From: Patescibacteria group bacterium
GTDB taxonomy: Bacteria > Patescibacteriota > Minisyncoccia > UBA6257 > JAAZHW01
Length of the DNA stretch: 64,000 nucleotides
Direction of reading: 5' to 3'
Assembly (NCBI GenBank): GCA_026415775.1
Contig: JAOAGL010000001.1
Coordinates: 270,233-334,232, forward strand
In this document: in pieces, positions 1 to 64,000 of the stretch
Numbering within the stretch: position 1 is the stretch's first letter
Layout of the letters: every line of letters starts with the position of its first letter
Notes under the pieces: generated by a model
What the model was told of the DNA's origin: nothing
Databases searched by the model: none
What the model saw: only the letters and a program-made list of their open reading frames with translations
Position numbers and translations under genes: made by a program

Positions 1-315
1 GAAGCAGGGCCTGCAATGGGATAAATTTCAATAATTTCATAAGTATTGGGGTTTTTTAAAATCAGCTTTAATGTTTTTAAATCAACCAGAATGTAGTAAT
101 CATAATAGGAACGAGCGGAAAGAGATTGATGAGCGCAAATAAAAGTAATGATCAGGAAAAGTATTAAAAACAGCCATTTTAAAATTTTTAAAAAACGCAT
201 TTTAACCTCCTTAAAGTTCTAGAATTATATTATTGATTTAATTATTTTTCGCAAGAGATAATTTTATTCTGCTTTTTATTGCGAATTTAATAAAATTTAT
301 TTAAAATTAGATTAT

Positions 316-1374
316 ATGAGAATTATTAGCGGTATACGACCAACAGGTGTTATTCATTTAGGCAATTATTTAGGAGCCATTCGTAATTGGTTGAATTTGC
401 AAAATAAAAAAACCAATCAGTGTCTGTTTTTTGTTGCCGATTACCATAGTTTTACGGATCCACCCGTTTCTCAAAAGGAAAAAACAGAAATGATTGAAAA
501 TATGATGATTGATTTTTTGGCCTTAGGGTTTAACCCCCAAAAATCTATTTTGTTTATTCAATCACAGGTAGAGGAGATTTTGGATATTGCCTGGTTAATT
601 AGTTGTTTAACGCCTATTGGTGAATTGGAGCGAATGACGCAATTTAAGGATAAAAGTCAAAAACAAGCTGGCAATGTTAATGCTGGTCTTTTTACTTATC
701 CTTGTTTAATGGCAGCTGATATTTTAACTTTCAAAGCTGAAGCTGTTCCTGTTGGCGAGGATCAATTGCAGCATTTGGAATTTACTCGCGAAAGCGCCCG
801 TCGATTTAATCGTTGTTTTGTTAAAACATTTCCTGAACCTAAAGCGCTTTTGACGGATGTGCCGCGTTTGATGAGTTTAAAGAATCCTTTGGAAAAAATG
901 TCAAAATCAGACCCAGATTCCTACATCTATGTTTTAGACGACCCCAAAATTATTAATCAACGAATTCGTTCGGCCACTTCTGCGACAAATGAATTTTTTG
1001 AAGGAATTCATTTATCCGCGAATGATTTTGTATTTGAGGTGAGGGCAAGTTACACTAATCATCCCGAAATTGAAAAGATGCAAGCCGCGATTAGAAATTT
1101 ATTATTAATGTATAAAGAATTTTGTCCAAAAGAATTTAAGAAGTTATTTAAAAATGAAAATGAAATCAATATTGAAAATTTGCGCTATGCGGAAATCAAA
1201 AACAATTTAGCTGAAGCCATTGTTGATTATTTTAGCTCGGCGCGCGCAAAAAAATCAGAATATCTTAAAAATAAAAAGAAGGTGATAAAAATTTTTGAAG
1301 AAGGGAGCAAGAAAGCGCGAGAAATAGCTCGGAAAACACTCAAAGAAGTCAAGCAGAAAATAGGTGTAATTTAA
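316..1374 (+). CDS. trpS: tryptophan--tRNA ligase
   Basis: Class I aaRS N-terminus 'GIRPTGVIHLGNYLGA' (HIGH-type motif) and a 'KMSKS' motif (..LEKMSKSDPDS..). 352 aa. Confidence 0.85.
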   Translation: MRIISGIRPTGVIHLGNYLGAIRNWLNLQNKKTNQCLFFVADYHSFTDPPVSQKEKTEMIENMMIDFLALGFNPQKSILFIQSQVEEILDIAWLISCLTPIGELERMTQFKDKSQKQAGNVNAGLFTYPCLMAADILTFKAEAVPVGEDQLQHLEFTRESARRFNRCFVKTFPEPKALLTDVPRLMSLKNPLEKMSKSDPDSYIYVLDDPKIINQRIRSATSATNEFFEGIHLSANDFVFEVRASYTNHPEIEKMQAAIRNLLLMYKEFCPKEFKKLFKNENEINIENLRYAEIKNNLAEAIVDYFSSARAKKSEYLKNKKKVIKIFEEGSKKAREIARKTLKEVKQKIGVI

Positions 1375-1457
1375 TTAATCTTGAAAAAAAACTTTGTTTC
1401 AGTAAGATAAAGCATAAGTTTAATAAGTAAAAAAGTCGTTTCGAAATCTAAATTATT

Positions 1458-1688
1458 ATGGGAGGCGTACCTACAAAACACACTACTCACGGCAAAGTTA
1501 GAAGAAGAAGATCTCATTTAAAACTTCAAGCTACTTCTTTAAAAGCATGCCCTAAATGCGGCGCTGCAATGATGCCGCATCGTTATTGTCCGAACTGCGG
1601 TTATTATAACAAAAAAGAAGTGGTTGATGTTTTAGCTAAGCTTTCGAAAAAAGAGAAAAGAAGTCGTGAAAAAGAGATAAAAAAATAA
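1458..1688 (+). CDS. rpmF: 50S ribosomal protein L32
   Basis: Short basic protein with a Cys4 ribbon (CPKCG...CPNCG) and the L32-like 'HRYCPNCGYY' segment. Confidence 0.8.
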   Translation: MGGVPTKHTTHGKVRRRRSHLKLQATSLKACPKCGAAMMPHRYCPNCGYYNKKEVVDVLAKLSKKEKRSREKEIKK

Positions 1689-1702
1689 TTTTTTAAATTA
1701 TT

Positions 1703-2191
1703 ATGGCCACGCGCCATTTCTGCCGCTCAATTCTTTTTCAGTCGCTTTACGAATGGGATTTTTATCGTACTAAAGAAAAAAAAGAAGTTGATTTAATGAA
1801 AATAATTGAGCGGAATATGCAGGATGCTTTGCCATTAATTGATGAGCCAGATTTTGTTTATCGTTTAGCCAAAAATTTAATAGATCACTTTGATGAGATT
1901 GATGATATGATTAGAAAGACAGCGCCAGCGTGGCCATTGGAACAGATTAATTTGACTGATAGAAATATCTTACGATTAGGAATTTCTGAATTAGTCTTTG
2001 GGCCAAAAGATGAAGTGCCGCCGAAGGTGGCTATTAATGAAGCAATTGAATTGGCTAAAACTTTTGGCAGTGAATCATCCAGCAAATTTATTAACGGAGT
2101 ATTGGGCACTATTTATCGTCAGATGATAGATGAAGGATTAATTAAAGAGCAAAAAACTGACAAACAGGTATCCCAAGAAGAACAAAAATAA
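1703..2191 (+). CDS. nusB: transcription antitermination factor NusB-like
   Basis: N-terminal '[13 protein letters not shown]' resembles the NusB signature (R..A.Q.LY). 162 aa all-helical protein, placed next to rnc. Confidence 0.6.
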
Positions 2192-2210
2192 AAAATAAAT
2201 TAAATTCAAA

Positions 2211-2939
2211 ATGGCTAAGGATAAATTTGAACAATTAGCAAAAACACTAAAGTTTAATTTCAAAAAAATTGATTTATTAAAACAGGCCTTCACCCATCGT
2301 TCTTATTTGAATGAAAATCATGAATGGCGTTTGGGTCATAATGAACGTTTGGAATTTTTGGGCGATGCGGTTTTGGAATTAGTAGTGAGTGAATATTTAT
2401 TTAAAAAATATCCAAATGAAAATGAAGGTTTTTTAACAAGTTTGAGAGCAAGTTTGGTTAATGCGGAAACTTTGGCGAGCGTGGCTGACAAATTAAATTT
2501 CGGACATTATGTTTTAGTTTCGCGAGGAGAGGCAAAAGATAATGGCGTTGGCCGTCGTTATATTTTAGCCAATACATTTGAAGCCTTAATTGGTGCTATT
2601 TATTTGGACGGCGGATATAAAAAATGTCAGCAATTTATAGAGAAGTTTTTGATTAAAGATAATTTGGAGAGAATTATTAAAGAAGGAAGTTATAAAGACC
2701 CAAAAAGTTTGCTACAAGAGAAGGCGCAGGCAGAGTTAGGAGTTACGCCTGCCTACAAAACTTTAGATGAGTGGGGTCCTGATCATGCCAAACATTTTCG
2801 TGTCGGTGTATTTTTTTATGATAAATTAGTTGATGAAGGAGAAGGACCTTCAAAACGCATAGCCGAACAAGAGGCTGCAAAAAAAGCTTTAAGTCGACAA
2901 GCATGGCAAGAATTTCAAGACAAAAAGAGGGGAAAGTAA
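2211..2939 (+). CDS. rnc: ribonuclease III
   Basis: RNase III catalytic signature 'ERLEFLGDAVLELVVSEYLF'. C-terminal dsRBD-like segment (..KDPKSLLQE..AKK..). Confidence 0.9.
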   Translation: MAKDKFEQLAKTLKFNFKKIDLLKQAFTHRSYLNENHEWRLGHNERLEFLGDAVLELVVSEYLFKKYPNENEGFLTSLRASLVNAETLASVADKLNFGHYVLVSRGEAKDNGVGRRYILANTFEALIGAIYLDGGYKKCQQFIEKFLIKDNLERIIKEGSYKDPKSLLQEKAQAELGVTPAYKTLDEWGPDHAKHFRVGVFFYDKLVDEGEGPSKRIAEQEAAKKALSRQAWQEFQDKKRGK

Positions 2940-2943
2940 GAAT

Positions 2944-5202
2944 ATGAAGCTTAAATCTTTGGAAATTTTAGGTTTTAAATCCTTCGCAAATAAAACAACC
3001 TTTTCTTTTCCCGCTAACTTTACAGCAATTGTTGGTCCAAATGGCAGCGGCAAATCCAACATTGTTGACGCTATTCGCTGGGTTTTGGGCGAAAGAGATT
3101 TAAAAAAAGTTAGAGTTGCGCATTCCGAAGAGGTAATTTTTAATGGCACGCCAAGCAAAGCCAAAATGTCATTGGCTCAAGTTTCTATTGTTTTGGATAA
3201 CAGCAATAATGAATTGCCTTTAGATTTTAAAGAAGTAGTTGTAACGCGTCGTTTGGAACGCGGTGGTGAGAACCAATATTTTATTAATGATTCACCAGTG
3301 CGGTTAAAAGATGTGGTAGAACTTTTAGCAAAAGCAAAGATAGGAAGCGAGGGTCTAACTATTATTAATCAAGGATTAACCGATGCTTTATTGCGCGCCT
3401 CACCGAAAGAGCGGAGAATTATGATTGAAGAAAATTTGGGATTGCGCGAACTTCAGTTAAAAAAGGAAGATGCAAAAAGGAAATTAGAAAATAGTCAGAT
3501 TAATTTGGATAAAACACAAGCATTATTAGAAGAACTTAAGCCTCACCTAAGATCTTTAAGGCGTCAGATTAATCGTTGGCAAAAAAGAGAAGAAATTTTA
3601 AAAATTTTATCTTTGTTGGAAAATGCTTATTATTCGGCTAGTTTCAAGGAGATATACTCATTAAAAAATTTATTGCAAGAAGAAAGAAAAAAAATAGAAG
3701 ATGAAAAAATAAGCGAAGAAACAAAACTGCGAGAATTAGAAAAAAATTTTGAAGAATTGGAGAAAAAGCGACCGGATTTTTCCCAACAATTTCAAAATCT
3801 AAGAAAACAAATTGATGAATTAGAACAGCAAAAAGGAATGTTATTAAAAAACCTTGGTCATTTAGAGGGTCAAATTGAAGGATTAAAACGATTTACTCCA
3901 GAAGTTAAAAACCAACCCAGCTTAAATCAATTAATTGATACTATTAAAAATATTAGAGAGGAATTAATAAATGTCCTAAATTTAGATGTGGAAAAAACAA
4001 AAATAATTATAAAAAAGATTATTGAACGCATCGATGAGATTTTCAAAGAGCCTCAATTAAATTCTAATAATGAAGAAATTCAAAAATTAGAAAATGAGAA
4101 AAATAAAATTAATCAGCAAATAGAAAATTTTAATCAAAAAATTTTAGAATATAATCAACAACTTGATGAGCTGCGTAAAAAAGATGAAGAGGTTGGTAAA
4201 GACTCCCACGGCGTTTTATTAGAAATTCAAAAACAGCGTTCATTAGTTCATCAATTGGAGCAGAAAATCAATGAAATATTTTTGAAAGAAGAGAAAAACA
4301 AACTAAAAGAAGCGGATTTGCTGATGAAACTTAAGGAAGCGGGGTTGAATAGCGAAGATTTTCAATGGGAGAAAATAAAAGATTTTGATGTTGAAAGAAT
4401 TTTCAAAGATAACAATATCTCTAATCTTGAAGATTTGGAAATGCGGATTATAAGAATGAGACGGGATTTAGCAACAATAGGCGAGATTGATGAGTTAACT
4501 TTGAAGGAAGCAAAAGAAACAGAAGAGCGTTATCAATTTTTATCGCAGCAATCTGAAGATTTAATCAAAGCCATTGCTGATTTAAAAACTATTATTGAGG
4601 AATTAACCGAGCGCATTGATAAACAATTTTCTGAATCACTAAAAATTATTAACGAGGAATTCAATAAGTATTTTCGTATGATGTTTGGTGGCGGCAGAGC
4701 AAAATTGGCCGTTACCAAAATTATTAAGAGACAGAGAAAAGAAAAAAACGACAATAATAATGGTGCAAATGAAGAACAACAGAAGGAAATTGCGGGAGAA
4801 GCCGTGGCCGTGACGGATGGCGAGAATAAAGAAGTTGAAGAAAAAGAGCCTGAATTTGAAATTGGTTTAGAAATTTTTGTTGATTTGCCAAAAAAGAAAA
4901 TAAAAAGTTTGGAAATGTTGTCTGGCGGAGAACGCAGTTTAGTTTCAATTAGTGTTTTGTTTGCTATCGTTTCGGCGATGCAGCCGCCATTTGTTGTTTT
5001 GGATGAGGTTGATGCGGCTTTGGACGAAATGAATGCGAGGCGCTTTGCTAAAATTTTAGGAGATTTAGTTGATACAACGCAATTTATTGTTGTTACTCAT
5101 AATCGCGCCACAATGGAAATGGCACAAATCCTTTATGGTATTTCAATGGCTGAAGAAGGAATTTCCAAGGCTGTTTCTCTTAAATTGGAAGAAGCGGAAT
5201 AA
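2944..5202 (+). CDS. smc: SMC-family chromosome segregation ATPase (short form, 752 aa)
   Basis: Walker A 'VGPNGSGKSN' at the N-terminus, a long coiled-coil/low-complexity middle, C-terminal ABC signature 'LSGGERSLVSISVLFAI' and Walker B 'FVVLDEVDAALD'. Confidence 0.75.
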   Translation: MKLKSLEILGFKSFANKTTFSFPANFTAIVGPNGSGKSNIVDAIRWVLGERDLKKVRVAHSEEVIFNGTPSKAKMSLAQVSIVLDNSNNELPLDFKEVVVTRRLERGGENQYFINDSPVRLKDVVELLAKAKIGSEGLTIINQGLTDALLRASPKERRIMIEENLGLRELQLKKEDAKRKLENSQINLDKTQALLEELKPHLRSLRRQINRWQKREEILKILSLLENAYYSASFKEIYSLKNLLQEERKKIEDEKISEETKLRELEKNFEELEKKRPDFSQQFQNLRKQIDELEQQKGMLLKNLGHLEGQIEGLKRFTPEVKNQPSLNQLIDTIKNIREELINVLNLDVEKTKIIIKKIIERIDEIFKEPQLNSNNEEIQKLENEKNKINQQIENFNQKILEYNQQLDELRKKDEEVGKDSHGVLLEIQKQRSLVHQLEQKINEIFLKEEKNKLKEADLLMKLKEAGLNSEDFQWEKIKDFDVERIFKDNNISNLEDLEMRIIRMRRDLATIGEIDELTLKEAKETEERYQFLSQQSEDLIKAIADLKTIIEELTERIDKQFSESLKIINEEFNKYFRMMFGGGRAKLAVTKIIKRQRKEKNDNNNGANEEQQKEIAGEAVAVTDGENKEVEEKEPEFEIGLEIFVDLPKKKIKSLEMLSGGERSLVSISVLFAIVSAMQPPFVVLDEVDAALDEMNARRFAKILGDLVDTTQFIVVTHNRATMEMAQILYGISMAEEGISKAVSLKLEEAE

Positions 5203-5256
5203 CCATTTTTATTTTTTTATTTATCAACTTTTACCAATACCAATTTAAAAAGATTA

Positions 5257-5296
5257 TTACTTAACAATCTTGACGATCGTCAAGATTGTTAAGTAA
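5257..5296. promoter_or_regulatory. 40-bp perfect palindrome TTACTTAACAATCTTGACGATCGTCAAGATTGTTAAGTAA, a candidate operator or hairpin
   Basis: Exact reverse-complement symmetry read directly from the sequence. Lies 110 bp upstream of the 5406 ORF. A second near-identical copy is at 6018-6051. Confidence 0.5.
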
Positions 5297-5405
5297 AATA
5301 TAAATTATAAATTAATAGTACAAATAAGCGTTTTAATAAATTAGAGCAATTTAAAATTAGAAAATAAAACGAGCGAAATAAAAATGAAATACAAAACAAA
5401 AGACA

Positions 5406-5987
5406 ATGCCAAGAGAAACAATTACTTTTAAAATTTTTGAAATTTTATCAGACGGAGCTAAAACGATGGATAATTTAATGTTTATCTTTTTTAACGGTTA
5501 TCGCCGTTCTTATAAACAAGCTCTAAAACAACGATGGCAGAAATATATAGAGTCAAAAAAGAAAGAGGATTTAAAAAAGATAAAGAACAATTTTTACGTA
5601 TTATTAAATAGATTAGAAAAACAAGGTTTTATTATAAAAAAGAAAGATAAAACGCAGAAAAAGAATTTATGGTTGCTTACCCCTGCTGGTAGAAAAAAGG
5701 CAAAAATGTTAATTGCTCAAACCAATTTTTTATTTGATTATCCTCATGAAAATGATGGAAAATTAAGGATTATTATTTTTGATATTCCAGAAAAAGAACG
5801 GTTTAAGCGCAATTGGTTAAGAGCAATACTTACTTATTTAGATTTTAAAATGCTTCAAAAAAGCGTGTGGATTGGTACTAATAAGATTCCTGAACGTTTT
5901 ATTTATGATTTGAAAAAATTTAACGTTTTGCCTTATGTTCATATTTTTGAAGTGAGCCAGAGCGGTACAATTGAAACAAAAAAATAA
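5406..5987 (+). CDS. putative transcriptional regulator with an N-terminal winged-helix-like region and a C-terminal Cas2/PaaX_C-like domain
   Basis: C-terminal 'LRIIIFDIPEKERFKRNWLRAILTYLDFKMLQKSVWI' fits the Cas2/VapD-like pattern (hhhhFD..R..L...L..F..LQ.SVW). The N-terminal segment (..FYVLLNRLEKQGFIIKKK..LWLLTPAGRKKAK) looks like a wHTH wing. Assignment is from motif recall only. Confidence 0.35.
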   Translation: MPRETITFKIFEILSDGAKTMDNLMFIFFNGYRRSYKQALKQRWQKYIESKKKEDLKKIKNNFYVLLNRLEKQGFIIKKKDKTQKKNLWLLTPAGRKKAKMLIAQTNFLFDYPHENDGKLRIIIFDIPEKERFKRNWLRAILTYLDFKMLQKSVWIGTNKIPERFIYDLKKFNVLPYVHIFEVSQSGTIETKK

Positions 5988-6017
5988 ATAAAATATTAAA
6001 TTTACTTTTTGATTTTG

Positions 6018-6051
6018 CTTAACTTTCTTGACGATCGTCAGAAAAGTTAAG
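6018..6051. promoter_or_regulatory. second copy (imperfect) of the palindrome, CTTAACTTTCTTGACGATCGTCAGAAAAGTTAAG
   Basis: Shares the core CTTGACGATCGTCA and the CTTAAC/GTTAAG arms with the 5257-5296 palindrome. Lies between the 5406 ORF and the rpsP promoter. Confidence 0.45.
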
Positions 6052-6136
6052 TGAGGTGAGATAGGGGAGAAATTAATATAATAAAATATAATAAAGGAGG
6101 AGTAAAAAAGGTAAATAAAAAAACAATAAATAATGT

Positions 6137-6164
6137 TTTGACTTTTGAGATTATTTGTTTATAA
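6137..6164 (+). promoter_or_regulatory. sigma70-type promoter TTGACT-N16-TATAAT upstream of rpsP
   Basis: Consensus -35 and -10 hexamers with a 16-nt spacer, about 50 nt upstream of the rpsP start. Confidence 0.5.
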
Positions 6165-6213
6165 TTAATTTTATTGAATTAACGATTGCGTCGCTTAATC
6201 TATTAGCCTTTTT

Positions 6214-6561
6214 ATGTTAGTTATAAGATTAAAACCGGTTGGAAAAAAACATCAAATTTCTTTCCGTATTGTTGTAGCTGAAAGACGTTCTAAATTAAAT
6301 GGGCGTTATAAAGAAGACCTCGGTTTTTATAATCCTTCAACTGATAAATTTTCAGTAAATAAAGAGCGCGCTAAGTATTGGTTATCAATTGGCGCTCAGC
6401 CATCAGAAACTGTTTATAATATTTTTGTAGCAGCGGGAGTTATCGAAGGACCCAAGAAGACAATTAAAATAAAAGAAGCAAAGAAAGAAGAGGGAGGTGC
6501 TGCAGTTGAAAACAAAACCAATAATGAAAATAATTCAACCAACGAAAGTAGTGCTCAATAA
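6214..6561 (+). CDS. rpsP: 30S ribosomal protein S16 with a low-complexity C-terminal extension
   Basis: N-terminus 'MLVIRLKPVGKKHQISFRIVVAERRSKLNGRYKEDLGFYNP' is typical of S16. About 30 aa of N/E/K-rich tail follow. Confidence 0.85.
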   Translation: MLVIRLKPVGKKHQISFRIVVAERRSKLNGRYKEDLGFYNPSTDKFSVNKERAKYWLSIGAQPSETVYNIFVAAGVIEGPKKTIKIKEAKKEEGGAAVENKTNNENNSTNESSAQ

Positions 6562-6589
6562 TTCAAATTGTCGTTAAAAATTTATTCTA

Positions 6590-7120
6590 ATGGAAAACAA
6601 AAAAATTTTATTCGTTGTTGCCTTCAAAGATTTTCGTGATGAGGAATTTTTTGAGCCGAAAGAAATTTTAGAGAAGGCGGGTTTTCAAATTGAAGTAGCG
6701 AGTACTGATAGAGGTGTGGCGCAGGGTGTTAATGGTGGTGAAGCAAAAGTGGATTTTTTAGACAACGAAGTTAATGTTGATGATTATGAAGCGGTGGTTT
6801 TTGTTGGCGGAGCGGGTGCGACGCGCAATATTGAGAATTCACGTTTTCATAAAATTGCGCGGGAGGCTTTTGAAAAAAATAAAATTGTGGCGGCAATTTG
6901 TATTGCGCCTTTAATTTTAGCGCGCGCTGGGATTTTGGAAAATAAAAAAGTAACCGTTTGGACGAGTGCTTTAGATAGAAGGCCGATTCAGGCGTTAAAA
7001 GATGGGGGAGCGAGTTATGAAAATAAATCAGTTGTAGTTGATGGGAATGTTATTACGGCAAATGGTCCGCAATCGGCTAAAGAATTCGGCAAGGCTATTT
7101 TGAAACAGTTAAAGAAATAA
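6590..7120 (+). CDS. DJ-1/PfpI family protein
   Basis: Class I glutamine-amidotransferase-like fold signature: 'KILFVVAFKDFRDEEFFEPKEIL', nucleophile elbow 'AAICIAPLILARAG'. Confidence 0.7.
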   Translation: MENKKILFVVAFKDFRDEEFFEPKEILEKAGFQIEVASTDRGVAQGVNGGEAKVDFLDNEVNVDDYEAVVFVGGAGATRNIENSRFHKIAREAFEKNKIVAAICIAPLILARAGILENKKVTVWTSALDRRPIQALKDGGASYENKSVVVDGNVITANGPQSAKEFGKAILKQLKK

Positions 7121-7142
7121 AAAAAGAAAAAGAAATTTTGAG

Positions 7143-7177
7143 GGCGGCGGCTGCTTTTTAGCAGCCGCCGCCTTTTT
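7143..7177 (+). terminator. rho-independent terminator (GGCGGCGGCTGC / loop TTTTTA / GCAGCCGCCGCC + TTTTT)
   Basis: Perfect 12-bp GC-rich stem followed by a T5 run immediately after the DJ-1 gene. GC island in AT-rich surroundings. Confidence 0.7.
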
Positions 7178-7262
7178 ACCCTTACAACCCAAAATAAATA
7201 CTTTAATTTCTAACTCATTTTCAGTTTATTTATCCACAACCCCTCCATTCTTGACAATTTTT

Positions 7263-7271
7263 GTGTTATAA
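7263..7271 (+). promoter_or_regulatory. extended -10 element TGTTATAAT upstream of the giant pilin-like gene
   Basis: TGnTATAAT. The same 9-mer recurs upstream of ruvB (18780-18788) and the dedA-like gene (56985-56993). The nearby TTGACA (7251-7256) is too close (10-nt spacer) to serve as a -35. Confidence 0.35.
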
Positions 7272-7324
7272 TATTTTTGAATGGGATTAAAACGCTTATT
7301 TTAAGCAATTATTTTAAAAATTTT

Positions 7325-10300
7325 ATGTCATTTTTTGATAAAAAAATTAGTTCCAAAGCATTCACCTTAATTGAAATTTTAATCTACACAGCAATTTTTG
7401 GCGTTGTGGCTGCTGGTATTATCGGTGTTGCGTGGAACATCACGCGTCTTCACACAACCCAAATTGCTTCTAATGAAATTGATGAAAATTTGCGTTATGT
7501 AATGAATTTAGTAAATTCTAAAGTTCGTGAGGCTTCACTGATTGTACAGGCAAGTGGAACGACTTTAATTTTGCGGATGCCCGATTCACTAAAAAGTCCT
7601 ACAACATTTTCTTTAAACAATGGCACTTTATACATTCAAGAAGGAAGCGCTGATCCTGTAGCAATTACTTCCAATCGTGTTGAGGTTACTTCTTTGAATT
7701 TTGAATATATAAGCGTTGCTGGTAGTAAGGGTGGCGTGCGAGTTAATATTGCGATGGCATACAAAGAGCAGCCAGGTATTGCTTCGCGTGAATACATCAC
7801 AACAGTTACTAAGGTTAATGCCATCGTTTTTGATTCAGACATTATACCAGATGTAACTAATTCAAGAAGTGTTGGTATTAATACGGCGCAATGGAAGGAT
7901 GGTTATTTTTCTAGAAATGTAATAGTTGGCGGCGATGTTTCATCAACCGGTTTTATTATCGGTGGAGCTGGTCTTTGTATGGGAACTGATTGTCGTACTT
8001 CTTGGGGTCAGGTTACAGGCGTTACTGGTTCCGGCACACAAAATTATATTGCTAAATGGACCTCTTCTGGCTCTATTGGTAATTCGCAAATTTTTGATAA
8101 TGGGACTAATGTGGGTATTGGGACGACAAGTCCCAATGTAAAATTACATATTTCGAATACTACGGCAGGAATAAACGAACTATTGCGTTTAGCTTATAAC
8201 AATTCAGTGGGTTCAGGAGCGAGATTATCATGGTGGGCAGGAGATACCGTGTCAGAAACGGGGCGGATAGAAAACTTTGTAGATGCAGGAAATCAAGTGA
8301 GTTTAAGATTTTATACTTATAATTCTGGACTCGGTGAAAGAATGCGCATTACAGCTGCTGGTAATGTTGGTATCGGCACAGCATCTCCTCCTTCTCTTCT
8401 TTCCGTCGGCGCATCATCGCAATTTCAAGTTAATTCTTCTGGTGATATAGTTAAAATCAAAAACCTTACTTATTCCTGGCCATCCTCTCATGCTGTCGGA
8501 TTTCTTAAAAACGACGGCTCGGGTAATTTAACTTGGGATACTTCTGGCGCAGTTGGCGGCACAGGTTCAGCTGGCCAAGTGGCTTTTTGGTCCTCAACAA
8601 CAACGATAACAGGCGATAGCGGTTTTTATTGGGATAATACTAACAAAAGATTAGGTTTAGGCACAACTGCACCTGGTCAACGTTTATCTGTTGTTGGCGA
8701 TATTGGTTTATCTGGTGGCGATCGTTTTATTGGCACAACCGACGCCTATGGTTTAAGCATCAGAACAAACAATACCAATAGAATTTTCATTTCCGCTGAT
8801 GGTAATGTCGGTATTGGTACTACTTCGCCAAGCAGAACATTAGATGTTCATGGTATTGCGCAATTACGCGGCGCTGCCGGCGGCACTGGTTTATTTGTTG
8901 ATTCTGGTGGTAATGTGGGTATTGGGACGACAAGTCCAGCATTTAAACTTGATGTTAGTGGATCAGCTCGAGTTACCAATGTATTTAAAGAAGGCAATTG
9001 GCGTCACGTACTTTCTTCTTATGTTACTGCTACCCCTACTAATGGTGTTTTGTTAACTACCGCCATTCCTTATGATGGTGTTACAAATAGAGGAATGCAT
9101 GGTATTCGGGTGATGGGATATGCCTTTGGAGAGTCTAGACCTATAGATTTTGAAGTGGTATTTTATCTTTATACTTCTGGTTTTAATAGCTACGGCTGGA
9201 CAAATTATGGAGCTCATGACCCAGGAACAATTAAACTTTCTTATGAAGGTAATGTTGTTAAATTATGGTGGTCTTCTAAAGTTTATTATGCTAGTTATGA
9301 AATATTTACAAAAAGTCATGGAGCACTTGGCCAAAACGATTCATGGTTTGAGGGGTGGACCATCACTGATGCAGTAGCTCCTACTTCAAATGTTGTAGAT
9401 GTTCCATATCGAAATGCAATGCCTTATGGACTTGCAATGCGCGGCAATATTAATTTAAATGGAAATTGGCTTTCTGGAGACGGAGATAATGAGGGTGTTT
9501 ATATAAATGCTTCAGGTAATGTTGGTATTGGAGCAACAAGTCCATCATATCGATTAGATGTAGCTGGTGATATTAATACATCAGGTTATTTTAGAGGTAA
9601 TGGTTCCCAAATAACTAATTTAAATGCTTCTAATTTAACAAGTGGTATTGTGCCTGCAGCACGACTTTCATCTACGCAAGCTTATTATACTTTAGATCCG
9701 ATTTTTCCAAAAACAAATCAGCAACATACAACTTTAGGAGGAGCGACAATTGGTGAAATTGCTTTGTCGTCTGCTTATGTTCAAAATAAATTGCAATTTG
9801 TTTTACCTTATAGTATTGAATATACAACCAATGGAACAACCTGGAATACTTATCCTGATCCAGTTGATAGTGATACAGTTAAAAAAATGTTTTTGGGTTA
9901 TAACGCCGGGGGTAAAATTTATCTCCGTGGTCCCAATAATGGAAATTGGCTTGGTTTGCGCATAACATGGCAGGCACCTTCGTATTATTTCTTGAATTAT
10001 TTCTATACTTACATGAGTACTTCAGGACATCAATGTGCAATTACAATAGAAAAGACATATGGAGATGATTTGAATACATGGATTACTGTTGCTACAACGA
10101 CTAATTTTTCTAGTTGGCCTGGGCATACTCTTGTTCCTCATTCGAATATTGCGTGGAATCCGACACCTACTCCAGGTACTCATTCTAAATATGTACGAGT
10201 GACTTTTACTCCCACATGGAATGGATCTTATCCTAATAATAATATTGATATTTATGCAATAGATTGGTTTGGAGAATATCCAGCTAATATCAAACCCATG

Positions 10301-13300
10301 CAATTATTTACTTGGGATTTTGATAAAAATGTTACATTTGATAATGGATTAAGAATGCCTGGTAGTATTGGTATTGGGACAACAAATCCTATTCAAAAAT
10401 TACACGTCGAAGGAAATGCTTATATTTCAGGAAGTGTCGGCATTGGCACGACAAATCCAAATACTTTACTCGATGTAAGGGGAAGAATTAACACGCCAGA
10501 AATAGCTTTTCGTAATAGTGACGGAGGTGATGATAGTGACCCTTATCGTTTAAGAAAATATCAATTTGGTTCAAGCTCTAATGAACTTCAGCTTCAGTTA
10601 AATGATGATAGTGATGAAAGATTTGCTATTTATGGTAATTCTTGTAGTGGTTATAGTTGTGGTGAATATAGTGGTAATCTTTATCATTTCTTTAAAGCAG
10701 ATGGAACGGCTTATCATGCTGGCAACGTCGGTATCGGCACAACAAGTCCCTCATATAAATTAGACGTCTCAGGAGATATTCGTGCTACAGGAACTATTTA
10801 TGGAACATTCTCTGGTACAATCAATGCTGCTAATGTTTCAGCCGGTTCATTTGGTGCTAACACTGGTGGTGGCAATTATTCCTTCCCAGCGAATCTGACT
10901 GTTAGTGGAGCTGTTGGTATTGGGACGACGAATCCGGGGGTGAAATTAGATGTAGTAGGGGGATATATTAGAACTTGGGGTGGAGAGTTTATATCATATA
11001 AAGAGAATCCTGGAGGAATTTTGGGGGCTTTAGCTTTGGAAGGAAAAAATGCTTCCTCAACCAATCCTTATATGAAAAGATGGACTTTGTTTAATATGCA
11101 AGATTATTCTGGTGTGAATGGTTTTGTCATCTATGAATATTATGATGCAAATAATGATGGTAGTTATTGTAATGATGGCGGAGCATGTAATATGAGATTT
11201 ATTATTGCAAGTGGGGGTAATGTTGGTATCGGAACTGCCACTCCTGCTTATCCATTAGATGTAGTAGGTGATGTTAGATTCTCAGGCACTCTTCAAGGTG
11301 GTTCAGTGCCATGGGCTCGTTTAACTTCTTTCCCATCAGCTTGTTCTGCTGGCAATGCAGTAACTGGATTAGGCTCAACTCTTACTTGTTCGCCATTTAT
11401 GACTAATCCAATGACTACATTGGGTGATATCATCTACGGCGGTTCCAGTGGCACACCAACCCGTTTAGCTGGCTCAGCTGGTTTTCTTAAATCAACTGGC
11501 GCTGCTGCGCCTTCTTGGAGCGCTGTTAATCTTGCTTCCTCTGATGTAACAGGCACTTTAGCAGTAACTAGTGGCGGTACAGGTTTATCTTCTATTGCGG
11601 CTGGCTCTATTCTTTATGCTACTTCTTCTAATACTTTAATTGCCATTGCTCCAACTGCCGCTAATCAGGTTTTAAGGTCAACCGCTGCTAATGCCTTGCA
11701 ATTTGGCGCATTAGTTGCTGCTGATATTCCTAATTTAGACGCTAGTAAAATTACTTCAGGAACTTTTGGTATTGCTCGTGGCGGTACTAACTCAACTGCT
11801 ACTCCCACTGCTGGCGCTGTAGCTTATGGTACTGGTTCAGCTTATGCTTTTACTGCTGCTGGTACAGCTAACCAAGTTTTAATTTCAGGCGGCACCAGCA
11901 CTCCCACCTGGTCTAACATCGCTTCATTACTCACTCAAGGCACTAACATCACTATTTCTGGCACCACCAATGCCACTATTGCCACGGTTAACAACCCAAC
12001 TTTCTCTACTTCTGTTTCAACACCATTATTAACCAGCTCAGGCGCTATTGCTATTAAACCCGGTTCTAATTCAACCACCGCTATTCAATTACAAAATACC
12101 GGTGGTACAGCCATTGTTAATGTTGATACAACGAATAGTAGAGTAGGTATTAATAATGCAAGTCCCAGCTATGCTTTAGATATTACAGGCGATATCCGCG
12201 TTACTGGTGCCATCATTGGTACAGTTTCAACAACAATTTCGGCAACCAATGTTTCAGCCGGCGCTTTTGGTTCTAACACTGGTGGCGGCAATTATTCTTT
12301 CCCAGCCAGAGTAGGAATAGGCACAACGTCACCAAGTACAGATTTGCATATAAAAGTTTCAAGCGGTGATGTGAAAATACAACTGGGTACTCAAGCAAGT
12401 GTTGTGCCAACTACTGGAGGACCAAATAATCCTTCGGCAGCGGTCGATGATTCAAGCAATGGAGGTTCGGCTGTTTGGAGTAATCCAACCAATGTTTATA
12501 CCTCTAATGACGTTTATGCGTCAGTTACAATACCAGCAGGTGTGGATCCAGATTATTATTGGAGCGATTATTTGAAAGCGACGGGTTTTGGATTTTCTCT
12601 TCCTAGCACCGCTAATATTCTTGGGATTAAGGTAGAAATAGAGGCAAAGGCGAGCGTTGCTTCGACATTAACAATAAATGAAGTATTATTAGTTAAATCA
12701 GGTTCAATTGTTGGTAGCAGCAAAAGCGGAGGACTTCTAACTGCATCAGATGCGTACTACTCATTTGGTGATACAACTGATTTGTGGGGAACAACTTGGT
12801 CTTACTCAGATATTAACAATTCCAATTTTGGCGTGGTTGTGAGTGTATTTAATCCTACAACATCAGCAAGAACGGCTTATATAGACCACATTAGAATAAC
12901 CGTTTATTATACCAGCAGTGGAGATGCAGATTGGCAGATGGCAGTATCTTCAACAAGCGGCGCTTTCATTATAAATCCTTTATTTAGTGGTGGAAGAGTG
13001 GGCATTGGAACTACAACGCCATCGGCAACTTTAGATATAAATGGGACTCTTAATGTAAATGGAATTATTCAAGGAAAGTTTTATGATAAATATACTGGCA
13101 GCATTTCCCGCACTTATTCTAGTGGAAATGGAACTTCAAGCTTGAGCACGGGCAAATATTATCCTGATTGGTTCTGTGCCCTATCTAAAGTTGATGCTAC
13201 AGAGTTAGATACTGCTACCGAACATGCTTATTGCACGGTTACTCTCGACGGTAATAATCAGTGGCTTTTAAATGCTGTAATTAGCGGCGTCTCGGATCAA

Positions 13301-13336
13301 ACGGTTTCTTGTAGTATTTATTGCATACGATTATAA
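7325..13336 (+). CDS. giant (~2000 aa) prepilin-leader surface protein with tail-fibre-like 'GNVGIGTTSPxxKLDVxG' repeats
   Basis: Best start is the ATG at 7325 (MSFFDKKISSKA|FTLIEILIYTAIFGVVAAG), a class III/prepilin-type leader. The ORF track's 7277 start is a TTG. The remainder is G/S/T/N-rich with at least 11 repeat copies, two ~50-aa paralogous segments and a Cys-containing C-terminal domain. Confidence 0.6.
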   Translation: MSFFDKKISSKAFTLIEILIYTAIFGVVAAGIIGVAWNITRLHTTQIASNEIDENLRYVMNLVNSKVREASLIVQASGTTLILRMPDSLKSPTTFSLNNGTLYIQEGSADPVAITSNRVEVTSLNFEYISVAGSKGGVRVNIAMAYKEQPGIASREYITTVTKVNAIVFDSDIIPDVTNSRSVGINTAQWKDGYFSRNVIVGGDVSSTGFIIGGAGLCMGTDCRTSWGQVTGVTGSGTQNYIAKWTSSGSIGNSQIFDNGTNVGIGTTSPNVKLHISNTTAGINELLRLAYNNSVGSGARLSWWAGDTVSETGRIENFVDAGNQVSLRFYTYNSGLGERMRITAAGNVGIGTASPPSLLSVGASSQFQVNSSGDIVKIKNLTYSWPSSHAVGFLKNDGSGNLTWDTSGAVGGTGSAGQVAFWSSTTTITGDSGFYWDNTNKRLGLGTTAPGQRLSVVGDIGLSGGDRFIGTTDAYGLSIRTNNTNRIFISADGNVGIGTTSPSRTLDVHGIAQLRGAAGGTGLFVDSGGNVGIGTTSPAFKLDVSGSARVTNVFKEGNWRHVLSSYVTATPTNGVLLTTAIPYDGVTNRGMHGIRVMGYAFGESRPIDFEVVFYLYTSGFNSYGWTNYGAHDPGTIKLSYEGNVVKLWWSSKVYYASYEIFTKSHGALGQNDSWFEGWTITDAVAPTSNVVDVPYRNAMPYGLAMRGNINLNGNWLSGDGDNEGVYINASGNVGIGATSPSYRLDVAGDINTSGYFRGNGSQITNLNASNLTSGIVPAARLSSTQAYYTLDPIFPKTNQQHTTLGGATIGEIALSSAYVQNKLQFVLPYSIEYTTNGTTWNTYPDPVDSDTVKKMFLGYNAGGKIYLRGPNNGNWLGLRITWQAPSYYFLNYFYTYMSTSGHQCAITIEKTYGDDLNTWITVATTTNFSSWPGHTLVPHSNIAWNPTPTPGTHSKYVRVTFTPTWNGSYPNNNIDIYAIDWFGEYPANIKPMQLFTWDFDKNVTFDNGLRMPGSIGIGTTNPIQKLHVEGNAYISGSVGIGTTNPNTLLDVRGRINTPEIAFRNSDGGDDSDPYRLRKYQFGSSSNELQLQLNDDSDERFAIYGNSCSGYSCGEYSGNLYHFFKADGTAYHAGNVGIGTTSPSYKLDVSGDIRATGTIYGTFSGTINAANVSAGSFGANTGGGNYSFPANLTVSGAVGIGTTNPGVKLDVVGGYIRTWGGEFISYKENPGGILGALALEGKNASSTNPYMKRWTLFNMQDYSGVNGFVIYEYYDANNDGSYCNDGGACNMRFIIASGGNVGIGTATPAYPLDVVGDVRFSGTLQGGSVPWARLTSFPSACSAGNAVTGLGSTLTCSPFMTNPMTTLGDIIYGGSSGTPTRLAGSAGFLKSTGAAAPSWSAVNLASSDVTGTLAVTSGGTGLSSIAAGSILYATSSNTLIAIAPTAANQVLRSTAANALQFGALVAADIPNLDASKITSGTFGIARGGTNSTATPTAGAVAYGTGSAYAFTAAGTANQVLISGGTSTPTWSNIASLLTQGTNITISGTTNATIATVNNPTFSTSVSTPLLTSSGAIAIKPGSNSTTAIQLQNTGGTAIVNVDTTNSRVGINNASPSYALDITGDIRVTGAIIGTVSTTISATNVSAGAFGSNTGGGNYSFPARVGIGTTSPSTDLHIKVSSGDVKIQLGTQASVVPTTGGPNNPSAAVDDSSNGGSAVWSNPTNVYTSNDVYASVTIPAGVDPDYYWSDYLKATGFGFSLPSTANILGIKVEIEAKASVASTLTINEVLLVKSGSIVGSSKSGGLLTASDAYYSFGDTTDLWGTTWSYSDINNSNFGVVVSVFNPTTSARTAYIDHIRITVYYTSSGDADWQMAVSSTSGAFIINPLFSGGRVGIGTTTPSATLDINGTLNVNGIIQGKFYDKYTGSISRTYSSGNGTSSLSTGKYYPDWFCALSKVDATELDTATEHAYCTVTLDGNNQWLLNAVISGVSDQTVSCSIYCIRL

Positions 13337-13390
13337 AATAAATAAAAAATAATCAATAAATAAAAAATAATCAATAAATAAAAAATAACA
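13337..13390. repeat. 3 tandem copies of the 18-bp AT-rich unit AATAAATAAAAAATAATC (third copy degenerate)
   Basis: Read directly from the sequence, immediately after the stop of the giant ORF. Confidence 0.5.
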
Positions 13391-13425
13391 AAGGTCTAAT
13401 TTAATAAAATCGGAACATTTCAAAT

Positions 13426-13953
13426 ATGAAAAAAAATACTTTAATAATTATTACAGGACTCATCCTAATAGTAATTATTGGTCTTATCATACTTATTAAG
13501 CCCGCAAGTAAAAATCCGAATCCCACTCCTACATTAAGCGGAGAAAATACTCCGACTAAAGGGGAAATACCCAAAGATGTTAAAGTTTATAATGCTGGTG
13601 AGTCGGCGCCAGAAGGAACAGCCGTGCCAGACAGCGTTTCCGATTATGGGTTGACAAAACTCCGCTCTTTTACGATGAAAATCGAAGATGGCGTTTTTAC
13701 CCCGCAAACCTTTATCTGTTATGAAGGCGAGATGATGAAAATTTGGATTACAGCAATTGATAAAGATTATGATGTTGTTCAGCCAGATAATGGTTTAAAG
13801 TTGATAATTAAAAAAGGCGAAACGAAATTTATTGAATCGCAAATGAATGATATCGGAAAATTTACTTTTTATTGTGAATCTTGCGGGGGGTTAAATTCAA
13901 AAGCAGTGGGTTATATGATAGTTGTTCCTAAGCCAGTCAAAAAATCACAATAA
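13426..13953 (+). CDS. membrane-anchored protein with a C-terminal cupredoxin-like domain (inferred)
   Basis: N-terminal TM helix (LIIITGLILIVIIGLIILI). The C-terminal ~100 aa follows a plastocyanin-like pattern (..VFTPQTF.C.EGE...W.....D..V.....G...I.KGET..F.....G.FTFYCESCGG....GYMIVV). Canonical His ligand positions are not conserved. Confidence 0.3.
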   Translation: MKKNTLIIITGLILIVIIGLIILIKPASKNPNPTPTLSGENTPTKGEIPKDVKVYNAGESAPEGTAVPDSVSDYGLTKLRSFTMKIEDGVFTPQTFICYEGEMMKIWITAIDKDYDVVQPDNGLKLIIKKGETKFIESQMNDIGKFTFYCESCGGLNSKAVGYMIVVPKPVKKSQ

Positions 13954-14036
13954 ACCTCTTTCCTTTTTTAAATCCAGGCGTTATAATTAAAATAATTTAA
14001 GGTCGATTTATATAGGTCGTTTTTAATTAAAAAATT

Positions 14037-14456
14037 ATGGAAAAAGTCAAAAAAACAATTCTCATTCTTATTTTAGTAATTATTTTAATTATTATTATTG
14101 TGGGAATTGCAGCTTTGATTATTAAAGGAGGCAGCGTAAAAAATCTTTTTAGTAATCAAGCGAGTGGAAAATATCATTTAGTATATGTTCAGACAGGAAA
14201 TGGAAGCGCTAGTTATTATGGGCAGATTATTAAAGAGGGAGAAAATTATGTTTTATTGAAGGACCCCGGATACATCAATATTCAAGCCGCTCAGAAAGAA
14301 GGAGAGCAGCCGCAAGTAAGTTTTGCTTTAATGAAAGACGAATTTTTCAAGCCAATTTCAGAGATGAAAATTTATAAGAGCAATATTGTTTTTATTCAGC
14401 AGTTGGCTGATGATTCTCCAATAGTAAACTTTTACAAAAATCAGTTAAGTAAATAG
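14037..14456 (+). CDS. hypothetical N-terminally membrane-anchored protein
   Basis: Single N-terminal TM (ILILILVIILIIIIVGIAALII) followed by a ~110-aa soluble domain. No recognisable motif. Confidence 0.4.
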   Translation: MEKVKKTILILILVIILIIIIVGIAALIIKGGSVKNLFSNQASGKYHLVYVQTGNGSASYYGQIIKEGENYVLLKDPGYINIQAAQKEGEQPQVSFALMKDEFFKPISEMKIYKSNIVFIQQLADDSPIVNFYKNQLSK

Positions 14457-14468
14457 GGCAAATTGAAA

Positions 14469-14519
14469 AATCCCCCAAATGCAGACTTAAACTAATTGTT
14501 AGTTTGTATTTGGGGGATT
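14469..14519 (+). promoter_or_regulatory. two-level hairpin (12-bp outer stem AATCCCCCAAAT/ATTTGGGGGATT, inner stem AAACTAA/TTAGTTT) ending 11 nt before the GGDEF gene start
   Basis: Perfect complementarity read from the sequence. No clear U-tract follows, so it is either a weak terminator for the upstream gene or an element governing GGDEF translation. Confidence 0.4.
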
Positions 14520-14530
14520 GTTTATAAATT

Positions 14531-15115
14531 ATGTCACCATCAACAAAATCAGAAATTGAAAAATTGAGAAAAGAAATTATAGCCTTGAAAAGAATAGCCA
14601 TTAAAGATCCTTTAACAGGGTTATATAATAGACGGGGATTATTGGAGCAGGGAGAGAAATTTTTGAAAATGATGGAGCGTTTAAGAGAAAATAAATTTCC
14701 AGAAAGTGGCAATTCTTTTAATTTAGGTGTTATTTTAATTGATTTAGATGATTTTAAGAAAATCAATGATGTTTATGGACATAAAACTGGTGATGAAGTG
14801 CTAAAAAAAATTGCGGAATTGCTGGAAGAATCTTTGCGTAAATCAGATATTATTAGTCGGTGGGGAGGCGATGAATTTGCAATATTAATTTTTGATATAA
14901 ACAAACCTATTTTAACAAAAATTGCCGGACGAATTCAGGAGAAAATTTGCAACCACACTTTTTTGGTTAAAAAGCGAAAAATCAATCTCACTATTAGCTT
15001 GGGCGCAACTCTTTTTTCCAATGTTAATCTGGATTTAGAGAAAGAAATAGAAAAAGCCGATAAAGCGATGTATCGCGCTAAAAAGCGAGGGAAAAATAAT
15101 TTTGTTATTATATAG
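14531..15115 (+). CDS. stand-alone GGDEF-domain diguanylate cyclase
   Basis: 'DPLTGLYNRRGL', 'ILIDLDDFKKINDVYGHKTGDEVL', an intact active site 'RWGGDEFAIL' and an I-site RxxD at the canonical spacing (RKSD-IISRW-GGDEF). Only a ~25-aa coiled-coil N-terminus, with no sensor domain. Confidence 0.8.
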   Translation: MSPSTKSEIEKLRKEIIALKRIAIKDPLTGLYNRRGLLEQGEKFLKMMERLRENKFPESGNSFNLGVILIDLDDFKKINDVYGHKTGDEVLKKIAELLEESLRKSDIISRWGGDEFAILIFDINKPILTKIAGRIQEKICNHTFLVKKRKINLTISLGATLFSNVNLDLEKEIEKADKAMYRAKKRGKNNFVII

Positions 15116-15142
15116 TAAAGGGGGTCTTAATGAAGTTAATTT

Positions 15143-16594
15143 ATGCAAAAGAAAATTAAGCGTTTAATGTTTGTTATCGCGATTCTGCTTTTTTTGTTTA
15201 TGGCGGTAATGTTTATTGTTTATTCTTGGGGATATCGCTGGAATCAAAAAGAGTGGAAATTTGTTAAAACAGGAGGACTATACTTGCGAGTTTATAATAG
15301 CAAACCAGAAATTTATTTGAATAATCAATATCTTAAAAAAGCTACGCCGGGACTTTTAAGCAACGGCATTTTTTTATCTAATTTAATTCCTGATAATTAC
15401 TTATTAAAAATTAGCAAACCAAATTATTTTTCTTGGGAGAAAGAAGTTGTAATTGAACCACAAATGGTGACGACCTTTTCTTCTATTGTTTTATTACCAA
15501 AAAATCCTTTATCAAAAAGTATCTATTCTTCTAATGAAACATCTTCTGTTGAAATTTTAGATATTTTACCCTTGAAAAATGGTAAAGAACTAATTATTCA
15601 AGCGATTGAAGAAGGAACTTCAACTAGCGCCGTGCTTTTTATTTATAATTTTAATAATCAAAACCAATTGGAAATTTATAGAAAGAAAATTAATAAAGGA
15701 GAAAATTTCAATTTAATTTCTAATTTAATAATAGCTGATAATGACGCTAATCAAATTATTTTTCCGGTTGTTGTTAACAAAACAACTAATTTTTATTTGT
15801 GGGAGAGAATAAATCCGGAAAATATAAAGAATATCTCGCAAACAATTATTTCACAATTCAAATTTAAAAACCCTATTAAAAAAATTGATTTTTATCCCAA
15901 TACCGAAAATAAATATATTATTTTAACCGGCACGGATTTAATGCTTGTTGATTTGAACAAAAACGAAATGAAAAAAATATTTTTAGACGTAAAAGATTTT
16001 GCGAGAAAGGATTACAATATGTTGGTTATAAATAATCAAGGCGCGGCATTTAGTTATAATTTGATTTTAGATACTAGCTCGCCATTGGGGATTTTAGAAC
16101 TAGAAAAAGAAAATAGCATCAAGAAAATTCAAATATCGCCAAAGAATAATTATTATAGCGTACAATTAAATAACGGAGATTTATATCTTTTAAAAAGCGG
16201 CGAAGAAATAACGCTTCTTAAATCAATATCTTTATTTGCTTTTTCAAATGATGACAAAAAATTGGCTTATATAAATAAAGATAACGAATTACATGTCAAA
16301 TATTTAACGGATTTCACTGGTGATTTTTTACAAAAAAAGGGAGAAGATGTTTTAATAAAAAAATTAACTGAGCCCATAAATAATTTAATCTGTCATTCTG
16401 ATTTAAATCATTTAATTTATCAAAGCGAGAATAAAATTTATTTTGCGGAAATTGATGTGCGCGATGCGGTGAATATTTTTGAATTAAATTTTAACGGAAA
16501 TAATTTTTATTTAGAAGGAGGGAAAAATGGAACTATTTTTACTTGGAATGAAAAGACAATCAAAAGAATAGATTTGCTTTATGAACAGCTATAA
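15143..16594 (+). CDS. membrane-anchored PEGA-domain protein with a large beta-rich C-terminal region
   Basis: N-terminal TM (LMFVIAILLFLFMAVMFIVY). 'GGLYLRVYNSKPEIYLNNQYLKKATPGLLSNGIFLSNLIPDNYLLKISKPNYFSWEKEVVIEP' fits the PEGA pattern (L.V.S.P..A.IYL.G...G.TP..L..L..G.Y.L.ISK.GY). Confidence 0.45.
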   Translation: MQKKIKRLMFVIAILLFLFMAVMFIVYSWGYRWNQKEWKFVKTGGLYLRVYNSKPEIYLNNQYLKKATPGLLSNGIFLSNLIPDNYLLKISKPNYFSWEKEVVIEPQMVTTFSSIVLLPKNPLSKSIYSSNETSSVEILDILPLKNGKELIIQAIEEGTSTSAVLFIYNFNNQNQLEIYRKKINKGENFNLISNLIIADNDANQIIFPVVVNKTTNFYLWERINPENIKNISQTIISQFKFKNPIKKIDFYPNTENKYIILTGTDLMLVDLNKNEMKKIFLDVKDFARKDYNMLVINNQGAAFSYNLILDTSSPLGILELEKENSIKKIQISPKNNYYSVQLNNGDLYLLKSGEEITLLKSISLFAFSNDDKKLAYINKDNELHVKYLTDFTGDFLQKKGEDVLIKKLTEPINNLICHSDLNHLIYQSENKIYFAEIDVRDAVNIFELNFNGNNFYLEGGKNGTIFTWNEKTIKRIDLLYEQL

Positions 16595-16640
16595 TCCAAA
16601 TTGATTTTTGGAAATAAATCTGCTACATTAAAGAGAGATT

Positions 16641-18320
16641 ATGCAACAAAATGATAAAAATGCACAATTAGCTGAGATGATTAAAAAGGCGCAACTGGCT
16701 GCTGAAGAAAGAGAGGCAGAGCGATTAGCTAATTCTTTGGGTTTGAAATATGGAGATTTAACAAAAATATCTGCTCAAACAGACGCGCTGGAATTGATTA
16801 ATGAAGAAGAAGCCAAGGTCGCTCTTTGCGCTCCTTTTTTGCTGAAACAAAAAACTATTTTATTAGCTTGTAAAAACCCTGCTTTGGAGGCAACTAAAAA
16901 TGTAATAGAAGGTTTGAGAAGTAAAGGTTATGATTTGGATATTTATGTTGTTTCTTTAAGGTCGTTAGAGAATCTTTGGCAAGGTTATCGCTTTATTGTG
17001 GGTAGAAAAAAAGAAATTACTGGCGGTATAGAAGTAGACAAAGACCATTTGGCAAGCATAATGAATGAAGTTAAAACGACCTCATCTTTAAAAGAAAAAA
17101 TACAAAATTTTGATAGTCCTTATATTTCTCAAATTTTTGAAATTATTATTGCTGGAGCAATAGCGATGGATGCTTCGGATATTCATATTGAACCAGAAGA
17201 AAGCGGCATTCGTTTGAGATATCGTTTGGATGGCGTTTTGCAAGATATTTCAGCATTAAATCAGCATCATTATCGCTCGATTATTTCAAGAATTAAATTA
17301 TTGGGCGGTATGAAAATCAATGTTCATACAGCGCCGCAAGATGGAAGGTTCACAATTAAAACTTATGATGTTGATATCGAGGTGCGTGTTTCTATTATTC
17401 CGAGCGCTTATGGTGAAACGGTTGTAATGCGTTTGCTTAATCCCAAAAACATTCAATTGGATTTAAAAAATTTAGGTTTTCGTGAAGATGATTTGGCCAT
17501 TATGGAGGAGCAAATTGGGCGCCCCAATGGTATTATTTTGAATACTGGTCCAACAGGGTCAGGTAAAACAACGACCTTATACGCTTTTTTAAGACGTATT
17601 TATAATCCAGAAATTAAGATTATTACTGTTGAAGACCCCATTGAATACCACTTGGAAGGAATAACCCAGACGCAAGTAAATCCAACGCGTAACTATACCT
17701 TTGCTTCTGGTTTGCGGTCAATTTTGCGTCAAGACCCCGATGTAATTTTAGTGGGTGAGATTCGCGATAATGAAACAGCAGAGATTGCTATGCATGCTGC
17801 TTTAACGGGCCATCTCGTTTTTTCTACTTTGCATACTAATGATGCTTGTGGTACAATTCCTCGGTTATTGGATATGAATATCCAGCCAGCAATTCTGGCG
17901 CCAGCATTAAATCTGGCTATTGCTCAGCGTTTGGTTAGAAAATTATGCCAACACTGTAAAGAAGCTGTGGAATTAACGCCAGAACAAGCTGACAAAATTA
18001 GAAAGATGGTTGAAAAAATGCCCGAAAGAGTTAAGAAGCCACAATTGGGGGATAAGATTGTTATTTATAAATCTAAAGGTTGCGAGCATTGCAATGGAAC
18101 AGGTTATAAAGGAAGAGTGGCGGTAGCAGAATTGCTGGTGGTTGATAGAGATATTCAAAATTTAATTACGCGCTCAGAGAAAATGCCGACGGCGGCGGAA
18201 ATTAAAGATATGGCTATTCAAAAAGGAATGACAACAATGGAGGATGATGCGATTTTAAAAATTTTGGATGGTATTACAAGTTTATCTGAGGCGGAAAATG
18301 TTTTGGGTAAACTTCTATAG
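16641..18320 (+). CDS. PilB/GspE-family type IV filament assembly ATPase (paralog 1)
   Basis: Walker A 'GPTGSGKTTT', Asp/His boxes, and a tetracysteine motif CQHCKE...CEHCNGTGYKGR. 559 aa. Confidence 0.85.
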   Translation: MQQNDKNAQLAEMIKKAQLAAEEREAERLANSLGLKYGDLTKISAQTDALELINEEEAKVALCAPFLLKQKTILLACKNPALEATKNVIEGLRSKGYDLDIYVVSLRSLENLWQGYRFIVGRKKEITGGIEVDKDHLASIMNEVKTTSSLKEKIQNFDSPYISQIFEIIIAGAIAMDASDIHIEPEESGIRLRYRLDGVLQDISALNQHHYRSIISRIKLLGGMKINVHTAPQDGRFTIKTYDVDIEVRVSIIPSAYGETVVMRLLNPKNIQLDLKNLGFREDDLAIMEEQIGRPNGIILNTGPTGSGKTTTLYAFLRRIYNPEIKIITVEDPIEYHLEGITQTQVNPTRNYTFASGLRSILRQDPDVILVGEIRDNETAEIAMHAALTGHLVFSTLHTNDACGTIPRLLDMNIQPAILAPALNLAIAQRLVRKLCQHCKEAVELTPEQADKIRKMVEKMPERVKKPQLGDKIVIYKSKGCEHCNGTGYKGRVAVAELLVVDRDIQNLITRSEKMPTAAEIKDMAIQKGMTTMEDDAILKILDGITSLSEAENVLGKLL

Positions 18321-18332
18321 TTTTTGAAAATT

Positions 18333-18360
18333 AAATCCGCCTCAATAATGAGGCGGATTT
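18333..18360 (+). terminator. hairpin terminator (AAATCCGCCTCA / loop ATAA / TGAGGCGGATTT)
   Basis: Perfect 12-bp stem directly after the PilB stop. A weak T-rich tail follows. Confidence 0.55.
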
Positions 18361-18386
18361 AATTTAGATAAAATTATAAAAAAATA

Positions 18387-18569
18387 GCCTTTTTAACCCG
18401 GAGGCAATTTAATCTCGCAAAACAGGGCTGCGAGCTCAAGAATTTTTTAAGGCAATCCGCACAGGGCGGACGAATAACCCAGTCGGAACCAGGTTACCCT
18501 TAAAAAAATTCCCTATAGGCTATAAATTGGGTTAAAGTATAACGCCAATTGCCCCCAGGTTAAAAAGGC
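18387..18569 (+). ncRNA. candidate structured ncRNA of unknown class (strand uncertain)
   Basis: GC-rich (~50%) island in a ~30% GC intergenic region. The 5' arm GCCTTTTTAACCCGGAGGCAATT (18387-18409) pairs with the 3' arm AATTGCCCCCAGGTTAAAAAGGC (18547-18569) at 21 of 23 positions. Internal hairpins CTCGCA-AAACAGGGC-TGCGAG and TCCGC-ACAGG-GCGGA. Confidence 0.3.
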
Positions 18570-18760
18570 CATTTATCGAGGTATTTTAAAGAGCAATCTA
18601 ATTATAGCAAAAAACATTTATTTTGTCAATAATTGACTAAAACCAGATAAGATAGTAAAGTATTTTAAATTGAAACGGTAAAAACTATTTTATCAAAAAT
18701 AGAATACCAAGTCAAGGGAGTTGTGGATAACTTTTATAATCAAAAAATATCAATAGCAAA

Positions 18761-18788
18761 TTGAAAAATACAGATGTTTTGTTATAAT
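18761..18788 (+). promoter_or_regulatory. promoter TTGAAA-N16-(TG)TTATAAT upstream of ruvB
   Basis: Hexamers read from the sequence. 15 nt upstream of the ruvB start codon. Confidence 0.4.
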
Positions 18789-18802
18789 TTTAATAATGAG
18801 CT

Positions 18803-19816
18803 ATGTCAAAAAATATTTTTAAAGCTGATCCGATTTTGGACAATGCTCTACGTCCTAAAAAATGGAATGATTTTGTTGGCCAAGAAAAGGCAAAAGAAAA
18901 TTTACGAATAATGATTGAAGCGGCGCGAAAAAGAGCCGAAGCAATAGATCATTTGCTTTTTTATGGTTGCGCTGGTTTAGGGAAAACAACGCTTGCATAT
19001 TTAATCGCTCAGGAATTAGAAGCTAATTTGAAAATCACTTCAGGGCCAGCAATTGAAAAAGCAGCAGACCTCGCTTCGCTCTTAGCTAATTTAGACGAAG
19101 GAGATGTTTTGTTTATTGATGAAATACATCGTTTGAATAAAATGATTGAAGAAGTTTTATATTCTGCGATGGAATCAAGGGTTTTAAATTTAGTTTTAGG
19201 AAAAAAATCTTCAACGCGCGCAGTTCAAATTGATTTGCCGCCGTTTACTTTAATTGGAGCAACTACACGTATAGGATTATTATCTAGTCCTTTGCGTTCA
19301 CGTTTTGGAGCAATTTTTAAATTGGATTTTTATGAAGTTGAAGATATAAAGAAAATTTTGTCTAACAATGCGCGATTGCTAAATATTGGAATTACTGACA
19401 AAGCCAAAGAAATTTTAGCAAAAGCTAGCAGAGCTACGCCGCGAGTGGCAAATCGTTTATTAAAGCGTAGCCGAGATTTTGCTACGGTGGAAGGAAAAAA
19501 CGTCATTGATGAAGAAATTGCTCAAAAAACTTTGAAATTATTTGATATTGATGAATGGGGATTAGAATCAACTGACCGCCGTATTTTAGAAGTAATTATT
19601 GACCGTTTTAATGGCGGGCCAGTTGGTATAAAAGCTTTAGCGGCGGCCACAAACGAGGAAGAAGATACTATTGAGGAAATTTATGAGCCTTATTTAATGC
19701 GACTTGGATTATTAGAAAGAACCACACGCGGTCGTATTGTAAGCGAAGCGGGTTATAAACATTTAAATCTTTATCATTTAGCTCAAAAATCAGAGCAAAA
19801 GAAATTAATTGAATAA
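18803..19816 (+). CDS. ruvB: Holliday junction branch migration helicase RuvB
   Basis: 'LRPKKWNDFVGQEKAKENL', Walker A 'GCAGLGKTTLA', sensor and arginine-finger regions typical of RuvB. 337 aa. Confidence 0.9.
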   Translation: MSKNIFKADPILDNALRPKKWNDFVGQEKAKENLRIMIEAARKRAEAIDHLLFYGCAGLGKTTLAYLIAQELEANLKITSGPAIEKAADLASLLANLDEGDVLFIDEIHRLNKMIEEVLYSAMESRVLNLVLGKKSSTRAVQIDLPPFTLIGATTRIGLLSSPLRSRFGAIFKLDFYEVEDIKKILSNNARLLNIGITDKAKEILAKASRATPRVANRLLKRSRDFATVEGKNVIDEEIAQKTLKLFDIDEWGLESTDRRILEVIIDRFNGGPVGIKALAAATNEEEDTIEEIYEPYLMRLGLLERTTRGRIVSEAGYKHLNLYHLAQKSEQKKLIE

Positions 19817-19830
19817 AAAAGAATTTTAGT

Positions 19831-21159
19831 ATGAGGAATTTTAATTCTTTTACTAAGATTTCTTTTTTGATAATCATTTTTACTTTAATTTTTATTTCAA
19901 AGGCCCGTGCGACAGGACCAATAATTATTAATGAAATAATGTATGATTTGGAGGGGGCGGATAGTGGTTTGGAATGGGTAGAGTTGAAAAATATTTCCAG
20001 CGAGCCAGTTGATTTAACTGGTTGGAAATTTAATGACGGGAGCAATCATCTATTAAATATTCCTCCAAAAAATGGTGGACAAGGAGGGATGGTAATTTCG
20101 CCTCAAGGCTTTGCTATTTTAGCTGATAAAGCGGATTTATTTTTACAAAATCATCCGAATTTTTTAGGAACAGTGATAGACACAGCAATGAGTTTAAATA
20201 ATACTGCTGCTACTCTTAGATTAATTGATAATAACGGCAATATTGTTGAAGAAGCTTCTTATATTAAAACGCAAGGAGGGAATGGTAATGGTTTTTCTTT
20301 GGAAAGAGTTAGTGATAATGTTTCTGAATTTTGTGAATCTAATATTTTAGGCGGTACGCCTGGCCAGGAAAATAATTTTAATTGCAATAAAGTGAAAGAA
20401 ATCAAATCTTCGCCAACACTTTCACCAACTAATGGCAATAATGAATTATTGACTTCTTCGCCAAGTTTTATAATCCAAGACGAAGACAATCAATCAAGCG
20501 ACCAAAGTATAATACCAACACCCACTGCTACCCCTATAAGAGTGCGATTAATTATAAATGAATTTTTACCTAATCCGATTGGTAATGACCAAGAAGGGGA
20601 ATGGATTGAAATTTTTAATGATAGCGAGATAGACATTCCATTAAGAGGGTGGCGACTAGAGGATGCAAGCGGACAAAAATATTATTTTAAGGACGAAATT
20701 ATTCAGCCAAAAAACTTTTTAGTTTTAACGTATAAAACTACCAAAATTACTTTAAATAATAATGGAGAAACATTAAGTTTATATTCGCCAAATAATGAAT
20801 TAGCCTTTCAAATCAGTTATTCGGGCAATGCCGAAGAAGGATTTTCTTATGCACGAGCTGCGGCGAATAATTGGAAATGGACTTCAATTGTAACACCAGG
20901 CAAAGTTAATCAGTTTGATAAAGAAGAGGTTGCTGATAAAAATATTCAACAAAAATTTGATATTGAAGCTATTGTTGAGAATAATTCAGAAAATAATCAA
21001 AGAAGCGTAACTCTATCAACATCGCAGAGCAACCCTCCCGCTATTAATCAAAAAAATCAAAGTAGTAATTTCTCGGAAAAAATTATTTTGTTAATAATTG
21101 GCGTTGGCGTAGTTTTTAGTATTGCCTCAGCAATTTTTATTAAAAAAGTTTTACCCTAA
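19831..21159 (+). CDS. surface protein with two lamin-tail-domain (LTD) repeats and a C-terminal TM anchor
   Basis: N-terminal signal/TM. Two LTD-like segments: 'IIINEIMYDLEGADSGLEWVELKNISSEPVDLTGWKFNDGS' and 'LIINEFLPNPIGNDQEGEWIEIFNDSEIDIPLRGWRLEDASG'. C-terminal hydrophobic helix (ILLIIGVGVVFSIASAIFI). Confidence 0.55.
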   Translation: MRNFNSFTKISFLIIIFTLIFISKARATGPIIINEIMYDLEGADSGLEWVELKNISSEPVDLTGWKFNDGSNHLLNIPPKNGGQGGMVISPQGFAILADKADLFLQNHPNFLGTVIDTAMSLNNTAATLRLIDNNGNIVEEASYIKTQGGNGNGFSLERVSDNVSEFCESNILGGTPGQENNFNCNKVKEIKSSPTLSPTNGNNELLTSSPSFIIQDEDNQSSDQSIIPTPTATPIRVRLIINEFLPNPIGNDQEGEWIEIFNDSEIDIPLRGWRLEDASGQKYYFKDEIIQPKNFLVLTYKTTKITLNNNGETLSLYSPNNELAFQISYSGNAEEGFSYARAAANNWKWTSIVTPGKVNQFDKEEVADKNIQQKFDIEAIVENNSENNQRSVTLSTSQSNPPAINQKNQSSNFSEKIILLIIGVGVVFSIASAIFIKKVLP

Positions 21160-21160
21160 A

Positions 21161-23743
21161 TTATTTTAAATCAGCTAATGTTTTTCCGATGGAGGACTGG
21201 ACTTGAAGAGGAACTGAGAGCCAATTGTTTTGTTCCATTATTTTTTGAATCTCATTTTTTATTGTTTCAATTTTTTCTTCCCTTACTTCAAAAATTAATT
21301 CATCATGAATTTGTAATAGAAGACGCACATCATTTTCTAAATTATTTTTTAATATAAATTGATGGATTTGAATCATCGCATTTTTAATAATGTCAGCGGC
21401 TAATCCTTGAATGGGAAAATTGATGGCAGCGCGCTCAGCCAAGCTACGATATTTTTGATTTCCGGAAATTAAATCATATACCCAGCGGATGCGTCCAGTT
21501 AAAGTTTTGACACAACCAGTTTGTTGGGCTTCGGCTAGGATATTAATTTGCCACTGACGAATATTAGCGAAATCATGATAATATTCGTCAATAAATTTTT
21601 TAGCTTCTTCTTTGGAAATGCCAGCTGTTTCACTAAAAGCCTTTGCACCCATTCCATAAAGAACCCCAAAGTTTAATGTTTTTGCTTGACGTCTCATTTC
21701 TGCTGTAACTTTATCAGGTGAGGTATTATTAATTTCTGCTGCGGTAATTGTATGGATATCGCCATTTTCCCAAAAAACTTTTTTCATTTTAGGATCGTCT
21801 GATAGGGAAGCAGCGATTCGTAATTCAATTTGGGAATAATCGAAACCGAGAAAGAGATGGCCTTTCTCGGCAACAAATCCTTTTCGAATTTTTTTCGCCC
21901 ACTCGCTTTCAATGGGTATGTTTTGAAGATTTGGATTTTCCGAAGAAAGTCGGCCAGTGGCCGTTCCTGTTTGATTATAAGTGGTGTGAAGCCGCGAATT
22001 TTTATCAACCATTAATGGTAGGGGTTCCAAATAAGTTGTTTTTAATTTCATTAATTCTCGATGTTGAAGAATAAGGGAGATAATAGGATGGACATCTTTG
22101 AGTTTTATAAGTTCTTCTTCGCGCGTTGAAAGGAGGCCAGTTGAGGTTTTGCTCAATTTTTTGTTAGTAATTTTTAAGTGATTAAAAAGAATGTCCGAAA
22201 GCTGTTTTGGAGAATTAAGATTGAATTCTTTTTGGGTAATGGCAAAAATTTGTTGAGTAATTTTTTGAATTTCATTTTCGACTTCATTATTTAATTTTTT
22301 AAAATGGTCAACATCAATTTTTATACCGTAATTTTCCATTTGGGCCAAAACAGGAATTAACGGCATTTCAATTTCTGAAAAAACCTTTTTAAGACCTAAT
22401 TCGTTTATTTTTTCTCGTTGCTTTTCGTATATTTTTTGAACAACCTCTAAATTGTTAATAGGGGGGAGGGGTTGTTTGAAAAGGTTATGCCAGATTTTTT
22501 GGAGAGAATAATCTTTTATTTCGGAGTTAATCAACCATTGAGCAACTTTTATATCATAAAGACCAACTTGATTAAAAAGACCCAAAGTTTTTATAAGATT
22601 TTTTAAATCGTACCCGATAATAACTTTTTCTTTTAAATATCGGGACAAGTCAAAATCTAAAACATCGATTGAGCCTTTAAAAAAACTAGTGCCATCAAAA
22701 ATTTCTAATTCGTTATTTTCAAAAAAAATAAAAATTTCATTTGGAGAGGAAGAAAGAATTTTTTTAAGAGGAAGCCAATTAATTGTAGAGGTGGTAGAAA
22801 ATTCTATACTATTCGCTAATTTTTCTTTGGATTGTTCACCGCTATTTTTCAGTTGATTAATTAAACTTTCAAATTTCCATTCATGAAAAAGAGGCATGAC
22901 TTTTTCTTTGTCAATATCATTGAATTTTAATTCTTCAAGATTTTGAATTTCGATCGGCGCTTCACAATTGAGCGTGGCCAGATATTTGCTAAAAAAAGCA
23001 CCCTCTTTTTGTTCTAAAAGAAGACTTAAAATTTTTGGTTTAATAATTTTAGCTTTTTCGGATTGTGTAAAATCTTCTTTTTCTATTTCTTGATATAAAT
23101 TTTCCAGAGAAGAGAAATTTTTTATTAATTCAATAGCGGTTTTTTCGCCGATACCTTTAACTCCTAAAATGTTGTCAGAAGGGTCACCCTTAAGAGCTTT
23201 GAAATCAACTAATTGAGCGGGGACTAATCCTTCATATCGTTGTTTAACCAAATCCTCGTTATAAATAATAGTATCTTGAATGCCTTTTTTCATTGTATAA
23301 ACTACTACCTTGTCATTTTGAACTAATTGCAAAGTATCTAAATCACCAGTTAAAATAATGATTTTTAAATCTTTTTCAGCGGAGAACTTTTTTACTAAAG
23401 TGCCGATTAAATCATCAGCCTCATAACCGGGCAATTCAAAGTATTTAATTTTTGCCTTTTCAAAGAATTCTTTAATTTTTTGAAATTGAGAAATTAATGC
23501 TTCGTCGGTTTTGGGACGTTTTGCCTTATATTCTTTGTATTCTTTGTGGCGAAAGGTGGGTTCGGCCAAGTCAAAACAAGCCGCTAAGTAATCCGGTTTT
23601 AATTCTTTAATAATTTTGAATAAAATCCGAATAGTGCCATAAACCGCACCTATTGGTTCGTTTTTTGGCGTGGTTAAATTAGGCAAGGCATGATAGCAGC
23701 GATGAATTAAAGCGTGAGAATCAATTAAAACGAGGGTCTTCAT
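21161..23743 (-). CDS. polA: DNA polymerase I
   Basis: 5'-3' exonuclease N-terminus (MKTLVLIDSHALIHRCYHA.., 'GDPSDNILGVKGIGEKTA') and polymerase motifs ('RRQAKTLNFGVLYGMG', 'LQIHDELIFEV'). 860 aa. Confidence 0.9.
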   Translation of the reverse strand: MKTLVLIDSHALIHRCYHALPNLTTPKNEPIGAVYGTIRILFKIIKELKPDYLAACFDLAEPTFRHKEYKEYKAKRPKTDEALISQFQKIKEFFEKAKIKYFELPGYEADDLIGTLVKKFSAEKDLKIIILTGDLDTLQLVQNDKVVVYTMKKGIQDTIIYNEDLVKQRYEGLVPAQLVDFKALKGDPSDNILGVKGIGEKTAIELIKNFSSLENLYQEIEKEDFTQSEKAKIIKPKILSLLLEQKEGAFFSKYLATLNCEAPIEIQNLEELKFNDIDKEKVMPLFHEWKFESLINQLKNSGEQSKEKLANSIEFSTTSTINWLPLKKILSSSPNEIFIFFENNELEIFDGTSFFKGSIDVLDFDLSRYLKEKVIIGYDLKNLIKTLGLFNQVGLYDIKVAQWLINSEIKDYSLQKIWHNLFKQPLPPINNLEVVQKIYEKQREKINELGLKKVFSEIEMPLIPVLAQMENYGIKIDVDHFKKLNNEVENEIQKITQQIFAITQKEFNLNSPKQLSDILFNHLKITNKKLSKTSTGLLSTREEELIKLKDVHPIISLILQHRELMKLKTTYLEPLPLMVDKNSRLHTTYNQTGTATGRLSSENPNLQNIPIESEWAKKIRKGFVAEKGHLFLGFDYSQIELRIAASLSDDPKMKKVFWENGDIHTITAAEINNTSPDKVTAEMRRQAKTLNFGVLYGMGAKAFSETAGISKEEAKKFIDEYYHDFANIRQWQINILAEAQQTGCVKTLTGRIRWVYDLISGNQKYRSLAERAAINFPIQGLAADIIKNAMIQIHQFILKNNLENDVRLLLQIHDELIFEVREEKIETIKNEIQKIMEQNNWLSVPLQVQSSIGKTLADLK

Positions 23744-23752
23744 AGCTTATTA

Positions 23753-24229
23753 TTAAAAATTAAAAGTTATTTCACGGATGTTTTTGTTAATAATTTTAAA
23801 TTTTATCCATACAGTTTCTCGAGGGATTATTTTTTTTATTTTTTCTGGCCATTCAATAAAGATAAGATTTGTTGGATTGGAAAAAACATCGTTAATTCCC
23901 AAGTTTTTAATTTCTGAAATTTTTTCTAAACGATAGCAATCAATGTGGTAAAGTTTTTTAAAAAAACATCTTTTGTTAATTTTAAAATCTTTGATAATAA
24001 CAAAAGTGGGACTTAAAATTGGTTGTTTAATTTTTAATGCTTTGGCAACGCCTTGGACAAAATTTGTTTTACCGACGCCTAAATTTCCTGAAAGAGCGAA
24101 GATGTGAGGGGGTGCAAATTTTTTCTGAGCGAGAAAAGTTTTTACTAAAACGTTGGCAATTTTTTTAGTTTCTTGCGGAGAATAACTTTTTAGAACAACT
24201 TTTTTCATAATAAGTTTATTATAACACAA
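23753..24229 (-). CDS. tsaE: tRNA threonylcarbamoyladenosine biosynthesis protein TsaE
   Basis: P-loop 'LSGNLGVGKTNFVQGVAKAL' followed by 'SPTFVIIKDF'. 158 aa. Confidence 0.7.
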   Translation of the reverse strand: MCYNKLIMKKVVLKSYSPQETKKIANVLVKTFLAQKKFAPPHIFALSGNLGVGKTNFVQGVAKALKIKQPILSPTFVIIKDFKINKRCFFKKLYHIDCYRLEKISEIKNLGINDVFSNPTNLIFIEWPEKIKKIIPRETVWIKFKIINKNIREITFNF

Positions 24230-24276
24230 AAATTTTTAACTTGTATTTTCCGAATATTTTTGTTTAAATATAAACG

Positions 24277-25554
24277 ATGACTGAATTTTTTGAGATTGAA
24301 GGTGGAAAAAAATTAAGAGGGGAATTAACAGTGGCTGGCAGTAAAAATGCAGCCTTAGCCATTTTGCCGGCGTGCCTTTTAACGGATGAGCCATGCATTA
24401 TTAAAAATGTTCCGCTTTTGACGGATGTATTAGTAATGATAGATTTAATTAAAAGTTTGGGCGCAGAAGTAGAATGGTTAGATGATAAAGTGGTAAAAAT
24501 TCAAGCGAAAAATTTAAATTCCAACGCCGATACAGTTTTGGTTAGAAAAATTCGCGCTTCAATTTTAATTGCGGGACCGATTTTGGCACGGTTGGGCGAG
24601 TTAAAAATTGCTAAACCCGGCGGCTGTCACATTGGCGTGCGCGGATTAGATGCTCATTTTGAAGGATTTAAAGATTTGGGAATTGAATTAATTGAAGAAA
24701 GAAGTGAAAAAGAAAAATATTATTTAAAAACGCCAGCGCAATTAAAACCAGCTAATATTTATTTAAATGAATTTAGTGTGACTGCTACGGAAAATTTGTT
24801 GATGCTTTTGTCTTCTATTGATGGAAGAAGCGAGATTCATTTAGCGGCGGCCGAGCCCCATGTTCAGGAATTGGGTGAGGTATTAATAAAAATGGGTGCA
24901 GAAATTGAAGGTTTAGGCACGCATACCATTAAAATAAAAGGCGCGCAAAAATTAAAGGGAATTGAACATACAATTGGAGCTGATTATATTGAAGCAGGCA
25001 CTTTTTTCAGTTTGGCGGCCACAACAAGAAGCAATTTGAAAATTTTAAATGTTCCCGTGGGGTATTTAGAAATGGTTTTTAGAAATTTGAAAAAAATAGG
25101 CGTTTCGTATAAAATAGAAGGCGACGCAGTATTCATCGAAGGAGAGCGAAGCTCTTTGAAAGCAGCGAAAATCCAAACTTTACCTTATCCTGGTTTCCCA
25201 ACAGATTTACAGGCGCCTTTTGCCGCCTTAATGACGCAAGCAGAAGGAGAAAGTTTGATTTTTGATACTTTATTTGAGGGGCGATTTAAATATGTTGAGG
25301 AATTAACTCAAATGGGCGCTAAAATTTTTGTTTGCGACCCCCATCGAATTATTGTTTCCGGCCCAACTCCTTTATATGGAACAAAAATCAAAAGTTTTGA
25401 TTTAAGAGCGGGCGCTACATTAATTATCGCGGCCTTGGCAGCCTCAGGAAAAAGTGAGGTTTATGGAATTGAACAAGTTGATCGCGGTTATGAAAAAATA
25501 GAAGAGCGATTGCAATCTATCGGCGCACATATTAAAAGAGTCGTTCAGGAGTAA
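24277..25554 (+). CDS. murA: UDP-N-acetylglucosamine 1-carboxyvinyltransferase
   Basis: N-terminus 'FEIEGGKKLRGELTVAGSKNAALAILPACLL' and overall MurA/EPSP-fold length of 425 aa. Confidence 0.9.
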   Translation: MTEFFEIEGGKKLRGELTVAGSKNAALAILPACLLTDEPCIIKNVPLLTDVLVMIDLIKSLGAEVEWLDDKVVKIQAKNLNSNADTVLVRKIRASILIAGPILARLGELKIAKPGGCHIGVRGLDAHFEGFKDLGIELIEERSEKEKYYLKTPAQLKPANIYLNEFSVTATENLLMLLSSIDGRSEIHLAAAEPHVQELGEVLIKMGAEIEGLGTHTIKIKGAQKLKGIEHTIGADYIEAGTFFSLAATTRSNLKILNVPVGYLEMVFRNLKKIGVSYKIEGDAVFIEGERSSLKAAKIQTLPYPGFPTDLQAPFAALMTQAEGESLIFDTLFEGRFKYVEELTQMGAKIFVCDPHRIIVSGPTPLYGTKIKSFDLRAGATLIIAALAASGKSEVYGIEQVDRGYEKIEERLQSIGAHIKRVVQE

Positions 25555-25565
25555 TAAAAAATTTT

Positions 25566-26573
25566 ATGTTTATTAAAAAAATAGGAATTGATTTAGGAAC
25601 AACAAATACCCTAGTGTTTGTACCTAAAAAGGGCGTTATTATTTTTGAACCGACAATTGTTGCTTATGATTTGCACGATAATAAAATTTTAGCCGTTGGA
25701 AAAGAAGCGAAGGAAATGCTTGGTAGAACGCCAGAAGACATTGGCGCTTATCGACCGTTGAAAGAGGGAGTGATTGCTGATTATAAAACGACTAAGGCGA
25801 TGTTAAAATACTTTATTTCTAAAGCTTTAGGCGGTTTTAATTTTTTTAAACCAACTTTAATCGTTTCTGGTCCGGCGGGTATTACTTCAACTGAAAGACG
25901 GGCGGTGATAAATGCGGCTTTAGAAGCGGGCGCAAGAGAGGTCTATGTGGTAAGAGAACCGATTTTAGCAGCATTGGGCGCTGGCATTCCTATTAATTCT
26001 GCTTCGGGTCATATGATTGTAAATATAGGCGGTGGTACAACAGAGGTGGCGGTAATTTCTTTAGGCGGAATTGTTTCTTGGGCGTCTTTGCGAGTTGCGG
26101 GCAATAAATTTGATGAGGCGATTGTTAATTATGTGAGAAAAAAATACAATTTAGCAATTGGCGAGCAAACAGCGGAAAAAATTAAAATTGAGGCTGGAGC
26201 TGCTGTGCCGTTAAAAAATAAAATCGAAACCGAAGCAAAAGGAAGAGATTTAACAACTGGATTGCCTCGCTCAATAGTCATTAATTCAAATGAAATTGCT
26301 GAAGCAATTAATCCTTATTTAGAAGAGATTGGGGAAGCAATTCGTAATGTTTTTTTGAATACCCCACCCGAATTAGCGGCTGATATTATCGAAAAAGGTA
26401 TTGTTATTTCAGGTGGAAGCGGTTTATTAAGAAATCTCGACGAATTTATTTCAAAAATTACCGGCGTCAATGCCTATATTGCTGATGAAGCGCTTTATTG
26501 TGTAGCAAAAGGAACGGGTATTATTTTGGAGCACATCGATATTTATAAACGCGCTTTATTAAGCAAAAAATAA
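25566..26573 (+). CDS. mreB: rod shape-determining protein MreB (copy 1)
   Basis: Actin-fold phosphate-1 'IGIDLGTTNTLVFV', 'GGGTTEVAVISLGG', 'GGSGLLRNLD'. Confidence 0.85.
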   Translation: MFIKKIGIDLGTTNTLVFVPKKGVIIFEPTIVAYDLHDNKILAVGKEAKEMLGRTPEDIGAYRPLKEGVIADYKTTKAMLKYFISKALGGFNFFKPTLIVSGPAGITSTERRAVINAALEAGAREVYVVREPILAALGAGIPINSASGHMIVNIGGGTTEVAVISLGGIVSWASLRVAGNKFDEAIVNYVRKKYNLAIGEQTAEKIKIEAGAAVPLKNKIETEAKGRDLTTGLPRSIVINSNEIAEAINPYLEEIGEAIRNVFLNTPPELAADIIEKGIVISGGSGLLRNLDEFISKITGVNAYIADEALYCVAKGTGIILEHIDIYKRALLSKK

Positions 26574-26574
26574 A

Positions 26575-27333
26575 ATGAATTTTGACAAATATTTTAATAA
26601 AATAATAGAAAACAATAAAATTGATGGAGGTTGGTTGTTTTTGTGTATTGATATTGAAAAAAGCTTTAAAAAAGCACTTGAATTAGCTCGGCTAATTACT
26701 AATCCCTATTTAATTTATATAATTGCTGATAGCGATTCATTACAAGAAATAAAAGAAAATTATCAAATATTTGAGCCTGGCATTAAAAGCATTATAGACA
26801 TTCAAAAACTTTTATATTTATCTACTGAAGAAAAAAAAGTTTTAATTATAAAATCGGTTGAATCTTTGTCGCTTGAGGCTCAAAATGCGCTTTTAAAAAT
26901 TACCGAAGAGCCGCCGCCTCGAACTTCATTTTTCTTTATTAGCAATGATGAGAATAGTATTTTGCCAACTCTTTTGTCGCGTTTAAGAATAATTAGAATT
27001 CCACTTTTGCCGAAAGATGGATTTTATCGCAAAAGAATCAGCAATGATTTAAAAAAAGGCATTGAACAAAAAAATTTACTGCCAATTTATCTAAAAGAAT
27101 TTTTAGGAGAAAATGAAATTGATTTTATGGAAAATTTAATTGTTTTGTTTCGCGACCAAATGCTTAATAAATTTAATATTGTAAATTATAAATACACTGA
27201 TGCCAAAGGCGAAGTTAGCGGAGATATAATTAAAATGGCCATTAAAGCGCTTGAGGGTATGAAATATGCTAATTTAAATCCTCGCCTGCAAATAGAAAAT
27301 ATACTGTTAAATATATTTAAGAAGGATTTTTAA
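26575..27333 (+). CDS. holB: DNA polymerase III delta/delta'-like clamp-loader subunit
   Basis: 'ALLKITEEPPPRTSFFFISNDENSILPTLLSRLRIIRI' matches the clamp-loader box (LLK.LEEPP...F.L......LLPTI.SR). No Walker A. Confidence 0.5.
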   Translation: MNFDKYFNKIIENNKIDGGWLFLCIDIEKSFKKALELARLITNPYLIYIIADSDSLQEIKENYQIFEPGIKSIIDIQKLLYLSTEEKKVLIIKSVESLSLEAQNALLKITEEPPPRTSFFFISNDENSILPTLLSRLRIIRIPLLPKDGFYRKRISNDLKKGIEQKNLLPIYLKEFLGENEIDFMENLIVLFRDQMLNKFNIVNYKYTDAKGEVSGDIIKMAIKALEGMKYANLNPRLQIENILLNIFKKDF

Positions 27334-27390
27334 CTTTAAAAAATGGGTTATAATTAAAAAGGATTTGCGGTCGAATCTAATTTTTAAAAA

Positions 27391-27954
27391 ATGATAATAA
27401 ATCAATTAATAGAAAAATTTAAAAAGGAAGGACAAAGTGTTTTGGATAATTTTAAAATTGAACTTGCTGGCATTAGATCAAATAGACCCCAACCAGCCCT
27501 GATTGAAAATTTAAAAGTTGAATGCCCTTCATATGGTTCTATTTTGCCATTAAAACATATCGCTTCTATTCAAGTAAGTTTACCAAATAGTTTAATTGTG
27601 CAGGTTTGGGATAAAAGCAATGTTAATGCCTGTGAAAAAGCTATTCAAGCGGCTAATTTAGGGGTCACAACCGCAATCGAAGGTTCGCAAATCAGAGTGA
27701 TTTTGCCGCCATTGTCCCAAGAACGTCGCGAACAAATTTTTCAATTAGTAAAGAAGAAAGCCGAAGAAGCCAAAATTCATTTAAGAGGAAAAAGAGAAGA
27801 TATATTAAAAGAAATGAAAGAATTGTTTGAAAATAAAAAAATTACCGAAGACGACAAATATCGAGGCAAAGATGAATTGCAGAAGGTAATTGATATTTTT
27901 AATGAAGAAATTGAAAAAATTGTAGAAAACAAAAAGAAAGAATTATACGAATAA
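27391..27954 (+). CDS. frr: ribosome recycling factor
   Basis: 'FKIELAGIRSNRPQPALIENLKVE..' and the 187-aa length are typical of RRF. Confidence 0.85.
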   Translation: MIINQLIEKFKKEGQSVLDNFKIELAGIRSNRPQPALIENLKVECPSYGSILPLKHIASIQVSLPNSLIVQVWDKSNVNACEKAIQAANLGVTTAIEGSQIRVILPPLSQERREQIFQLVKKKAEEAKIHLRGKREDILKEMKELFENKKITEDDKYRGKDELQKVIDIFNEEIEKIVENKKKELYE

Positions 27955-27970
27955 GCATTAATTAATTTTT

Positions 27971-29050
27971 ATGATGTTCGCTCTTATTTTTATTATTTCT
28001 TTAAATATTTTAATTTTTATCCACGAACTGGGGCATTTTTTAGTTGCTAAGAAAAAAGGGTTAAAAGTGGAAGAGTTTGGCTTGGGGATACCGCCGAGAA
28101 TTTTTGGCATAAAAAAAGGAGAAACGATTTATTCAATTAATGCCTTGCCAATAGGAGGTTTTGTTAAAATTTATGGGGAAGATGGCTCTAATGCTGACAA
28201 AAAAGAGAGTTTTGCTAATCGATCGGCTGGAACGCGTATTAAAATTTTAGCTGCTGGAGTATTTATGAATTTAATTTTTGGGATTGTTCTTTTTATTGCT
28301 GGATTTAATATTGGTATTCCAGCCGTGGTAGAGAGCCAGAGCCTTGCGTTTATGAAGGATATTAAAACTTCTATTTTGGAGGTTCAGAAAAATTCTCCAG
28401 CCGAAGCGGCAGGCTTGAGAATGGGTGATAGAATTTTATTACTTCAAAAAGGAGAAGAAATTATTGAAAATCCAACAGTTGAAGAATTGCAGCAATTTAC
28501 TAAAAAATACGCGGGCCAAACAATTGTTTTAAATATTGAACGCGGAAAGGAAAATTTGATTATTGAGGTGACCCCGCGGGAGAAAATTAGTGAAAATGAA
28601 GGTCCTCTGGGAGTTGTTGTTGGAGAAACAGGTTTTCTTAAATACCCTTTCTGGAGAAGTGTTTGGGAAGGGTTTAAGGCGGGTATTTCTTTATTTGCAA
28701 ATGTATTTGTAATGCTTTTTATTTTTCTGAAATCTTTGATTTTTCAAGGAAAAATGATTGGGGAAGTGGCTGGGCCGGTGGGTATTACAGTTTTAGGAAC
28801 GCAAGTTTTGAAATTGGGTCTCGCATATTTTATTCAATTTTTAGCAACACTCTCAATATATCTAGCGGCTATTAATTTAGTGCCATTTCCTGCATTAGAT
28901 GGCAGTCGCATCTTTTTTATTTTATTAGAAAAAATTCGAGGCAAGGCGGTAGCAACTAAAACTGAAAATTTAATTCATACAATAGGTTTCGCAATTTTAT
29001 TGCTGATTTTTTTCGTGATTACTTATCGCGACATTGTTAAACTATTTTAA
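27971..29050 (+). CDS. rseP: RIP site-2 zinc metalloprotease RseP-like
   Basis: HExxH 'IHELGHFLVAKK' in TM1, a PDZ-like middle (..SPAEAAGLRMGDRIL..), and C-terminal 'NLVPFPALDGS'. Confidence 0.75.
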   Translation: MMFALIFIISLNILIFIHELGHFLVAKKKGLKVEEFGLGIPPRIFGIKKGETIYSINALPIGGFVKIYGEDGSNADKKESFANRSAGTRIKILAAGVFMNLIFGIVLFIAGFNIGIPAVVESQSLAFMKDIKTSILEVQKNSPAEAAGLRMGDRILLLQKGEEIIENPTVEELQQFTKKYAGQTIVLNIERGKENLIIEVTPREKISENEGPLGVVVGETGFLKYPFWRSVWEGFKAGISLFANVFVMLFIFLKSLIFQGKMIGEVAGPVGITVLGTQVLKLGLAYFIQFLATLSIYLAAINLVPFPALDGSRIFFILLEKIRGKAVATKTENLIHTIGFAILLLIFFVITYRDIVKLF

Positions 29051-29097
29051 GGTCAAATTGAAAAAAATATAAAAAGTTATAAAATAAAAATAACACT

Positions 29098-30369
29098 ATG
29101 TTGCAGTCACAATTATTTTCTAAAGTTAGCAGAGATTTTCCAAAAGACGAGGTTTCAGTAAATGCGAAGTTATTAATTCGAGGAGGATTTGTTGACAAAG
29201 TGATGTCTGGCGTTTTTGTTTATTTACCATTAGGTTGGCGAGTTTATAAAAAAATAGAACAAATTATTAGAGAAGAAATGGTAGCTATAGGAGGTCAGGA
29301 AGTCTTCCTTTCAGTTTTAATGCCTAAGGAGTTGTGGCAAAAGACTGGTCGTTGGGATTCGTTTGGTGATGCTTTAATGAAGGTTAAAGACCGTTCTGAT
29401 AAGGAATATGTTTTGGGTCCGACACATGAAGAAATGATTGCCGAATTAGTAAGAAAAAATATTCATACTTATCGTGATTTACCAAAAGCTATTTTCCAAA
29501 TTCAAGATAAGTTTCGCGATGAACCAAGAGCAAAATCTGGTTTGTTGCGCGGCAAGGAATTTATGATGAAAGACTTGTATAGTTTTCATGCCACGCAGCA
29601 AGATTTGGATAATTATTATGAAGAGGCAAAGAAAGCTTATTTTAGAATTTTTTCGCGTTGCGGTTTAAAATCTTTTGCCGTTGAAGCTTCGGGCGGAGGA
29701 TTTACCAAAGAAAGGGTGCACGAGTTTATGGTTAAAACCCCAGCGGGCGAAGATATTACCGTTTTATGCGAATTGTGCGGCTTTGCCCAAAATAAACAAT
29801 TAGGTGAATATAAAGCTAAAAAAACTTGTCCTCAATGTGGCGGTCTTCTTAAAGAAGAAAAAACGGTTGAGGTGGGAAATATCTTTAAATTAGGTACCAA
29901 ATTCAGCGAGGACATCGGCGCGTATTTTATTGATCGTGATGGCAAGAAAAAGGCAGTGATTATGGGATGTTATGGAATAGGAGTCGGTCGTTTAATGGGA
30001 ACGGTTGTTGAAGTTTATCATGACGACAAAGGTATTGTTTGGCCGTTAAGTGTCGCTCCCTTTGCGGTTCATTTGATAAAAATTAATAATCCCGATGAGA
30101 AAATTGATAGAAAAATAAAGAAAGAAGCAGAAAAGGCTTATAATATCTTATTAAAGAATCAAATTGAAGTTTTATATGATGATCGTATGGATTTTTCTGC
30201 TGGCGAAAAATTAATAGAAGCTGATTTAATTGGCATTCCTTATCGAGCAATAATTAGCGAAAAAACCCTTCAAAAGCAATCAATTGAAATTAAAAGTCGA
30301 AATAGTGATAAGATAGAATTTATTAAATTATCACAACTGGGAAATTATTTTAAAAAAATCTTAAAATAA
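29098..30369 (+). CDS. proS: proline--tRNA ligase (short form, no INS editing domain)
   Basis: Class II motif 2 region 'FRDEPRAKSGLLRGKEFMMKDLYSFH' is ProRS-like. A Cys4 insertion and a C-terminal anticodon-binding domain are present. 423 aa. Confidence 0.7.
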   Translation: MLQSQLFSKVSRDFPKDEVSVNAKLLIRGGFVDKVMSGVFVYLPLGWRVYKKIEQIIREEMVAIGGQEVFLSVLMPKELWQKTGRWDSFGDALMKVKDRSDKEYVLGPTHEEMIAELVRKNIHTYRDLPKAIFQIQDKFRDEPRAKSGLLRGKEFMMKDLYSFHATQQDLDNYYEEAKKAYFRIFSRCGLKSFAVEASGGGFTKERVHEFMVKTPAGEDITVLCELCGFAQNKQLGEYKAKKTCPQCGGLLKEEKTVEVGNIFKLGTKFSEDIGAYFIDRDGKKKAVIMGCYGIGVGRLMGTVVEVYHDDKGIVWPLSVAPFAVHLIKINNPDEKIDRKIKKEAEKAYNILLKNQIEVLYDDRMDFSAGEKLIEADLIGIPYRAIISEKTLQKQSIEIKSRNSDKIEFIKLSQLGNYFKKILK

Positions 30370-30370
30370 T

Positions 30371-31423
30371 ATGTTTAAAAAAATATTAGCCAAATTATCG
30401 CCGGGTTTAGGAATTGATTTGGGAACAGCCAATTCACTTGTTTATTTAGAAAAAGAAGGGATAGTCATAAATGAACCATCTGTAGTGGCTTACAATCAAA
30501 AAACAGGTGAGATTTTAGCGATTGGTAAAGAGGCGCAGGCAATGATAGGGCGGACGCCGCCGCATATTGCGGCTGTTCAACCATTAACAAATGGGGTTAT
30601 TTCCGATTTTGAATTAACAGAAGAAATGCTCAAATATTTTTATAAGAAATTTCGCAAATCAAAAATGGGAATTTTACCTTATCGTCCGAGGGTTGTTATT
30701 GGAGTTCCTTGCGGTATTACTGAAGTTGAAAGAAAAGCGGTTGCTGATGCGGCTTTGAATGCTGGAGCGGGGGAAATATATTTAATTGAAGAGGCGTTGG
30801 CTGCGGCCATCGGCAGTCATATACCCATTTTTGAACCATCAGGAAATATTTTGGTTGATATTGGCGGCGGGACAACTGATATTGTCGTTGTTTCATTGGG
30901 TGGTATTGTACGGTATAAAAATTTAAAAATCGCCGGGCAGAAATTCAACGAAGATATTATTAGATATGTAAAAGATGAATATCGATTATTAATTGGAGAA
31001 ATGACCGCAGAGCAAATTAAATTAGAAATAGGAGCGGCAAAAATTAATGGCATGGAGAAAAGGGAAGCTATTGCGCGAGGGCGGGATTTGGCTACTGGTT
31101 TGCCGAAAGAAATTGTTTTAACAACTGATGAAATTGCTAAAGCATTAGACAAATCGTTGAAAGTTTTAATAGAGGCCATTCGTTTAACTATTGAAGAAAC
31201 ACCCCCAGAATTAGTTGCTGATATTTCGACAAAAAGTATTTGGTTGTCTGGCGGTGGTAGTTTGTTGCGAAACCTGGATCGTTTAATTGAAAATTATTGT
31301 GGGATGCCGGTTAAATTAGTCGATGATCCATTAACTGCTACTGTTAGAGGTTTGGGTATGGTTGTTGAGGATTTAGAAAAGTACAAGAATATTGTGAGTT
31401 ATGAATCACAAACAAAAGAATAA
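30371..31423 (+). CDS. mreB: rod shape-determining protein MreB (copy 2, heads the mreBCD-mrdA operon)
   Basis: 'GIDLGTANSLVYL', 'DIGGGTTDIVVVSLGG', 'GGGSLLRNLD'. About 45% identical to copy 1. Confidence 0.8.
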   Translation: MFKKILAKLSPGLGIDLGTANSLVYLEKEGIVINEPSVVAYNQKTGEILAIGKEAQAMIGRTPPHIAAVQPLTNGVISDFELTEEMLKYFYKKFRKSKMGILPYRPRVVIGVPCGITEVERKAVADAALNAGAGEIYLIEEALAAAIGSHIPIFEPSGNILVDIGGGTTDIVVVSLGGIVRYKNLKIAGQKFNEDIIRYVKDEYRLLIGEMTAEQIKLEIGAAKINGMEKREAIARGRDLATGLPKEIVLTTDEIAKALDKSLKVLIEAIRLTIEETPPELVADISTKSIWLSGGGSLLRNLDRLIENYCGMPVKLVDDPLTATVRGLGMVVEDLEKYKNIVSYESQTKE

Positions 31424-32180
31424 TCTAATAATTTTGATTATTATTTATTGGATTTTTTTGAATCTCCAATTTGTTTCAGCAGCAACAGAATCCAAAACTT
31501 TCTTTGAAAATTGGAGAACATTTTTTTTAAACGTGGTCAAAAACATAGATTATTGGATTAACGGCGTAATTAAATACAAAGATATTCAAGAAGAAAATAA
31601 TTTTTTAATTTTTCAAAATCGGGCATTAAAATCGCTTTTAATTGAATATCAGGATTTAAAATATGAAAACGAACTTTTGAAGGATGCCCTGCAATTAAAA
31701 AAATCAAAAAATCTTAATTTCGTTTTGGCGAATATTGTCGGGCGTTCACCATTAAATTTTTCGCAAACATTTATTATTGATAAGGGGGAAGAGGATGGTA
31801 TCAAAGTCGGACAGATAATCGTGTGGGCTGGAAAAACTTTGGTGGGAGAAGTTATAGATGTTTCGAAGAGTTTTAGCACCGCAAGGGCAATTACCGATTC
31901 AGATTTTAAAGCCGCAGTTTTTGTAGGTGAAAAGAAAAGCGAAGGACTTTTTAAGGGGAATGGTTTTTTGGAGCCTCGCATTGACCTCATACCTGTTAAG
32001 GAAGAAATTAATGCCGGTGATGTTGTATATACTTCCGGTTTGGATAATAAATTTATAAAAAATTTATATATTGGAGAAGTAGAAGAAGCGGTGAAGCCCG
32101 CTGGTAAAGTTTTTCAAGAAATAAAGGTAAAACCAGCTGTTGATTGGACAAAATTATACCAAGTACTAGTTATTCTTTAA
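31401..32180 (+). CDS. mreC: rod shape-determining protein MreC
   Basis: N-terminal TM, coiled coil (ENNFLIFQNRALKSLLIEYQDLKYENELLK), then a beta domain 'IVGRSPLNFSQTFIIDKGEEDGIKVGQIIV'. Positioned between mreB and mreD. Confidence 0.6.
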   Translation: MNHKQKNNLIILIIIYWIFLNLQFVSAATESKTFFENWRTFFLNVVKNIDYWINGVIKYKDIQEENNFLIFQNRALKSLLIEYQDLKYENELLKDALQLKKSKNLNFVLANIVGRSPLNFSQTFIIDKGEEDGIKVGQIIVWAGKTLVGEVIDVSKSFSTARAITDSDFKAAVFVGEKKSEGLFKGNGFLEPRIDLIPVKEEINAGDVVYTSGLDNKFIKNLYIGEVEEAVKPAGKVFQEIKVKPAVDWTKLYQVLVIL

Positions 32181-32184
32181 GACA

Positions 32185-32703
32185 ATGAAAAAAAATATAA
32201 GAGATTTTTTTAAAATAATTATTTTCGGTTTTTTTATTGGTTTTTTAGCGTTATTGCAAATAACTTTTATTAATTGGTTTGATATTTTTGGCGTTAAAAT
32301 AAATCTTGTTCTTATGGGGCTTTTGGCTAATATTTTTAATCCCAGCTGGATGTTAGTTCTTTTCGGTGTTTTTATTGGAGGTTTTATCTATGATTTTACA
32401 AGCCTTTTTAATTTTAGTTATTTAATTAGCTTCTTGGTTCTCGTATTGCTATTTAGATTTTTTGGGAGAAAATATTTAGTAGAAAAACACTTATTTTTAA
32501 ATTTTTTTATTGGTTTTTTGGGGACCATTGTTTTTAATTTTTTCTACGTATTAATCAATTACATTTTTTTTCAAAATAACTTTTTTAATTATTTTTTAAG
32601 TTGGCGGCATCTTTTAGAAATCGGGATAAATTCACTACTAGTTTTTATTTTAGGATTAATGGGGGAATTTTTTAAATTAATTGTAAAGATGATTAAAAAA
32701 TAA
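32185..32703 (+). CDS. mreD: rod shape-determining protein MreD-like polytopic membrane protein
   Basis: About 5 TM helices, 172 aa, located between mreC and mrdA. Confidence 0.45.
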   Translation: MKKNIRDFFKIIIFGFFIGFLALLQITFINWFDIFGVKINLVLMGLLANIFNPSWMLVLFGVFIGGFIYDFTSLFNFSYLISFLVLVLLFRFFGRKYLVEKHLFLNFFIGFLGTIVFNFFYVLINYIFFQNNFFNYFLSWRHLLEIGINSLLVFILGLMGEFFKLIVKMIKK

Positions 32704-32704
32704 A

Positions 32705-34633
32705 ATGAAGTTACATCTTAAAAAAAATAAAAAAATAAAAAGAGAAAGTGATTTTTTAGAGGCGGAGGAGATTTTATTTAATAAAGAAGCCCTTTCTAAA
32801 TTAAGCGACTTGGAAGAAACGCAGAGATTAGAATTAGATATTGGTCGATGGGGGTTAGATTTATTGTTGGTCATTTTTCTTTTTTTTATTATTTTCTCTT
32901 TTGGGTGGGTGGTTGTTTTAAATTTTTCAAAAGGAAAAGAACTAACATTGGCCGCACAGCAGAATGCCATAACTTCTATCCCGATTATTGCCAATAGGGG
33001 TTTAATTTTTGATCGATTTAATAAAGAGCTGGTTTATAATCAAGAGGTTTTTGATTTAATTCTTTTCCCCGCTTATTTGCCCACGGACAAAAAGGAAAGA
33101 GAGGAATTTTTAAAGAAAATTAAAGAAGATGAAGAAATTGCCGTTTCTTTATCAGAGGAAAAATTAGAAGAAAATAAAAATCTTGAACCGATTGTTTTAA
33201 AGAGTAATTTGTCGCGAGAAGAAGCAATAAAATATGAAAGTTATTTTGCTGATGCGGCCGCTATTCAAGTGATGAAACAAAATTTAAGACAATACCAAAA
33301 CAGCTTTGCTTTTAGTCACATTCTAGGCTATACGGGTCGTGTTTCCAAAGAGGATCTAGAGAAAAACCCTTATTATCAGAGATTTATTAAAATCGGAAAA
33401 AATGGACTAGAAGCTTTTTATGAGGATTATTTAAAAGGCGAGAATGGAGAAATTAAAATCTTACGCAATGCGGCAATGGAAATTCTTAATGAAGGAGTGG
33501 TAAAAGAACCAATCGATGGTAATAATTTATATTTAACAATAGACGCTGAGCTTCAGCAGTATAGTTATAACCGTTTGGCTCAACAGATAAAAAATTTAGG
33601 AATTAAACCGAGGGGAGGTGTGGTAATTATAACCAATCCAAATTCTGGTGAAATTTTATCACTTGTGAGTTATCCCGGTTACGATATCAACCTTTTTTCT
33701 AAGGGCATTAGCGTCGAAGAGTTTCAAAAGCTAACCAATGATAATAGTAAGCCATTATTTAATAGGGCGATTTTGGGATTATACAACCCCGGTTCAACTA
33801 TCAAGCCGATTATGGCAATGGCTGCTTTGTTAGAAAACATCATTGATCCTTACAAAAAAATTGAAACTCATGGTTATATCACTATTCCCAATCCATATTT
33901 CCCTGATAAACCTTCAATTTTTGTTGATTGGCGCAATAATGGTTATGTTAATATGATTGATGCAATCGCACGATCCAGCAACGTTTATTTTTATATTATC
34001 GGCGGCGGCTATGAAAATTATCAAGGATTGGGGATTGCGAAAATCAAAAAATATTTAGAGGAATTTCAATTTAATTTTATTACAGGAATTGATTTGCCAG
34101 CGGAAAAAATTGGTTATATTCCCGATGAAAAAACCAAAGAATCTTGGCGTGTAGGCGACACCTACAATGTTTCTATTGGCCAGGGCGATTTAACAACAAC
34201 TCCAATTCGTTTAATTACGAGTTTAAATTCCTTGATTAATAATGGTCGTTTATTAAGGCCGTATCTTGTGAAATATATCAACACCAACAACAATCAAATT
34301 ATTTTACAAAACAACCCCCAAGTTATTAAAGAAAATTTTCTTAATCCAAACTACTTAAAAATTGTAAAAGAGGGTATGGGGCAAACAGTAAAAAGCGCTA
34401 TGGGAACAGCGCATATTTTGGCTGATTTGCCATTCAGCGTTGGAGGAAAAAGCGGAAGCGCTCAAACTGCTGGTAATACAAAAATAAATGCTTTATTTTA
34501 TGGTTTTGCTCCTTTTGAAAATCCGCAAATTTCCATTCTTGTTTTAATTGAAGATGTTCCAGAGGGATCATTGAATGCCATTCCGGTGGTAAAAGATATT
34601 TTGTTGTGGTATTATAAAAACAGAGGATTTTAG
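32705..34633 (+). CDS. mrdA: penicillin-binding protein 2 (peptidoglycan D,D-transpeptidase)
   Basis: Transpeptidase motifs SxxK 'GSTIKP', SxN 'RSSN' and KSG 'GGKSGSAQT'. N-terminal TM and dimerisation domain. Confidence 0.8.
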   Translation: MKLHLKKNKKIKRESDFLEAEEILFNKEALSKLSDLEETQRLELDIGRWGLDLLLVIFLFFIIFSFGWVVVLNFSKGKELTLAAQQNAITSIPIIANRGLIFDRFNKELVYNQEVFDLILFPAYLPTDKKEREEFLKKIKEDEEIAVSLSEEKLEENKNLEPIVLKSNLSREEAIKYESYFADAAAIQVMKQNLRQYQNSFAFSHILGYTGRVSKEDLEKNPYYQRFIKIGKNGLEAFYEDYLKGENGEIKILRNAAMEILNEGVVKEPIDGNNLYLTIDAELQQYSYNRLAQQIKNLGIKPRGGVVIITNPNSGEILSLVSYPGYDINLFSKGISVEEFQKLTNDNSKPLFNRAILGLYNPGSTIKPIMAMAALLENIIDPYKKIETHGYITIPNPYFPDKPSIFVDWRNNGYVNMIDAIARSSNVYFYIIGGGYENYQGLGIAKIKKYLEEFQFNFITGIDLPAEKIGYIPDEKTKESWRVGDTYNVSIGQGDLTTTPIRLITSLNSLINNGRLLRPYLVKYINTNNNQIILQNNPQVIKENFLNPNYLKIVKEGMGQTVKSAMGTAHILADLPFSVGGKSGSAQTAGNTKINALFYGFAPFENPQISILVLIEDVPEGSLNAIPVVKDILLWYYKNRGF

Positions 34634-34679
34634 GTCGGTTACTGTCAGGGTCTTTAAGAGATCGTTTTTTTATTTTATT

Positions 34680-35147
34680 ATGAGCGAGAAAATATATTTA
34701 TCTAAAGAAAAATACGAAGAACTACAAAAAGAATTGGAAGAAAGAAAAACAAAAATTCGCAATAAAATTGCCAATGATTTAAAACACGCTAAAGAACTTG
34801 GTGATTTATCAGAAAATGCGGCTTATGCCGAAGCAAAAGAAGCAAAACAAAAAAATGACCAGCGAATCGCCGAATTGGAAAATATATTGCATAATTGCGT
34901 TGTTATTGAAAAACAAGAAAAAAATGATAAAGTAAATATAGGTTCAAAAGTAAAATTAGAAGATGAATCAGGAAATATTTTAGAGTACACCATAGTTGGT
35001 TCGTTAGAAAGCGATCCCGCTAATAAGTGCATTTCTTTTAAATCGCCATTGGGGGAATCATTATTGAATAAAAAAGCGGGAGAAGAAATAAAATTTTGTG
35101 GTCCAAATAATAATTGCAAAAAATACAAAATTTTAGAGATTAACTAA
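34680..35147 (+). CDS. greA: transcription elongation factor GreA
   Basis: 'AKELGDLSENAAYAEAKEAKQKNDQRIAELENIL' coiled-coil finger and a C-terminal FKBP-like domain. Confidence 0.8.
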   Translation: MSEKIYLSKEKYEELQKELEERKTKIRNKIANDLKHAKELGDLSENAAYAEAKEAKQKNDQRIAELENILHNCVVIEKQEKNDKVNIGSKVKLEDESGNILEYTIVGSLESDPANKCISFKSPLGESLLNKKAGEEIKFCGPNNNCKKYKILEIN

Positions 35148-35149
35148 TT

Positions 35150-36628
35150 ATGTCTACCGCTGATCAAATTAAAAAATTGAGATTGAAAAAAATAGCGGAA
35201 TTGACCAAAAACGGTGAGTTAATTTATCCTAGTCAATCGAGAAAAAATTCTTCCATTGGGGAGGTTTTGCTGCATTTTGAAAAATGGAGCAAAAAAAGAA
35301 AAAAGGTTTGTTTGGCGGGGAGAATTATGAGCTTGCGATTCCACGGAGGAATAATTTTTATTGATTTAAGAGACGGTAGTGGAAATATACAATTAGTTTT
35401 TAAGAAAGGCGAAACAAAAAATTTTGAAAACGTTGAAAATTATTTTGATGTTAGCGATTTTATTGAGGTTGATGGATATCCTTTTCAAACACAGCGCGGA
35501 GAAAAAAGTTTGATGGTTTTGGGTTGGGGATTATTAGCTAAGAGCTTAAAACCTCTACCATCAGAATGGTATGGTTTAAAAGATGTTGAAGAAAGATTTC
35601 GCAAACGTTATCTTGATATAGCTCTAAATAAAGAGATAAAAAATAGATTTAATTTGCGAGCAAAAATTATTCAGGCGCTTAGAGAATTTTTAGAGAAAAA
35701 CGAATTCATAGAAGTTGAAACACCAATATTACAAACTCTTCATGGCGGAGCTTTGGCGCGTCCTTTTAAAACCAAACTCAATGCTCTAAATATGCCCCTT
35801 TATTTAAGAATTGCGCCCGAGCTCTATTTAAAAAGATTACTCGTGGGCGGGTTTGAGAAAATTTATGAAATTGGTAAGTGTTTTCGAAATGAAGGCATTG
35901 ATAAAACACATAATCCTGAATTTACAATGATGGAGCTGTATTGGGCATATCAAAATTATGAAGGGTTGATGAATTTTATTGAAGAATTGATTATGTTTAT
36001 TTTAAAAAAGACTTTTTCTGATAGTAGCAACCCTCTGCTTTTAGTTTACGACAACAAAACAATTAATTTTGAACCGCCATGGCCAAGAATTAATTTTCTA
36101 GATTTAATTAAGAAAAAAACTAATCTAGATCCAAACATTCATAATGAAAAAGAAATTTTAGCGTTTTTGCAGAGTCGGGGAGTGGAAATAAAAGAAGAGA
36201 TGAAGAATCAAAATAAATGGGAACTTCTTGATGAAGTTTATAAAAAAATATGTATGGAAGAGATTATCCAACCTACATTTATCATTCATCATCCTGTGGC
36301 ATTATCTCCATTGGCAAAAATTCGACAAGAAAACAGAGATGAAACAGAGCGATTTCAATTAGTTGTGGCTGGTATCGAATTTGTTAATGGCTACTCAGAA
36401 TTAAATGATCCCGTTGATCAGGCTAAAAGATTTAAAAATCAAGAACAAAGAAGAAGAGCCGGAAATGAAGAAGCGTCGCCGTTTGATAAGGATTTTATTG
36501 AGGCGCTTGAATATGGTATGCCACCAACCGCTGGTGTGGGTATTGGTATCGATCGTTTGGTGATGCTTTTAACTAATGCGCCTTCAATTAAAGAGGTCAT
36601 TTTCTTTCCTTTTATGAAAAATAAATAA
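35150..36628 (+). CDS. lysS: lysine--tRNA ligase (class II)
   Basis: OB-fold N-domain and class II motifs ('FRNEGIDKTHNPEFTMMELYWAY', 'GIGIDRLVMLLT'). Confidence 0.9.
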   Translation: MSTADQIKKLRLKKIAELTKNGELIYPSQSRKNSSIGEVLLHFEKWSKKRKKVCLAGRIMSLRFHGGIIFIDLRDGSGNIQLVFKKGETKNFENVENYFDVSDFIEVDGYPFQTQRGEKSLMVLGWGLLAKSLKPLPSEWYGLKDVEERFRKRYLDIALNKEIKNRFNLRAKIIQALREFLEKNEFIEVETPILQTLHGGALARPFKTKLNALNMPLYLRIAPELYLKRLLVGGFEKIYEIGKCFRNEGIDKTHNPEFTMMELYWAYQNYEGLMNFIEELIMFILKKTFSDSSNPLLLVYDNKTINFEPPWPRINFLDLIKKKTNLDPNIHNEKEILAFLQSRGVEIKEEMKNQNKWELLDEVYKKICMEEIIQPTFIIHHPVALSPLAKIRQENRDETERFQLVVAGIEFVNGYSELNDPVDQAKRFKNQEQRRRAGNEEASPFDKDFIEALEYGMPPTAGVGIGIDRLVMLLTNAPSIKEVIFFPFMKNK

Positions 36629-36629
36629 T

Positions 36630-37868
36630 ATGCTCACGTATCTTTTAAAACAAATTAGGGAAAATCCTTCAATATTTGAAGATGGTTTGAATAAAAAGAA
36701 TAGAGATTCGGGGATTATTAAAAAAATTGTTGAGTTGGACAAGGATTACAGGAGTATTTTATCAGAAATAGAATTTCTAAGGGCTGAATTAAATATTTTA
36801 TCAAAAGAAGCTTCAAAGAATTTCAGTCAAGACCAACTAGAAAAAGCAAAAGCAACTAAACAACGCATTAAAGAATTAGAAAAAAATTTAGAGCCTCTGG
36901 AAAAACAATTAAATGAATTGCTTTATCGAATACCTAATATTCCATTGACAGATGTGCCTGTGGGTAAAGATGAAACAGAAAATGTTGTTTTGCGTGAAGT
37001 AGGTAAAAAACCTAATTTTAAATTTGAAGCAAAAGATTATTTGACTTTGGTTGAAGATAATTGGATTGATGTCAAAAGGGCGGCGAAAGTTTCAGGCACA
37101 CGTTTTGGTTATTTAAAAAATGAAGCGGTAATGATTGAATATGCTTTGGTTCGTTGGGTTATGCATTTTTTAAGAGAAAAAGGATTTATTCCTGTTGTCC
37201 CGCCTGCTCTAATTTTTTCTAAATCAATGAAAGCAATGGGTTATATTGATGAGGAAAAAGATTTAGCAGAGCGTTATTATTTCCCTCAAGATGATTTATT
37301 TTTGATTGGGACAGCAGAGCAGGCGATAGGACCAATGCACATGGACGAAGTCTTTGAAGAAAAACAATTACCCCTTCGCTATATTGCTTTCTCTCCTTGT
37401 TTTCGGAGAGAGGCTGGCTCTTATGGAAAGGACACAAAAGGTATTTGGCGTGTTCATTATTTTGAAAAATTAGAAATGTTTATTTTTTGTACTCCTGAAC
37501 AATCAGAAAAAGAGCATCAATTAATTTTATCTATTGAAGAAGAACTGATGCAGGCGTTGAAAATTCCTTATCGTGTTATTCAATTGTGCAGTGGAGATTT
37601 GGCAAATCCTTCAGCAAAAAGTTTTGATATTGAGGCGTGGTTGCCTTCTCAAAATCGTTATGCGGAAACCCATTCGTGTAGTAATTGTACAGATTTTCAA
37701 TCCCAACGTTTAAATATTCGTTATAAGAGTAAAAATGGTTTGCGTTTTGTTCATACTTTAAATGGTACTGCTTTTGCTATTGGTAGAATTTTAGTTGCCA
37801 TCATAGAGAATTATCAAAAAGAAGATGGTTCAATTGAAATTCCAGAGGTGCTCAAAAAGTATTTATAA
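36630..37868 (+). CDS. serS: serine--tRNA ligase
   Basis: N-terminal coiled-coil arm and class II core ('CFRREAGSYGKDTKGIWRVHYFEKLE', 'LNGTAFAIGRILVAIIEN'). Confidence 0.9.
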   Translation: MLTYLLKQIRENPSIFEDGLNKKNRDSGIIKKIVELDKDYRSILSEIEFLRAELNILSKEASKNFSQDQLEKAKATKQRIKELEKNLEPLEKQLNELLYRIPNIPLTDVPVGKDETENVVLREVGKKPNFKFEAKDYLTLVEDNWIDVKRAAKVSGTRFGYLKNEAVMIEYALVRWVMHFLREKGFIPVVPPALIFSKSMKAMGYIDEEKDLAERYYFPQDDLFLIGTAEQAIGPMHMDEVFEEKQLPLRYIAFSPCFRREAGSYGKDTKGIWRVHYFEKLEMFIFCTPEQSEKEHQLILSIEEELMQALKIPYRVIQLCSGDLANPSAKSFDIEAWLPSQNRYAETHSCSNCTDFQSQRLNIRYKSKNGLRFVHTLNGTAFAIGRILVAIIENYQKEDGSIEIPEVLKKYL

Positions 37869-37880
37869 TTTATAATATAT

Positions 37881-38666
37881 TTGATGCATGCGCGCTCCAT
37901 TAATACTTATCGTCTAAGACAAATTCAAAAACGACGTCAAAAAAAACGGCGGCTATTAATGACCTTTTTGATTTTAATAGTTTTTTTTGGAATATTCATT
38001 TCCATTCTTTATTCCAAAATTTTTCTTTTTCAGCGATTGATTATTGCCGGTAATAATTTAGTTTCAATTTCGGATGTTTATAGAAAAATCCAAGAGATAA
38101 ATAATAATCGAAAACTATTTTACCTTTTTGATTTAAGTGGAAACATTCTTTTTTGGAGTGATGATTTGTGTAATAAAATCAAAGAAACATCGCCCACTAT
38201 AGAGAGCGTGAACTGTCAAAAAGATTTTGTGAGTAAAACACTTAAAATCTCATTAAAAGAAAGAACCCCCCTTTTTTTATTTTATGACGAAATTTCAAAC
38301 CAGTATTTTTATGCAGATAAAGACGGCATTCTCTTTTATCAAATAAATCGCAACGATAAAGAGAATTTAATTTTAATTTATAATAAGGGGAATAACATTT
38401 ATCATTTAGGCGATAAATTAGCAATTGATTTGAAGCAAATTTTTGATTTAACTCAAATTATCAATAAAAAATTTAATTTCAAAAACTTCGAACTTACTAA
38501 TCAGGACATTATTGTAGTCTGCGACGGCGGCTTTAAAATTTTAATCAATCTTAATAAATTGTCGGAAACAACAAAATTCGTACCTAAATTATTAGAAAGC
38601 AATTTTGATTTCGGCAACTTAGAATATTTGGATTTAAGATTTTTGCCCAAAATTTATTATAAATAA
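37881..38666 (+). CDS. hypothetical N-terminally anchored membrane protein
   Basis: Basic N-terminus, one TM (LLMTFLILIVFFGIFISILY), ~200-aa extracytoplasmic domain. Possibly FtsQ/POTRA-like, but no motif supports this. Confidence 0.35.
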   Translation: MMHARSINTYRLRQIQKRRQKKRRLLMTFLILIVFFGIFISILYSKIFLFQRLIIAGNNLVSISDVYRKIQEINNNRKLFYLFDLSGNILFWSDDLCNKIKETSPTIESVNCQKDFVSKTLKISLKERTPLFLFYDEISNQYFYADKDGILFYQINRNDKENLILIYNKGNNIYHLGDKLAIDLKQIFDLTQIINKKFNFKNFELTNQDIIVVCDGGFKILINLNKLSETTKFVPKLLESNFDFGNLEYLDLRFLPKIYYK

Positions 38667-38669
38667 TTT

Positions 38670-39398
38670 TTAACGCGCAATAGTAAGACCTATAATTTTT
38701 TTAGCTCCATTATTTTTTAAAATTTTTGCTGCTTCTTGGAGGGTGGCTCCTGATGTAAAAACATCATCAATAAGAATAATATTTTGTCCGTTTATTAATC
38801 CCGGGCTTCTTACTTCAAATATATTTTTAATATTTTTATAACGCTGCTCGTAATTTTCTATTTTGGCTTGCGGCGGGTTATCAACTTTGCGGATTAAAAT
38901 ATTGTCTAGTATTTTAAAATTAAATTGGTGGGCAAAAATTTTGGCAATTTCTTCGCTTTGATTAAAACCTCTTTCGCACAGTCTTTTTTTATGTAAAGGT
39001 ATTGGTATAACAATATAACCTCCCCAATCCTCCTCAATTGTTTTAGTCGTTTTGGTCCAAAAAACATTTAAAAAATTTGCCAATGTGAAAGCGATTTCTT
39101 TAATATATTGGTATTTAAATTGATGAATTAAATTTTTAATTACGGGGTGGTCATAGAATAATGCGGAGCCCAAAAAGTCGAGGTGTGATTTTTTGTTAGA
39201 ATGCAGACATTTTTTAAAATCAACCACTCTTCTGAAGCAAATGGGGCAAATAAAACCTGAGTTAATGACAATGCTATCCAAACAATTATCGCATAAATAA
39301 AGTTGTTTTGCGGCAGGAATAAAAGATTGGCAATTAACGCAATAAATAGGAAAAAGACAATCAAAAATAAAATTTTTGACAATTTTTATTTTCATCAT
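38670..39398 (-). CDS. comF: ComF-family competence protein (double zinc ribbon + phosphoribosyltransferase domain)
   Basis: N-terminal Cys clusters (CVNCQ...CDNC...CPICFRRV) and the PRTase motif 'IILIDDVFTSGATLQEAAKIL'. Confidence 0.75.
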   Translation of the reverse strand: MMKIKIVKNFIFDCLFPIYCVNCQSFIPAAKQLYLCDNCLDSIVINSGFICPICFRRVVDFKKCLHSNKKSHLDFLGSALFYDHPVIKNLIHQFKYQYIKEIAFTLANFLNVFWTKTTKTIEEDWGGYIVIPIPLHKKRLCERGFNQSEEIAKIFAHQFNFKILDNILIRKVDNPPQAKIENYEQRYKNIKNIFEVRSPGLINGQNIILIDDVFTSGATLQEAAKILKNNGAKKIIGLTIAR

Positions 39399-39467
39399 TG
39401 TGGATAATTTTATTTAATATTTTATAATTGTTTTTTATAATAAAAAAGAGATAAAAAATTTTCAATT

Positions 39468-40508
39468 ATGCGTGTTTTGGGTATTGATATCGGGACAACA
39501 AATATTAAGGCGGTAGAATTATCTGGCACAGTTGACCAGCCAATTTTAGAAAACTATGGCATTTTAGAAACTTACGGATATCTTGAACGCAATAACGCCA
39601 CAATTCAAAGCAATTATTTTAAATTGGTGGAAGATGTAACAATTGATTTAGTAAAAAAACTCTTTTTGGTTTTAAAACCCAAAACCAAAAGGGCTGTTTT
39701 CTCTTTGCCGGTTTTTTCCAGTTTCATAACCCAATTTGACTTACCCTTTACAGACAAAAAAGAAATTGCTACGGCTGTAACTTTCGAGGCAAAAAAATAT
39801 ATACCCGTGCCATTAGAAGAGTTGGAAATTAGTTGGATGTTGGTTGGTCAAACTACAGAAGGAACAAAAGAGAAAAGTAATATTGTATTGGTAGCCACAC
39901 CAAGAGAATTGGTTGAAAAATATAGGAGAATAGGACAGGCAGTAGGTCTGAATGTGTTGGGCTGGGAAGTCGAAGGCATTTCGTTAATTCGTTCACTAAT
40001 CAAGGGTGATAAAAGAAATACTTTGATTATTGATATGGGAACACAGATTACCAATTTTTTTATTGTTGAAAATGGTTTTTTAGTAAGTTATGAAACTTTA
40101 AATATTGGAGGCGCAGAAATCACTCATGTTATTAGTCGAAGTCTAGGCGTTAATAAAGAAAGAGCGGAGGAATTTAAAAAGATAAAAGGTTTTAAGGTGG
40201 ATCCTCAAGAAATGGGTGTCGTTAATATTTTAATGCCGATTGTGGATAACTTTGGCAATGAAATTTTAAGAATGATGGATATTTATCAGCAAAAGAATAA
40301 TAAAAAAATCGAACGCATTATTATTACTGGCGGAGGAGCTAATATGCCTGGTTTGGTGGAGTATTTTGAGGATTTTTTGAATACTTCCGTTGAAAAGGGT
40401 TGGCCGTTTCAGGATATAAAGTATGTTGATTTCTTAGAGCCTCTTTTGCGCGATGTGGCACCTTTTCTTTCTATTTCCACAGGGGCGGCGCTTAAGGGCT
40501 TGGAATAG
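39468..40508 (+). CDS. pilM: type IV pilus assembly protein PilM (actin-like ATPase)
   Basis: 'MRVLGIDIGTTNIKAVEL' FtsA/PilM-type N-terminus. Followed by pilN- and pilO-like genes. Confidence 0.7.
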   Translation: MRVLGIDIGTTNIKAVELSGTVDQPILENYGILETYGYLERNNATIQSNYFKLVEDVTIDLVKKLFLVLKPKTKRAVFSLPVFSSFITQFDLPFTDKKEIATAVTFEAKKYIPVPLEELEISWMLVGQTTEGTKEKSNIVLVATPRELVEKYRRIGQAVGLNVLGWEVEGISLIRSLIKGDKRNTLIIDMGTQITNFFIVENGFLVSYETLNIGGAEITHVISRSLGVNKERAEEFKKIKGFKVDPQEMGVVNILMPIVDNFGNEILRMMDIYQQKNNKKIERIIITGGGANMPGLVEYFEDFLNTSVEKGWPFQDIKYVDFLEPLLRDVAPFLSISTGAALKGLE

Positions 40509-40536
40509 TCTGTAAAAAATATTATAATTTAAATAT

Positions 40537-41070
40537 ATGGCTGAGTTTCAAAATATAGATTTATACGCTAAAAAAAGATCTGGTGGATGGTTGGGTAGAT
40601 TATTAACCCTTTCAATAATTTTACTAATTATTTCTTTGGGGTTGTATTTTATTGCCGTATTTTATCAAAACTATCTAAATAAAAACATTAGTGATTTAAA
40701 CAATAAAATAAAATCTTTAAGCAATGAGATTTCCGAAACCGATAGAAGGGAAGTTCTAGGCTTTTATTCGCAATTAATAAATTTAAAAGCGCTGCTTAGT
40801 AATCATTTATATTCTTCCAAAATTTTTGAACGATTAGAATTGATTACTCATCCAAAAGTTGCCTTTTCCGCATTTTCTTATGATTATAAAAATAAAACTT
40901 TAAAAATAGATGGTTATTCAAATAATTTGGAGTTTTTGGCTCAACAAATGTTGGCATTTCAAAAAGTTTCCGAATTTAATAAGGTGAATTTATCCAACGT
41001 AAGAATAGCTGGTGATAAGGTCACTTTCGCTTTTGAAATTACTTTTAATCCCAATTTCGTTTTAAAATAA
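40537..41070 (+). CDS. pilN: PilN-like bitopic membrane protein
   Basis: Single TM after a short cytoplasmic N-terminus, a coiled coil, 177 aa. Position is after pilM. Confidence 0.45.
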   Translation: MAEFQNIDLYAKKRSGGWLGRLLTLSIILLIISLGLYFIAVFYQNYLNKNISDLNNKIKSLSNEISETDRREVLGFYSQLINLKALLSNHLYSSKIFERLELITHPKVAFSAFSYDYKNKTLKIDGYSNNLEFLAQQMLAFQKVSEFNKVNLSNVRIAGDKVTFAFEITFNPNFVLK

Positions 41071-41077
41071 TCAAACT

Positions 41078-41680
41078 ATGAAAGAAACAACAAAAAGAAA
41101 TTTTAGTTTAATACTGACAATCATATTCTTTTTAATATCCGTGATAACCTTCTTTAATTATACGTGGCCAAATTTACTTAAAGTTCTTGATTTAAATGAT
41201 AGTTTGAAGCTTGTTAAAGAAGAATATGCTCGTCAGAGCAAATCTTTACAGCTGGCGAAAGACATAATTAATCAGTATAAAAATTTATCAAACGTTAATC
41301 AAATGATTTCATTAACGCTCCCCAAAACCGACGAGCTTTTTAACGTTTTAGCACAATTGGATAAAATTTCTTCTGAAAGCGGAATATTAATCCAAAATAT
41401 CACCATTAAACCTCCTCTTCAAAGTGCAACATCCACGGCAACTGGTGTTGATGGTGGTAGTGCAAAAGCATCTTTAATTAACGCGGTTCAATCTGTTAAT
41501 GTTGATTTGTCTATGGTTGGCACATACGAATCTTTTAAAACTTGGTTAAATGCTATAGAAACTAATATAAGATTAATGGATGTTACCTCCATTAATTTTA
41601 CTGGCGTGGTTGCTTCGGAAAAAACAACAACTAATATTTTTAATTTCCGCGTCAATCTAAATTTTTATTATCAACCATAA
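41078..41680 (+). CDS. pilO: PilO-like bitopic membrane protein
   Basis: N-terminal TM, coiled coil, 200 aa. Position between the pilN-like gene and pilB. Confidence 0.4.
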   Translation: MKETTKRNFSLILTIIFFLISVITFFNYTWPNLLKVLDLNDSLKLVKEEYARQSKSLQLAKDIINQYKNLSNVNQMISLTLPKTDELFNVLAQLDKISSESGILIQNITIKPPLQSATSTATGVDGGSAKASLINAVQSVNVDLSMVGTYESFKTWLNAIETNIRLMDVTSINFTGVVASEKTTTNIFNFRVNLNFYYQP

Positions 41681-41681
41681 T

Positions 41682-42044
41682 ATGGAAACAGTAGAGCAAA
41701 AACCAAAAACAAATATTTTCATCTACGTTATCATAGTTATTCTTATTGCTGCTATTGCTATAGTTTATTTTGTATTTTTTGCACCTGAAAAAATTGCAAA
41801 AAAACAGACAACTGTTACAACTGTTAATGTCGCAACCCAAGAGACTGGAGCGATTACATCACAAACAACAACCGCAATAAAAACTACTGGTACAACAACA
41901 GCGGATATAACTGGTGGATTAAGCAGTTTAAAATTAACACCAGAAGAGATTTTAAACAATCCAATTTTTCAATCTTTGCATTCCTATGCTGAACCGGTAG
42001 AATTGCCCAGCCTGGGTCGTCCTAATCCATTTATTCCATACTAA
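41682..42044 (+). CDS. small Thr-rich membrane-anchored protein in the pilus operon
   Basis: TM (IFIYVIIVILIAAIAIVYFVFF) followed by a T-rich low-complexity stretch (TTVTTVNVATQETGAITSQTTTAIKTTGTTTADITGG). Confidence 0.35.
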   Translation: METVEQKPKTNIFIYVIIVILIAAIAIVYFVFFAPEKIAKKQTTVTTVNVATQETGAITSQTTTAIKTTGTTTADITGGLSSLKLTPEEILNNPIFQSLHSYAEPVELPSLGRPNPFIPY

Positions 42045-42051
42045 TTTTACA

Positions 42052-43812
42052 ATGATTCCAAATAAAAACTTTCTTGATTTATTGGTTAAAAATAACAAGA
42101 TAAACCAATCATTGGCTGATCGTTTATTAAAAGAAAGCCAAAATTTAAATCGCAATGTTGAAGATTTAATTTATGAACGCAATCTTATTTCTGATGAGGA
42201 AATAGCCAAAATTAAAAGCGAGTACTATAAAATTCCTTTAAAGACATTTACAAAAGAAGAAATAGTACCTAATGAAGTTTTGAATATTATCCCCGAGGAG
42301 GTTTCTCGAACCCACAAGATTGTTGCTTTTAAAAAAGAAAAGGATACTTTGTATGTCGGTATGCTTTATCCTGATGATACTAAGGCACAGGATATCTTGA
42401 AATTTATTGCTAAACAGAAAAAATTGAATATCGCCATTTATCTTGTTGCAAAGAGCGATTTAGAAAATTTGTGGAAAAATTATCGGTCATTTGCTACTCG
42501 CTTAAAAGAAATTCAAGATAGTGTAGAAATATTTAAACGCCAAGCAAAAGCAACCCACCAATTATATCAACAAAGAATTATTAGAATTGATGAAGCTAGT
42601 GGGGTGATTGCTGAAGAGGCGCCTGTGATTAAAATTGTTTCAACTGTTTTGGAAGAAGCGGTTAATGCCGATGCTTCTGATATACATATCGAACCGATGC
42701 GAAACAGATTAAGAGTGCGTTTCAGATTGGATGGCGACTTAAAAGAAATTATGAGCTTGCCCTTGGAATTGCAACCCGCCATTGTCGCTCGCATTAAAAT
42801 TTTGTCTGATTTAAAAATTGACGAAACACGCGTGCCTCAAGATGGACGATTCCGAACATTGCTAGACAATAAAGAAATTGATTTTCGTGTTTCAACTTTG
42901 CCAACTGCGTTGGGTGAAAAAGTGGCCATTCGTATTTTAAATCCTTATATCGGATTAAAAACAATTGAAGGGCTGGGTGTAAAAGACTACCATCAAAAGC
43001 TGATTCTAGAGGGAATTGAAAAGCCTTTTGGTATGATTCTTGTTACTGGTCCAACGGGTTCTGGTAAGACAACAACGTTATACGCTGTTCTCCAAAAATT
43101 AAATCAAGAAGACATCAATATTGTTAGTTTAGAAGATCCGGTAGAGTACTTTATTGAAGGATTAAATCAGTCTCAAGTTAAACCAGAAATTGGTTATAAT
43201 TTTGCTTCGGGGTTAAGACAGATTGTGCGTCAAGACCCTGATGTAATAATGGTTGGTGAGATTCGCGATAATGAAACGGCTGAATTAGCTGTGCACGCTG
43301 CCCTTACTGGTCATCTAGTGCTTTCGACGTTGCATACTAATAATGCTATTGGAGTTATTCCGCGATTAATTGATATGAAAATTGAGCCTTATTTGTTGCC
43401 AGCATCGCTTATTTTAATGGTTGCTCAGCGATTGGTTGGGAAGTTGTGTGATAATTGTAAACAAAAAGTTGAAGCCACAGGAATTTTAAAAGAAGAAATT
43501 GAAAAAACAATTGATTCACTGCCTTCGGAATTGAAAAAGAAATACAAAAAAGAAAAATACGAAATTTACTTACCACAGGGTTGTAAAGAATGTAATTTTA
43601 AGGGAGTGAAAGGCCGTATTCCCATTTTTGAAATTTTAAAAATGACACCGTCTTTAGAGCAGGTGATTTTAACTAATCCATCAGAAGCTAATCTCAAAGC
43701 CGAGGCGGAAAGGCAGGGAATGGTTACTTTGCGACAAGATGGCATTATCAAAGCTTTAGAAGGCATTGTTTCGGTTGATGAGGTTCTTAAAGAAACAGTG
43801 AAATTGGAATAA
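42052..43812 (+). CDS. pilB: type IV pilus assembly ATPase PilB (paralog 2, in the canonical operon)
   Basis: Walker A 'GPTGSGKTTT' and tetracysteine motif CDNCKQK...CKECNFKGVKGR. 586 aa. Confidence 0.85.
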   Translation: MIPNKNFLDLLVKNNKINQSLADRLLKESQNLNRNVEDLIYERNLISDEEIAKIKSEYYKIPLKTFTKEEIVPNEVLNIIPEEVSRTHKIVAFKKEKDTLYVGMLYPDDTKAQDILKFIAKQKKLNIAIYLVAKSDLENLWKNYRSFATRLKEIQDSVEIFKRQAKATHQLYQQRIIRIDEASGVIAEEAPVIKIVSTVLEEAVNADASDIHIEPMRNRLRVRFRLDGDLKEIMSLPLELQPAIVARIKILSDLKIDETRVPQDGRFRTLLDNKEIDFRVSTLPTALGEKVAIRILNPYIGLKTIEGLGVKDYHQKLILEGIEKPFGMILVTGPTGSGKTTTLYAVLQKLNQEDINIVSLEDPVEYFIEGLNQSQVKPEIGYNFASGLRQIVRQDPDVIMVGEIRDNETAELAVHAALTGHLVLSTLHTNNAIGVIPRLIDMKIEPYLLPASLILMVAQRLVGKLCDNCKQKVEATGILKEEIEKTIDSLPSELKKKYKKEKYEIYLPQGCKECNFKGVKGRIPIFEILKMTPSLEQVILTNPSEANLKAEAERQGMVTLRQDGIIKALEGIVSVDEVLKETVKLE

Positions 43813-43848
43813 AATTGGTTTATAATATAAAATAAAATAGAAAAACAT

Positions 43849-44922
43849 ATGGATTTATTTTATAAAGACAAATTAGAACAACTTTTAATGCTTACAGCGC
43901 AAGAAAGCGCTTCTGATTTGCATTTTTCGGTTGGCCGCAAACCAACTTTAAGAATTGATGGACGATTAGTTCCTATTGTTAAAGAGGAAGTTTACACAAA
44001 GGATATTGTGGCTGGTTTAGTTGATGCTCTTCTTCCAGCAGAAAAAAAAGAAGAATTTCTTAAAAATAGAGAAGTTGATTTTTCTTATACTTTATCCGAT
44101 AAAGCGCGTTTTCGTGTTAATGTTTATTTTCAAAGAGGCAATATGGCCGCCTCATTAAGATTTATTCCTTATAAAATTAGAACCATTGAAGAATTAAATT
44201 TGCCGCCAGTATTGCATGATTTTACTAAATATACTCAGGGATTTGTATTGGTGGTTGGTCCAGCAGGGCATGGCAAATCAACAACTCTTGCTGCCTTAAT
44301 TGATGAAATTAATCATAAAAGAACCACGCATATTATTACAATTGAAGATCCAATAGAATATGTTTTTATTCAGGATAGATCAATTATTGACCAAAGAGAA
44401 GTTTTTAGCGACACTCTGAGTTTTCATCGCGCTTTGCGTTCAGTTTTGCGACAAGATCCGGATGTAATTATGGTCGGTGAAATGCGCGACCCAGAAACAA
44501 TTCAAACTGCTATTACAGCCGCTGAAACTGGGCATTTGGTTTTTTCAACTCTTCATACTAATTCTGCTTCCCAGACAATTGATCGTATTATTGATAGTTT
44601 TCCAGCTTCACAACAAGCCCAAATCAGAACCCAGCTAGCTTCAACGTTAGTAGGTATTGTTTCTCAAAGATTAGTGCCGCGGTTAAATGGTGGTCGCGTG
44701 CCTGCTTGCGAGGTTATGATAACAAATTCTGCCATTCGCAATTTAATTAGAGATGATAAAGTTTATCAAATTGATTTAGTTATTGAAACTAGCATCCAAG
44801 AAAAAATGATTTCTTTAAATCGTTCGTTGGCAAATCTTGTAAAACAAAGCGAAATTTCTTTAGAAACAGCCCAATCGTATTCATTAAATCCGGCCGAATT
44901 AGCAAATCTTTTGGCTCGATAA
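43849..44922 (+). CDS. pilT: twitching motility/retraction ATPase PilT
   Basis: Shorter (357 aa) PilT/PilU-type ATPase with Walker A 'GPAGHGKSTT' and 'VGEMRDPETIQTAITAAETGHLVFSTLHTN'. Confidence 0.75.
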   Translation: MDLFYKDKLEQLLMLTAQESASDLHFSVGRKPTLRIDGRLVPIVKEEVYTKDIVAGLVDALLPAEKKEEFLKNREVDFSYTLSDKARFRVNVYFQRGNMAASLRFIPYKIRTIEELNLPPVLHDFTKYTQGFVLVVGPAGHGKSTTLAALIDEINHKRTTHIITIEDPIEYVFIQDRSIIDQREVFSDTLSFHRALRSVLRQDPDVIMVGEMRDPETIQTAITAAETGHLVFSTLHTNSASQTIDRIIDSFPASQQAQIRTQLASTLVGIVSQRLVPRLNGGRVPACEVMITNSAIRNLIRDDKVYQIDLVIETSIQEKMISLNRSLANLVKQSEISLETAQSYSLNPAELANLLAR

Positions 44923-44925
44923 AAT

Positions 44926-46137
44926 ATGGCTAAATTTAGATATACGGGTAGAAATGAATTAGGAGAAATTCAAAGCGGCGTTGTTGAAGCTGGCAATCGT
45001 GATTTGGCAATTCGAGTTTTGCAAGATAATAAAATTTACGTTCTGTCTCTTGAATCTTTGGAGAAAAAAGGATTTTTTGAAAATTTACTTAGAAGTTTTC
45101 AAAAAGTAAAAATCAAAAATCTGATGATTTTTACAAGGCAATTAAGCACTTTGCTTTCAGCTAAAGTTCAATTAATTGATGCTCTAAAAACTTTATACAA
45201 TCAAATAAATGACCCAATTTTAAGGGACGCTGTTTTTGATGTTTTTACTGATGTTGAAGGGGGGTTATATCTTTCCCAAGCCCTATCAAAACACCCCAGA
45301 GTTTTTTCTGATTTTTATATTAATATGATTAAATCCGCAGAATTATCAGGTCGATTGGAAGAAACATTAAATTATCTGGCTGATTATCTAGAAAAAGAGA
45401 ATAAATTAACCAGCAGATTTAGAAATGCTTTAATATACCCAATATTTATTTTAGTGGTTTTTTTGGCTGTTTTAATTTTGGTGGTTACCGTTGTGATTCC
45501 GCAATTAAAAAGCGTTTTTGTTGAAGCAGATGTAAAATTACCATTTCTCACGAGGTTTTTATTAAACATCGGTGATTTTATTTTAAATTGGGGTGTGGGG
45601 TTGATTATCTTTTTTGGCGCAGTTATTATCTTGCTTGTTAGATATATTAGAACAGAAGAGGGAAGGAGGTTTTGGCAGCAAACCACCCTTTCTATTCCTA
45701 TTTTAGGAGGCATTGTTAAAAAAGTTGCCTTGAGTCGCTTCTCTTCATCTTGTAGCGCTTTGATTAAAGGCGGTTTGCCAATTGCTAATTCTTTAGAAAT
45801 TGCTGGTAAAATTACAACAAACATTGTTTATGAAAAAATTCTTGCAAATACCGCTGAGGCCATTCGAACAGGTTCTTCCATTTCTCAATATCTTGCTCAA
45901 TATCCCGATTATTTTCCGCCAATGGTGATTCAAATGATTTCGGTTGGTGAATCCTCGGGGCGAGTAGAAGATTTATTAATGCGAGTGGCGGATTTTTATA
46001 GCAATGAAGTAGATCAGACAGTAAGCAATATAGCGGAAATTATTCAACCTATTCTAATTATTGCCTTGGGCGTTTTTATGGGCTTATTTATTGCCGCTGT
46101 GCTTTTGCCAATATATAATTTAGCCCAGGTCTTTTAA
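44926..46137 (+). CDS. pilC: type IV pilus platform protein PilC
   Basis: Duplicated GspF/PilC domain architecture with 3 TM segments. 403 aa. Confidence 0.8.
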   Translation: MAKFRYTGRNELGEIQSGVVEAGNRDLAIRVLQDNKIYVLSLESLEKKGFFENLLRSFQKVKIKNLMIFTRQLSTLLSAKVQLIDALKTLYNQINDPILRDAVFDVFTDVEGGLYLSQALSKHPRVFSDFYINMIKSAELSGRLEETLNYLADYLEKENKLTSRFRNALIYPIFILVVFLAVLILVVTVVIPQLKSVFVEADVKLPFLTRFLLNIGDFILNWGVGLIIFFGAVIILLVRYIRTEEGRRFWQQTTLSIPILGGIVKKVALSRFSSSCSALIKGGLPIANSLEIAGKITTNIVYEKILANTAEAIRTGSSISQYLAQYPDYFPPMVIQMISVGESSGRVEDLLMRVADFYSNEVDQTVSNIAEIIQPILIIALGVFMGLFIAAVLLPIYNLAQVF

Positions 46138-46195
46138 ATTTGATTTTAATATTTTAAAATATATAAAAGGTCGATTTATCAAAAAATAAATAAAA

Positions 46196-46657
46196 ATGCG
46201 TAATAAAAACAAAGGTTTTACTTTAATTGAAATGCTCGTCGTTATTGCGGTAATTGGTTTGTTGGCCGCGTTAATTTTGGTTGGTTTGTCCAGTTTTAGA
46301 ACCCGCGGTCGAGATACTAGAAGAATTGCTGATTTAAAAGAGGTGCAGAATGGTTTGGAAGTATATTATATGAAAAATGGTAATTATCCAAATGTTAATA
46401 CTTGGAGCGCATTAGAAACGGCGTTAGTTGGTGCTGGTATCGGAATCACAAGCATTCCTAAAGATCCAACAGCCACTTATAATTATGTGTATGGTGTTGA
46501 TGCAACTCAGCAACACTATGTAATTGGCGCAACAATTGAAGATGCAGCAGGTAACCAATCTTTATTGGCTAATGATATAGATGGTAACCCTGTTAATTTG
46601 GCGGGTGTTACTATTAATGTTAATTGTGAGGATCCTGTTTATTGTGTAGGAATGTAA
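46196..46657 (+). CDS. pilA: type IV pilin
   Basis: Class III signal peptide 'MRNKNKG|FTLIEMLVVIAVIGLLAALIL' followed by a ~120-aa globular domain with a C-terminal Cys pair. Confidence 0.8.
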   Translation: MRNKNKGFTLIEMLVVIAVIGLLAALILVGLSSFRTRGRDTRRIADLKEVQNGLEVYYMKNGNYPNVNTWSALETALVGAGIGITSIPKDPTATYNYVYGVDATQQHYVIGATIEDAAGNQSLLANDIDGNPVNLAGVTINVNCEDPVYCVGM

Positions 46658-47574
46658 GATTTATGGTTGGTGGTTTGTGTTTGATTGTGATTTTAATCGG
46701 GTTGGGAGTGGGGAGTTTTATTAATGTAATAACAACTCGCTTCCAGCCCGATTCTTATATTAAATTTTCTCAATTAGTCAGCGGTCGATCCCGCTGTCCT
46801 TTTTGTTTGCATCAATTAAGGTGGTATGATTTAATACCAATTTTTAGTTTTGTTTTTTTAAAAGGCCGATGTCGCTATTGTAAAAATAGAATTTCTTGGC
46901 AGTATCCTCTTGTTGAAATTATAACGGCTTTAATTTTTTTGGGTTTGTTTTTGAAAATTTATAATTTAACACCAGTGCGATTAGCTTTGGCGCAACACAT
47001 TTATTTTTGGCCGATTGTTTTGTTTTTTTTCTTTGCTATTTATTTAGCAATTCTGATTATTTTATCAATAATCGATTTTAAATATTATCTTTTGCCTGAT
47101 AATTATATTATTTTTGGTGTAGCGCTTGCTGTTTTAATGATTATTTCCTTTTATTTTATCAGTCAAAATCCAAATAACTATTTCTTTAATTGTGGCATTA
47201 ATTTCTTAGGTTCTTACATTGATTATTTTAATTGTCGGATTCCTTTTTTGTTGTCGCCGATTTTAGGGGCAATTTTAATAAGTGGCTTTTTGTTTTTAAT
47301 TTATTTCTTTAGTCGCGGCAAGGGGATGGGTTTTGGTGATGTAAAATTAGGTATTTTTATTGGATTAATCTTGGGTTTTACTAATAGCATTATAGCCCTA
47401 GCTTTAGCCTTTATTTTCGGTTCAATTGCTGGTATAATACTTCTAGTAGCCAAAAAAAGGACTTTAAAATCAATGGTGCCATTTGGTCCTTTTTTGGCGC
47501 TTGGTGTTTTAATAACTATTTTTTGGGGTTCAAATTTAGTAGATTTATATTTGTCTCTTTTTAATATTTTTTAA
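46642..47574 (+). CDS. pilD: prepilin peptidase PilD (A24 family)
   Basis: N-terminal zinc-binding CPFC...CRYC, polytopic membrane, catalytic Asp regions ('..IIDFKYYLLPD..', 'MGFGDVKL'). Overlaps the pilA 3' end by 16 nt. Confidence 0.8.
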   Translation: MCRNVRFMVGGLCLIVILIGLGVGSFINVITTRFQPDSYIKFSQLVSGRSRCPFCLHQLRWYDLIPIFSFVFLKGRCRYCKNRISWQYPLVEIITALIFLGLFLKIYNLTPVRLALAQHIYFWPIVLFFFFAIYLAILIILSIIDFKYYLLPDNYIIFGVALAVLMIISFYFISQNPNNYFFNCGINFLGSYIDYFNCRIPFLLSPILGAILISGFLFLIYFFSRGKGMGFGDVKLGIFIGLILGFTNSIIALALAFIFGSIAGIILLVAKKRTLKSMVPFGPFLALGVLITIFWGSNLVDLYLSLFNIF

Positions 47575-47579
47575 AAAAT

Positions 47580-48047
47580 ATGCGAGATATACCTATTTCA
47601 AATTCTTTATATTGGGGAGCAATTTCTTTTATGGCTGTTATTTTTGTGGCAACCGTTATTTTAAATAGCTACCTCTTTATGCTTGATAATCAATTAACCC
47701 AACAGGTTTATCTTTCACGAATTGAAGCGAATAAGGCGCGATTAATTCTACAGTATGACAGTAGAAATAAAAGAATTTTTGAGGGAGATGTGGTAATGGG
47801 ACGACTAAGTTTATATGATGCTCTTGTTTTATCATCGCGGGCGGGCAATTTGCAAATTGAATTTTCTAAATTACCAGATGGGAGAATCCATCTTTCTAAA
47901 ATCGAAAACTTCGCCAACAACGAAAGGCATTATTGGGAAATGAAAATACCAAATTTCAACTGGTCAAAACCGCTGAATGAGCCTGATATTGATTTAGCCA
48001 AAATTTTTATTAATGGCGGTACGACAGTCTATCTTATTTATAGATAA
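47580..48047 (+). CDS. hypothetical membrane-anchored protein
   Basis: N-terminal TM (ISFMAVIFVATVIL). No recognisable motif. Confidence 0.35.
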   Translation: MRDIPISNSLYWGAISFMAVIFVATVILNSYLFMLDNQLTQQVYLSRIEANKARLILQYDSRNKRIFEGDVVMGRLSLYDALVLSSRAGNLQIEFSKLPDGRIHLSKIENFANNERHYWEMKIPNFNWSKPLNEPDIDLAKIFINGGTTVYLIYR

Positions 48048-48052
48048 AAATT

Positions 48053-48874
48053 GTGGAAATTATCAATGGAAAAAATTTAGCTCAAGAAGTTTTAGATGAG
48101 TTAAAAAATTTTTTTCTACATTGCAAAATAGCTGTGGCGGTTATTTCTATTGGTAATAAAGAAGAAAATACGAGTTTTATTAAACAAAAACAAAAAGCCG
48201 CCGCTTATTTGGGAATAGAATTTTTTCATTTCCATTTTGATAAAAATCTTTCCAATAAAACTATTAGAAAAAAAATCAATGAAATTAGTAGAAAGAATTT
48301 TATAAAAGGGATTATTTTGCAGTTGCCATTGTCGGAAAAATTTAATACCAATGCTTTGGCCAATATAATTCCGATTAATAAAGACCCCGATGTCTTAAAC
48401 GAACGCCATTTTGGTCAATTTTGTTTGGGAAGGAGTAAAATTCTGCCGCCAGCAGTTGAAAGTTTAAAATTTATTTTCGAAAAATATAAAGTTGATTTTC
48501 AAAAGAAAAAAATTGGTGTTGTTGGCTTGGGACGATTAATTGGCTTTCCAATTGCTATTTGGTTATTAAGACAAAAATGCACGGTTTTTTGTGTTGATAT
48601 TAATACGGAAAATCCACAAGAAATTATTAAAAATTGCGATATTGTTATTAGCGGTGTTGGTAAAGCCAATCTAATTGATGAGAGATGGATTAAGAATGAA
48701 GCGATAGTGATTGACTTTGGTTTTGAGAAACAACAAGATACAATAAGTGGTGATGTTAATTTTGATTCAATAAAAAACAGAGTTTCTTTGATAACTCCGA
48801 CACCGGGTGGAATGGGTCCGATTTTGGTGACAATGATTTACAAAAATTTAAAGACATTAATAATGGATAAATAA
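48053..48874 (+). CDS. folD: bifunctional methylenetetrahydrofolate dehydrogenase/cyclohydrolase FolD (GTG start)
   Basis: 'GIILQLPL', Rossmann 'IGVVGLGRLIGFPIA', and C-terminal 'TPTPGGMGPILVTM' (FolD PGGVGP motif). Confidence 0.75.
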   Translation: MEIINGKNLAQEVLDELKNFFLHCKIAVAVISIGNKEENTSFIKQKQKAAAYLGIEFFHFHFDKNLSNKTIRKKINEISRKNFIKGIILQLPLSEKFNTNALANIIPINKDPDVLNERHFGQFCLGRSKILPPAVESLKFIFEKYKVDFQKKKIGVVGLGRLIGFPIAIWLLRQKCTVFCVDINTENPQEIIKNCDIVISGVGKANLIDERWIKNEAIVIDFGFEKQQDTISGDVNFDSIKNRVSLITPTPGGMGPILVTMIYKNLKTLIMDK

Positions 48875-48919
48875 GGCTTGTTTTTTTCGTGGAAGAAATT
48901 AAAATTAGGTTGATTAAGT

Positions 48920-50521
48920 ATGAAAAGATTGATTGAGAAAATTTTGAATTTTGAATCAAAAACAATTAGTGGCGGTGCAATTATAATTGCATTTTTTTAT
49001 TTATTGAATGGTGTAATTGCGTTGTTAAGAAATGGGATTTTGGCTTCGCATTTTGGGGCAAGCAGAATTTTAGATATTTACTGGGCGTCTTTTCGCGTGC
49101 CAGATTTGATTTATGTCATTTTTATTAGTGGTGCTTTATCTGCTGGATTTATTCCTTTTTTTGCCGAAAAATTAAATAAATCAAAAGAGGAGGCATGGCA
49201 ATTAGCAAATAATATTTTAAGTACAATTATTTTGGTTTTATTTATGATGGCGATTTTAGTTTTAATTGTGGCGCCATTTATTGTTCGTTTGATTGTGCCG
49301 GGTTTTGATTTGTCTTCCCAAAAAGAAGTAGCAAAATTTTTAAGAATTATGATGTTCCAACCGATTTTTTTGGGCGTTTCCGCGATTTTTGGAGGAATGC
49401 TGCAAACTTTTCGTCGTTTTTTTGTGACTTCGCTTTCGCCAATTTTTTATAACCTAGGCATTATTATTGGCGCTATTTTTTTAACAAAAATTTTTGGGCC
49501 GATTGGTTTAGCTCTAGGTGTTTTATTGGGGGCCTTTCTTCATTTAGCAATTTTAATTCCCTCACTTAAAAATATTGATTTTCAATTTAAATTTTTACCA
49601 TCTTTCAAATCGGAGAATTTAAGAAATTTAATTAGTATTGCTGGTCCGCGGACATTAAGTTTGATTTCCACGCAAATTAATTTTTTGGTTATTACTATTA
49701 TCGCTTCACATTTAGAAAAGGGGAGTTTGGCGATTTTTAATTTTGCTAATGATTTGCATTCTTTGCCTCAAAATATTTTTGCCATTTCTTTTGCAATTTC
49801 TGCCTTTCCTATTTTGGCTGCTGCGGCATTTGAGAAAGAGCAATTTATCAATTTTTTTGTTAAAACATTAAAAAATATTCTATTTTTTATTTTGCCCGTT
49901 TCGGCTTTTTATTTTCTTTTTCGGCAACAAATCGTTTTTTTAACCTTAAAATATGGAAACTTTGATTTAATGGCGCAAAATGAAACAACTTTAATTTTAG
50001 GCATTTTTTCTTTAAATATTATTTTTTCTGGACTGCTCCCATTATTAATAAGAGTATTTTTTGCTCAGAAAGATGCGTGGCGGCCATTCTTTGCGGGTTT
50101 AGGTGCTAATATTTTAAATATTGGATTAAGCTTGATTTTGGCGTCGCGAATGGGAATTAAAGGCGTTGCTATATCATTTATTGTTAGTAATTTTTTAAAT
50201 TTTCTCTTGTTAATTATTTTTATGAACAAGAGAAAAGTTTTTGAAAGAAGAAGCGCCGCTTTTCTAAATTTTAAAAAATTTATTATAAAAAATTTTATAG
50301 CAACTACCATCACCTTTATTTTATTCTTTATCATCTCTTTTTTTCTTCCTTCCCCTCAAAACAAAATAGACGCTCTTGTTTATTTAATTGGCGGAGGCGT
50401 GGTGTTTATCTCGATTTATTTATTTTTTAGTTATATCTTAATAAAAGAAGAACTTCTAAAATTATTAAGTGAGTATCCTCTAATTAAAAATATTTTTGGA
50501 CATCATGAAAAATATTCGTAA
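48920..50521 (+). CDS. murJ: lipid II flippase MurJ/MviN
   Basis: About 14 predicted TM helices, 533 aa. N-terminal 'ILASHFGASRILDIYWASFRVPDLIY' resembles the MurJ pattern (FGAS..DAF..AFRIPN). Confidence 0.65.
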   Translation: MKRLIEKILNFESKTISGGAIIIAFFYLLNGVIALLRNGILASHFGASRILDIYWASFRVPDLIYVIFISGALSAGFIPFFAEKLNKSKEEAWQLANNILSTIILVLFMMAILVLIVAPFIVRLIVPGFDLSSQKEVAKFLRIMMFQPIFLGVSAIFGGMLQTFRRFFVTSLSPIFYNLGIIIGAIFLTKIFGPIGLALGVLLGAFLHLAILIPSLKNIDFQFKFLPSFKSENLRNLISIAGPRTLSLISTQINFLVITIIASHLEKGSLAIFNFANDLHSLPQNIFAISFAISAFPILAAAAFEKEQFINFFVKTLKNILFFILPVSAFYFLFRQQIVFLTLKYGNFDLMAQNETTLILGIFSLNIIFSGLLPLLIRVFFAQKDAWRPFFAGLGANILNIGLSLILASRMGIKGVAISFIVSNFLNFLLLIIFMNKRKVFERRSAAFLNFKKFIIKNFIATTITFILFFIISFFLPSPQNKIDALVYLIGGGVVFISIYLFFSYILIKEELLKLLSEYPLIKNIFGHHEKYS

Positions 50522-52325
50522 TTTTGCTATTATTGCCCACATTGATCATGGAAAATCGACTTTGGCCGATCGTTTTTTGGAAATAACTTCAACGGTGGAT
50601 AAAAGAAAGATGAAAGAGCAGTTTTTAGATCAAATGGATTTAGAAAGAGAAAGGGGAATTACAATTAAAATGCAACCTGTTAGAATGACTTACTATTATA
50701 AAGGAGAAAAATACATCTTGAATTTAATTGATACTCCTGGTCATGTTGATTTTACCTATGAGGTTTCAAGAAGTTTGGCGGCGGTTGAAGGCGCAATTTT
50801 ATTGGTTGATGCTACTCAAGGTATTCAAGCTCAAACGATGGGCAATTATCAATTAGCTAAAAAACAAAATTTAACAATTATTCCAGCGATTAATAAAATC
50901 GATTTGCCCAATGCCCAAATTGAAGAGGTTAAGAAAGAGCTGTTAGCATTGATGGGGGTAGGAGAGGAAGAAATTTTTTTAGTATCTGCTAAAACCGGCG
51001 AAGGCGTTGCTGATTTACTTAATGCGGTAATTGAAAAAATTCCCGCTCCAATCACGAATATTACAAATAAAACAAGGGCTTTGGTTTTTGATTCGCTTTA
51101 CGATGATCATAAAGGTGTTATTTCCTATGTCAGAATTGTTGATGGCGTAATTAAGGCGGGCGAATACGGATTTTTAATGGCATCAAAAACGCCATTCAAA
51201 ATTAATGAGGTTGGAATTTTTAGACCTAATTTGGAAGCAGCCGATTGTTTAAGAGAGGGTGAAATTGGGTATATTGTAACTGGTTTAAAAGAACCTCAAA
51301 AAGTTAGGGTGGGCGATACAATTACTCTGATTTCTCCTTCAAAAATTAAACTAAAAAATTTTGATTTTGTTTTTGAGGAGGTTAAGCCATTAACAGGTTA
51401 TCAAGAGCCCGAGCCAATGGTTTTTGCGAGTGTTTACCCAATTTCCAATGACGATATAAATCTTTTAAAGAACGCTATTTTAAAGTTAAAGCTCAATGAT
51501 CCAAGTTTAGTTTACAAAACCGAATTTTTTTCTATTTTGGGACAGGGTTTTTGTTTGGGTTTCTTGGGTTTGCTTCATTTAGAAATAATAAAAGAGAGAT
51601 TGGAAAGAGAATATAAAATTGATGTTATTTTTACAACACCATCTGTTAATTATAAAGTAATTCTTAAAGATAAAAGCGAGATTAATGTTTATCGAGCTTC
51701 GGATATGCCCGATTGCGACCGCATCTTAAAAATTTTAGAACCATGGGTGCGTTTAGAAATTATTACGCCACAGAAATATTTAGGGGCTATAATGGAATTA
51801 AAAGATAGGCATCGGCTAGATTATCTTACGACTCAATATTTAGGTAATCTGCTTATTTTAATTTTTGAAGCGCCGTTAAGTGAGATTATTGTTAATTTTT
51901 ACGATAAATTAAAAAGCGCAACCGAAGGTTATGCTTCTATGAACTATGAATTTTTAGAATATAGAGAAAGCGATTTGGTAAAGTTGGAAATTTTGTTAGC
52001 TGGCGAAAAAGAGGAAAGCTTGGCGCGAATCGTTCATCGTCAATTTGCGGAAGAAGAAGGCAGAAAGATAGTTGCGAAATTAAAAAATGTTTTACCAAGA
52101 CAAAATTTTGTTGTGGCAATTCAAGCAATGATTGAAAATAAAATTATTGCCAGAGAGAACTTACCAGCATTAAAAAAAGATGTTACGGGTTATCTATATG
52201 GCGGCGATCGAACGCGAAAAATGAAGTTGTGGAAAAAACAAAAAGAAGGGAAAAAGCGCTTAAAAGAGAGGGGACGTGTCCATCTTTCTACCAAAACATA
52301 TCTCGATCTTTTAAAATTGGATTAA
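50496..52325 (+). CDS. lepA: elongation factor 4 (LepA)
   Basis: G-domain 'IRNFAIIAHIDHGKSTLADRFLE', 'DTPGHVDF', 'NKIDL', and the LepA-specific C-terminal domain. Confidence 0.9.
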   Translation: MDIMKNIRNFAIIAHIDHGKSTLADRFLEITSTVDKRKMKEQFLDQMDLERERGITIKMQPVRMTYYYKGEKYILNLIDTPGHVDFTYEVSRSLAAVEGAILLVDATQGIQAQTMGNYQLAKKQNLTIIPAINKIDLPNAQIEEVKKELLALMGVGEEEIFLVSAKTGEGVADLLNAVIEKIPAPITNITNKTRALVFDSLYDDHKGVISYVRIVDGVIKAGEYGFLMASKTPFKINEVGIFRPNLEAADCLREGEIGYIVTGLKEPQKVRVGDTITLISPSKIKLKNFDFVFEEVKPLTGYQEPEPMVFASVYPISNDDINLLKNAILKLKLNDPSLVYKTEFFSILGQGFCLGFLGLLHLEIIKERLEREYKIDVIFTTPSVNYKVILKDKSEINVYRASDMPDCDRILKILEPWVRLEIITPQKYLGAIMELKDRHRLDYLTTQYLGNLLILIFEAPLSEIIVNFYDKLKSATEGYASMNYEFLEYRESDLVKLEILLAGEKEESLARIVHRQFAEEEGRKIVAKLKNVLPRQNFVVAIQAMIENKIIARENLPALKKDVTGYLYGGDRTRKMKLWKKQKEGKKRLKERGRVHLSTKTYLDLLKLD

Positions 52326-52364
52326 CTTGAGATTTTATGATTTTCTGTGTAAAATAATAGAACA

Positions 52365-52745
52365 ATGCGGAGAATTTTACATTCCAAATTTTTACTGATT
52401 TTTCTCTTAATTTTAGCCATCATCGTTATTTTTTACTTTTCTCGCCAAATTCTTAGCGAACGAAAATTAAAAATGGAATATGAGGCAATTTTAAATAAGA
52501 TAGAAGCTTTAAAAAAAGAGAACGAGACTTTGGAAAACGAAATAGAACGATTAAAAAATCAAGAAGAATTAGAACGTTTAGCGCGGGAGCTTTATGTTTT
52601 AAAAAAATCGGGGGAAAAAGTAATGGTGGTGCCTCAAGAAATAATGCAACAGTTAGAAGAACAAAGTTCGACTGTTCAAGTGCCAAAGTCATTTTGGGAG
52701 GAAATAATAGATAATATCAAAGGATTTTTTAAAGATTTATTTTGA
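52365..52745 (+). CDS. ftsB: FtsB/DivIC-like septum formation initiator
   Basis: N-terminal TM, leucine-zipper coiled coil (ALKKENETLENEIERLKNQEE), and 'ARELYVLKKSGEKVMVV' end typical of FtsB/DivIC. Confidence 0.55.
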   Translation: MRRILHSKFLLIFLLILAIIVIFYFSRQILSERKLKMEYEAILNKIEALKKENETLENEIERLKNQEELERLARELYVLKKSGEKVMVVPQEIMQQLEEQSSTVQVPKSFWEEIIDNIKGFFKDLF

Positions 52746-52746
52746 T

Positions 52747-52818
52747 GCGGGTGTGGTGTAGCGGCAACACGTCTGCTTCCCAAGCAGAAGATCGGCGGTT
52801 CAAATCCGCTCACCCGCT
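52747..52818 (+). tRNA. tRNA-Gly (anticodon CCC)
   Basis: Cloverleaf folded by hand: acceptor GCGGGTG/CACCCGC, anticodon stem TCTGC/GCAGA with loop TTCCCAA, T-arm GGCGG-TTCAAAT-CCGCT. 72 nt, CCA not encoded. Confidence 0.85.
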
Positions 52819-52847
52819 CAGATTAGCTCTTTGATATTCAAATTTTT

Positions 52848-52919
52848 GCCGAGGTAGCTCAATGGCAGAGCAATCGCTTCGTAAGCGATGGGTTGGAGGT
52901 TCGAATCCTCTCCTCGGCT
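52848..52919 (+). tRNA. tRNA-Thr (anticodon CGU)
   Basis: Acceptor GCCGAGG/CCTCGGC, D-arm GCTC-AATGGCA-GAGC, anticodon stem ATCGC/GCGAT with loop TTCGTAA, T-loop TTCGAAT. 72 nt. Confidence 0.85.
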
Positions 52920-52957
52920 CATTCGATTTTGGTTAATAGTTAATAATAGAAAAATCA

Positions 52958-54076
52958 ATGAAGCAAATCCAGACTCAAATAGAAAATTTAAAAGAAAAAA
53001 TTGAAAATATAAAAGAGAAAATTTCTTTTTCGGAAAAAATAAAAAAAGCAAAGGAATTAGAAGAAGAAAGCAAACGTCCAGATTTTTGGGGATTTCCTGA
53101 TAAAGCCGCTCAAATCATGAAGCAATTAAATGAATTAACGGAAGAAATAAATTTTTGGTTGAATGCCGAGAAAGAAACAAATGATTTAGCAGAATTATTG
53201 AAAAAAGCCGATAATGATGATGAATTAATTTTAGAAGTCCAAAATCAATTGAATAATATTGAACATAAAATAAAAGAGAAAGAATTAACCATTTTTTTAT
53301 CAGGGCCTTATGACAGAAATGAGGCGATTATGATTATTACGGCTGGTCAAGGAGGAAGAGATGCTGAAGATTTTTGTCGGATGCTTTTAAAAATGTATTG
53401 TCGTTATTTTGAAAAGAAGAATTGGCCTTATCAAATTATTCATCAACACTTTTCTGAAGAGGGTGGTGGCTCAAAAGAAGCGGGCGGTGAAATTGGATTA
53501 AAAAATGTTTCTATAGAAATTAACACCCCTTATGCCTATGGATTTTTAAAAAACGAAAGCGGCGTGCACCGTCTTGTTAGAGTTTCACCTTTTGATGCCA
53601 AGAAGTTAAGGCACACCTCATTTGCCCTAGTTGAAGTTTTGCCTCAAATTGAAGATTTTGATTTAAAAGATGTTGAAATTAATGAAGCAGATTTAAAATT
53701 CGATTTTTTCCGTTCTTCAGGTCCCGGCGGCCAGAATGTGAACAAAAGAGAAACGGCTGTGAGGGTGGTGCATTTACCTACAGGCCTGTCTGCTTCATGT
53801 CAAACCGAACGCTTTCAGGCTCAAAACCGTGAAAAAGCGCTTCATTTATTAAAAATCAAACTATTTAATCTTTTACAGCAACAAAAAAATAAAGAAAGAA
53901 ATGTTTTAAAACAAAAAGTTGAACCTTCATGGGGTAATCAAATTAGAAATTATGTTCTCCACCCTTACAAATTAGTCAAAGATTTGCGCACAGACATTGA
54001 AACTAATCAAATTTATGAAGTTTTGGATGGGGATTTGGATTCTTTTATTCAAGCAGAGATTCTGCTAAATAGATAA
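52958..54076 (+). CDS. prfB: peptide chain release factor 2 (single uninterrupted ORF, no programmed +1 frameshift)
   Basis: 'SPF' tripeptide (VRVSPFDAKK), 'GGQ' motif (SGPGGQNVNKRETAVRVVHLPTG). 372 aa, continuous from the ATG. Confidence 0.9.
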   Translation: MKQIQTQIENLKEKIENIKEKISFSEKIKKAKELEEESKRPDFWGFPDKAAQIMKQLNELTEEINFWLNAEKETNDLAELLKKADNDDELILEVQNQLNNIEHKIKEKELTIFLSGPYDRNEAIMIITAGQGGRDAEDFCRMLLKMYCRYFEKKNWPYQIIHQHFSEEGGGSKEAGGEIGLKNVSIEINTPYAYGFLKNESGVHRLVRVSPFDAKKLRHTSFALVEVLPQIEDFDLKDVEINEADLKFDFFRSSGPGGQNVNKRETAVRVVHLPTGLSASCQTERFQAQNREKALHLLKIKLFNLLQQQKNKERNVLKQKVEPSWGNQIRNYVLHPYKLVKDLRTDIETNQIYEVLDGDLDSFIQAEILLNR

Positions 54077-54080
54077 TTGT

Positions 54081-54809
54081 TTGCAAAAACAAATCATTGA
54101 TGTTAAAATAATTAATATGAATGAGGAATTGATATATTTTCAAAATGTTTCAAAAGTTTACAATAGCCATACGGTTGCGTTGGATAATATTAATTTAAAA
54201 ATAATGAAAGGCGAATTTGTTGCTATTGTGGGCAAGTCTGGTGCTGGGAAATCAACTCTGCTTAAATTATTAATAGGCGAAGAAAAACCTACCAAAGGAA
54301 GAATATTTTTTGAAAAAATTGATATTACCAAATTAAAATATAAAGAATTCCCAAAGATTAGAAGGCAAATCGGAATGATTTTTCAAGACTTTAAATTATT
54401 GCCCGACAAAACTGCTTTTGAAAATGTAGCTTTTGCTTTGGAGGCAGCTGGTTTTTCGCCGCACGATATAAAGAAAACCGTTCCGCAAATGTTGGAACTC
54501 GTTGGATTAAGAGATAAAGTTTTTAATTTTCCTCATGAATTGTCAGGCGGAGAAAAACAGCGAGTTGCAATTGCCAGAGCAATGATTAACAAACCAGATT
54601 TATTAATAGCCGACGAACCAACAGGTAATTTAGATCCGATTAATACTGCTGAGATTATTAAACTTTTATTAAGAATTAATGAATTGGGTACAACTGTAAT
54701 GCTTGCTACCCACAATAAAAATGTGGTAGATATGCTTAATACACGAGTTGTTTCTTTAGATAATGGGCGAATTATCCGCGATGAAGAAGAAGGTCAATTT
54801 ATAATTTAA
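54081..54809 (+). CDS. ftsE: cell division ATP-binding protein FtsE
   Basis: ABC ATPase: Walker A 'GKSGAGKST', signature 'LSGGEKQRVAIARA', Walker B 'LLIADEPTGNLD'. Followed by ftsX. Confidence 0.85.
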   Translation: MQKQIIDVKIINMNEELIYFQNVSKVYNSHTVALDNINLKIMKGEFVAIVGKSGAGKSTLLKLLIGEEKPTKGRIFFEKIDITKLKYKEFPKIRRQIGMIFQDFKLLPDKTAFENVAFALEAAGFSPHDIKKTVPQMLELVGLRDKVFNFPHELSGGEKQRVAIARAMINKPDLLIADEPTGNLDPINTAEIIKLLLRINELGTTVMLATHNKNVVDMLNTRVVSLDNGRIIRDEEEGQFII

Positions 54810-54814
54810 AAATT

Positions 54815-55723
54815 ATGTTTATTTTTCTCGCAAGAATTATAAAATACGGTTTTCAAAATTTTACGCGAAATGGATTACTTTCAAGCGCTACAATTGCAGT
54901 AATGACTTTAACATTACTTCTTTGTGCGGGTTTAATTATTTTTGGCAATGCTGGGAAAACCGTTTTAAATAATTTACAAAGTAAAATTGATATTAGTATT
55001 TATTTCAAGACCAATGTAAGCGAAAATCAAATTTTAGCAATTAAGAAAAATATAGAATTATTAGATGAAGTGGCTTCGGTAGATTATATTTCTCAGGACG
55101 ATGCTTTAAATGCTTTTAGAGAGAGACACAAAAATGATGAGGTTATTTTACAGTCATTGGAAGAGTTGGGATATAATCCACTTTCAGCTTCATTAAATAT
55201 TAAAGCGAAAAATCCTAGAAATTACGCTGGCATTGCTAATTATTTAGAAAAAGAGATTCCTTCGGAATTTATTGACAAAATTAATTATAGCCAGAATCAG
55301 GTTATTATTGATCGCTTAACGAGAATAATTGATACTTTGAGAACTGCTGGTATTATTTTGGCTATTGTTTTGGGTTTTGTAGCAGCATTGGTTACTTTCA
55401 ATACTATTCGTTTGGCTATTTATTCCAATCGCGAATCAATTGGCATTATGCGTTTGGTAGGAGCAGCAAGTTCTTTAATAAGAGGCCCTTATATTTTCCA
55501 GGGTCTTATCATTAGTTTAGCTTCAACAATTTTATCAATGCTTGTTTTAATTCCAGTTTGTTATGTACTAGCACCATATCTTCAAAATTTTATTCCAGAA
55601 TTTAACATTATTCATTTTTATTGGGGTAATTGGTTTAATCTTTTTGGCACATTATTCTTAATAGGTTTAATTCTTGGTATTCTTTCAAGTATTATTGCCA
55701 TTCGTAAATATTTAAGAGTATAA
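54815..55723 (+). CDS. ftsX: cell division permease FtsX
   Basis: TM1, a large extracytoplasmic loop, then 3 C-terminal TM helices. 302 aa, directly downstream of ftsE. Confidence 0.75.
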   Translation: MFIFLARIIKYGFQNFTRNGLLSSATIAVMTLTLLLCAGLIIFGNAGKTVLNNLQSKIDISIYFKTNVSENQILAIKKNIELLDEVASVDYISQDDALNAFRERHKNDEVILQSLEELGYNPLSASLNIKAKNPRNYAGIANYLEKEIPSEFIDKINYSQNQVIIDRLTRIIDTLRTAGIILAIVLGFVAALVTFNTIRLAIYSNRESIGIMRLVGAASSLIRGPYIFQGLIISLASTILSMLVLIPVCYVLAPYLQNFIPEFNIIHFYWGNWFNLFGTLFLIGLILGILSSIIAIRKYLRV

Positions 55724-55762
55724 TTGAATTTATTAATAAATTAAGTAAAATAAAAAGCGTTT

Positions 55763-55833
55763 TGCGGGGTCGTCTAATGGTAGGACGTCGCGCTCTGGAC
55801 GCGATAATCTTGGTTCGAATCCAAGCCCCGCAG
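55763..55833 (+). tRNA. tRNA-Gln (anticodon CUG)
   Basis: Acceptor TGCGGGG/CCCCGCA, U8, D-arm GTC-TAATGGTAG-GAC, anticodon stem TCGCG/CGCGA with loop CTCTGGA, T-arm CTTGG-TTCGAAT-CCAAG. 71 nt. Confidence 0.75.
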
Positions 55834-55937
55834 CTATTTTTTTATTTATTTCTTATTTCAGATTTTTTATTTCAGACAAACTTTATTAAATATAAAAGAC
55901 TACATTTATTTTTCAAAAAAGATATAATATATCCATC

Positions 55938-56645
55938 ATGCATAATGCATCTATCATCCTCCTTTTTTTAATTACAAAAATTTTCCAATGGGTTAATAGT
56001 TTTGTATTGGCTTATCTTTTTAGTGTTGATAAAAGCTCAGTTATATTATTGTCTATAGTTGCAGTTATTTTTCTAATGTTTGTTATTATTTTTTTGGTAA
56101 AGAAATTTTTCTCAAAAAATTTAAAGAAAGCATGGATGATAATAATTGCTTTTATGGTAATAGGTGGATTAATTAACAAGTGGGTAGCGATTGTGGGTTT
56201 GCTTAGTATTTGGCTTTATGCTCTTATAGGATTAGAGGCAGAAGTATTTCATTCGTTATCTAATTATAAAAACATTCCTCGATCAATATCTTTTCTATTT
56301 TCTTTGGTTCCAATAGCGCTTTTTTATTTATTGCCGCAACAATTTCGTTTATTGCCAGAGGAAAAAAATTTAGCGCCCCAGCTTTTTTATATTATTACTA
56401 CTGTTCTTGCTTTAATTTATTCTTATTTTAAAAAATTTATTGTTAAACAAAATGATACATCTCAACAGAAAGCTCCTTTTATTTGGTTTGGTTTATTCTT
56501 TTTATTTGCCTCATGTCTTTTATATTATGTTGGATTTTATAAAACAGATGGAGACTCTTTGGTGCTTAGTTTTGTTATTCTTTTTTATATAGGCGGAGCA
56601 ACGATGACGTATGCGGGTATTAACAGATACTTACGGAATAATTGA
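55938..56645 (+). CDS. hypothetical polytopic membrane protein
   Basis: About 6 hydrophobic helices. No recognisable motif. Confidence 0.35.
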   Translation: MHNASIILLFLITKIFQWVNSFVLAYLFSVDKSSVILLSIVAVIFLMFVIIFLVKKFFSKNLKKAWMIIIAFMVIGGLINKWVAIVGLLSIWLYALIGLEAEVFHSLSNYKNIPRSISFLFSLVPIALFYLLPQQFRLLPEEKNLAPQLFYIITTVLALIYSYFKKFIVKQNDTSQQKAPFIWFGLFFLFASCLLYYVGFYKTDGDSLVLSFVILFYIGGATMTYAGINRYLRNN

Positions 56646-56708
56646 CAAACCGCATAAATACAATTATATTAAAAACAGCTTTTAAAATTCAAATAAAGGA
56701 GGAGAATA

Positions 56709-56948
56709 ATGAATTTTAAAAGAGTAAAAAAATATTTTTTAGAGATTATTTTTAGAATCTTTATGGTTTGTTTACCCATTGTTATTTTGGGGTTTATTCG
56801 ATTGGGTGTCCCGTGTTTTTTTTACCAAAATAAAAAATGGTTGATGGCAGCGGCAATAATTATTCAATTCTTCTGGTTGATTGCTTATTCAGCTGTTGTG
56901 ATGGCTTCGCTTGCCGAACAAAGAGAACAAAAATTAAAAGAAAAATAA
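56709..56948 (+). CDS. small hypothetical membrane protein (2 TM)
   Basis: 79 aa, two hydrophobic helices. A clean terminator follows. Confidence 0.3.
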   Translation: MNFKRVKKYFLEIIFRIFMVCLPIVILGFIRLGVPCFFYQNKKWLMAAAIIIQFFWLIAYSAVVMASLAEQREQKLKEK

Positions 56949-56959
56949 TTTTTATAGAA

Positions 56960-56985
56960 TAGGGCTTTCAAAAAGCCCTATTTTT
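56960..56985 (+). terminator. rho-independent terminator (TAGGGCTTT / loop CAA / AAAGCCCTA + TTTTT)
   Basis: Perfect 9-bp stem plus a T5 run, immediately followed by an extended -10 TGTTATAAT (56985-56993) for the next gene. Confidence 0.65.
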
Positions 56986-57002
56986 GTTATAATAAAACTT
57001 AT

Positions 57003-57566
57003 ATGTGGTTAACGCTTTTAATTTTATTTGTTCTGGCAATTTTTTTAGGAGAAGAGTTGATGCTTTTTGTTGGGGCGATGATACATATCGGGCTTTTGCC
57101 TTTGTGGCAAACTTTTTTTGTGATGATGTTGGCGGTTTATTTTGGCGACTTTTTGTTTTTTTATTTGGGATATCATTACGGCGATGGGTTAATTGAAAAA
57201 CTAATTAATAAAAAATTAATTAAACAAGCAAAAGCGGAAAGAATAAGAGGAATTTTTCATCGGGGTGGTACTTGGATTTTGTTTGTTTCAAAATTTGCTT
57301 ATGGTCTAAATCATTTAACACAGTTAGTAGCGGGAGCAATGAAATTTGATGTTAAAAAATATATAAAAAATCAACTTGTTGTTTCTTTAGGCTGGGTAAT
57401 TTTCTATTTATTTATTGGTTATACATTTTCCGCTGTTTTATCAGATATTTTCTTTGATATTCGAGCGTTAAGTATAGCCTTATTATTAATTTTTGCTTTG
57501 ATTTTTGCCTTGGGTTGGATTATTGATTTTATTATTACCCGCATTTTTCCTAGAGAAAATCAATAA
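57003..57566 (+). CDS. DedA/VTT-family membrane protein
   Basis: '..FGDFLFFYLGYHYG..ERIRGIFHRGGTWILFVSKFAYGLNHLTQLVAGAMKF' resembles the DedA core. 187 aa, 4-5 TM. Confidence 0.5.
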   Translation: MWLTLLILFVLAIFLGEELMLFVGAMIHIGLLPLWQTFFVMMLAVYFGDFLFFYLGYHYGDGLIEKLINKKLIKQAKAERIRGIFHRGGTWILFVSKFAYGLNHLTQLVAGAMKFDVKKYIKNQLVVSLGWVIFYLFIGYTFSAVLSDIFFDIRALSIALLLIFALIFALGWIIDFIITRIFPRENQ

Positions 57567-57626
57567 TTGCTTACCTTTATTTTTTTATTTATACTAATTA
57601 ATAGTCGGCTAAAATTAAATTTTTTT

Positions 57627-58388
57627 ATGAAGGATTATTTGCAAAAAATTACAACCAATGGCAAGGCGATTTATTTGGCTTATGATCATGGTTTTGAGCA
57701 TGGGCCAGAAGATTTGCCGGGACAATCTTTGGATCCGCAATATATTTTGGATATTGCTGTTGAGGGCGGTTATAATGCTATTATTTTTCAAAAAGGATTA
57801 GCGGAAAAATATTATAGCGGAACAATTTACGAAAAGAAAATTCCTTTAATTTTAAAAATTAATGGTAAAGCAAATATTTGGAAAGGAGGCGATATTTATT
57901 CTTATCAAAATTGTTCAGTTAAATATGCCAAAGAATTAGGAGCGAGTGCTGTTGGTTATACCATTTATTTAGGGTCAGAACACGATGGAAAAATGTTTGC
58001 CGATTTTGGCAGAATTGTTGAAGAAGCTCATCAATTAAAAATGGCAGCTATCGCTTGGGTATATCCTCGTGGTGAATTTGTCAAAGATGATTCATCAAAA
58101 GAAATAACTGCTTATGCTGCGCGAATTGGTTTAGAATTGGGGGCAGATATGGTCAAAATAAAATACTCGGGTTCTAAAGAAAATTTTGAATGGGCGGTCA
58201 GGGCGGCAGGTAAAACGAAAGTAGTTTTATCTGGAGGCCCCAAGGTAGATGAAGAAGAATTTTTGAAGATTTTGAAAGATGTAATGGCAGCTGGGGCGGC
58301 TGGTGTGGCAGTTGGAAGAAATGTTTGGTTGTCAGCCGAGCCCCTACGGATAACCGAAAAGATTAAACAAATCGTATTCGGCGCTTAA
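57627..58388 (+). CDS. class I fructose-bisphosphate aldolase (DhnA/FbaB-type; DeoC/LacD superfamily)
   Basis: Start chosen at the in-frame ATG 57627 (MKDYLQKITTNGKAIYLAYDHGFEHGP..). The ORF track's 57567 start is a TTG. Schiff-base lysine region 'ADMVKIKYSG', 'VVLSGGPK', 'AAGAAGVAVGRNVW'. Confidence 0.65.
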   Translation: MKDYLQKITTNGKAIYLAYDHGFEHGPEDLPGQSLDPQYILDIAVEGGYNAIIFQKGLAEKYYSGTIYEKKIPLILKINGKANIWKGGDIYSYQNCSVKYAKELGASAVGYTIYLGSEHDGKMFADFGRIVEEAHQLKMAAIAWVYPRGEFVKDDSSKEITAYAARIGLELGADMVKIKYSGSKENFEWAVRAAGKTKVVLSGGPKVDEEEFLKILKDVMAAGAAGVAVGRNVWLSAEPLRITEKIKQIVFGA

Positions 58389-58406
58389 TTATTCACATTT
58401 TAAAAC

Positions 58407-58434
58407 TTGACTTTATTAAAAATTAGAATAAAAT
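58407..58434 (+). promoter_or_regulatory. promoter TTGACT-N16-TAAAAT upstream of tuf
   Basis: Hexamers read from the sequence, about 57 nt upstream of the tuf start. Confidence 0.4.
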
Positions 58435-58491
58435 TTTTATAAATCTTTAAAGGTCATTTTTATTCAAGTCGATTAAATTTTAATTAAAAAA

Positions 58492-59691
58492 ATGGCAGAG
58501 AAAAAGAAATTTGAACGTAAAAAGCCACATGTTAATGTGGGTACAATCGGTCACATTGATCACGGTAAAACCACTTTAACTGCTGCAATAATGCACGTTT
58601 TAAATTTTAAGGGTTTAGTAGAAAAAGTGGAAGGCGTTGATCAAATTGATAATGCTCCCGAGGAAAAAGCAAGAGGTATTACTATTGCTTTGCATCATTC
58701 GGAATATGAGTCGGAAAAAAGACACTATGCTCATATTGATGCACCGGGACATGCTGATTACATTAAAAACATGATTACTGGTGCCGCTCAGATGGATGGT
58801 GCCGTGCTTGTTGTTTCGGCGGCTGATGGTCCAATGCCTCAAACTCGTGAGCATATACTTTTGGCGCGCCAAGTCGGTGTTCCAGCAATAATTGTTTTCT
58901 TAAATAAAGTTGATCAGGTAAGCGATCCAGAATTGATTGATTTGGTTGAAAATGAAGTTCGTGAATTATTATCTAAATATCAATTTCCTGGTAATGAAGT
59001 TCCAGTAATTCGCGGTTCCGCTTTGGCCGCATTAAATGCTAAATCAATCGATGATCCAGCTTGCAAACCAATTTTAGATTTGGTTGAAGCAATGGATAGT
59101 TATATTCCTGATCCTGTTCGTGAAGTTGATAAACCATTTTTGATGCCAATCGAAGATGTTTTCTCAATCGAAGGACGAGGAACTGTTGTTACTGGTCGTG
59201 CTGAAAGAGGGGTTTTGAAATTAAATGAAGAAGTTGAGGTTGTTGGTTTAAGACCAACTCAAAAAACAGTTGTCACCGGTATTGAGATGTTTAATAAAAC
59301 ATTAGATGAAGCTCAAGCGGGTGATAATGTTGGTATTTTGTTGCGTGGTCTAAAGAAGGAGGACGTAGAAAGAGGTCAGGTTGTTGCCAAACCAGGCAGC
59401 GTTACTCCTCATACTGAATTTGAGGCAGAGGTTTATATTTTAACTAAGGAGGAAGGAGGAAGACATACTCCATTCTTCAATGGTTATAAACCTCAGTTTT
59501 ATATTCGAACCACCGATGTTACTGGTGAAGTTACTCTTCCTCAAGGCATTGAAATGGTGATGCCTGGCGATAATGTTAATTTGACTATTAAATTAATTGC
59601 GCCGGTTGCCTTGGAAGAGAAACAAAGATTTGCTATTCGTGAAGGTGGTAAAACTGTCGGCGCGGGTGTGGTAACAAAAATTCTCAAATAA
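58492..59691 (+). CDS. tuf: elongation factor Tu
   Basis: '[23 protein letters not shown]', '[22 protein letters not shown]', 'NKVD'. 399 aa, EF-Tu throughout. Confidence 0.95.
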
Positions 59692-59719
59692 AATTTTTAA
59701 TTAGCTCTTTCCAACAACA

Positions 59720-60043
59720 ATGACTAAAAAAGATGAATTGCAACAAAAAATAAGAATAAAACTGAAAGCCTACGATCATAAAGTGTTAGATAATTCTTGT
59801 AAACAAATCGTTGAAACTGCTAGCCGTTATGTAAAAGAAATTATTGGTCCGATGCCATTACCCACTGAAATCCGACGTTATACCATTAATCGTTCAACTT
59901 TCATTGATAAAAATTCACGAGAACAGTTTGAAATCCGCATTCACAAAAGAATCCTTGACATACTTAATCCGAATCAAAAACTAATTGATGCTCTGATGAA
60001 CCTAAATTTGCCGGCAGGAGTAGACATTGAGATTAAGATGTAG
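59720..60043 (+). CDS. rpsJ: 30S ribosomal protein S10
   Basis: '[26 protein letters not shown]...[14 protein letters not shown]..' is typical of S10. 107 aa. Confidence 0.9.
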
Positions 60044-60051
60044 AGAGTAAA

Positions 60052-60113
60052 AAATAAATGCCGGGCGGCCTCTTCTCGAAATTATCTTGAGAAGAAAAAC
60101 CCGGCATTTATTT
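60052..60113 (+). promoter_or_regulatory. nested hairpin between rpsJ and rplC (outer AAATAAATGCCGGG/CCCGGCATTTATTT, inner TCTTCTC/GAGAAGA)
   Basis: Perfect 14-bp outer stem enclosing a 7-bp inner stem-loop, read from the sequence. Lies inside the S10 operon where genes are usually contiguous. Confidence 0.5.
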
Positions 60114-60162
60114 ATCCAAAATATTGATAAAAATTTTAAAATATATAAAATAACGAAAAAAT

Positions 60163-60771
60163 ATGGCTAAATTCATTCTCGCTCAAAAAATAGGAATGAC
60201 CGAAATTTTTCAGAATGACAAGATGATTCCAGTAACTGTTTTAGAAGCAGGTCCTGTTGTGGTTACGCAAATAAAGACCAAAGAGCGAGATGGTTATTAT
60301 GCCGTTCAGGTTGGTTTTGGCGCGAAGAAAAAAATTTCCAAAGCTTTAAAAGGCCATTTAAAAAACCTGGGCAATTTTAGATGGATAAAAGAGTTTAAAG
60401 TATCTGAGTCAGAAATAAATAATTATAAAGTTGGTGATAAAATAGATGTTTCAATTTTTCAAGAGGGCGAGAAAATTAAGATTTCGGGCACTAGTAAAAG
60501 CAAGGGTTTTCAAGGCGTGGTAAAAAGACATGGTTTCCATGGCGGTCCTAAAACCCATGGACAAAAAAATCGATTGCGCGCTCCCGGTTCAATTGGTGCT
60601 ACACATCCCCAACATGTTGCTAAAGGAAGGAAGATGGCTGGGCGAATGGGTGGCGAAAGAATAACTTTAAAAAATGTAAAAATTGCAAAAATAATCAATG
60701 ATAAAAATTTGATTTGTATAAAAGGGGCGGTGCCGGGAAAAAAAGGAGAATTAGTCGAGATTTTAGCTTAA
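60163..60771 (+). CDS. rplC: 50S ribosomal protein L3
   Basis: 'ILAQKIGMTEIFQNDKMIPVTVLEAGPVVVTQIKT', 'GFQGVVKRHGFHGGPKTHGQ'. Confidence 0.9.
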   Translation: MAKFILAQKIGMTEIFQNDKMIPVTVLEAGPVVVTQIKTKERDGYYAVQVGFGAKKKISKALKGHLKNLGNFRWIKEFKVSESEINNYKVGDKIDVSIFQEGEKIKISGTSKSKGFQGVVKRHGFHGGPKTHGQKNRLRAPGSIGATHPQHVAKGRKMAGRMGGERITLKNVKIAKIINDKNLICIKGAVPGKKGELVEILA

Positions 60772-60775
60772 TTTT

Positions 60776-61408
60776 ATGAAAGTGGATTTATATAATCAAA
60801 AAGGAGAAGTGATTGACCAGATTAATGTATCTGATAGAATTTTTGGTTATAAATGGAATTCCGTTTTAGTGCATCAAGTTCTTGTAGCTTTACAAAGCAA
60901 TAAAAGAAAACCTATTGCGCATGCAAAAGATAGAGGAGAAGTTTCTGGCGGCGGAAGGAAACCTTGGCGTCAAAAAGGAACAGGCCGCGCTCGTCATGGT
61001 TCTATTCGTTCTCCTTTGTGGATTGGTGGCGGTGTCACTTTTGGTCCGACCAAGGAGAAAAAATATGATAAAAAAATCAATAAAAAAACCAAACTGAATG
61101 CTTTACTATCAGTTTTGTCTAAAAAATTTTCTGATCAAGAAATTAAAATTATTGATAAAATAGAACTTGAACAGCCAAAAACCAAAGAAATGGCAAAAAT
61201 TTTAAAAAATTTTTTAAATGATAAAAAAAGAAACCAGGGATTATTGATTTTGCCAACAAACGATAGAAATCTTATAAAAAGCACTCGTAATTTATCATTT
61301 GCCCAAGCAACTACTATAGAAAATCTTGATTTAATTAATCTTTTAACTTTTAAAAACCTGATTTTTATAAAAGAAGCTGTCGAAAAATTAGAAGAGAAAA
61401 TAAAATAA
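60776..61408 (+). CDS. rplD: 50S ribosomal protein L4
   Basis: 'GGGRKPWRQKGTGRARHGSIRSPLWIGGGVTFGP'. Confidence 0.9.
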   Translation: MKVDLYNQKGEVIDQINVSDRIFGYKWNSVLVHQVLVALQSNKRKPIAHAKDRGEVSGGGRKPWRQKGTGRARHGSIRSPLWIGGGVTFGPTKEKKYDKKINKKTKLNALLSVLSKKFSDQEIKIIDKIELEQPKTKEMAKILKNFLNDKKRNQGLLILPTNDRNLIKSTRNLSFAQATTIENLDLINLLTFKNLIFIKEAVEKLEEKIK

Positions 61409-61411
61409 TAT

Positions 61412-61789
61412 ATGTCTTTATTTTCAAAGAAAAAAACTGATAAGGAGGAGAAGAAAGATGTTGAAATTAAAAAACAGGAAGAAGTTAAAAAGCCTGATTC
61501 ATTTAATAAAAATGTTTTAATAATAAAACAACCACGAGTGACGGAAAAAAGTCAATTGATGAAACAAGTTAGGCAATATGTTTTTGATGTGGATAAAAAA
61601 GCAAATAAAGCGGAAGTAAAAAAGGCTGTGGAATATATTTATAATGTTAAGGTTGAAAAAGTACGAATAATAAATATTTCCGCAAAAAAAAGACGCCTAG
61701 GAGCTACACAAGGAAAAAAGTCGGGTCATAAAAAAGCTATTGTTACTTTAAAAGAAGGATACCAAATTGAAATCATTCCTCAAAAATAA
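61412..61789 (+). CDS. rplW: 50S ribosomal protein L23 with a ~35-aa K/E-rich N-terminal extension
   Basis: Core 'IIKQPRVTEKSQLMKQVRQYVFDVDKKANKAEVKKAVEYIYNVKVEKVRIIN'. Confidence 0.8.
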   Translation: MSLFSKKKTDKEEKKDVEIKKQEEVKKPDSFNKNVLIIKQPRVTEKSQLMKQVRQYVFDVDKKANKAEVKKAVEYIYNVKVEKVRIINISAKKRRLGATQGKKSGHKKAIVTLKEGYQIEIIPQK

Positions 61790-61798
61790 GAGAAAAAT

Positions 61799-62623
61799 AT
61801 GAAAAAACTTAAACCAACAACTCCATCACGGCGGCAAATGACAATTCTTGAATATAAGAAAATTTTGACAACTAATGAACCGAAAAAACAATTAACCAAA
61901 CCTCTTAAGAAAAAAGCGGGTAGAAATTCTAGTGGCAGAATTACTGTTCGTCATCAGGGCGGAGGAAACAAAAGACTGTATCGTTTAGTTGACTTTAAAC
62001 AAGATAAATTTAATATTATTGGAACAATCAAAACGATTGAATATGATCCCAATCGAAATACTTTTATTGGTCTGGTTTCTTATGCTGATGGTGAATATCG
62101 TTATGTTTTATTGCCGGAAGGAGTAGAAGTTGGTCAGCAAATTATTAGTTCCGAAAATGCTCCAATTAAAGTCGGTAATCGCTTGCCTTTAAAAAATATT
62201 CCAGTTGGCACTAGCGTTTTTAATATTGAAATAATGCCAGGCACCGGTGGTAAATTGGTTCGTAGTGCTGGTTCAGTCGCTGAAGTGATGGGTCTCGAGG
62301 ACAAATACTGTATTTTAAAAATGCCTTCTGGAGAAATTAGAAAAGTTTTATCAAATTGTTATGCAACAATAGGCGTTCCATCAAATACAGAATACCGCAC
62401 TTTAAATATTGGGAAAGCTGGAAGAACTCGTTGGTTGGGAATTAGGCCAACAGTTCGTGGTTCTGCAATGAATCCCTGTGACCATCCTTATGGTGGAGGC
62501 GAGGGGCGTCAACCTCGTGGTACGCGCAGGCCAAAAACAGCATGGGGTAAAGTTACTGGCGGTCACAAGACACGAAAGAAAAGAAAATGGTCGAATGTAC
62601 TAATTCTTAAACGCAGAAAATAA
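61799..62623 (+). CDS. rplB: 50S ribosomal protein L2
   Basis: 'GRNSSGRITVRHQGGGNKRLYRLVDF', 'PCDHPYGGGEGRQPRG'. Confidence 0.95.
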   Translation: MKKLKPTTPSRRQMTILEYKKILTTNEPKKQLTKPLKKKAGRNSSGRITVRHQGGGNKRLYRLVDFKQDKFNIIGTIKTIEYDPNRNTFIGLVSYADGEYRYVLLPEGVEVGQQIISSENAPIKVGNRLPLKNIPVGTSVFNIEIMPGTGGKLVRSAGSVAEVMGLEDKYCILKMPSGEIRKVLSNCYATIGVPSNTEYRTLNIGKAGRTRWLGIRPTVRGSAMNPCDHPYGGGEGRQPRGTRRPKTAWGKVTGGHKTRKKRKWSNVLILKRRK

Positions 62624-62626
62624 ATT

Positions 62627-62929
62627 ATGAGCAGAAGTCTTAAAAAAGGTCCATACATTGACCCAAAGCTATTAAAGAAAATCGCTAAAATTAAACCTGA
62701 TTCTGGTCAGGTTATTAAAACTTGGTCAAGAGCTTCGGTAATTTCGCCAGAAATGATCGGATATACTTTTGCGGTTCATAACGGTAAGGATTTTATTGAG
62801 GTTAAAATTACCGAAGAAATGGTCGGTCATCGTTTAGGTGAATTTGCGCCCACTCGTAAATTTATTAAACATGGTGGTAAGATGCAAAGAGAATTAGAAA
62901 AGAAGGCGGCGACCGCATCTAATCAATAA
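62627..62929 (+). CDS. rpsS: 30S ribosomal protein S19
   Basis: '[19 protein letters not shown]...[35 protein letters not shown]'. Confidence 0.9.
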
Positions 62930-62937
62930 AAAAATTT

Positions 62938-63456
62938 ATGAACGAAAAGAAAACAGCAATAGCAAAATTAAAATATTTACATATGGCACCACGCAAAGTG
63001 AGATTTATTGCTGATTTAATTAAAGGAAAACATATTGTTGAGGCAGAAGCACAATTGCTTTATTGTCGTCGTCGCGCCGCTAAACCGATTTTAAAATTAT
63101 TACATTCAGCAATCAATAATGCTCTTAACAAGAAATTAAATAAAGACACTCTTTATATTAGTTCTATTACAGTAGATCAAGGTCCTATGTTAAAAAGGTG
63201 GTTGCCAAGAGCGATGGGGAGGGCTACTCCCATTCAAAAAAAGATGTCGCATATCACTATGGTTTTATCTGAAGGAAAGCAATTTAATCGTTTTGTTGTG
63301 CCTAAAGCAAAAATTACTAAATCTGAAAAATCAATAAAGAAGGAAAAGGTTGAAACTAAAAAAGCAGAGTATAAACAAAAAGAACAAAAGGTCGTTGAGA
63401 AAAAACCTAAAGAAGGAGCAGTTAAAAAATTCTTTAGAAGAAAAGAAATAGCTTAA
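62938..63456 (+). CDS. rplV: 50S ribosomal protein L22 with a ~55-aa K/E-rich C-terminal extension
   Basis: 'AKLKYLHMAPRKVRFIADLIKGKHIVEAEAQLLYCRRRAAKPILKLLHSAINNA'. Confidence 0.85.
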   Translation: MNEKKTAIAKLKYLHMAPRKVRFIADLIKGKHIVEAEAQLLYCRRRAAKPILKLLHSAINNALNKKLNKDTLYISSITVDQGPMLKRWLPRAMGRATPIQKKMSHITMVLSEGKQFNRFVVPKAKITKSEKSIKKEKVETKKAEYKQKEQKVVEKKPKEGAVKKFFRRKEIA

Positions 63457-63457
63457 T

Positions 63458-64000
63458 ATGGGACACAAAATTCATCCAAAATCTTTTAGATTGGGAATTA
63501 TCAAAGATTGGAGTGCAAAATGGTTAGTTTCAAAGAAGGAACTCCCAATTATTTTGGAAGAAGATATTAAAATTCGCGAATATTTAAATAAAAAATTAAG
63601 AAATACTTATATTGCCGAAATTGTCATTGAACGATTGGAAAATAATATCAACATCACTATTAAAACAGCTCGTCCGGGTTTAATAATCGGACGCGGTGGT
63701 AAGGGCGTTGAAGATTTAAAGAAAGAATTAGAAAAAATTATCAATAAACATCGTAAAGAAAAGAAATACAATCTTAACTACAACCTTTCTATAAATATCG
63801 AGGAGATAAAAAATCCGACTGCTAATGCGGCGATTGTCGCTCAAGGCATTGCAAGTGCCATTGAGAAGAGAATGCCTTACCGTCGAGTAATGAAAAAGGC
63901 AATTGAAGAAGCTAAACAAAACAAAGAAGTAAAAGGAATTAAAATTAAAGTCTCTGGTCGATTAAATGGAGCAGAAATTGCTCGAACCGAATGGCTTGAT
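63458..64000 (+). CDS. rpsC: 30S ribosomal protein S3, 5' partial (runs off the window end)
   Basis: Hand translation from the ATG at 63458 gives MGHKIHPKSFRLGIIKDWSAKWLVSKKELP.., an S3 KH-domain N-terminus. Open to position 64000, so it is absent from the ORF track (no stop). Confidence 0.8.
   Translation, partial: MGHKIHPKSFRLGIIKDWSAKWLVSKKELPIILEEDIKIREYLNKKLRNTYIAEIVIERLENNINITIKTARPGLIIGRGGKGVEDLKKELEKIINKHRKEKKYNLNYNLSINIEEIKNPTANAAIVAQGIASAIEKRMPYRRVMKKAIEEAKQNKEVKGIKIKVSGRLNGAEIARTEWLD

Follow-up and report, generated by a model that had tools for sequence, protein, structure and literature searches.

Our analysis of a 64,000-nucleotide (64-kb) stretch of Patescibacteria DNA, here called the window, points to a 194-aa protein that would be a working, GTP-specific diguanylate cyclase of a minimal 'stalk helix + GGDEF' type. 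We consider this reading probable, together with the mechanism, setting and target proposed for it below. The enzyme by itself is unsurprising, a textbook case of a GGDEF domain on a short stalk that GenBank already labels accordingly. Some value lies in the context, a conserved block in which a giant pilin, a cyclase and a second PilB-type ATPase occur together and no c-di-GMP receptor can be recognised. Host-dependent Patescibacteria of ultra-small size rely on type IV pili, and to our knowledge almost nothing has been published on second-messenger signalling in this group. The block offers a concrete, testable entry point, with a small enzyme that is expected to express readily and a candidate target two genes away. 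The gene and its parts are as follows.

14531-15115, plus strand: helix + GGDEF gene for a putative diguanylate cyclase of 194 aa (open reading frame; Pfam and TIGRFAM matches; AlphaFold2 and Foldseek)
14537-14602, plus strand: N-terminal helix, residues 3-24, SEIEKLRKEIIALKRIAI (DSSP on the AlphaFold2 model)
14606-14617, plus strand: DxLT junction motif D26-P-L-T29, where the GGDEF domain begins (D26, L28 and T29 invariant in alignment A1)
14741-14794, plus strand: substrate- and metal-binding stretch D71-L-D73-D-F-K76-K-I-N79-D80...G87-D88 (BLASTP to PleD; family invariants)
14837-14848, plus strand: primary inhibitory I-site R103-K-S-D106, RxxD (sequence; R103 and D106 invariant in the family)
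14864-14878, plus strand: active-site motif G112-G-D-E-F116 (sequence; G112, G113 and E115 invariant in the family)

The protein is an exact match to MCX8015966.1 in GenBank, which is labelled "GGDEF domain-containing protein" and comes from a Patescibacteria MAG. The Pfam GGDEF profile (PF00990) matched residues 24-190 with an E-value of 5.5e-43 and 147 bits against a cut-off of 23.8, and positions 2-161 of the 161 in the profile were covered. TIGR00254 matched residues 19-192 (E 4.2e-47, 160 bits against a cut-off of 37.4). The AlphaFold2 monomer model of the protein has a pLDDT of 84, and the top 50 Foldseek matches to this model were all solved GGDEF-domain structures, nearly all of them diguanylate cyclases. 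The I-site and active site read ...LRKSDIISRWGGDEFAIL..., that is R103-K-S-D106, five residues (IISRW) and then G112-G-D-E-F116, and this RxxD-to-GGDEF distance is the canonical I-site spacing. The open reading frame with its RWGGDEFAIL-type motif and RxxD, as described in an earlier reading made from the sequence alone (the sequence-only reading), was thus confirmed by the sequence and by both profiles.

Residue equivalences with PleD were obtained by BLASTP of the protein against the PleD GGDEF domain, and family conservation was judged on 25 members (alignment A1). The PleD numbering used here fits R359, D362, R390, K442 and R446 of the literature. In this numbering PleD D327, D329, K332, N335, D336 and D344 correspond to D71, D73, K76, N79, D80 and D88. 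The PleD-equivalent catalytic and I-site set was complete (D71, N79, D88, R103, D106, R110, GGDEF 112-116, R134, K184 and K188), and its residues were invariant or nearly so across the 25 members, with D71 and D88 invariant and N79 kept in at least 90%. K184 corresponds to PleD K442, and K188 stands in place of PleD R446; the replacement is conservative, and all family members share it. An alignment check for lost essential residues, suggested by the sequence-only reading, found the DxLT and DxDxFK motifs intact and R446 to Lys as the only replacement. The claim of a catalytically plausible, product-inhibited cyclase is therefore well matched by the predicted active site and I-site. The Mg-binding role given there to the DxLT Asp had to be corrected: the metal ligands are the Asp of the DxDxFK strand (PleD D327, here D71) and the acidic residue of GGDEF.

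About 23 residues lie N-terminal to the GGDEF domain and form a single helix (residues 3-24) in the AlphaFold2 model, in agreement with the earlier description of a short coiled-coil N-terminus and no input domain. Its hydrophobic residues I9, L12, I16, L19 and A23 are spaced like the a/d positions of heptads. The family alignment shows no variation at K11 and L12 and almost none at E8 and E15. The helix, which is short and basic (KLRKEIIALKR), is presumed to be a coiled-coil 'stalk' for dimerisation. As it spans only about 2.5 heptads, stable self-dimerisation is uncertain, and the modelled heptad pattern suggests a dimer but does not prove one. Overall, the protein is probably an ordinary-looking, active c-di-GMP-making enzyme without a sensor domain, as judged from its sequence.

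Several characterised enzymes resemble this architecture. The best full-length superposition was with the coiled coil + GGDEF structure of DgcB from Caulobacter crescentus (6TTR; TMq 0.83, TMt 0.84, 194 columns), which has the same helix-then-GGDEF arrangement at almost equal length and was crystallised with c-di-GMP bound; it differs in having only 22% identity and in being, by its entry title, a fragment of DgcB, whereas the 194 residues here are the whole protein. SiaD of Pseudomonas aeruginosa, solved with SiaC (7E6G), also combines a stalk helix with a GGDEF domain and was the second-best structural match. The SiaD model was the best-scoring specific-enzyme NCBIfam model aligning across the stalk, but it scored 146 against a cut-off of 290 bits, and SiaABC partner genes are lacking here. 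GCN4-WspR (3I5C) was also among the best full-length helix + GGDEF analogues. The closest solved sequence was the GGDEF domain of TM1788 from Thermotoga maritima (4URS/4URG; E 1.4e-27, about 36% identity), which shares RxxD-x5-GGDEF and the DPLTGL.NRR start but is an isolated domain of 167-188 residues with no N-terminal helix and no pilus context. In PleD (C. crescentus, 1W25/2V0N), residues D327, N335, D344, R359xxD362, R366, GGEEF, R390 and K442 map one-to-one, with GGEEF in place of GGDEF and R446 in place of Lys. PleD is switched by two receiver domains, whereas the 194-aa protein has none.

Short proteins of this kind proved to be frequent. Among the 120 best homologues 98 are no longer than 235 aa, and of these short homologues 97 keep the RxxD-x5-GG[DE]E pattern and 96 keep Asp at the position of PleD D344. 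Strict conservation of the active site and I-site extends across orthologues of 96% to about 40% identity. The conservation of I-site, GG[DE]E and Asp in the short homologues points to catalysis and feedback both being under purifying selection. Hypr GGDEF enzymes, which produce cGAMP, are said to carry Ser or Thr in place of this guanine-specifying Asp (attributed to Hallberg and colleagues, 2016); identity as such a cGAMP synthase was rejected, since the 194-aa protein, like nearly all of the short homologues, retains the Asp (D88). By sequence, short helix + GGDEF proteins are common in Patescibacteria, and the gene is therefore no oddity in a reduced genome. The suggestion that c-di-GMP signalling is out of the ordinary for so minimal a genome is not supported, and diguanylate cyclases in ultra-small MAGs have already been mentioned in passing in one paper (PMC9938205). 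The remoter short Patescibacteria GGDEF genes stand in unrelated contexts, beside peptidase M48, DnaG or diacylglycerol-kinase-like genes. A profile search of genome contigs with the family alignment and a search of metagenome contigs with the single protein gave, among the matches listed, mostly unrelated proteobacterial or other cyclases, and the only orthologous locus among them was L091. The synteny of relatives was obtained via exact-protein look-ups.

The GGDEF gene lies inside a cluster of genes for pilus-like and membrane proteins, of which the other members are the following.

7277-13336, plus strand: giant pilin-like protein, 2019-aa open reading frame, first gene of the cluster (PF07963 N_methyl match)
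13426-13953, plus strand: 175-aa protein conserved in the cluster, with a weak cupredoxin-like match and one TM helix
14037-14456, plus strand: 139-aa protein with one TM helix, conserved cluster member directly upstream of a hairpin
15143-16594, plus strand: 483-aa protein, beta-rich in its exterior part, with a TM helix at the N-terminus
16641-18320, plus strand: paralogue of PilB/GspE-type assembly ATPases, 559 aa, with a tetracysteine motif (PF00437, E 1.8e-121)

The giant pilin-like protein carries an N-terminal prepilin methylation motif (PF07963), and the true start of its gene is likely the ATG at 7325. The 559-aa ATPase is the sole cytoplasmic protein of the cluster besides the cyclase, while the remaining proteins have an N-terminal TM helix with their bulk predicted outside. 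We compared this arrangement with related loci, numbered with the prefix L. L084-L087 and L091 have giant pilin homologues upstream of their GGDEF gene, the 139-aa protein has homologues with 53-74% identity in L083-L087 and L091, and the ATPase shows 64-90% identity across the orthologous loci. The 483-aa protein is lineage-specific, with 15 homologues only, all of them hypothetical Patescibacteria proteins, and its gene always lies 3′ of the GGDEF gene. In six loci (L083, L085, L086, L087, L091 and L171), in which the identity of the GGDEF protein ranges from 43 to 89%, the genes run as here from the giant pilin through the small TM proteins to the GGDEF protein, and on to the membrane protein of about 480 aa and the PilB-type (T2SSE) ATPase. 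The packing is tight in L087, where 5 and 2 nt separate the GGDEF gene from the cluster genes on either side. Although the upstream context varies, with PadR, S16 and DJ-1 in the window versus FtsH, PseudoU and PIN in L086 and L087, the GGDEF gene remains enclosed in an unbroken block that extends from giant pilin to ATPase. On the downstream side, RuvB, an LTD protein, PolA, TsaE and MurA are collinear in the same relatives.

From its placement beside pilus and adhesin genes, the cyclase had been suggested to control surface attachment. Because its place within the giant-pilin/PilB-type ATPase cluster is kept down to 43% identity, a link to pili is supported, and a functional connection is plausible from gene order. 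This argument is weakened by the downstream housekeeping genes, which are equally collinear, so that the order may also reflect shared ancestry.

The window was then considered for further components of a c-di-GMP circuit. In Pfam scans that took in every open reading frame of 90 aa or more in the 64 kb, EAL, HD-GYP and PilZ domains were absent, and regular expressions for the corresponding motifs gave no match in any of its six frames, which agrees with the sequence-only reading; the section 18803-25554 was covered through gene tables. At gathering score, Rfam covariance models of the c-di-GMP-I and c-di-GMP-II riboswitches matched nothing in the 64 kb. The adjoining 10 kb on the left side of the window hold only repair and housekeeping genes, with no EAL, HD-GYP, PilZ or riboswitch. 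A c-di-GMP receptor of the canonical kinds is thus not visible, as far as motifs and profiles can tell, in the window.

Pilus ATPases controlled through an MshEN domain (Vibrio cholerae MshE, 5HTL; Thermus thermophilus PilF) offer a comparison, since here likewise a cyclase lies near a PilB/GspE-type ATPase. MshEN consists of two tandem 24-residue motifs, RLGxx(L/V/I)(L/V/I)xxG(L/V/I)(L/V/I)xxxxLxxxLxxQ, with 5 residues between them (PMC5013675), and the GSPII-A domain of PilF, which has one degenerate motif, does not bind c-di-GMP (PMC11731258). PF05157 ('MshEN') matched the main PilB of the window (42052-43812) with 36.7 bits, above the cut-off of 23.1, and the 559-aa ATPase with 19.1 bits, below it. 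Both matches were rejected as receptor evidence, because the aligned region is the alpha/beta subdomain and not the c-di-GMP-binding helices. The 559-aa ATPase has a truncated N-terminal domain, with only 32 residues ahead of the alpha/beta subdomain, and N-terminal alignments showed that the first helical hairpin is missing in all five orthologues. No 24-mer within its first 90 residues reached 7 of the 11 positions of the relaxed MshEN motif, and in this the cyclase-adjacent ATPase differs from MshE and PilF. At its truncated N-terminus the ATPase family keeps an acidic helix, AEEREAERLA. The main PilB is homologous to MshEN over residues 5-116 (against 5HTL, E 3.5e-4) and keeps the 24+5+24-residue register of the four-helix bundle (residues 6-29 and 35-58). 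Each half has 8 of the 11 relaxed positions, a level also reached by unrelated segments, compared with 11 of 11 in MshE itself, and Gly3 of the motif is replaced by Leu or Glu in both halves. The main PilB thus carries recognisable MshEN c-di-GMP motifs only in degenerate form. A search for MshEN domains, recommended by the sequence-only reading, therefore gave within the window a negative answer for the adjacent ATPase and an equivocal one for the main PilB.

Two hairpins lie within the cluster region.

14469-14519, plus strand: two-level hairpin in the gap that separates the 139-aa gene from the GGDEF gene (folding; conservation in relatives)
18328-18365, plus strand: 17-bp hairpin directly 3′ of the ATPase gene, likely the operon end (fold; inverted repeat)

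The first was found exactly where it had been reported, starting 13 nt past the upstream stop codon and ending 11 nt ahead of the ATG. Its lower stem of 18-19 bp is separated by an internal loop of 2 nt from an upper stem of 3 bp, which is capped by a 5-nt loop, and the structure is unique within the window. Its folding energy is -30.7 kcal/mol (z = -7.5), and none of 200 shuffled sequences folded as well. It is conserved in four relatives (L171, L083, L172 and L090) with one compensatory AU to CG pair, four one-sided compatible changes and no lower-stem pair broken, and is absent from orthologues at 47% identity or less. The hairpin 3′ of the ATPase gene has an energy of -29.5 kcal/mol (z = -8.4), and equivalents follow the ATPase gene in L083, L085, L086 and L087. 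The hairpin before the GGDEF gene is preceded by an A-tract, has a C5/G5 core of five G-C pairs at the foot of its stem and is followed by a U-rich tail, GAUUGUUUAU, and this A-tract, GC-core and U-rich build is common to it and to the hairpins after the ATPase gene, here and in the four relatives that have them. The tail is U-rich but interrupted, and a consensus terminator scan made no call. The remaining intergenic gaps of the pilus unit are unstructured. With a permissive E-value, Rfam gave for positions 14380-14620 only sub-threshold matches to unrelated families, mostly eukaryotic miRNA or snoRNA precursors, which we set aside as a generic resemblance between hairpins. The stretch from the hairpin to the ATG yielded no promoter of its own for the GGDEF gene; its single -10-like hexamer, TATAAA (14523-14528), was rejected, as it has no acceptable -35 and transcription would begin after the ATG. 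An upstream ATG, annotated as the start in P0004 and L083, was likewise rejected because in the window it does not share the reading frame of the gene.

We propose the following mechanism. The conserved amphipathic N-terminal helix would form a short parallel coiled coil that pairs two GGDEF domains, and the two bound GTP would condense to c-di-GMP. Output would be capped by the product at the RxxD I-site, through R103, D106 and R134, the equivalent of PleD R390. Since there is no sensor domain, the amount of enzyme would be set mainly by expression. The transcription unit would run from a promoter before the giant pilin gene to the hairpin after the PilB-type ATPase gene. The hairpin at 14469-14519 would most likely act as a leaky intrinsic terminator or 3′-end stabiliser, holding the part with the GGDEF gene, the 483-aa protein gene and the ATPase gene below the level of the upstream structural genes. 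A less certain step is that c-di-GMP probably tunes the assembly of a specialised pilus/adhesin module. It is only a tentative and rather unlikely proposal that this happens via an undescribed site, or via contact between the basic stalk and the acidic helix of the ATPase, with the display of a pilin-adhesin of about 2000 residues and the hold on a host cell as output. Should the whole genome also be without EAL and HD-GYP, product inhibition and dilution would be the only brakes of the circuit.

For the hairpin, a leaky terminator appears more likely than the gate on translation of the GGDEF gene that had been suggested earlier, and which we regard as improbable. The structure is very stable and lies 11 nt before the AUG, within the region covered by the 30S subunit; the sole G-rich, Shine-Dalgarno-like run upstream (GGGGG, 14-19 nt before the AUG) is inside it, and the single-sequence MFE fold has a weak outer helix touching the UG of the start codon. 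That helix does not appear, however, when four relatives are folded to a consensus, the hairpin leaves the AUG and the 11 A/U-rich nt before it unpaired, and the GGGGG run is too distant from the AUG for a normal Shine-Dalgarno sequence. Only about 4 of 60 genes here have a Shine-Dalgarno-like motif, so that initiation is essentially independent of it and there is no ribosome-binding sequence to hide. The loss of the hairpin in the more distant orthologues and the use of same-style hairpins at the operon end also speak against a gate. Processing by RNase III, which would uncouple the stability of the structural and regulatory RNA parts, we consider slightly less probable still. The nearly perfect stem of about 22 bp has the size recognised by RNase III, and a gene for this enzyme is present in the window (2211-2939), but equally long hairpins at the operon end suggest a general terminator style.

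The reading as a working cyclase tied to the pilus module also has rivals. The cyclase may be a general housekeeping source of c-di-GMP or serve another target, its position in the cluster being inherited gene order; we judge this unlikely, though with an appreciable chance of being right. The equal collinearity of RuvB to MurA, the other short Patescibacteria GGDEF genes beside unrelated neighbours and the adjacent ATPase without a c-di-GMP receptor motif all fit it, whereas the block that stays intact while its upstream context varies, and the tight packing in L087, argue against it. Alternatively, the protein could be a c-di-GMP-binding or partner-activated adaptor whose helix docks on a partner, as SiaC does on the SiaD stalk, with activity switched by protein contact, for instance by the acidic N-terminal helix of the neighbouring ATPase. 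The SiaD-SiaC complex as second-best structural match (TMq 0.81), the alignment of the SiaD model over stalk and domain, and the pairing of a short basic stalk with the conserved acidic ATPase helix would suit such a role. It would nevertheless be purely our inference, the low score of the SiaD model indicates that the protein and SiaD are not orthologues, and the neighbourhood lacks a SiaC-like gene, so we think the adaptor distinctly improbable. An orphan remnant without a working pathway, finally, would agree with the absence of a phosphodiesterase or canonical receptor from the approximately 74 kb examined. We hold it to be highly improbable, because the strict conservation of the active site and I-site, in orthologues as in nearly all short homologues, is not the pattern of a decaying gene.

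The 194-aa product of the ORF at 14531-15115, a putative diguanylate cyclase, matched the Pfam GGDEF profile end to end (residues 24-190, E 5.5e-43, 147 bits), and the TIGR00254 match spans residues 19-192. In the sequence (LRKSD IISRW GGDEF AIL), the five residues IISRW separate R103xxD106 from G112GDEF116, as in a canonical I-site. An AlphaFold2 model with 25 family members as input (mean pLDDT 84) consists of a single helix at residues 3-24 and a normal GGDEF fold. The top 50 Foldseek matches in the PDB were all solved GGDEF-domain structures, nearly throughout diguanylate cyclases, and the best full-length matches were the helix plus GGDEF constructs DgcB 6TTR, GCN4-WspR 3I5C and SiaD 7E6G. 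Since all sequence-defined features are present, we count the protein as a true GGDEF family member; profile matches, motif spacing and model agree with the sequence-only reading, which had described a cyclase with intact motifs behind a short helical N-terminus. It falls outside the SiaD, PleD and DgcN equivalogs, because all scores were far below the cut-offs.

For residue mapping the protein was aligned to the GGDEF domain of PleD, numbered such that R359, D362, R390, K442 and R446 fall on the positions given in the literature. PleD residues D327, K332, N335, D344, R366, R390, K442 and R446 align with D71, K76, N79, D88, R110, R134, K184 and K188, respectively, R359xxD362 with R103xxD106, and GGEEF with GGDEF at 112-116. 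The sole change among the mapped residues is Arg to Lys at the R446 position, and K188 is invariant across the alignment of 25 members. Naming the Asp of DxLT as a Mg ligand was an error: DxLT (D26-T29) marks the junction where the domain begins, and the metal ligands are D71 and the acidic residue of GGDEF. Both sites are intact. As the guanine-specifying Asp is retained in the sequence, a Hypr/cGAMP-type enzyme was ruled out.

The annotation already exists: an identical GenBank entry, MCX8015966.1, bears the title 'GGDEF domain-containing protein [Patescibacteria group bacterium]' and comes from a 492-kb contig, and a 322-kb JGI contig carries the protein too. Of the best 120 database relatives, 98 do not exceed 235 aa, and organism labels, where given, are mostly Minisyncoccia, Paceibacterota, Patescibacteria, Colwellbacteria or Yanofskybacteria. 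Within these 98 short relatives RxxD-x5-GG[DE]E is kept in 97 and the D344-equivalent Asp in 96, with a median of 24 residues before DxLT. From these lengths, labels and retained motifs, short 'stalk + GGDEF' proteins are common and well conserved in the Patescibacteria radiation. This speaks against the earlier view that such signalling is unusual in a reduced genome, and likewise against an orphan remnant. Sequence comparison indicates that the complete GGDEF domain is under purifying selection. The protein is thus a known kind of enzyme, annotated beforehand, and would probably work as other minimal stalk + GGDEF cyclases do. The searchable literature yielded no study dealing with c-di-GMP circuitry in these organisms; it only mentions in passing that sediment-attached ultra-small MAGs are enriched in diguanylate cyclase genes (PMC9938205).

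Every window ORF of at least 90 aa was assigned by Pfam or gene tables. The GGDEF gene lies in a block that is separate from a complete type IV pilus cluster:

7277-13336: giant pilin-like protein with a prepilin N-methylation motif
between the giant gene and the 139-aa gene: 175-aa protein, single TM
directly before the hairpin: 139-aa protein, single TM
14469-14519: two-level hairpin
14531-15115, forward strand: GGDEF gene, ORF of 194 aa
after the GGDEF gene: 483-aa protein, N-terminal TM helix
16641-18320: 559-aa PilB/GspE-type ATPase with a tetracysteine motif
18328-18365: very strong hairpin after the ATPase gene
39468-47574: type IV pilus cluster (PilM, PilN, PilO, main PilB, PilT, PilC, pilin, prepilin peptidase)

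Orthologous loci were found via exact-protein look-ups. The order giant protein, small TM proteins, GGDEF, protein of about 480 aa and ATPase is kept at L171, L083, L085, L086, L091 and L087, with GGDEF identities of 89, 80, 54, 47, 44 and 43%, respectively; on two short contigs at 65-66% identity, the homologue of the 483-aa protein adjoins the GGDEF gene. Since the upstream context varies by lineage, a functional block is favoured. Shared ancestry would explain part of the conservation, because the downstream genes for RuvB, an LTD protein, PolA, TsaE and MurA are as collinear in the relatives compared as the block itself. More distant short GGDEF genes lie elsewhere, beside a peptidase M48, DnaG or diacylglycerol-kinase-like gene. 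A modestly new point is the conserved pairing, in a host-dependent lineage, of the cyclase with a giant pilin and a PilB paralogue lacking MshEN.

In the relative with 54% identity (L084, L085) the cluster is disturbed (L084 6088-7059; L085 4800-5240 and 6168-6596). One assembly carries an rve transposase insertion; a long intergenic stretch with repeated 'GTCATTCTGAG' units and GC-rich palindromes precedes the GGDEF gene, a Trp-repressor-like gene separates it from the gene of about 490 aa, and the ATPase ORF is broken in L084. At L103, L104, L119 and L168, the few loci with a T2SSE-like ORF among the metagenome matches listed, a longer GGDEF-containing ORF adjoins or overlaps this ATPase ORF; this arrangement of cyclase and ATPase may also occur in other lineages.

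The hairpin lies at 14469-14519 exactly as claimed and folds at -30.7 kcal/mol (z = -7.5), with no second copy in the window. Relatives at 89, 80 and 65% protein identity keep it, and the sequence just upstream diverges. Substitutions comprise one compensatory AU to CG pair and four one-sided compatible changes; the 18-bp lower stem has zero broken pairs in four sequences, which is supportive, not statistical. The hairpin is missing in L087 (intergenic gap of 5 nt), L091 and L086, its absence coinciding with a short intergenic gap. The suggested translational gate seems unlikely. Initiation appears essentially SD-independent in this organism, because only about 4 of 60 window genes carry an SD-like motif in the 30 nt before the start, and leaders are A/T-rich. 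Neither the A/U-rich 11 nt nor the AUG is paired by the hairpin, a weak outer helix from one fold not being part of the consensus. Hairpins built in the same way (A-rich 5′ base, G/C core, U-rich 3′ side) come after the block's last gene in this genome and in four relatives, and elsewhere in the block the intergenic gaps are unstructured. No promoter fits between hairpin and ATG. The hairpin is most simply read as a leaky terminator or 3′-end stabiliser, which would lower expression of the GGDEF, 483-aa and ATPase genes compared with the structural genes. A reasonable alternative is that RNase III processes the stem of about 22 bp, an rnc gene being present at 2211-2939.

A very strong long hairpin directly follows the cluster ATPase gene in every relative (L083 5091-5145; L085 10772-10820; L086 13985-14013; L087 13780-13839); sequences vary, and the pattern suggests a terminator style typical of the lineage, with A- and U-tracts inside the stem. 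One of the few good SD-like motifs, AAAGGGGGT (15118-15126), is followed after 3 nt by an out-of-frame ATG (15130), whose mini-ORF of 9 codons overlaps the beginning of the 483-aa gene (start at 15143; window 15118-15159).

EAL, HD-GYP and PilZ domains were absent from the 64-kb window by Pfam on ORFs of at least 90 aa and by regexes, as had been noted, and also from the 10 kb to its left; no c-di-GMP riboswitch was found in the window. The ATPase is the sole cytoplasmic neighbour of the cyclase, because the remaining cluster proteins have an N-terminal TM helix and their bulk is predicted to be extracellular. MshEN consists of two 24-residue motifs, RLGxxhhxxGhhxxxxLxxxLxxQ, with a 5-residue joint (PMC5013675). 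By this definition we found no canonical reception in the adjacent 559-aa ATPase, because in this protein and four orthologues, with only about 32 residues ahead of the alpha/beta subdomain, the first helical hairpin is missing and the motif is unmatched. The main PilB (42052-43812) is homologous to MshEN (PDB 5HTL) over residues 5-116 and retains the exact 24+5+24 register (6-29 and 35-58). Each half reaches 8 of 11 relaxed positions with Gly3 substituted, as do unrelated segments, whereas MshE reaches 11 of 11. Substitutions at the key Arg, Gly and Gln residues make the region look like a degenerate site. In PilF, the GSPII-A domain carries one degenerate motif and fails to bind c-di-GMP (PMC11731258). 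The main PilB may at best be a doubtful candidate for canonical reception.

Beyond the complete GGDEF domain, the I-site, the conserved amphipathic N-terminal helix and the conserved pilus/ATPase block placement, which we demonstrate here, we propose that the helix would form a short coiled coil and dimerise the enzyme, which would condense two GTP into c-di-GMP with the I-site capping output. Enzyme level would be governed by transcription through the hairpin, and c-di-GMP would act on the pilus module via a receptor outside the canonical types visible in the window. A reading in which c-di-GMP or the cyclase acts on a pilus ATPase in a novel manner, perhaps in a phosphodiesterase-less genome, seems unlikely.

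Several minor features were observed around the giant pilin-like gene. An extended -10 promoter element, TGTTATAAT (7264-7272), lies just upstream of the called TTG start at 7277. For this 2019-aa ORF the called start is probably wrong; an in-frame ATG at 7325 yields a typical prepilin leader, MSFFDKKISSKA/FTLIEIL (window 7251-7327). Directly past the stop codon, 13337-13388 holds 2.9 copies of a perfect 18-nt tandem repeat, AATAAATAAAAAATAATC. A perfect 40-bp palindrome at 5257-5296 (TTACTTAACAATCTTGACGA/TCGTCAAGATTGTTAAGTAA) and a 34-bp palindrome at 6018-6051 share the core CTTGACGA/TCGTCA and bracket a PadR/PaaX_M-like regulator ORF (5406-5987); they look like the regulator's own operator sites. 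A PaaX_M gene likewise lies just 5′ of the giant-protein cluster in L086. Elsewhere in the window, this small low-GC genome carries two full-length MreB paralogues (25566-26573 and 30371-31423), accompanied by MreC, likely MreD and PBP2.

Follow-up and report, generated by a model that had tools for sequence, protein, structure and literature searches.

Domain IV of SRP RNA carries a GNRA tetraloop together with symmetric and asymmetric loops. 6S RNA is a rod of ~200 nt in which a relatively unstructured central bubble separates two imperfect arms, and the open 5′ strand of this bubble is the template for product RNAs (PMC8876501). A search of the open-access literature found no 6S or structured RNA relevant to CPR, Parcubacteria or Patescibacteria. 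CPR bacteria, Parcubacteria among them, make up a large share of bacterial diversity, with tiny genomes and few members in culture. To our knowledge, almost nothing is known of CPR non-coding RNAs apart from rRNA, tRNA and the stable RNAs that are universal.

Here we analyse a GC-rich element that lies between a T2SSE/PilB-type ATPase gene (pilB) and ruvB in a 64 kb stretch of DNA (the window). We put at roughly 0.6 the probability that positions 18382–18574 on the minus strand are the core of a gene for a stable structured non-coding RNA that acts in trans by binding protein. Sequence comparison identifies the element as a genuine gene for a folded non-coding RNA, one of an apparently undescribed family that many Parcubacteria keep at one spot. 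It would be new as a family within a known kind, the orphan structured bacterial non-coding RNAs.

A GC-rich element with paired ends between pilB and ruvB

The gap between pilB and ruvB spans 482 bp (18321–18802). Its GC content is 0.51 at 18400–18499 versus 0.19–0.30 in the flanks, in line with the original prediction of an AT-rich gap of ~480 bp with a jump to ~50% GC. That prediction also paired 18387–18409 with 18547–18569 at 21 of 23 positions, and both arms lie exactly there: GCCTTTTTAACCCGGAGGCAATT (18387–18409, plus strand) and GCCTTTTTAACCTGGGGGCAATT (18547–18569, minus strand) both fit one degenerate 23-mer and are inverted copies that differ at 2 positions. The degenerate 23-mer has no further match at up to 3 mismatches in the 64 kb window, and none of 100 shuffles gave 2 matches. 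As had been proposed, no ORF of note crosses the element, the sole ORF over it being one of 21 aa with a TTG start. The features of the locus, in window coordinates, are the following.

16641–18320, plus strand: T2SSE/PilB-type ATPase gene (pilB)
18329–18364, no strand assigned: two-way terminator hairpin AAAUCCGCCUC-AUUAUU-GAGGCGGAUUU, separating the RNA gene from the pilB stop codon
18373–18386, minus strand: U-rich tract UAUUUUUUUAUAAU, directly 3′ of P1, as read from the sequence
18382–18409, minus strand: 3′ strand of P1, AAUUGCCUCCGGGUUAAAAAGGCUAUUU, from folds and covariation
18414–18434, minus strand: P4 hairpin, CUCGCA-GCCCUGUUU-UGCGAG, with covariation at all 6 modelled pairs
18438–18513, minus strand: long arm P3, with basal helix GGGAAUUUUUUUAAGG/CCUUAAAAAAUUCUU around a conserved tip and a clade-specific branch
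18456–18470, minus strand: extra hairpin P3d, UCCGCCCUGUGCGGA, in the window's own clade only
18472–18499, minus strand: P3 tip, GGGUAACCUGG-U[UCCG]A-CUGGGUUAUUC, the most conserved segment
18518–18546, minus strand: P2 hairpin region, with GGC...GCC closure
18547–18574, minus strand: 5′ strand of P1, AAAUGGCCUUUUUAACCUGGGGGCAAUU, from folds and covariation
18601–18629, minus strand: sigma-70-type promoter, TTGACA (18629–18624), 17-nt spacer, TGcTATAAT (18609–18601)
18803–19816, plus strand: ruvB

The RNA strand and its transcription signals

The element had originally been read on the plus strand. As a structured element it stands, but by sequence criteria the RNA is encoded on the minus strand, against the direction of pilB and ruvB, because fold energies, an excess of G·U pairs and a minus-strand promoter, which had been missed, all point that way. 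The two mismatches in the plus-strand closing helix are C·A oppositions that become G·U pairs on the minus strand, where the helix is unbroken and reaches ~28 bp (18382–18409 with 18547–18574). The minus-strand core folds at −78.4 kcal/mol (z = −7.0, with none of 200 shuffles as good), and the plus strand at −58.4 kcal/mol (z = −3.4). Across the homologues described below, 2240 paired cells contain 375 G·U against 37 A·C, and the 94.8% of cells that are paired on the minus strand would fall to 79.7% were the plus strand the RNA.

The promoter of the RNA gene matches the consensus at 12 of 12 positions and has a TG extension, which places the predicted RNA start near 18597–18594. The minus-strand transcript predicted from promoter to terminator folds with z = −10.4, again with none of 200 shuffles as good. 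At the other end, UAUUUUUUUAU lies directly 3′ of the closing helix and is followed by the hairpin at ~18329–18364. The U-rich tract and P1 together resemble an intrinsic terminator, which is the likely 3′ end of the RNA, and the hairpin has the sequence of one that can terminate both convergent transcripts, those of pilB and of the RNA gene.

Two further promoter-like sites lie on the ruvB side of the element. One is on the RNA strand (18687–18715, minus strand; TTGACT-17-TAAAAT, 10/12, with TG), ~90 nt upstream of the main promoter, and the other is a TG-extended 11/12 promoter that faces ruvB (18761–18788, plus strand). Given these sites, the 230-bp spacer may hold three promoters.

Architecture of the RNA

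The fold is built from four elements, joined by short and poorly conserved linkers. P1 is the closing helix, P2 a hairpin that not every member has, P3 a long arm whose conserved tip ends in a UNCG tetraloop, and P4 a short hairpin. The RNA is ~190 nt long in the window and 112–190 nt in relatives. Both local hairpins of the original prediction belong to this fold: CTCGCA...TGCGAG is P4, and TCCGC...GCGGA is the clade-specific branch of P3. P3 has internal loops, including one above its basal helix, and a bulge; P1 is a near-perfect helix of 20–28 bp.

Sequence constraint is concentrated in two places. The inner part of P1 follows AAYCUGnRGGCAAU/AUUGCCYnCAGRUU, and the P3 tip follows GGRUAnnCUGGYUYCGRCUGGnnUAYUCC, with a tandem U·G/G·U pair, the UNCG tetraloop and a bulged pyrimidine. 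The pair that closes the tip loop covaries, being U-A in 25 sequences and C-G in 20. By contrast, the sequences of outer P1, P2, basal P3 and P4 drift and their pairing is kept.

Two parts of the fold come and go. In most homologues the position of P2 is occupied by a hairpin of unrelated sequence (UUGGGUU/GGCCCAA, AAGGACUC/GGGUCUUU and GAAGACG/CGUUUUC in different lineages), and P2 was left out of the family model. Within the P2 of the window, an alternative inner pairing, UUGG...CCAA, is possible. The smallest variants (112–129 nt) lack P2 and form a compact three-way junction. The extra hairpin P3d is present in the window and in L004, L075, L091, L130 and L232, and is absent from homologues of 160–170 nt.

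Homologues across Parcubacteria

The closest named RuvB relatives are MAGs labelled "Minisyncoccia", "Parcubacteria group" and "Paceibacterota". The first contigs were fetched through RuvB at 93, 85, 74, 73, 72 and 68% identity. Five of these six share the gene order GGDEF, unknown protein, T2SSE, gap, ruvB, and each of the five gaps in the same-order contigs holds a homologue opposite the genes, with the promoter kept. The most conserved internal segment (CTGGYTYCGRCTGGNNTAYTC) was used to scan metagenomes, which gave at least 120 loci, and a covariance model (R1) built from 14 sequences found a full-length homologue in 51 of the 120 metagenome matches listed. Weaker members were confirmed by a second covariance model (R2). 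The window element scores 154 bits with R1 and 130 bits with R2 over the full model length; these minus-strand scores of 130–154 bits compare with 35–43 bits on the plus strand. In all, at least 58 related loci carry the RNA.

Most homologues were found through the P3-tip pattern and only about ten lineages without it, so the invariance of the tip is overstated. A scan of a genome collection with the 5′ motif RACYTGGGRGCRATTGGC was too degenerate, the matches listed coming mostly from unrelated phyla; the RNA was present in one of the six loci searched with the model, L232 (Ca. Paceibacterota). Four more distant loci were fetched through RuvB only: L255 (RuvB named Azambacteria), L256 (RuvB named Sungbacteria), L257 and L258. 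In each of them a gap of 200–370 nt separates a T2SSE gene from ruvB, and each gap contains the RNA on the opposite strand, with scores of 63–110 bits. Their tip motif is recognisable and varied; the variations include a covarying exchange at a pair that is invariant elsewhere and a loop insertion of 26 nt.

The transcription signals are shared by much of the family. A promoter that matches at 11 or more of 12 positions lies upstream of 39 of the 47 scorable homologues, with a 17-nt spacer in 38 and the TG extension in 32. It ends 1–54 nt ahead of P1 across the family and ~5 nt ahead in the small variants, whose RNA would therefore start essentially at P1. At least five U residues fall within the 8 nt right after P1 in 27 of the 47 homologues with downstream sequence, and several homologues that have no such run carry a separate hairpin after P1.

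The RNA occurs once in the 64 kb window. None of the three viral contigs with a motif match carries it, and a phage origin was rejected on this basis. A 29-nt hairpin that matches the P3 tip only (27 bits; L055 956–984, L069 4695–4723 and L261 3714–3742, the last two on contigs of equal length, 38,173 bp) occurs on a contig classed as viral, and could be a chance or a borrowed hairpin.

Compensatory base changes support the fold

RNAalifold identified 18 pairs with compensatory changes among 14 sequences. With 45 distinct sequences, both sides have changed in 43 of the 52 modelled pairs, including 24 of 25 in P1, 9 of 10 in basal P3 and all 6 in P4. None of 500 shuffles matched the observed value on any of five measures, and sliding the structure by 1–3 columns left only 37–55% of cells paired versus 94.8% in place. 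The exchange is plain in outer P1, where GCCUUUUUAACC/GGUUAAAAAGGC in the window is replaced by GACUUCCCUGACC/GGUUUGGGCAGUC in L007. Compensatory changes in homologues were the check that the original prediction had named for its candidate structured RNA, and they bear the candidate out.

A protein-coding reading was rejected because substitutions track base pairs rather than codons and there is no conserved ORF. A 19-codon ATG frame at the 5′ end of P1 was likewise discarded, as its ATG is missing in L004 and L007.

A fixed position beside a T2SSE ATPase gene

Wherever the contig reaches far enough, the RNA gene closely follows the gene for a T2SSE (PilB-like) ATPase and is encoded on the other strand. 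The arrangement of T2SSE gene, oppositely oriented RNA gene and ruvB is found in at least 41 loci, down to 53–60% RuvB identity, with the RNA usually 3–120 nt from the ATPase stop codon and 33–250 nt from the ruvB start. Where the locus is compact, the RNA promoter and the start of ruvB lie within ~30–60 nt of each other. The genes beyond this trio vary among lineages, indicating that the trio is the conserved unit.

Two exceptions suggest that the RNA is tied most closely to the ATPase gene, at its 3′ end. The L090 clade has no adjacent ruvB and still has the RNA beside the ATPase gene, and in L006 (RuvB 85% identical), where another gene lies upstream of ruvB instead of pilB, the RNA is absent. 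In a MAFFT alignment the intergenic region of L006 resembled a diverged homologue, but it was rejected as a member: a repeat lies on both sides of ruvB instead, and the family model scores 26.1 and 25.7 bits on the two strands of the region versus 63–110 bits for true members. The repeat copies (~150–200 nt; L006 3696–3905 and 5160–5307) flank ruvB, have long inverted ends CCTGCCTACCGGTAAGCAGG/CCTGCCTGCCGGTAGGCAGG and share inner blocks. From its sequence this repeat looks like a MITE, and in L006 the order of pilB, RNA and ruvB is broken.

The fixed position of the RNA probably reflects overlapping signals. In a compacted genome, the RNA gene would share a two-way terminator with pilB and divergent promoters with ruvB, which would hold the three genes together.

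Other features of the window touch on the neighbouring genes. A second PilB-like gene (42274–43785), ~24 kb away, encodes a protein 42% identical to the RNA-linked one, and a further T2SSE-family match is present at 44239–44595, making the RNA-linked ATPase one of at least two or three paralogues. It may not be the pilus assembly ATPase itself. Two relatives give a weak match to the MshEN domain. Between the GGDEF gene and the ATPase gene lies an ORF for a 483-aa protein (15143–16594, plus strand) that has no Pfam domain and is conserved in closer relatives at 33–74% identity; with its GGDEF and ATPase neighbours it may make up a module linked to c-di-GMP.

Further upstream, a 2019-aa ORF (7277–13336, plus strand) has an N-terminal prepilin-type methylation motif (PF07963, just above the cutoff) and at least 11 copies of a 49-nt repeat that encodes ~GNVGIGTTSP...KLDV. 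By these sequence features, its product may be a giant type IV pilin-like surface protein. Two 59-nt inverted copies (5259–5317 and 5994–6052), each with the palindrome AACAATCTTGACGATCGTCAAGATTGTT, flank an ORF for a 193-aa PaaX/PadR-like regulator (5406–5987), and in sequence they look like paired operator sites for that regulator.

Known RNA classes and alternative explanations

Searches against Rfam 15 found no family match to the element when the whole window was scanned at the gathering score, none in three divergent members (the window element, L034 and L258) at E ≤ 10, and noise only in 13 further homologous loci at E ≤ 5. The weak Rfam matches in the pilB–ruvB gap are confined to the terminator hairpin at 18329–18364. 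The element is thus left without a named class, as in the original prediction, which had pointed to an Rfam search as the way to find one.

Individual classes were also considered and rejected. For tmRNA, ARAGORN finds only three tRNAs in the window, and the sole Rfam tmRNA match has 7 bits and lies outside the element. CUGGUUCCGACUGG resembles what we take to be the tmRNA 5′ motif CUGGAUUCGACGGG; no other feature fits, and ARAGORN is negative. SRP RNA does not fit because the apical loop is UCCG or UUCG, not GNRA, and because SRP models give no match, even a local one, at E ≤ 10. Inspection by eye showed that the defining motifs of 5S rRNA and RNase P RNA are lacking, as are those of a K-turn or a loop E in the internal loop of P3. 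A riboswitch or other cis leader was set aside because what comes next along the RNA strand is the convergent ATPase gene, met at its 3′ end; P1, at 20–28 bp, is no marginally stable switching helix, and no riboswitch model matched.

Were the element a 6S (or Ms1-like) RNA of Parcubacteria, it would be an open-promoter mimic that binds RNA polymerase; P1 and P3 would be its arms and the junction its bubble. The size fits, as does the fact that the RNA has its own gene under a consensus housekeeping promoter. Together, P1 and P3 make a rod with an irregular centre in which the closing stem lies opposite the apical stem. Free B. subtilis 6S-1 RNA has a hairpin like P4 3′ of the bubble centre (PMC8876501), and the lack of an Rfam match does not settle the matter, given how little sequence 6S RNAs have in common. 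However, the 6S models, RF00013 and 6S-Flavo among them, failed to match at E ≤ 10 in the three divergent members and at E ≤ 5 in the 13 loci, and R2 in turn fails to find E. coli ssrS. Where the open 5′ strand of the bubble should lie there is a hairpin that covaries and has short linkers, or a stretch of only 1–4 nt in the 112–129-nt variants. P1 is near-perfect rather than an interrupted arm, and conservation peaks at the apical hairpin rather than around the bubble. We therefore regard a 6S identity or a polymerase-binding role as quite unlikely, and the proposal of a 6S-like rod with internal bubbles, made in the original prediction, is not supported, given the missing model match, the 5′ side and the uninterrupted P1. 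The element might instead act in cis, as a convergent transcription unit and two-way terminator or insulator that controls the T2SSE ATPase gene or separates pilB from ruvB, through antisense or transcriptional interference by the transcript or by read-through. Such a role would suit an RNA that lies on the opposite strand close to the ATPase stop codon, that stays with pilB where ruvB has gone (L090) and is missing where ruvB has no upstream pilB (L006), whose P1 and U-run form a predicted terminator, and whose promoter in compact loci sits near the ruvB start. It would not call for ~110 nt of covarying internal structure or a conserved P3 tip. In the window, moreover, each neighbour has a signal of its own, a terminator hairpin for pilB and an 11/12 promoter for ruvB, which leaves the RNA gene insulated on both sides, and P1 is far too stable for a regulated switch. 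On balance a cis role is unlikely.

We think it very unlikely that the gene encodes a different self-contained RNA, a ribozyme or a sensor of a ligand or metal. The multi-helix junction, the invariant tandem G·U pairs, which are often metal sites, and the conserved internal loop of P3 are of the kind expected for one, but no ribozyme or riboswitch family matched in Rfam 15, the junction linkers are short and poorly conserved, and there is no downstream gene on the same strand. A plus-strand mRNA element, in the pilB 3′ UTR or the ruvB 5′ leader, is highly improbable. The element does lie between two plus-strand genes, and its plus-strand fold beats shuffles (z = −3.4). This reading is nevertheless largely refuted by the 375 G·U against 37 A·C, by the drop in pairing from 94.8% to 79.7% on the plus strand, by conserved promoters that face the opposite way and by model scores of 35–43 bits on the plus strand. 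Least credible of all, to the point of being close to negligible, is a MITE with the 23-bp ends as its terminal inverted repeats. The element has the right form, ~183 bp with inverted ends, and a MITE-like repeat flanks ruvB in L006, but there is one copy in 64 kb, and the site is the same at 53–60% RuvB identity. The internal helices covary, the G·U bias is strand-specific, the element has its own promoter and its outer ends vary with compensation, and the L006 repeat is a different sequence with a weak match to the family model. A mobile element was ruled out on synteny and on copy number in the window.

A possible protein-binding RNA

We favour a stable structured RNA that works in trans by binding protein, giving even odds to that mode of action. 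Protein binding is suggested by the pattern of constraint: in inner P1 and in the tip of P3 the sequence itself is kept, and the rest drifts. Invariant tandem wobble pairs and a bulge are typical recognition features. The putative sites of direct recognition would be inner P1 and the tip of P3, the latter with its tandem G·U pairs and bulged pyrimidine, and outer P1, P2 and P4 would need only to be paired. If P1 and P3 stack end to end, the two putative sites would lie on either side of the junction in one long rod. P1 would seal both ends of the RNA against exonucleases and double as the terminator stem. A perfect helix of 20–28 bp would be a substrate for RNase III, so the RNA may mature into a form other than the modelled one. 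An abundant protein-binding RNA of this type would be the scaffold of an RNA–protein particle or a protein sponge.

Near-consensus promoters are typical of highly expressed stable RNAs. The promoters of this family are so close to consensus that we infer high expression and an abundant RNA. Against the protein-binding reading, the neighbouring genes, for a secretion-type ATPase and RuvB, suggest no RNA-binding partner, and the close tie between the RNA and the ATPase gene could be a sign of a role in cis. The RNA is unlikely to be dispensable, given its consensus-strength promoter, its covarying fold of 110–190 nt and its fixed position at 53–60% RuvB identity.

A broader reading, which we offer tentatively and with some doubt, is that this is an unrecognised housekeeping RNA of Parcubacteria, present once per genome across the class, as the RNA subunit of a lineage-specific RNA–protein particle (RNP) or as a functional replacement for a regulator such as 6S RNA. 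If so, it would join the very few stable RNAs that are broadly conserved in bacteria, and a polymerase regulator or the core of a new RNP would show how basic processes are controlled in reduced cells. In either case the RNA provides a concrete, alignable target with a covariance model.

Comparison with known RNAs

The RNA shares several features with 6S RNA (ssrS; Rfam RF00013), and particularly with B. subtilis 6S-1: a stand-alone gene with a strong housekeeping promoter, ends paired in a long closing stem, a second long arm opposite and a hairpin on the 3′ side. It differs in having no open template strand, an uninterrupted closing helix and an apical hairpin that is its most conserved part.

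With SRP RNA (4.5S, ffs) it has in common a small, housekeeping-type character and the plan of a long hairpin in which a distal protein-binding site is conserved and the rest varies. The smallest variants here (112–129 nt) are also near SRP RNA in size. However, the tip is capped by a UNCG loop, there are no recognised domain IV features, and P4 and P2 are extra.

Y RNAs and YrlA, the partners of Ro60 and Rsr, likewise have paired ends in a long stem with a conserved segment and a variable multi-hairpin module above it, and a protein-scaffold role is proposed for them as for the RNA here. They differ in that the present family has no Rfam match, and its conserved stem sequence is presumably unrelated to the Ro-binding motif.

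Unlike raiA, ROOL and OLE, the RNA has another fold and sequence, a single fixed locus and, as far as tested, a distribution restricted to Parcubacteria, and it is much smaller than ROOL or OLE. What it shares with these three is the form in which it appears in genomes, as a GC-rich, covarying and well-structured island in an AT-rich intergenic region that is found across a whole lineage.
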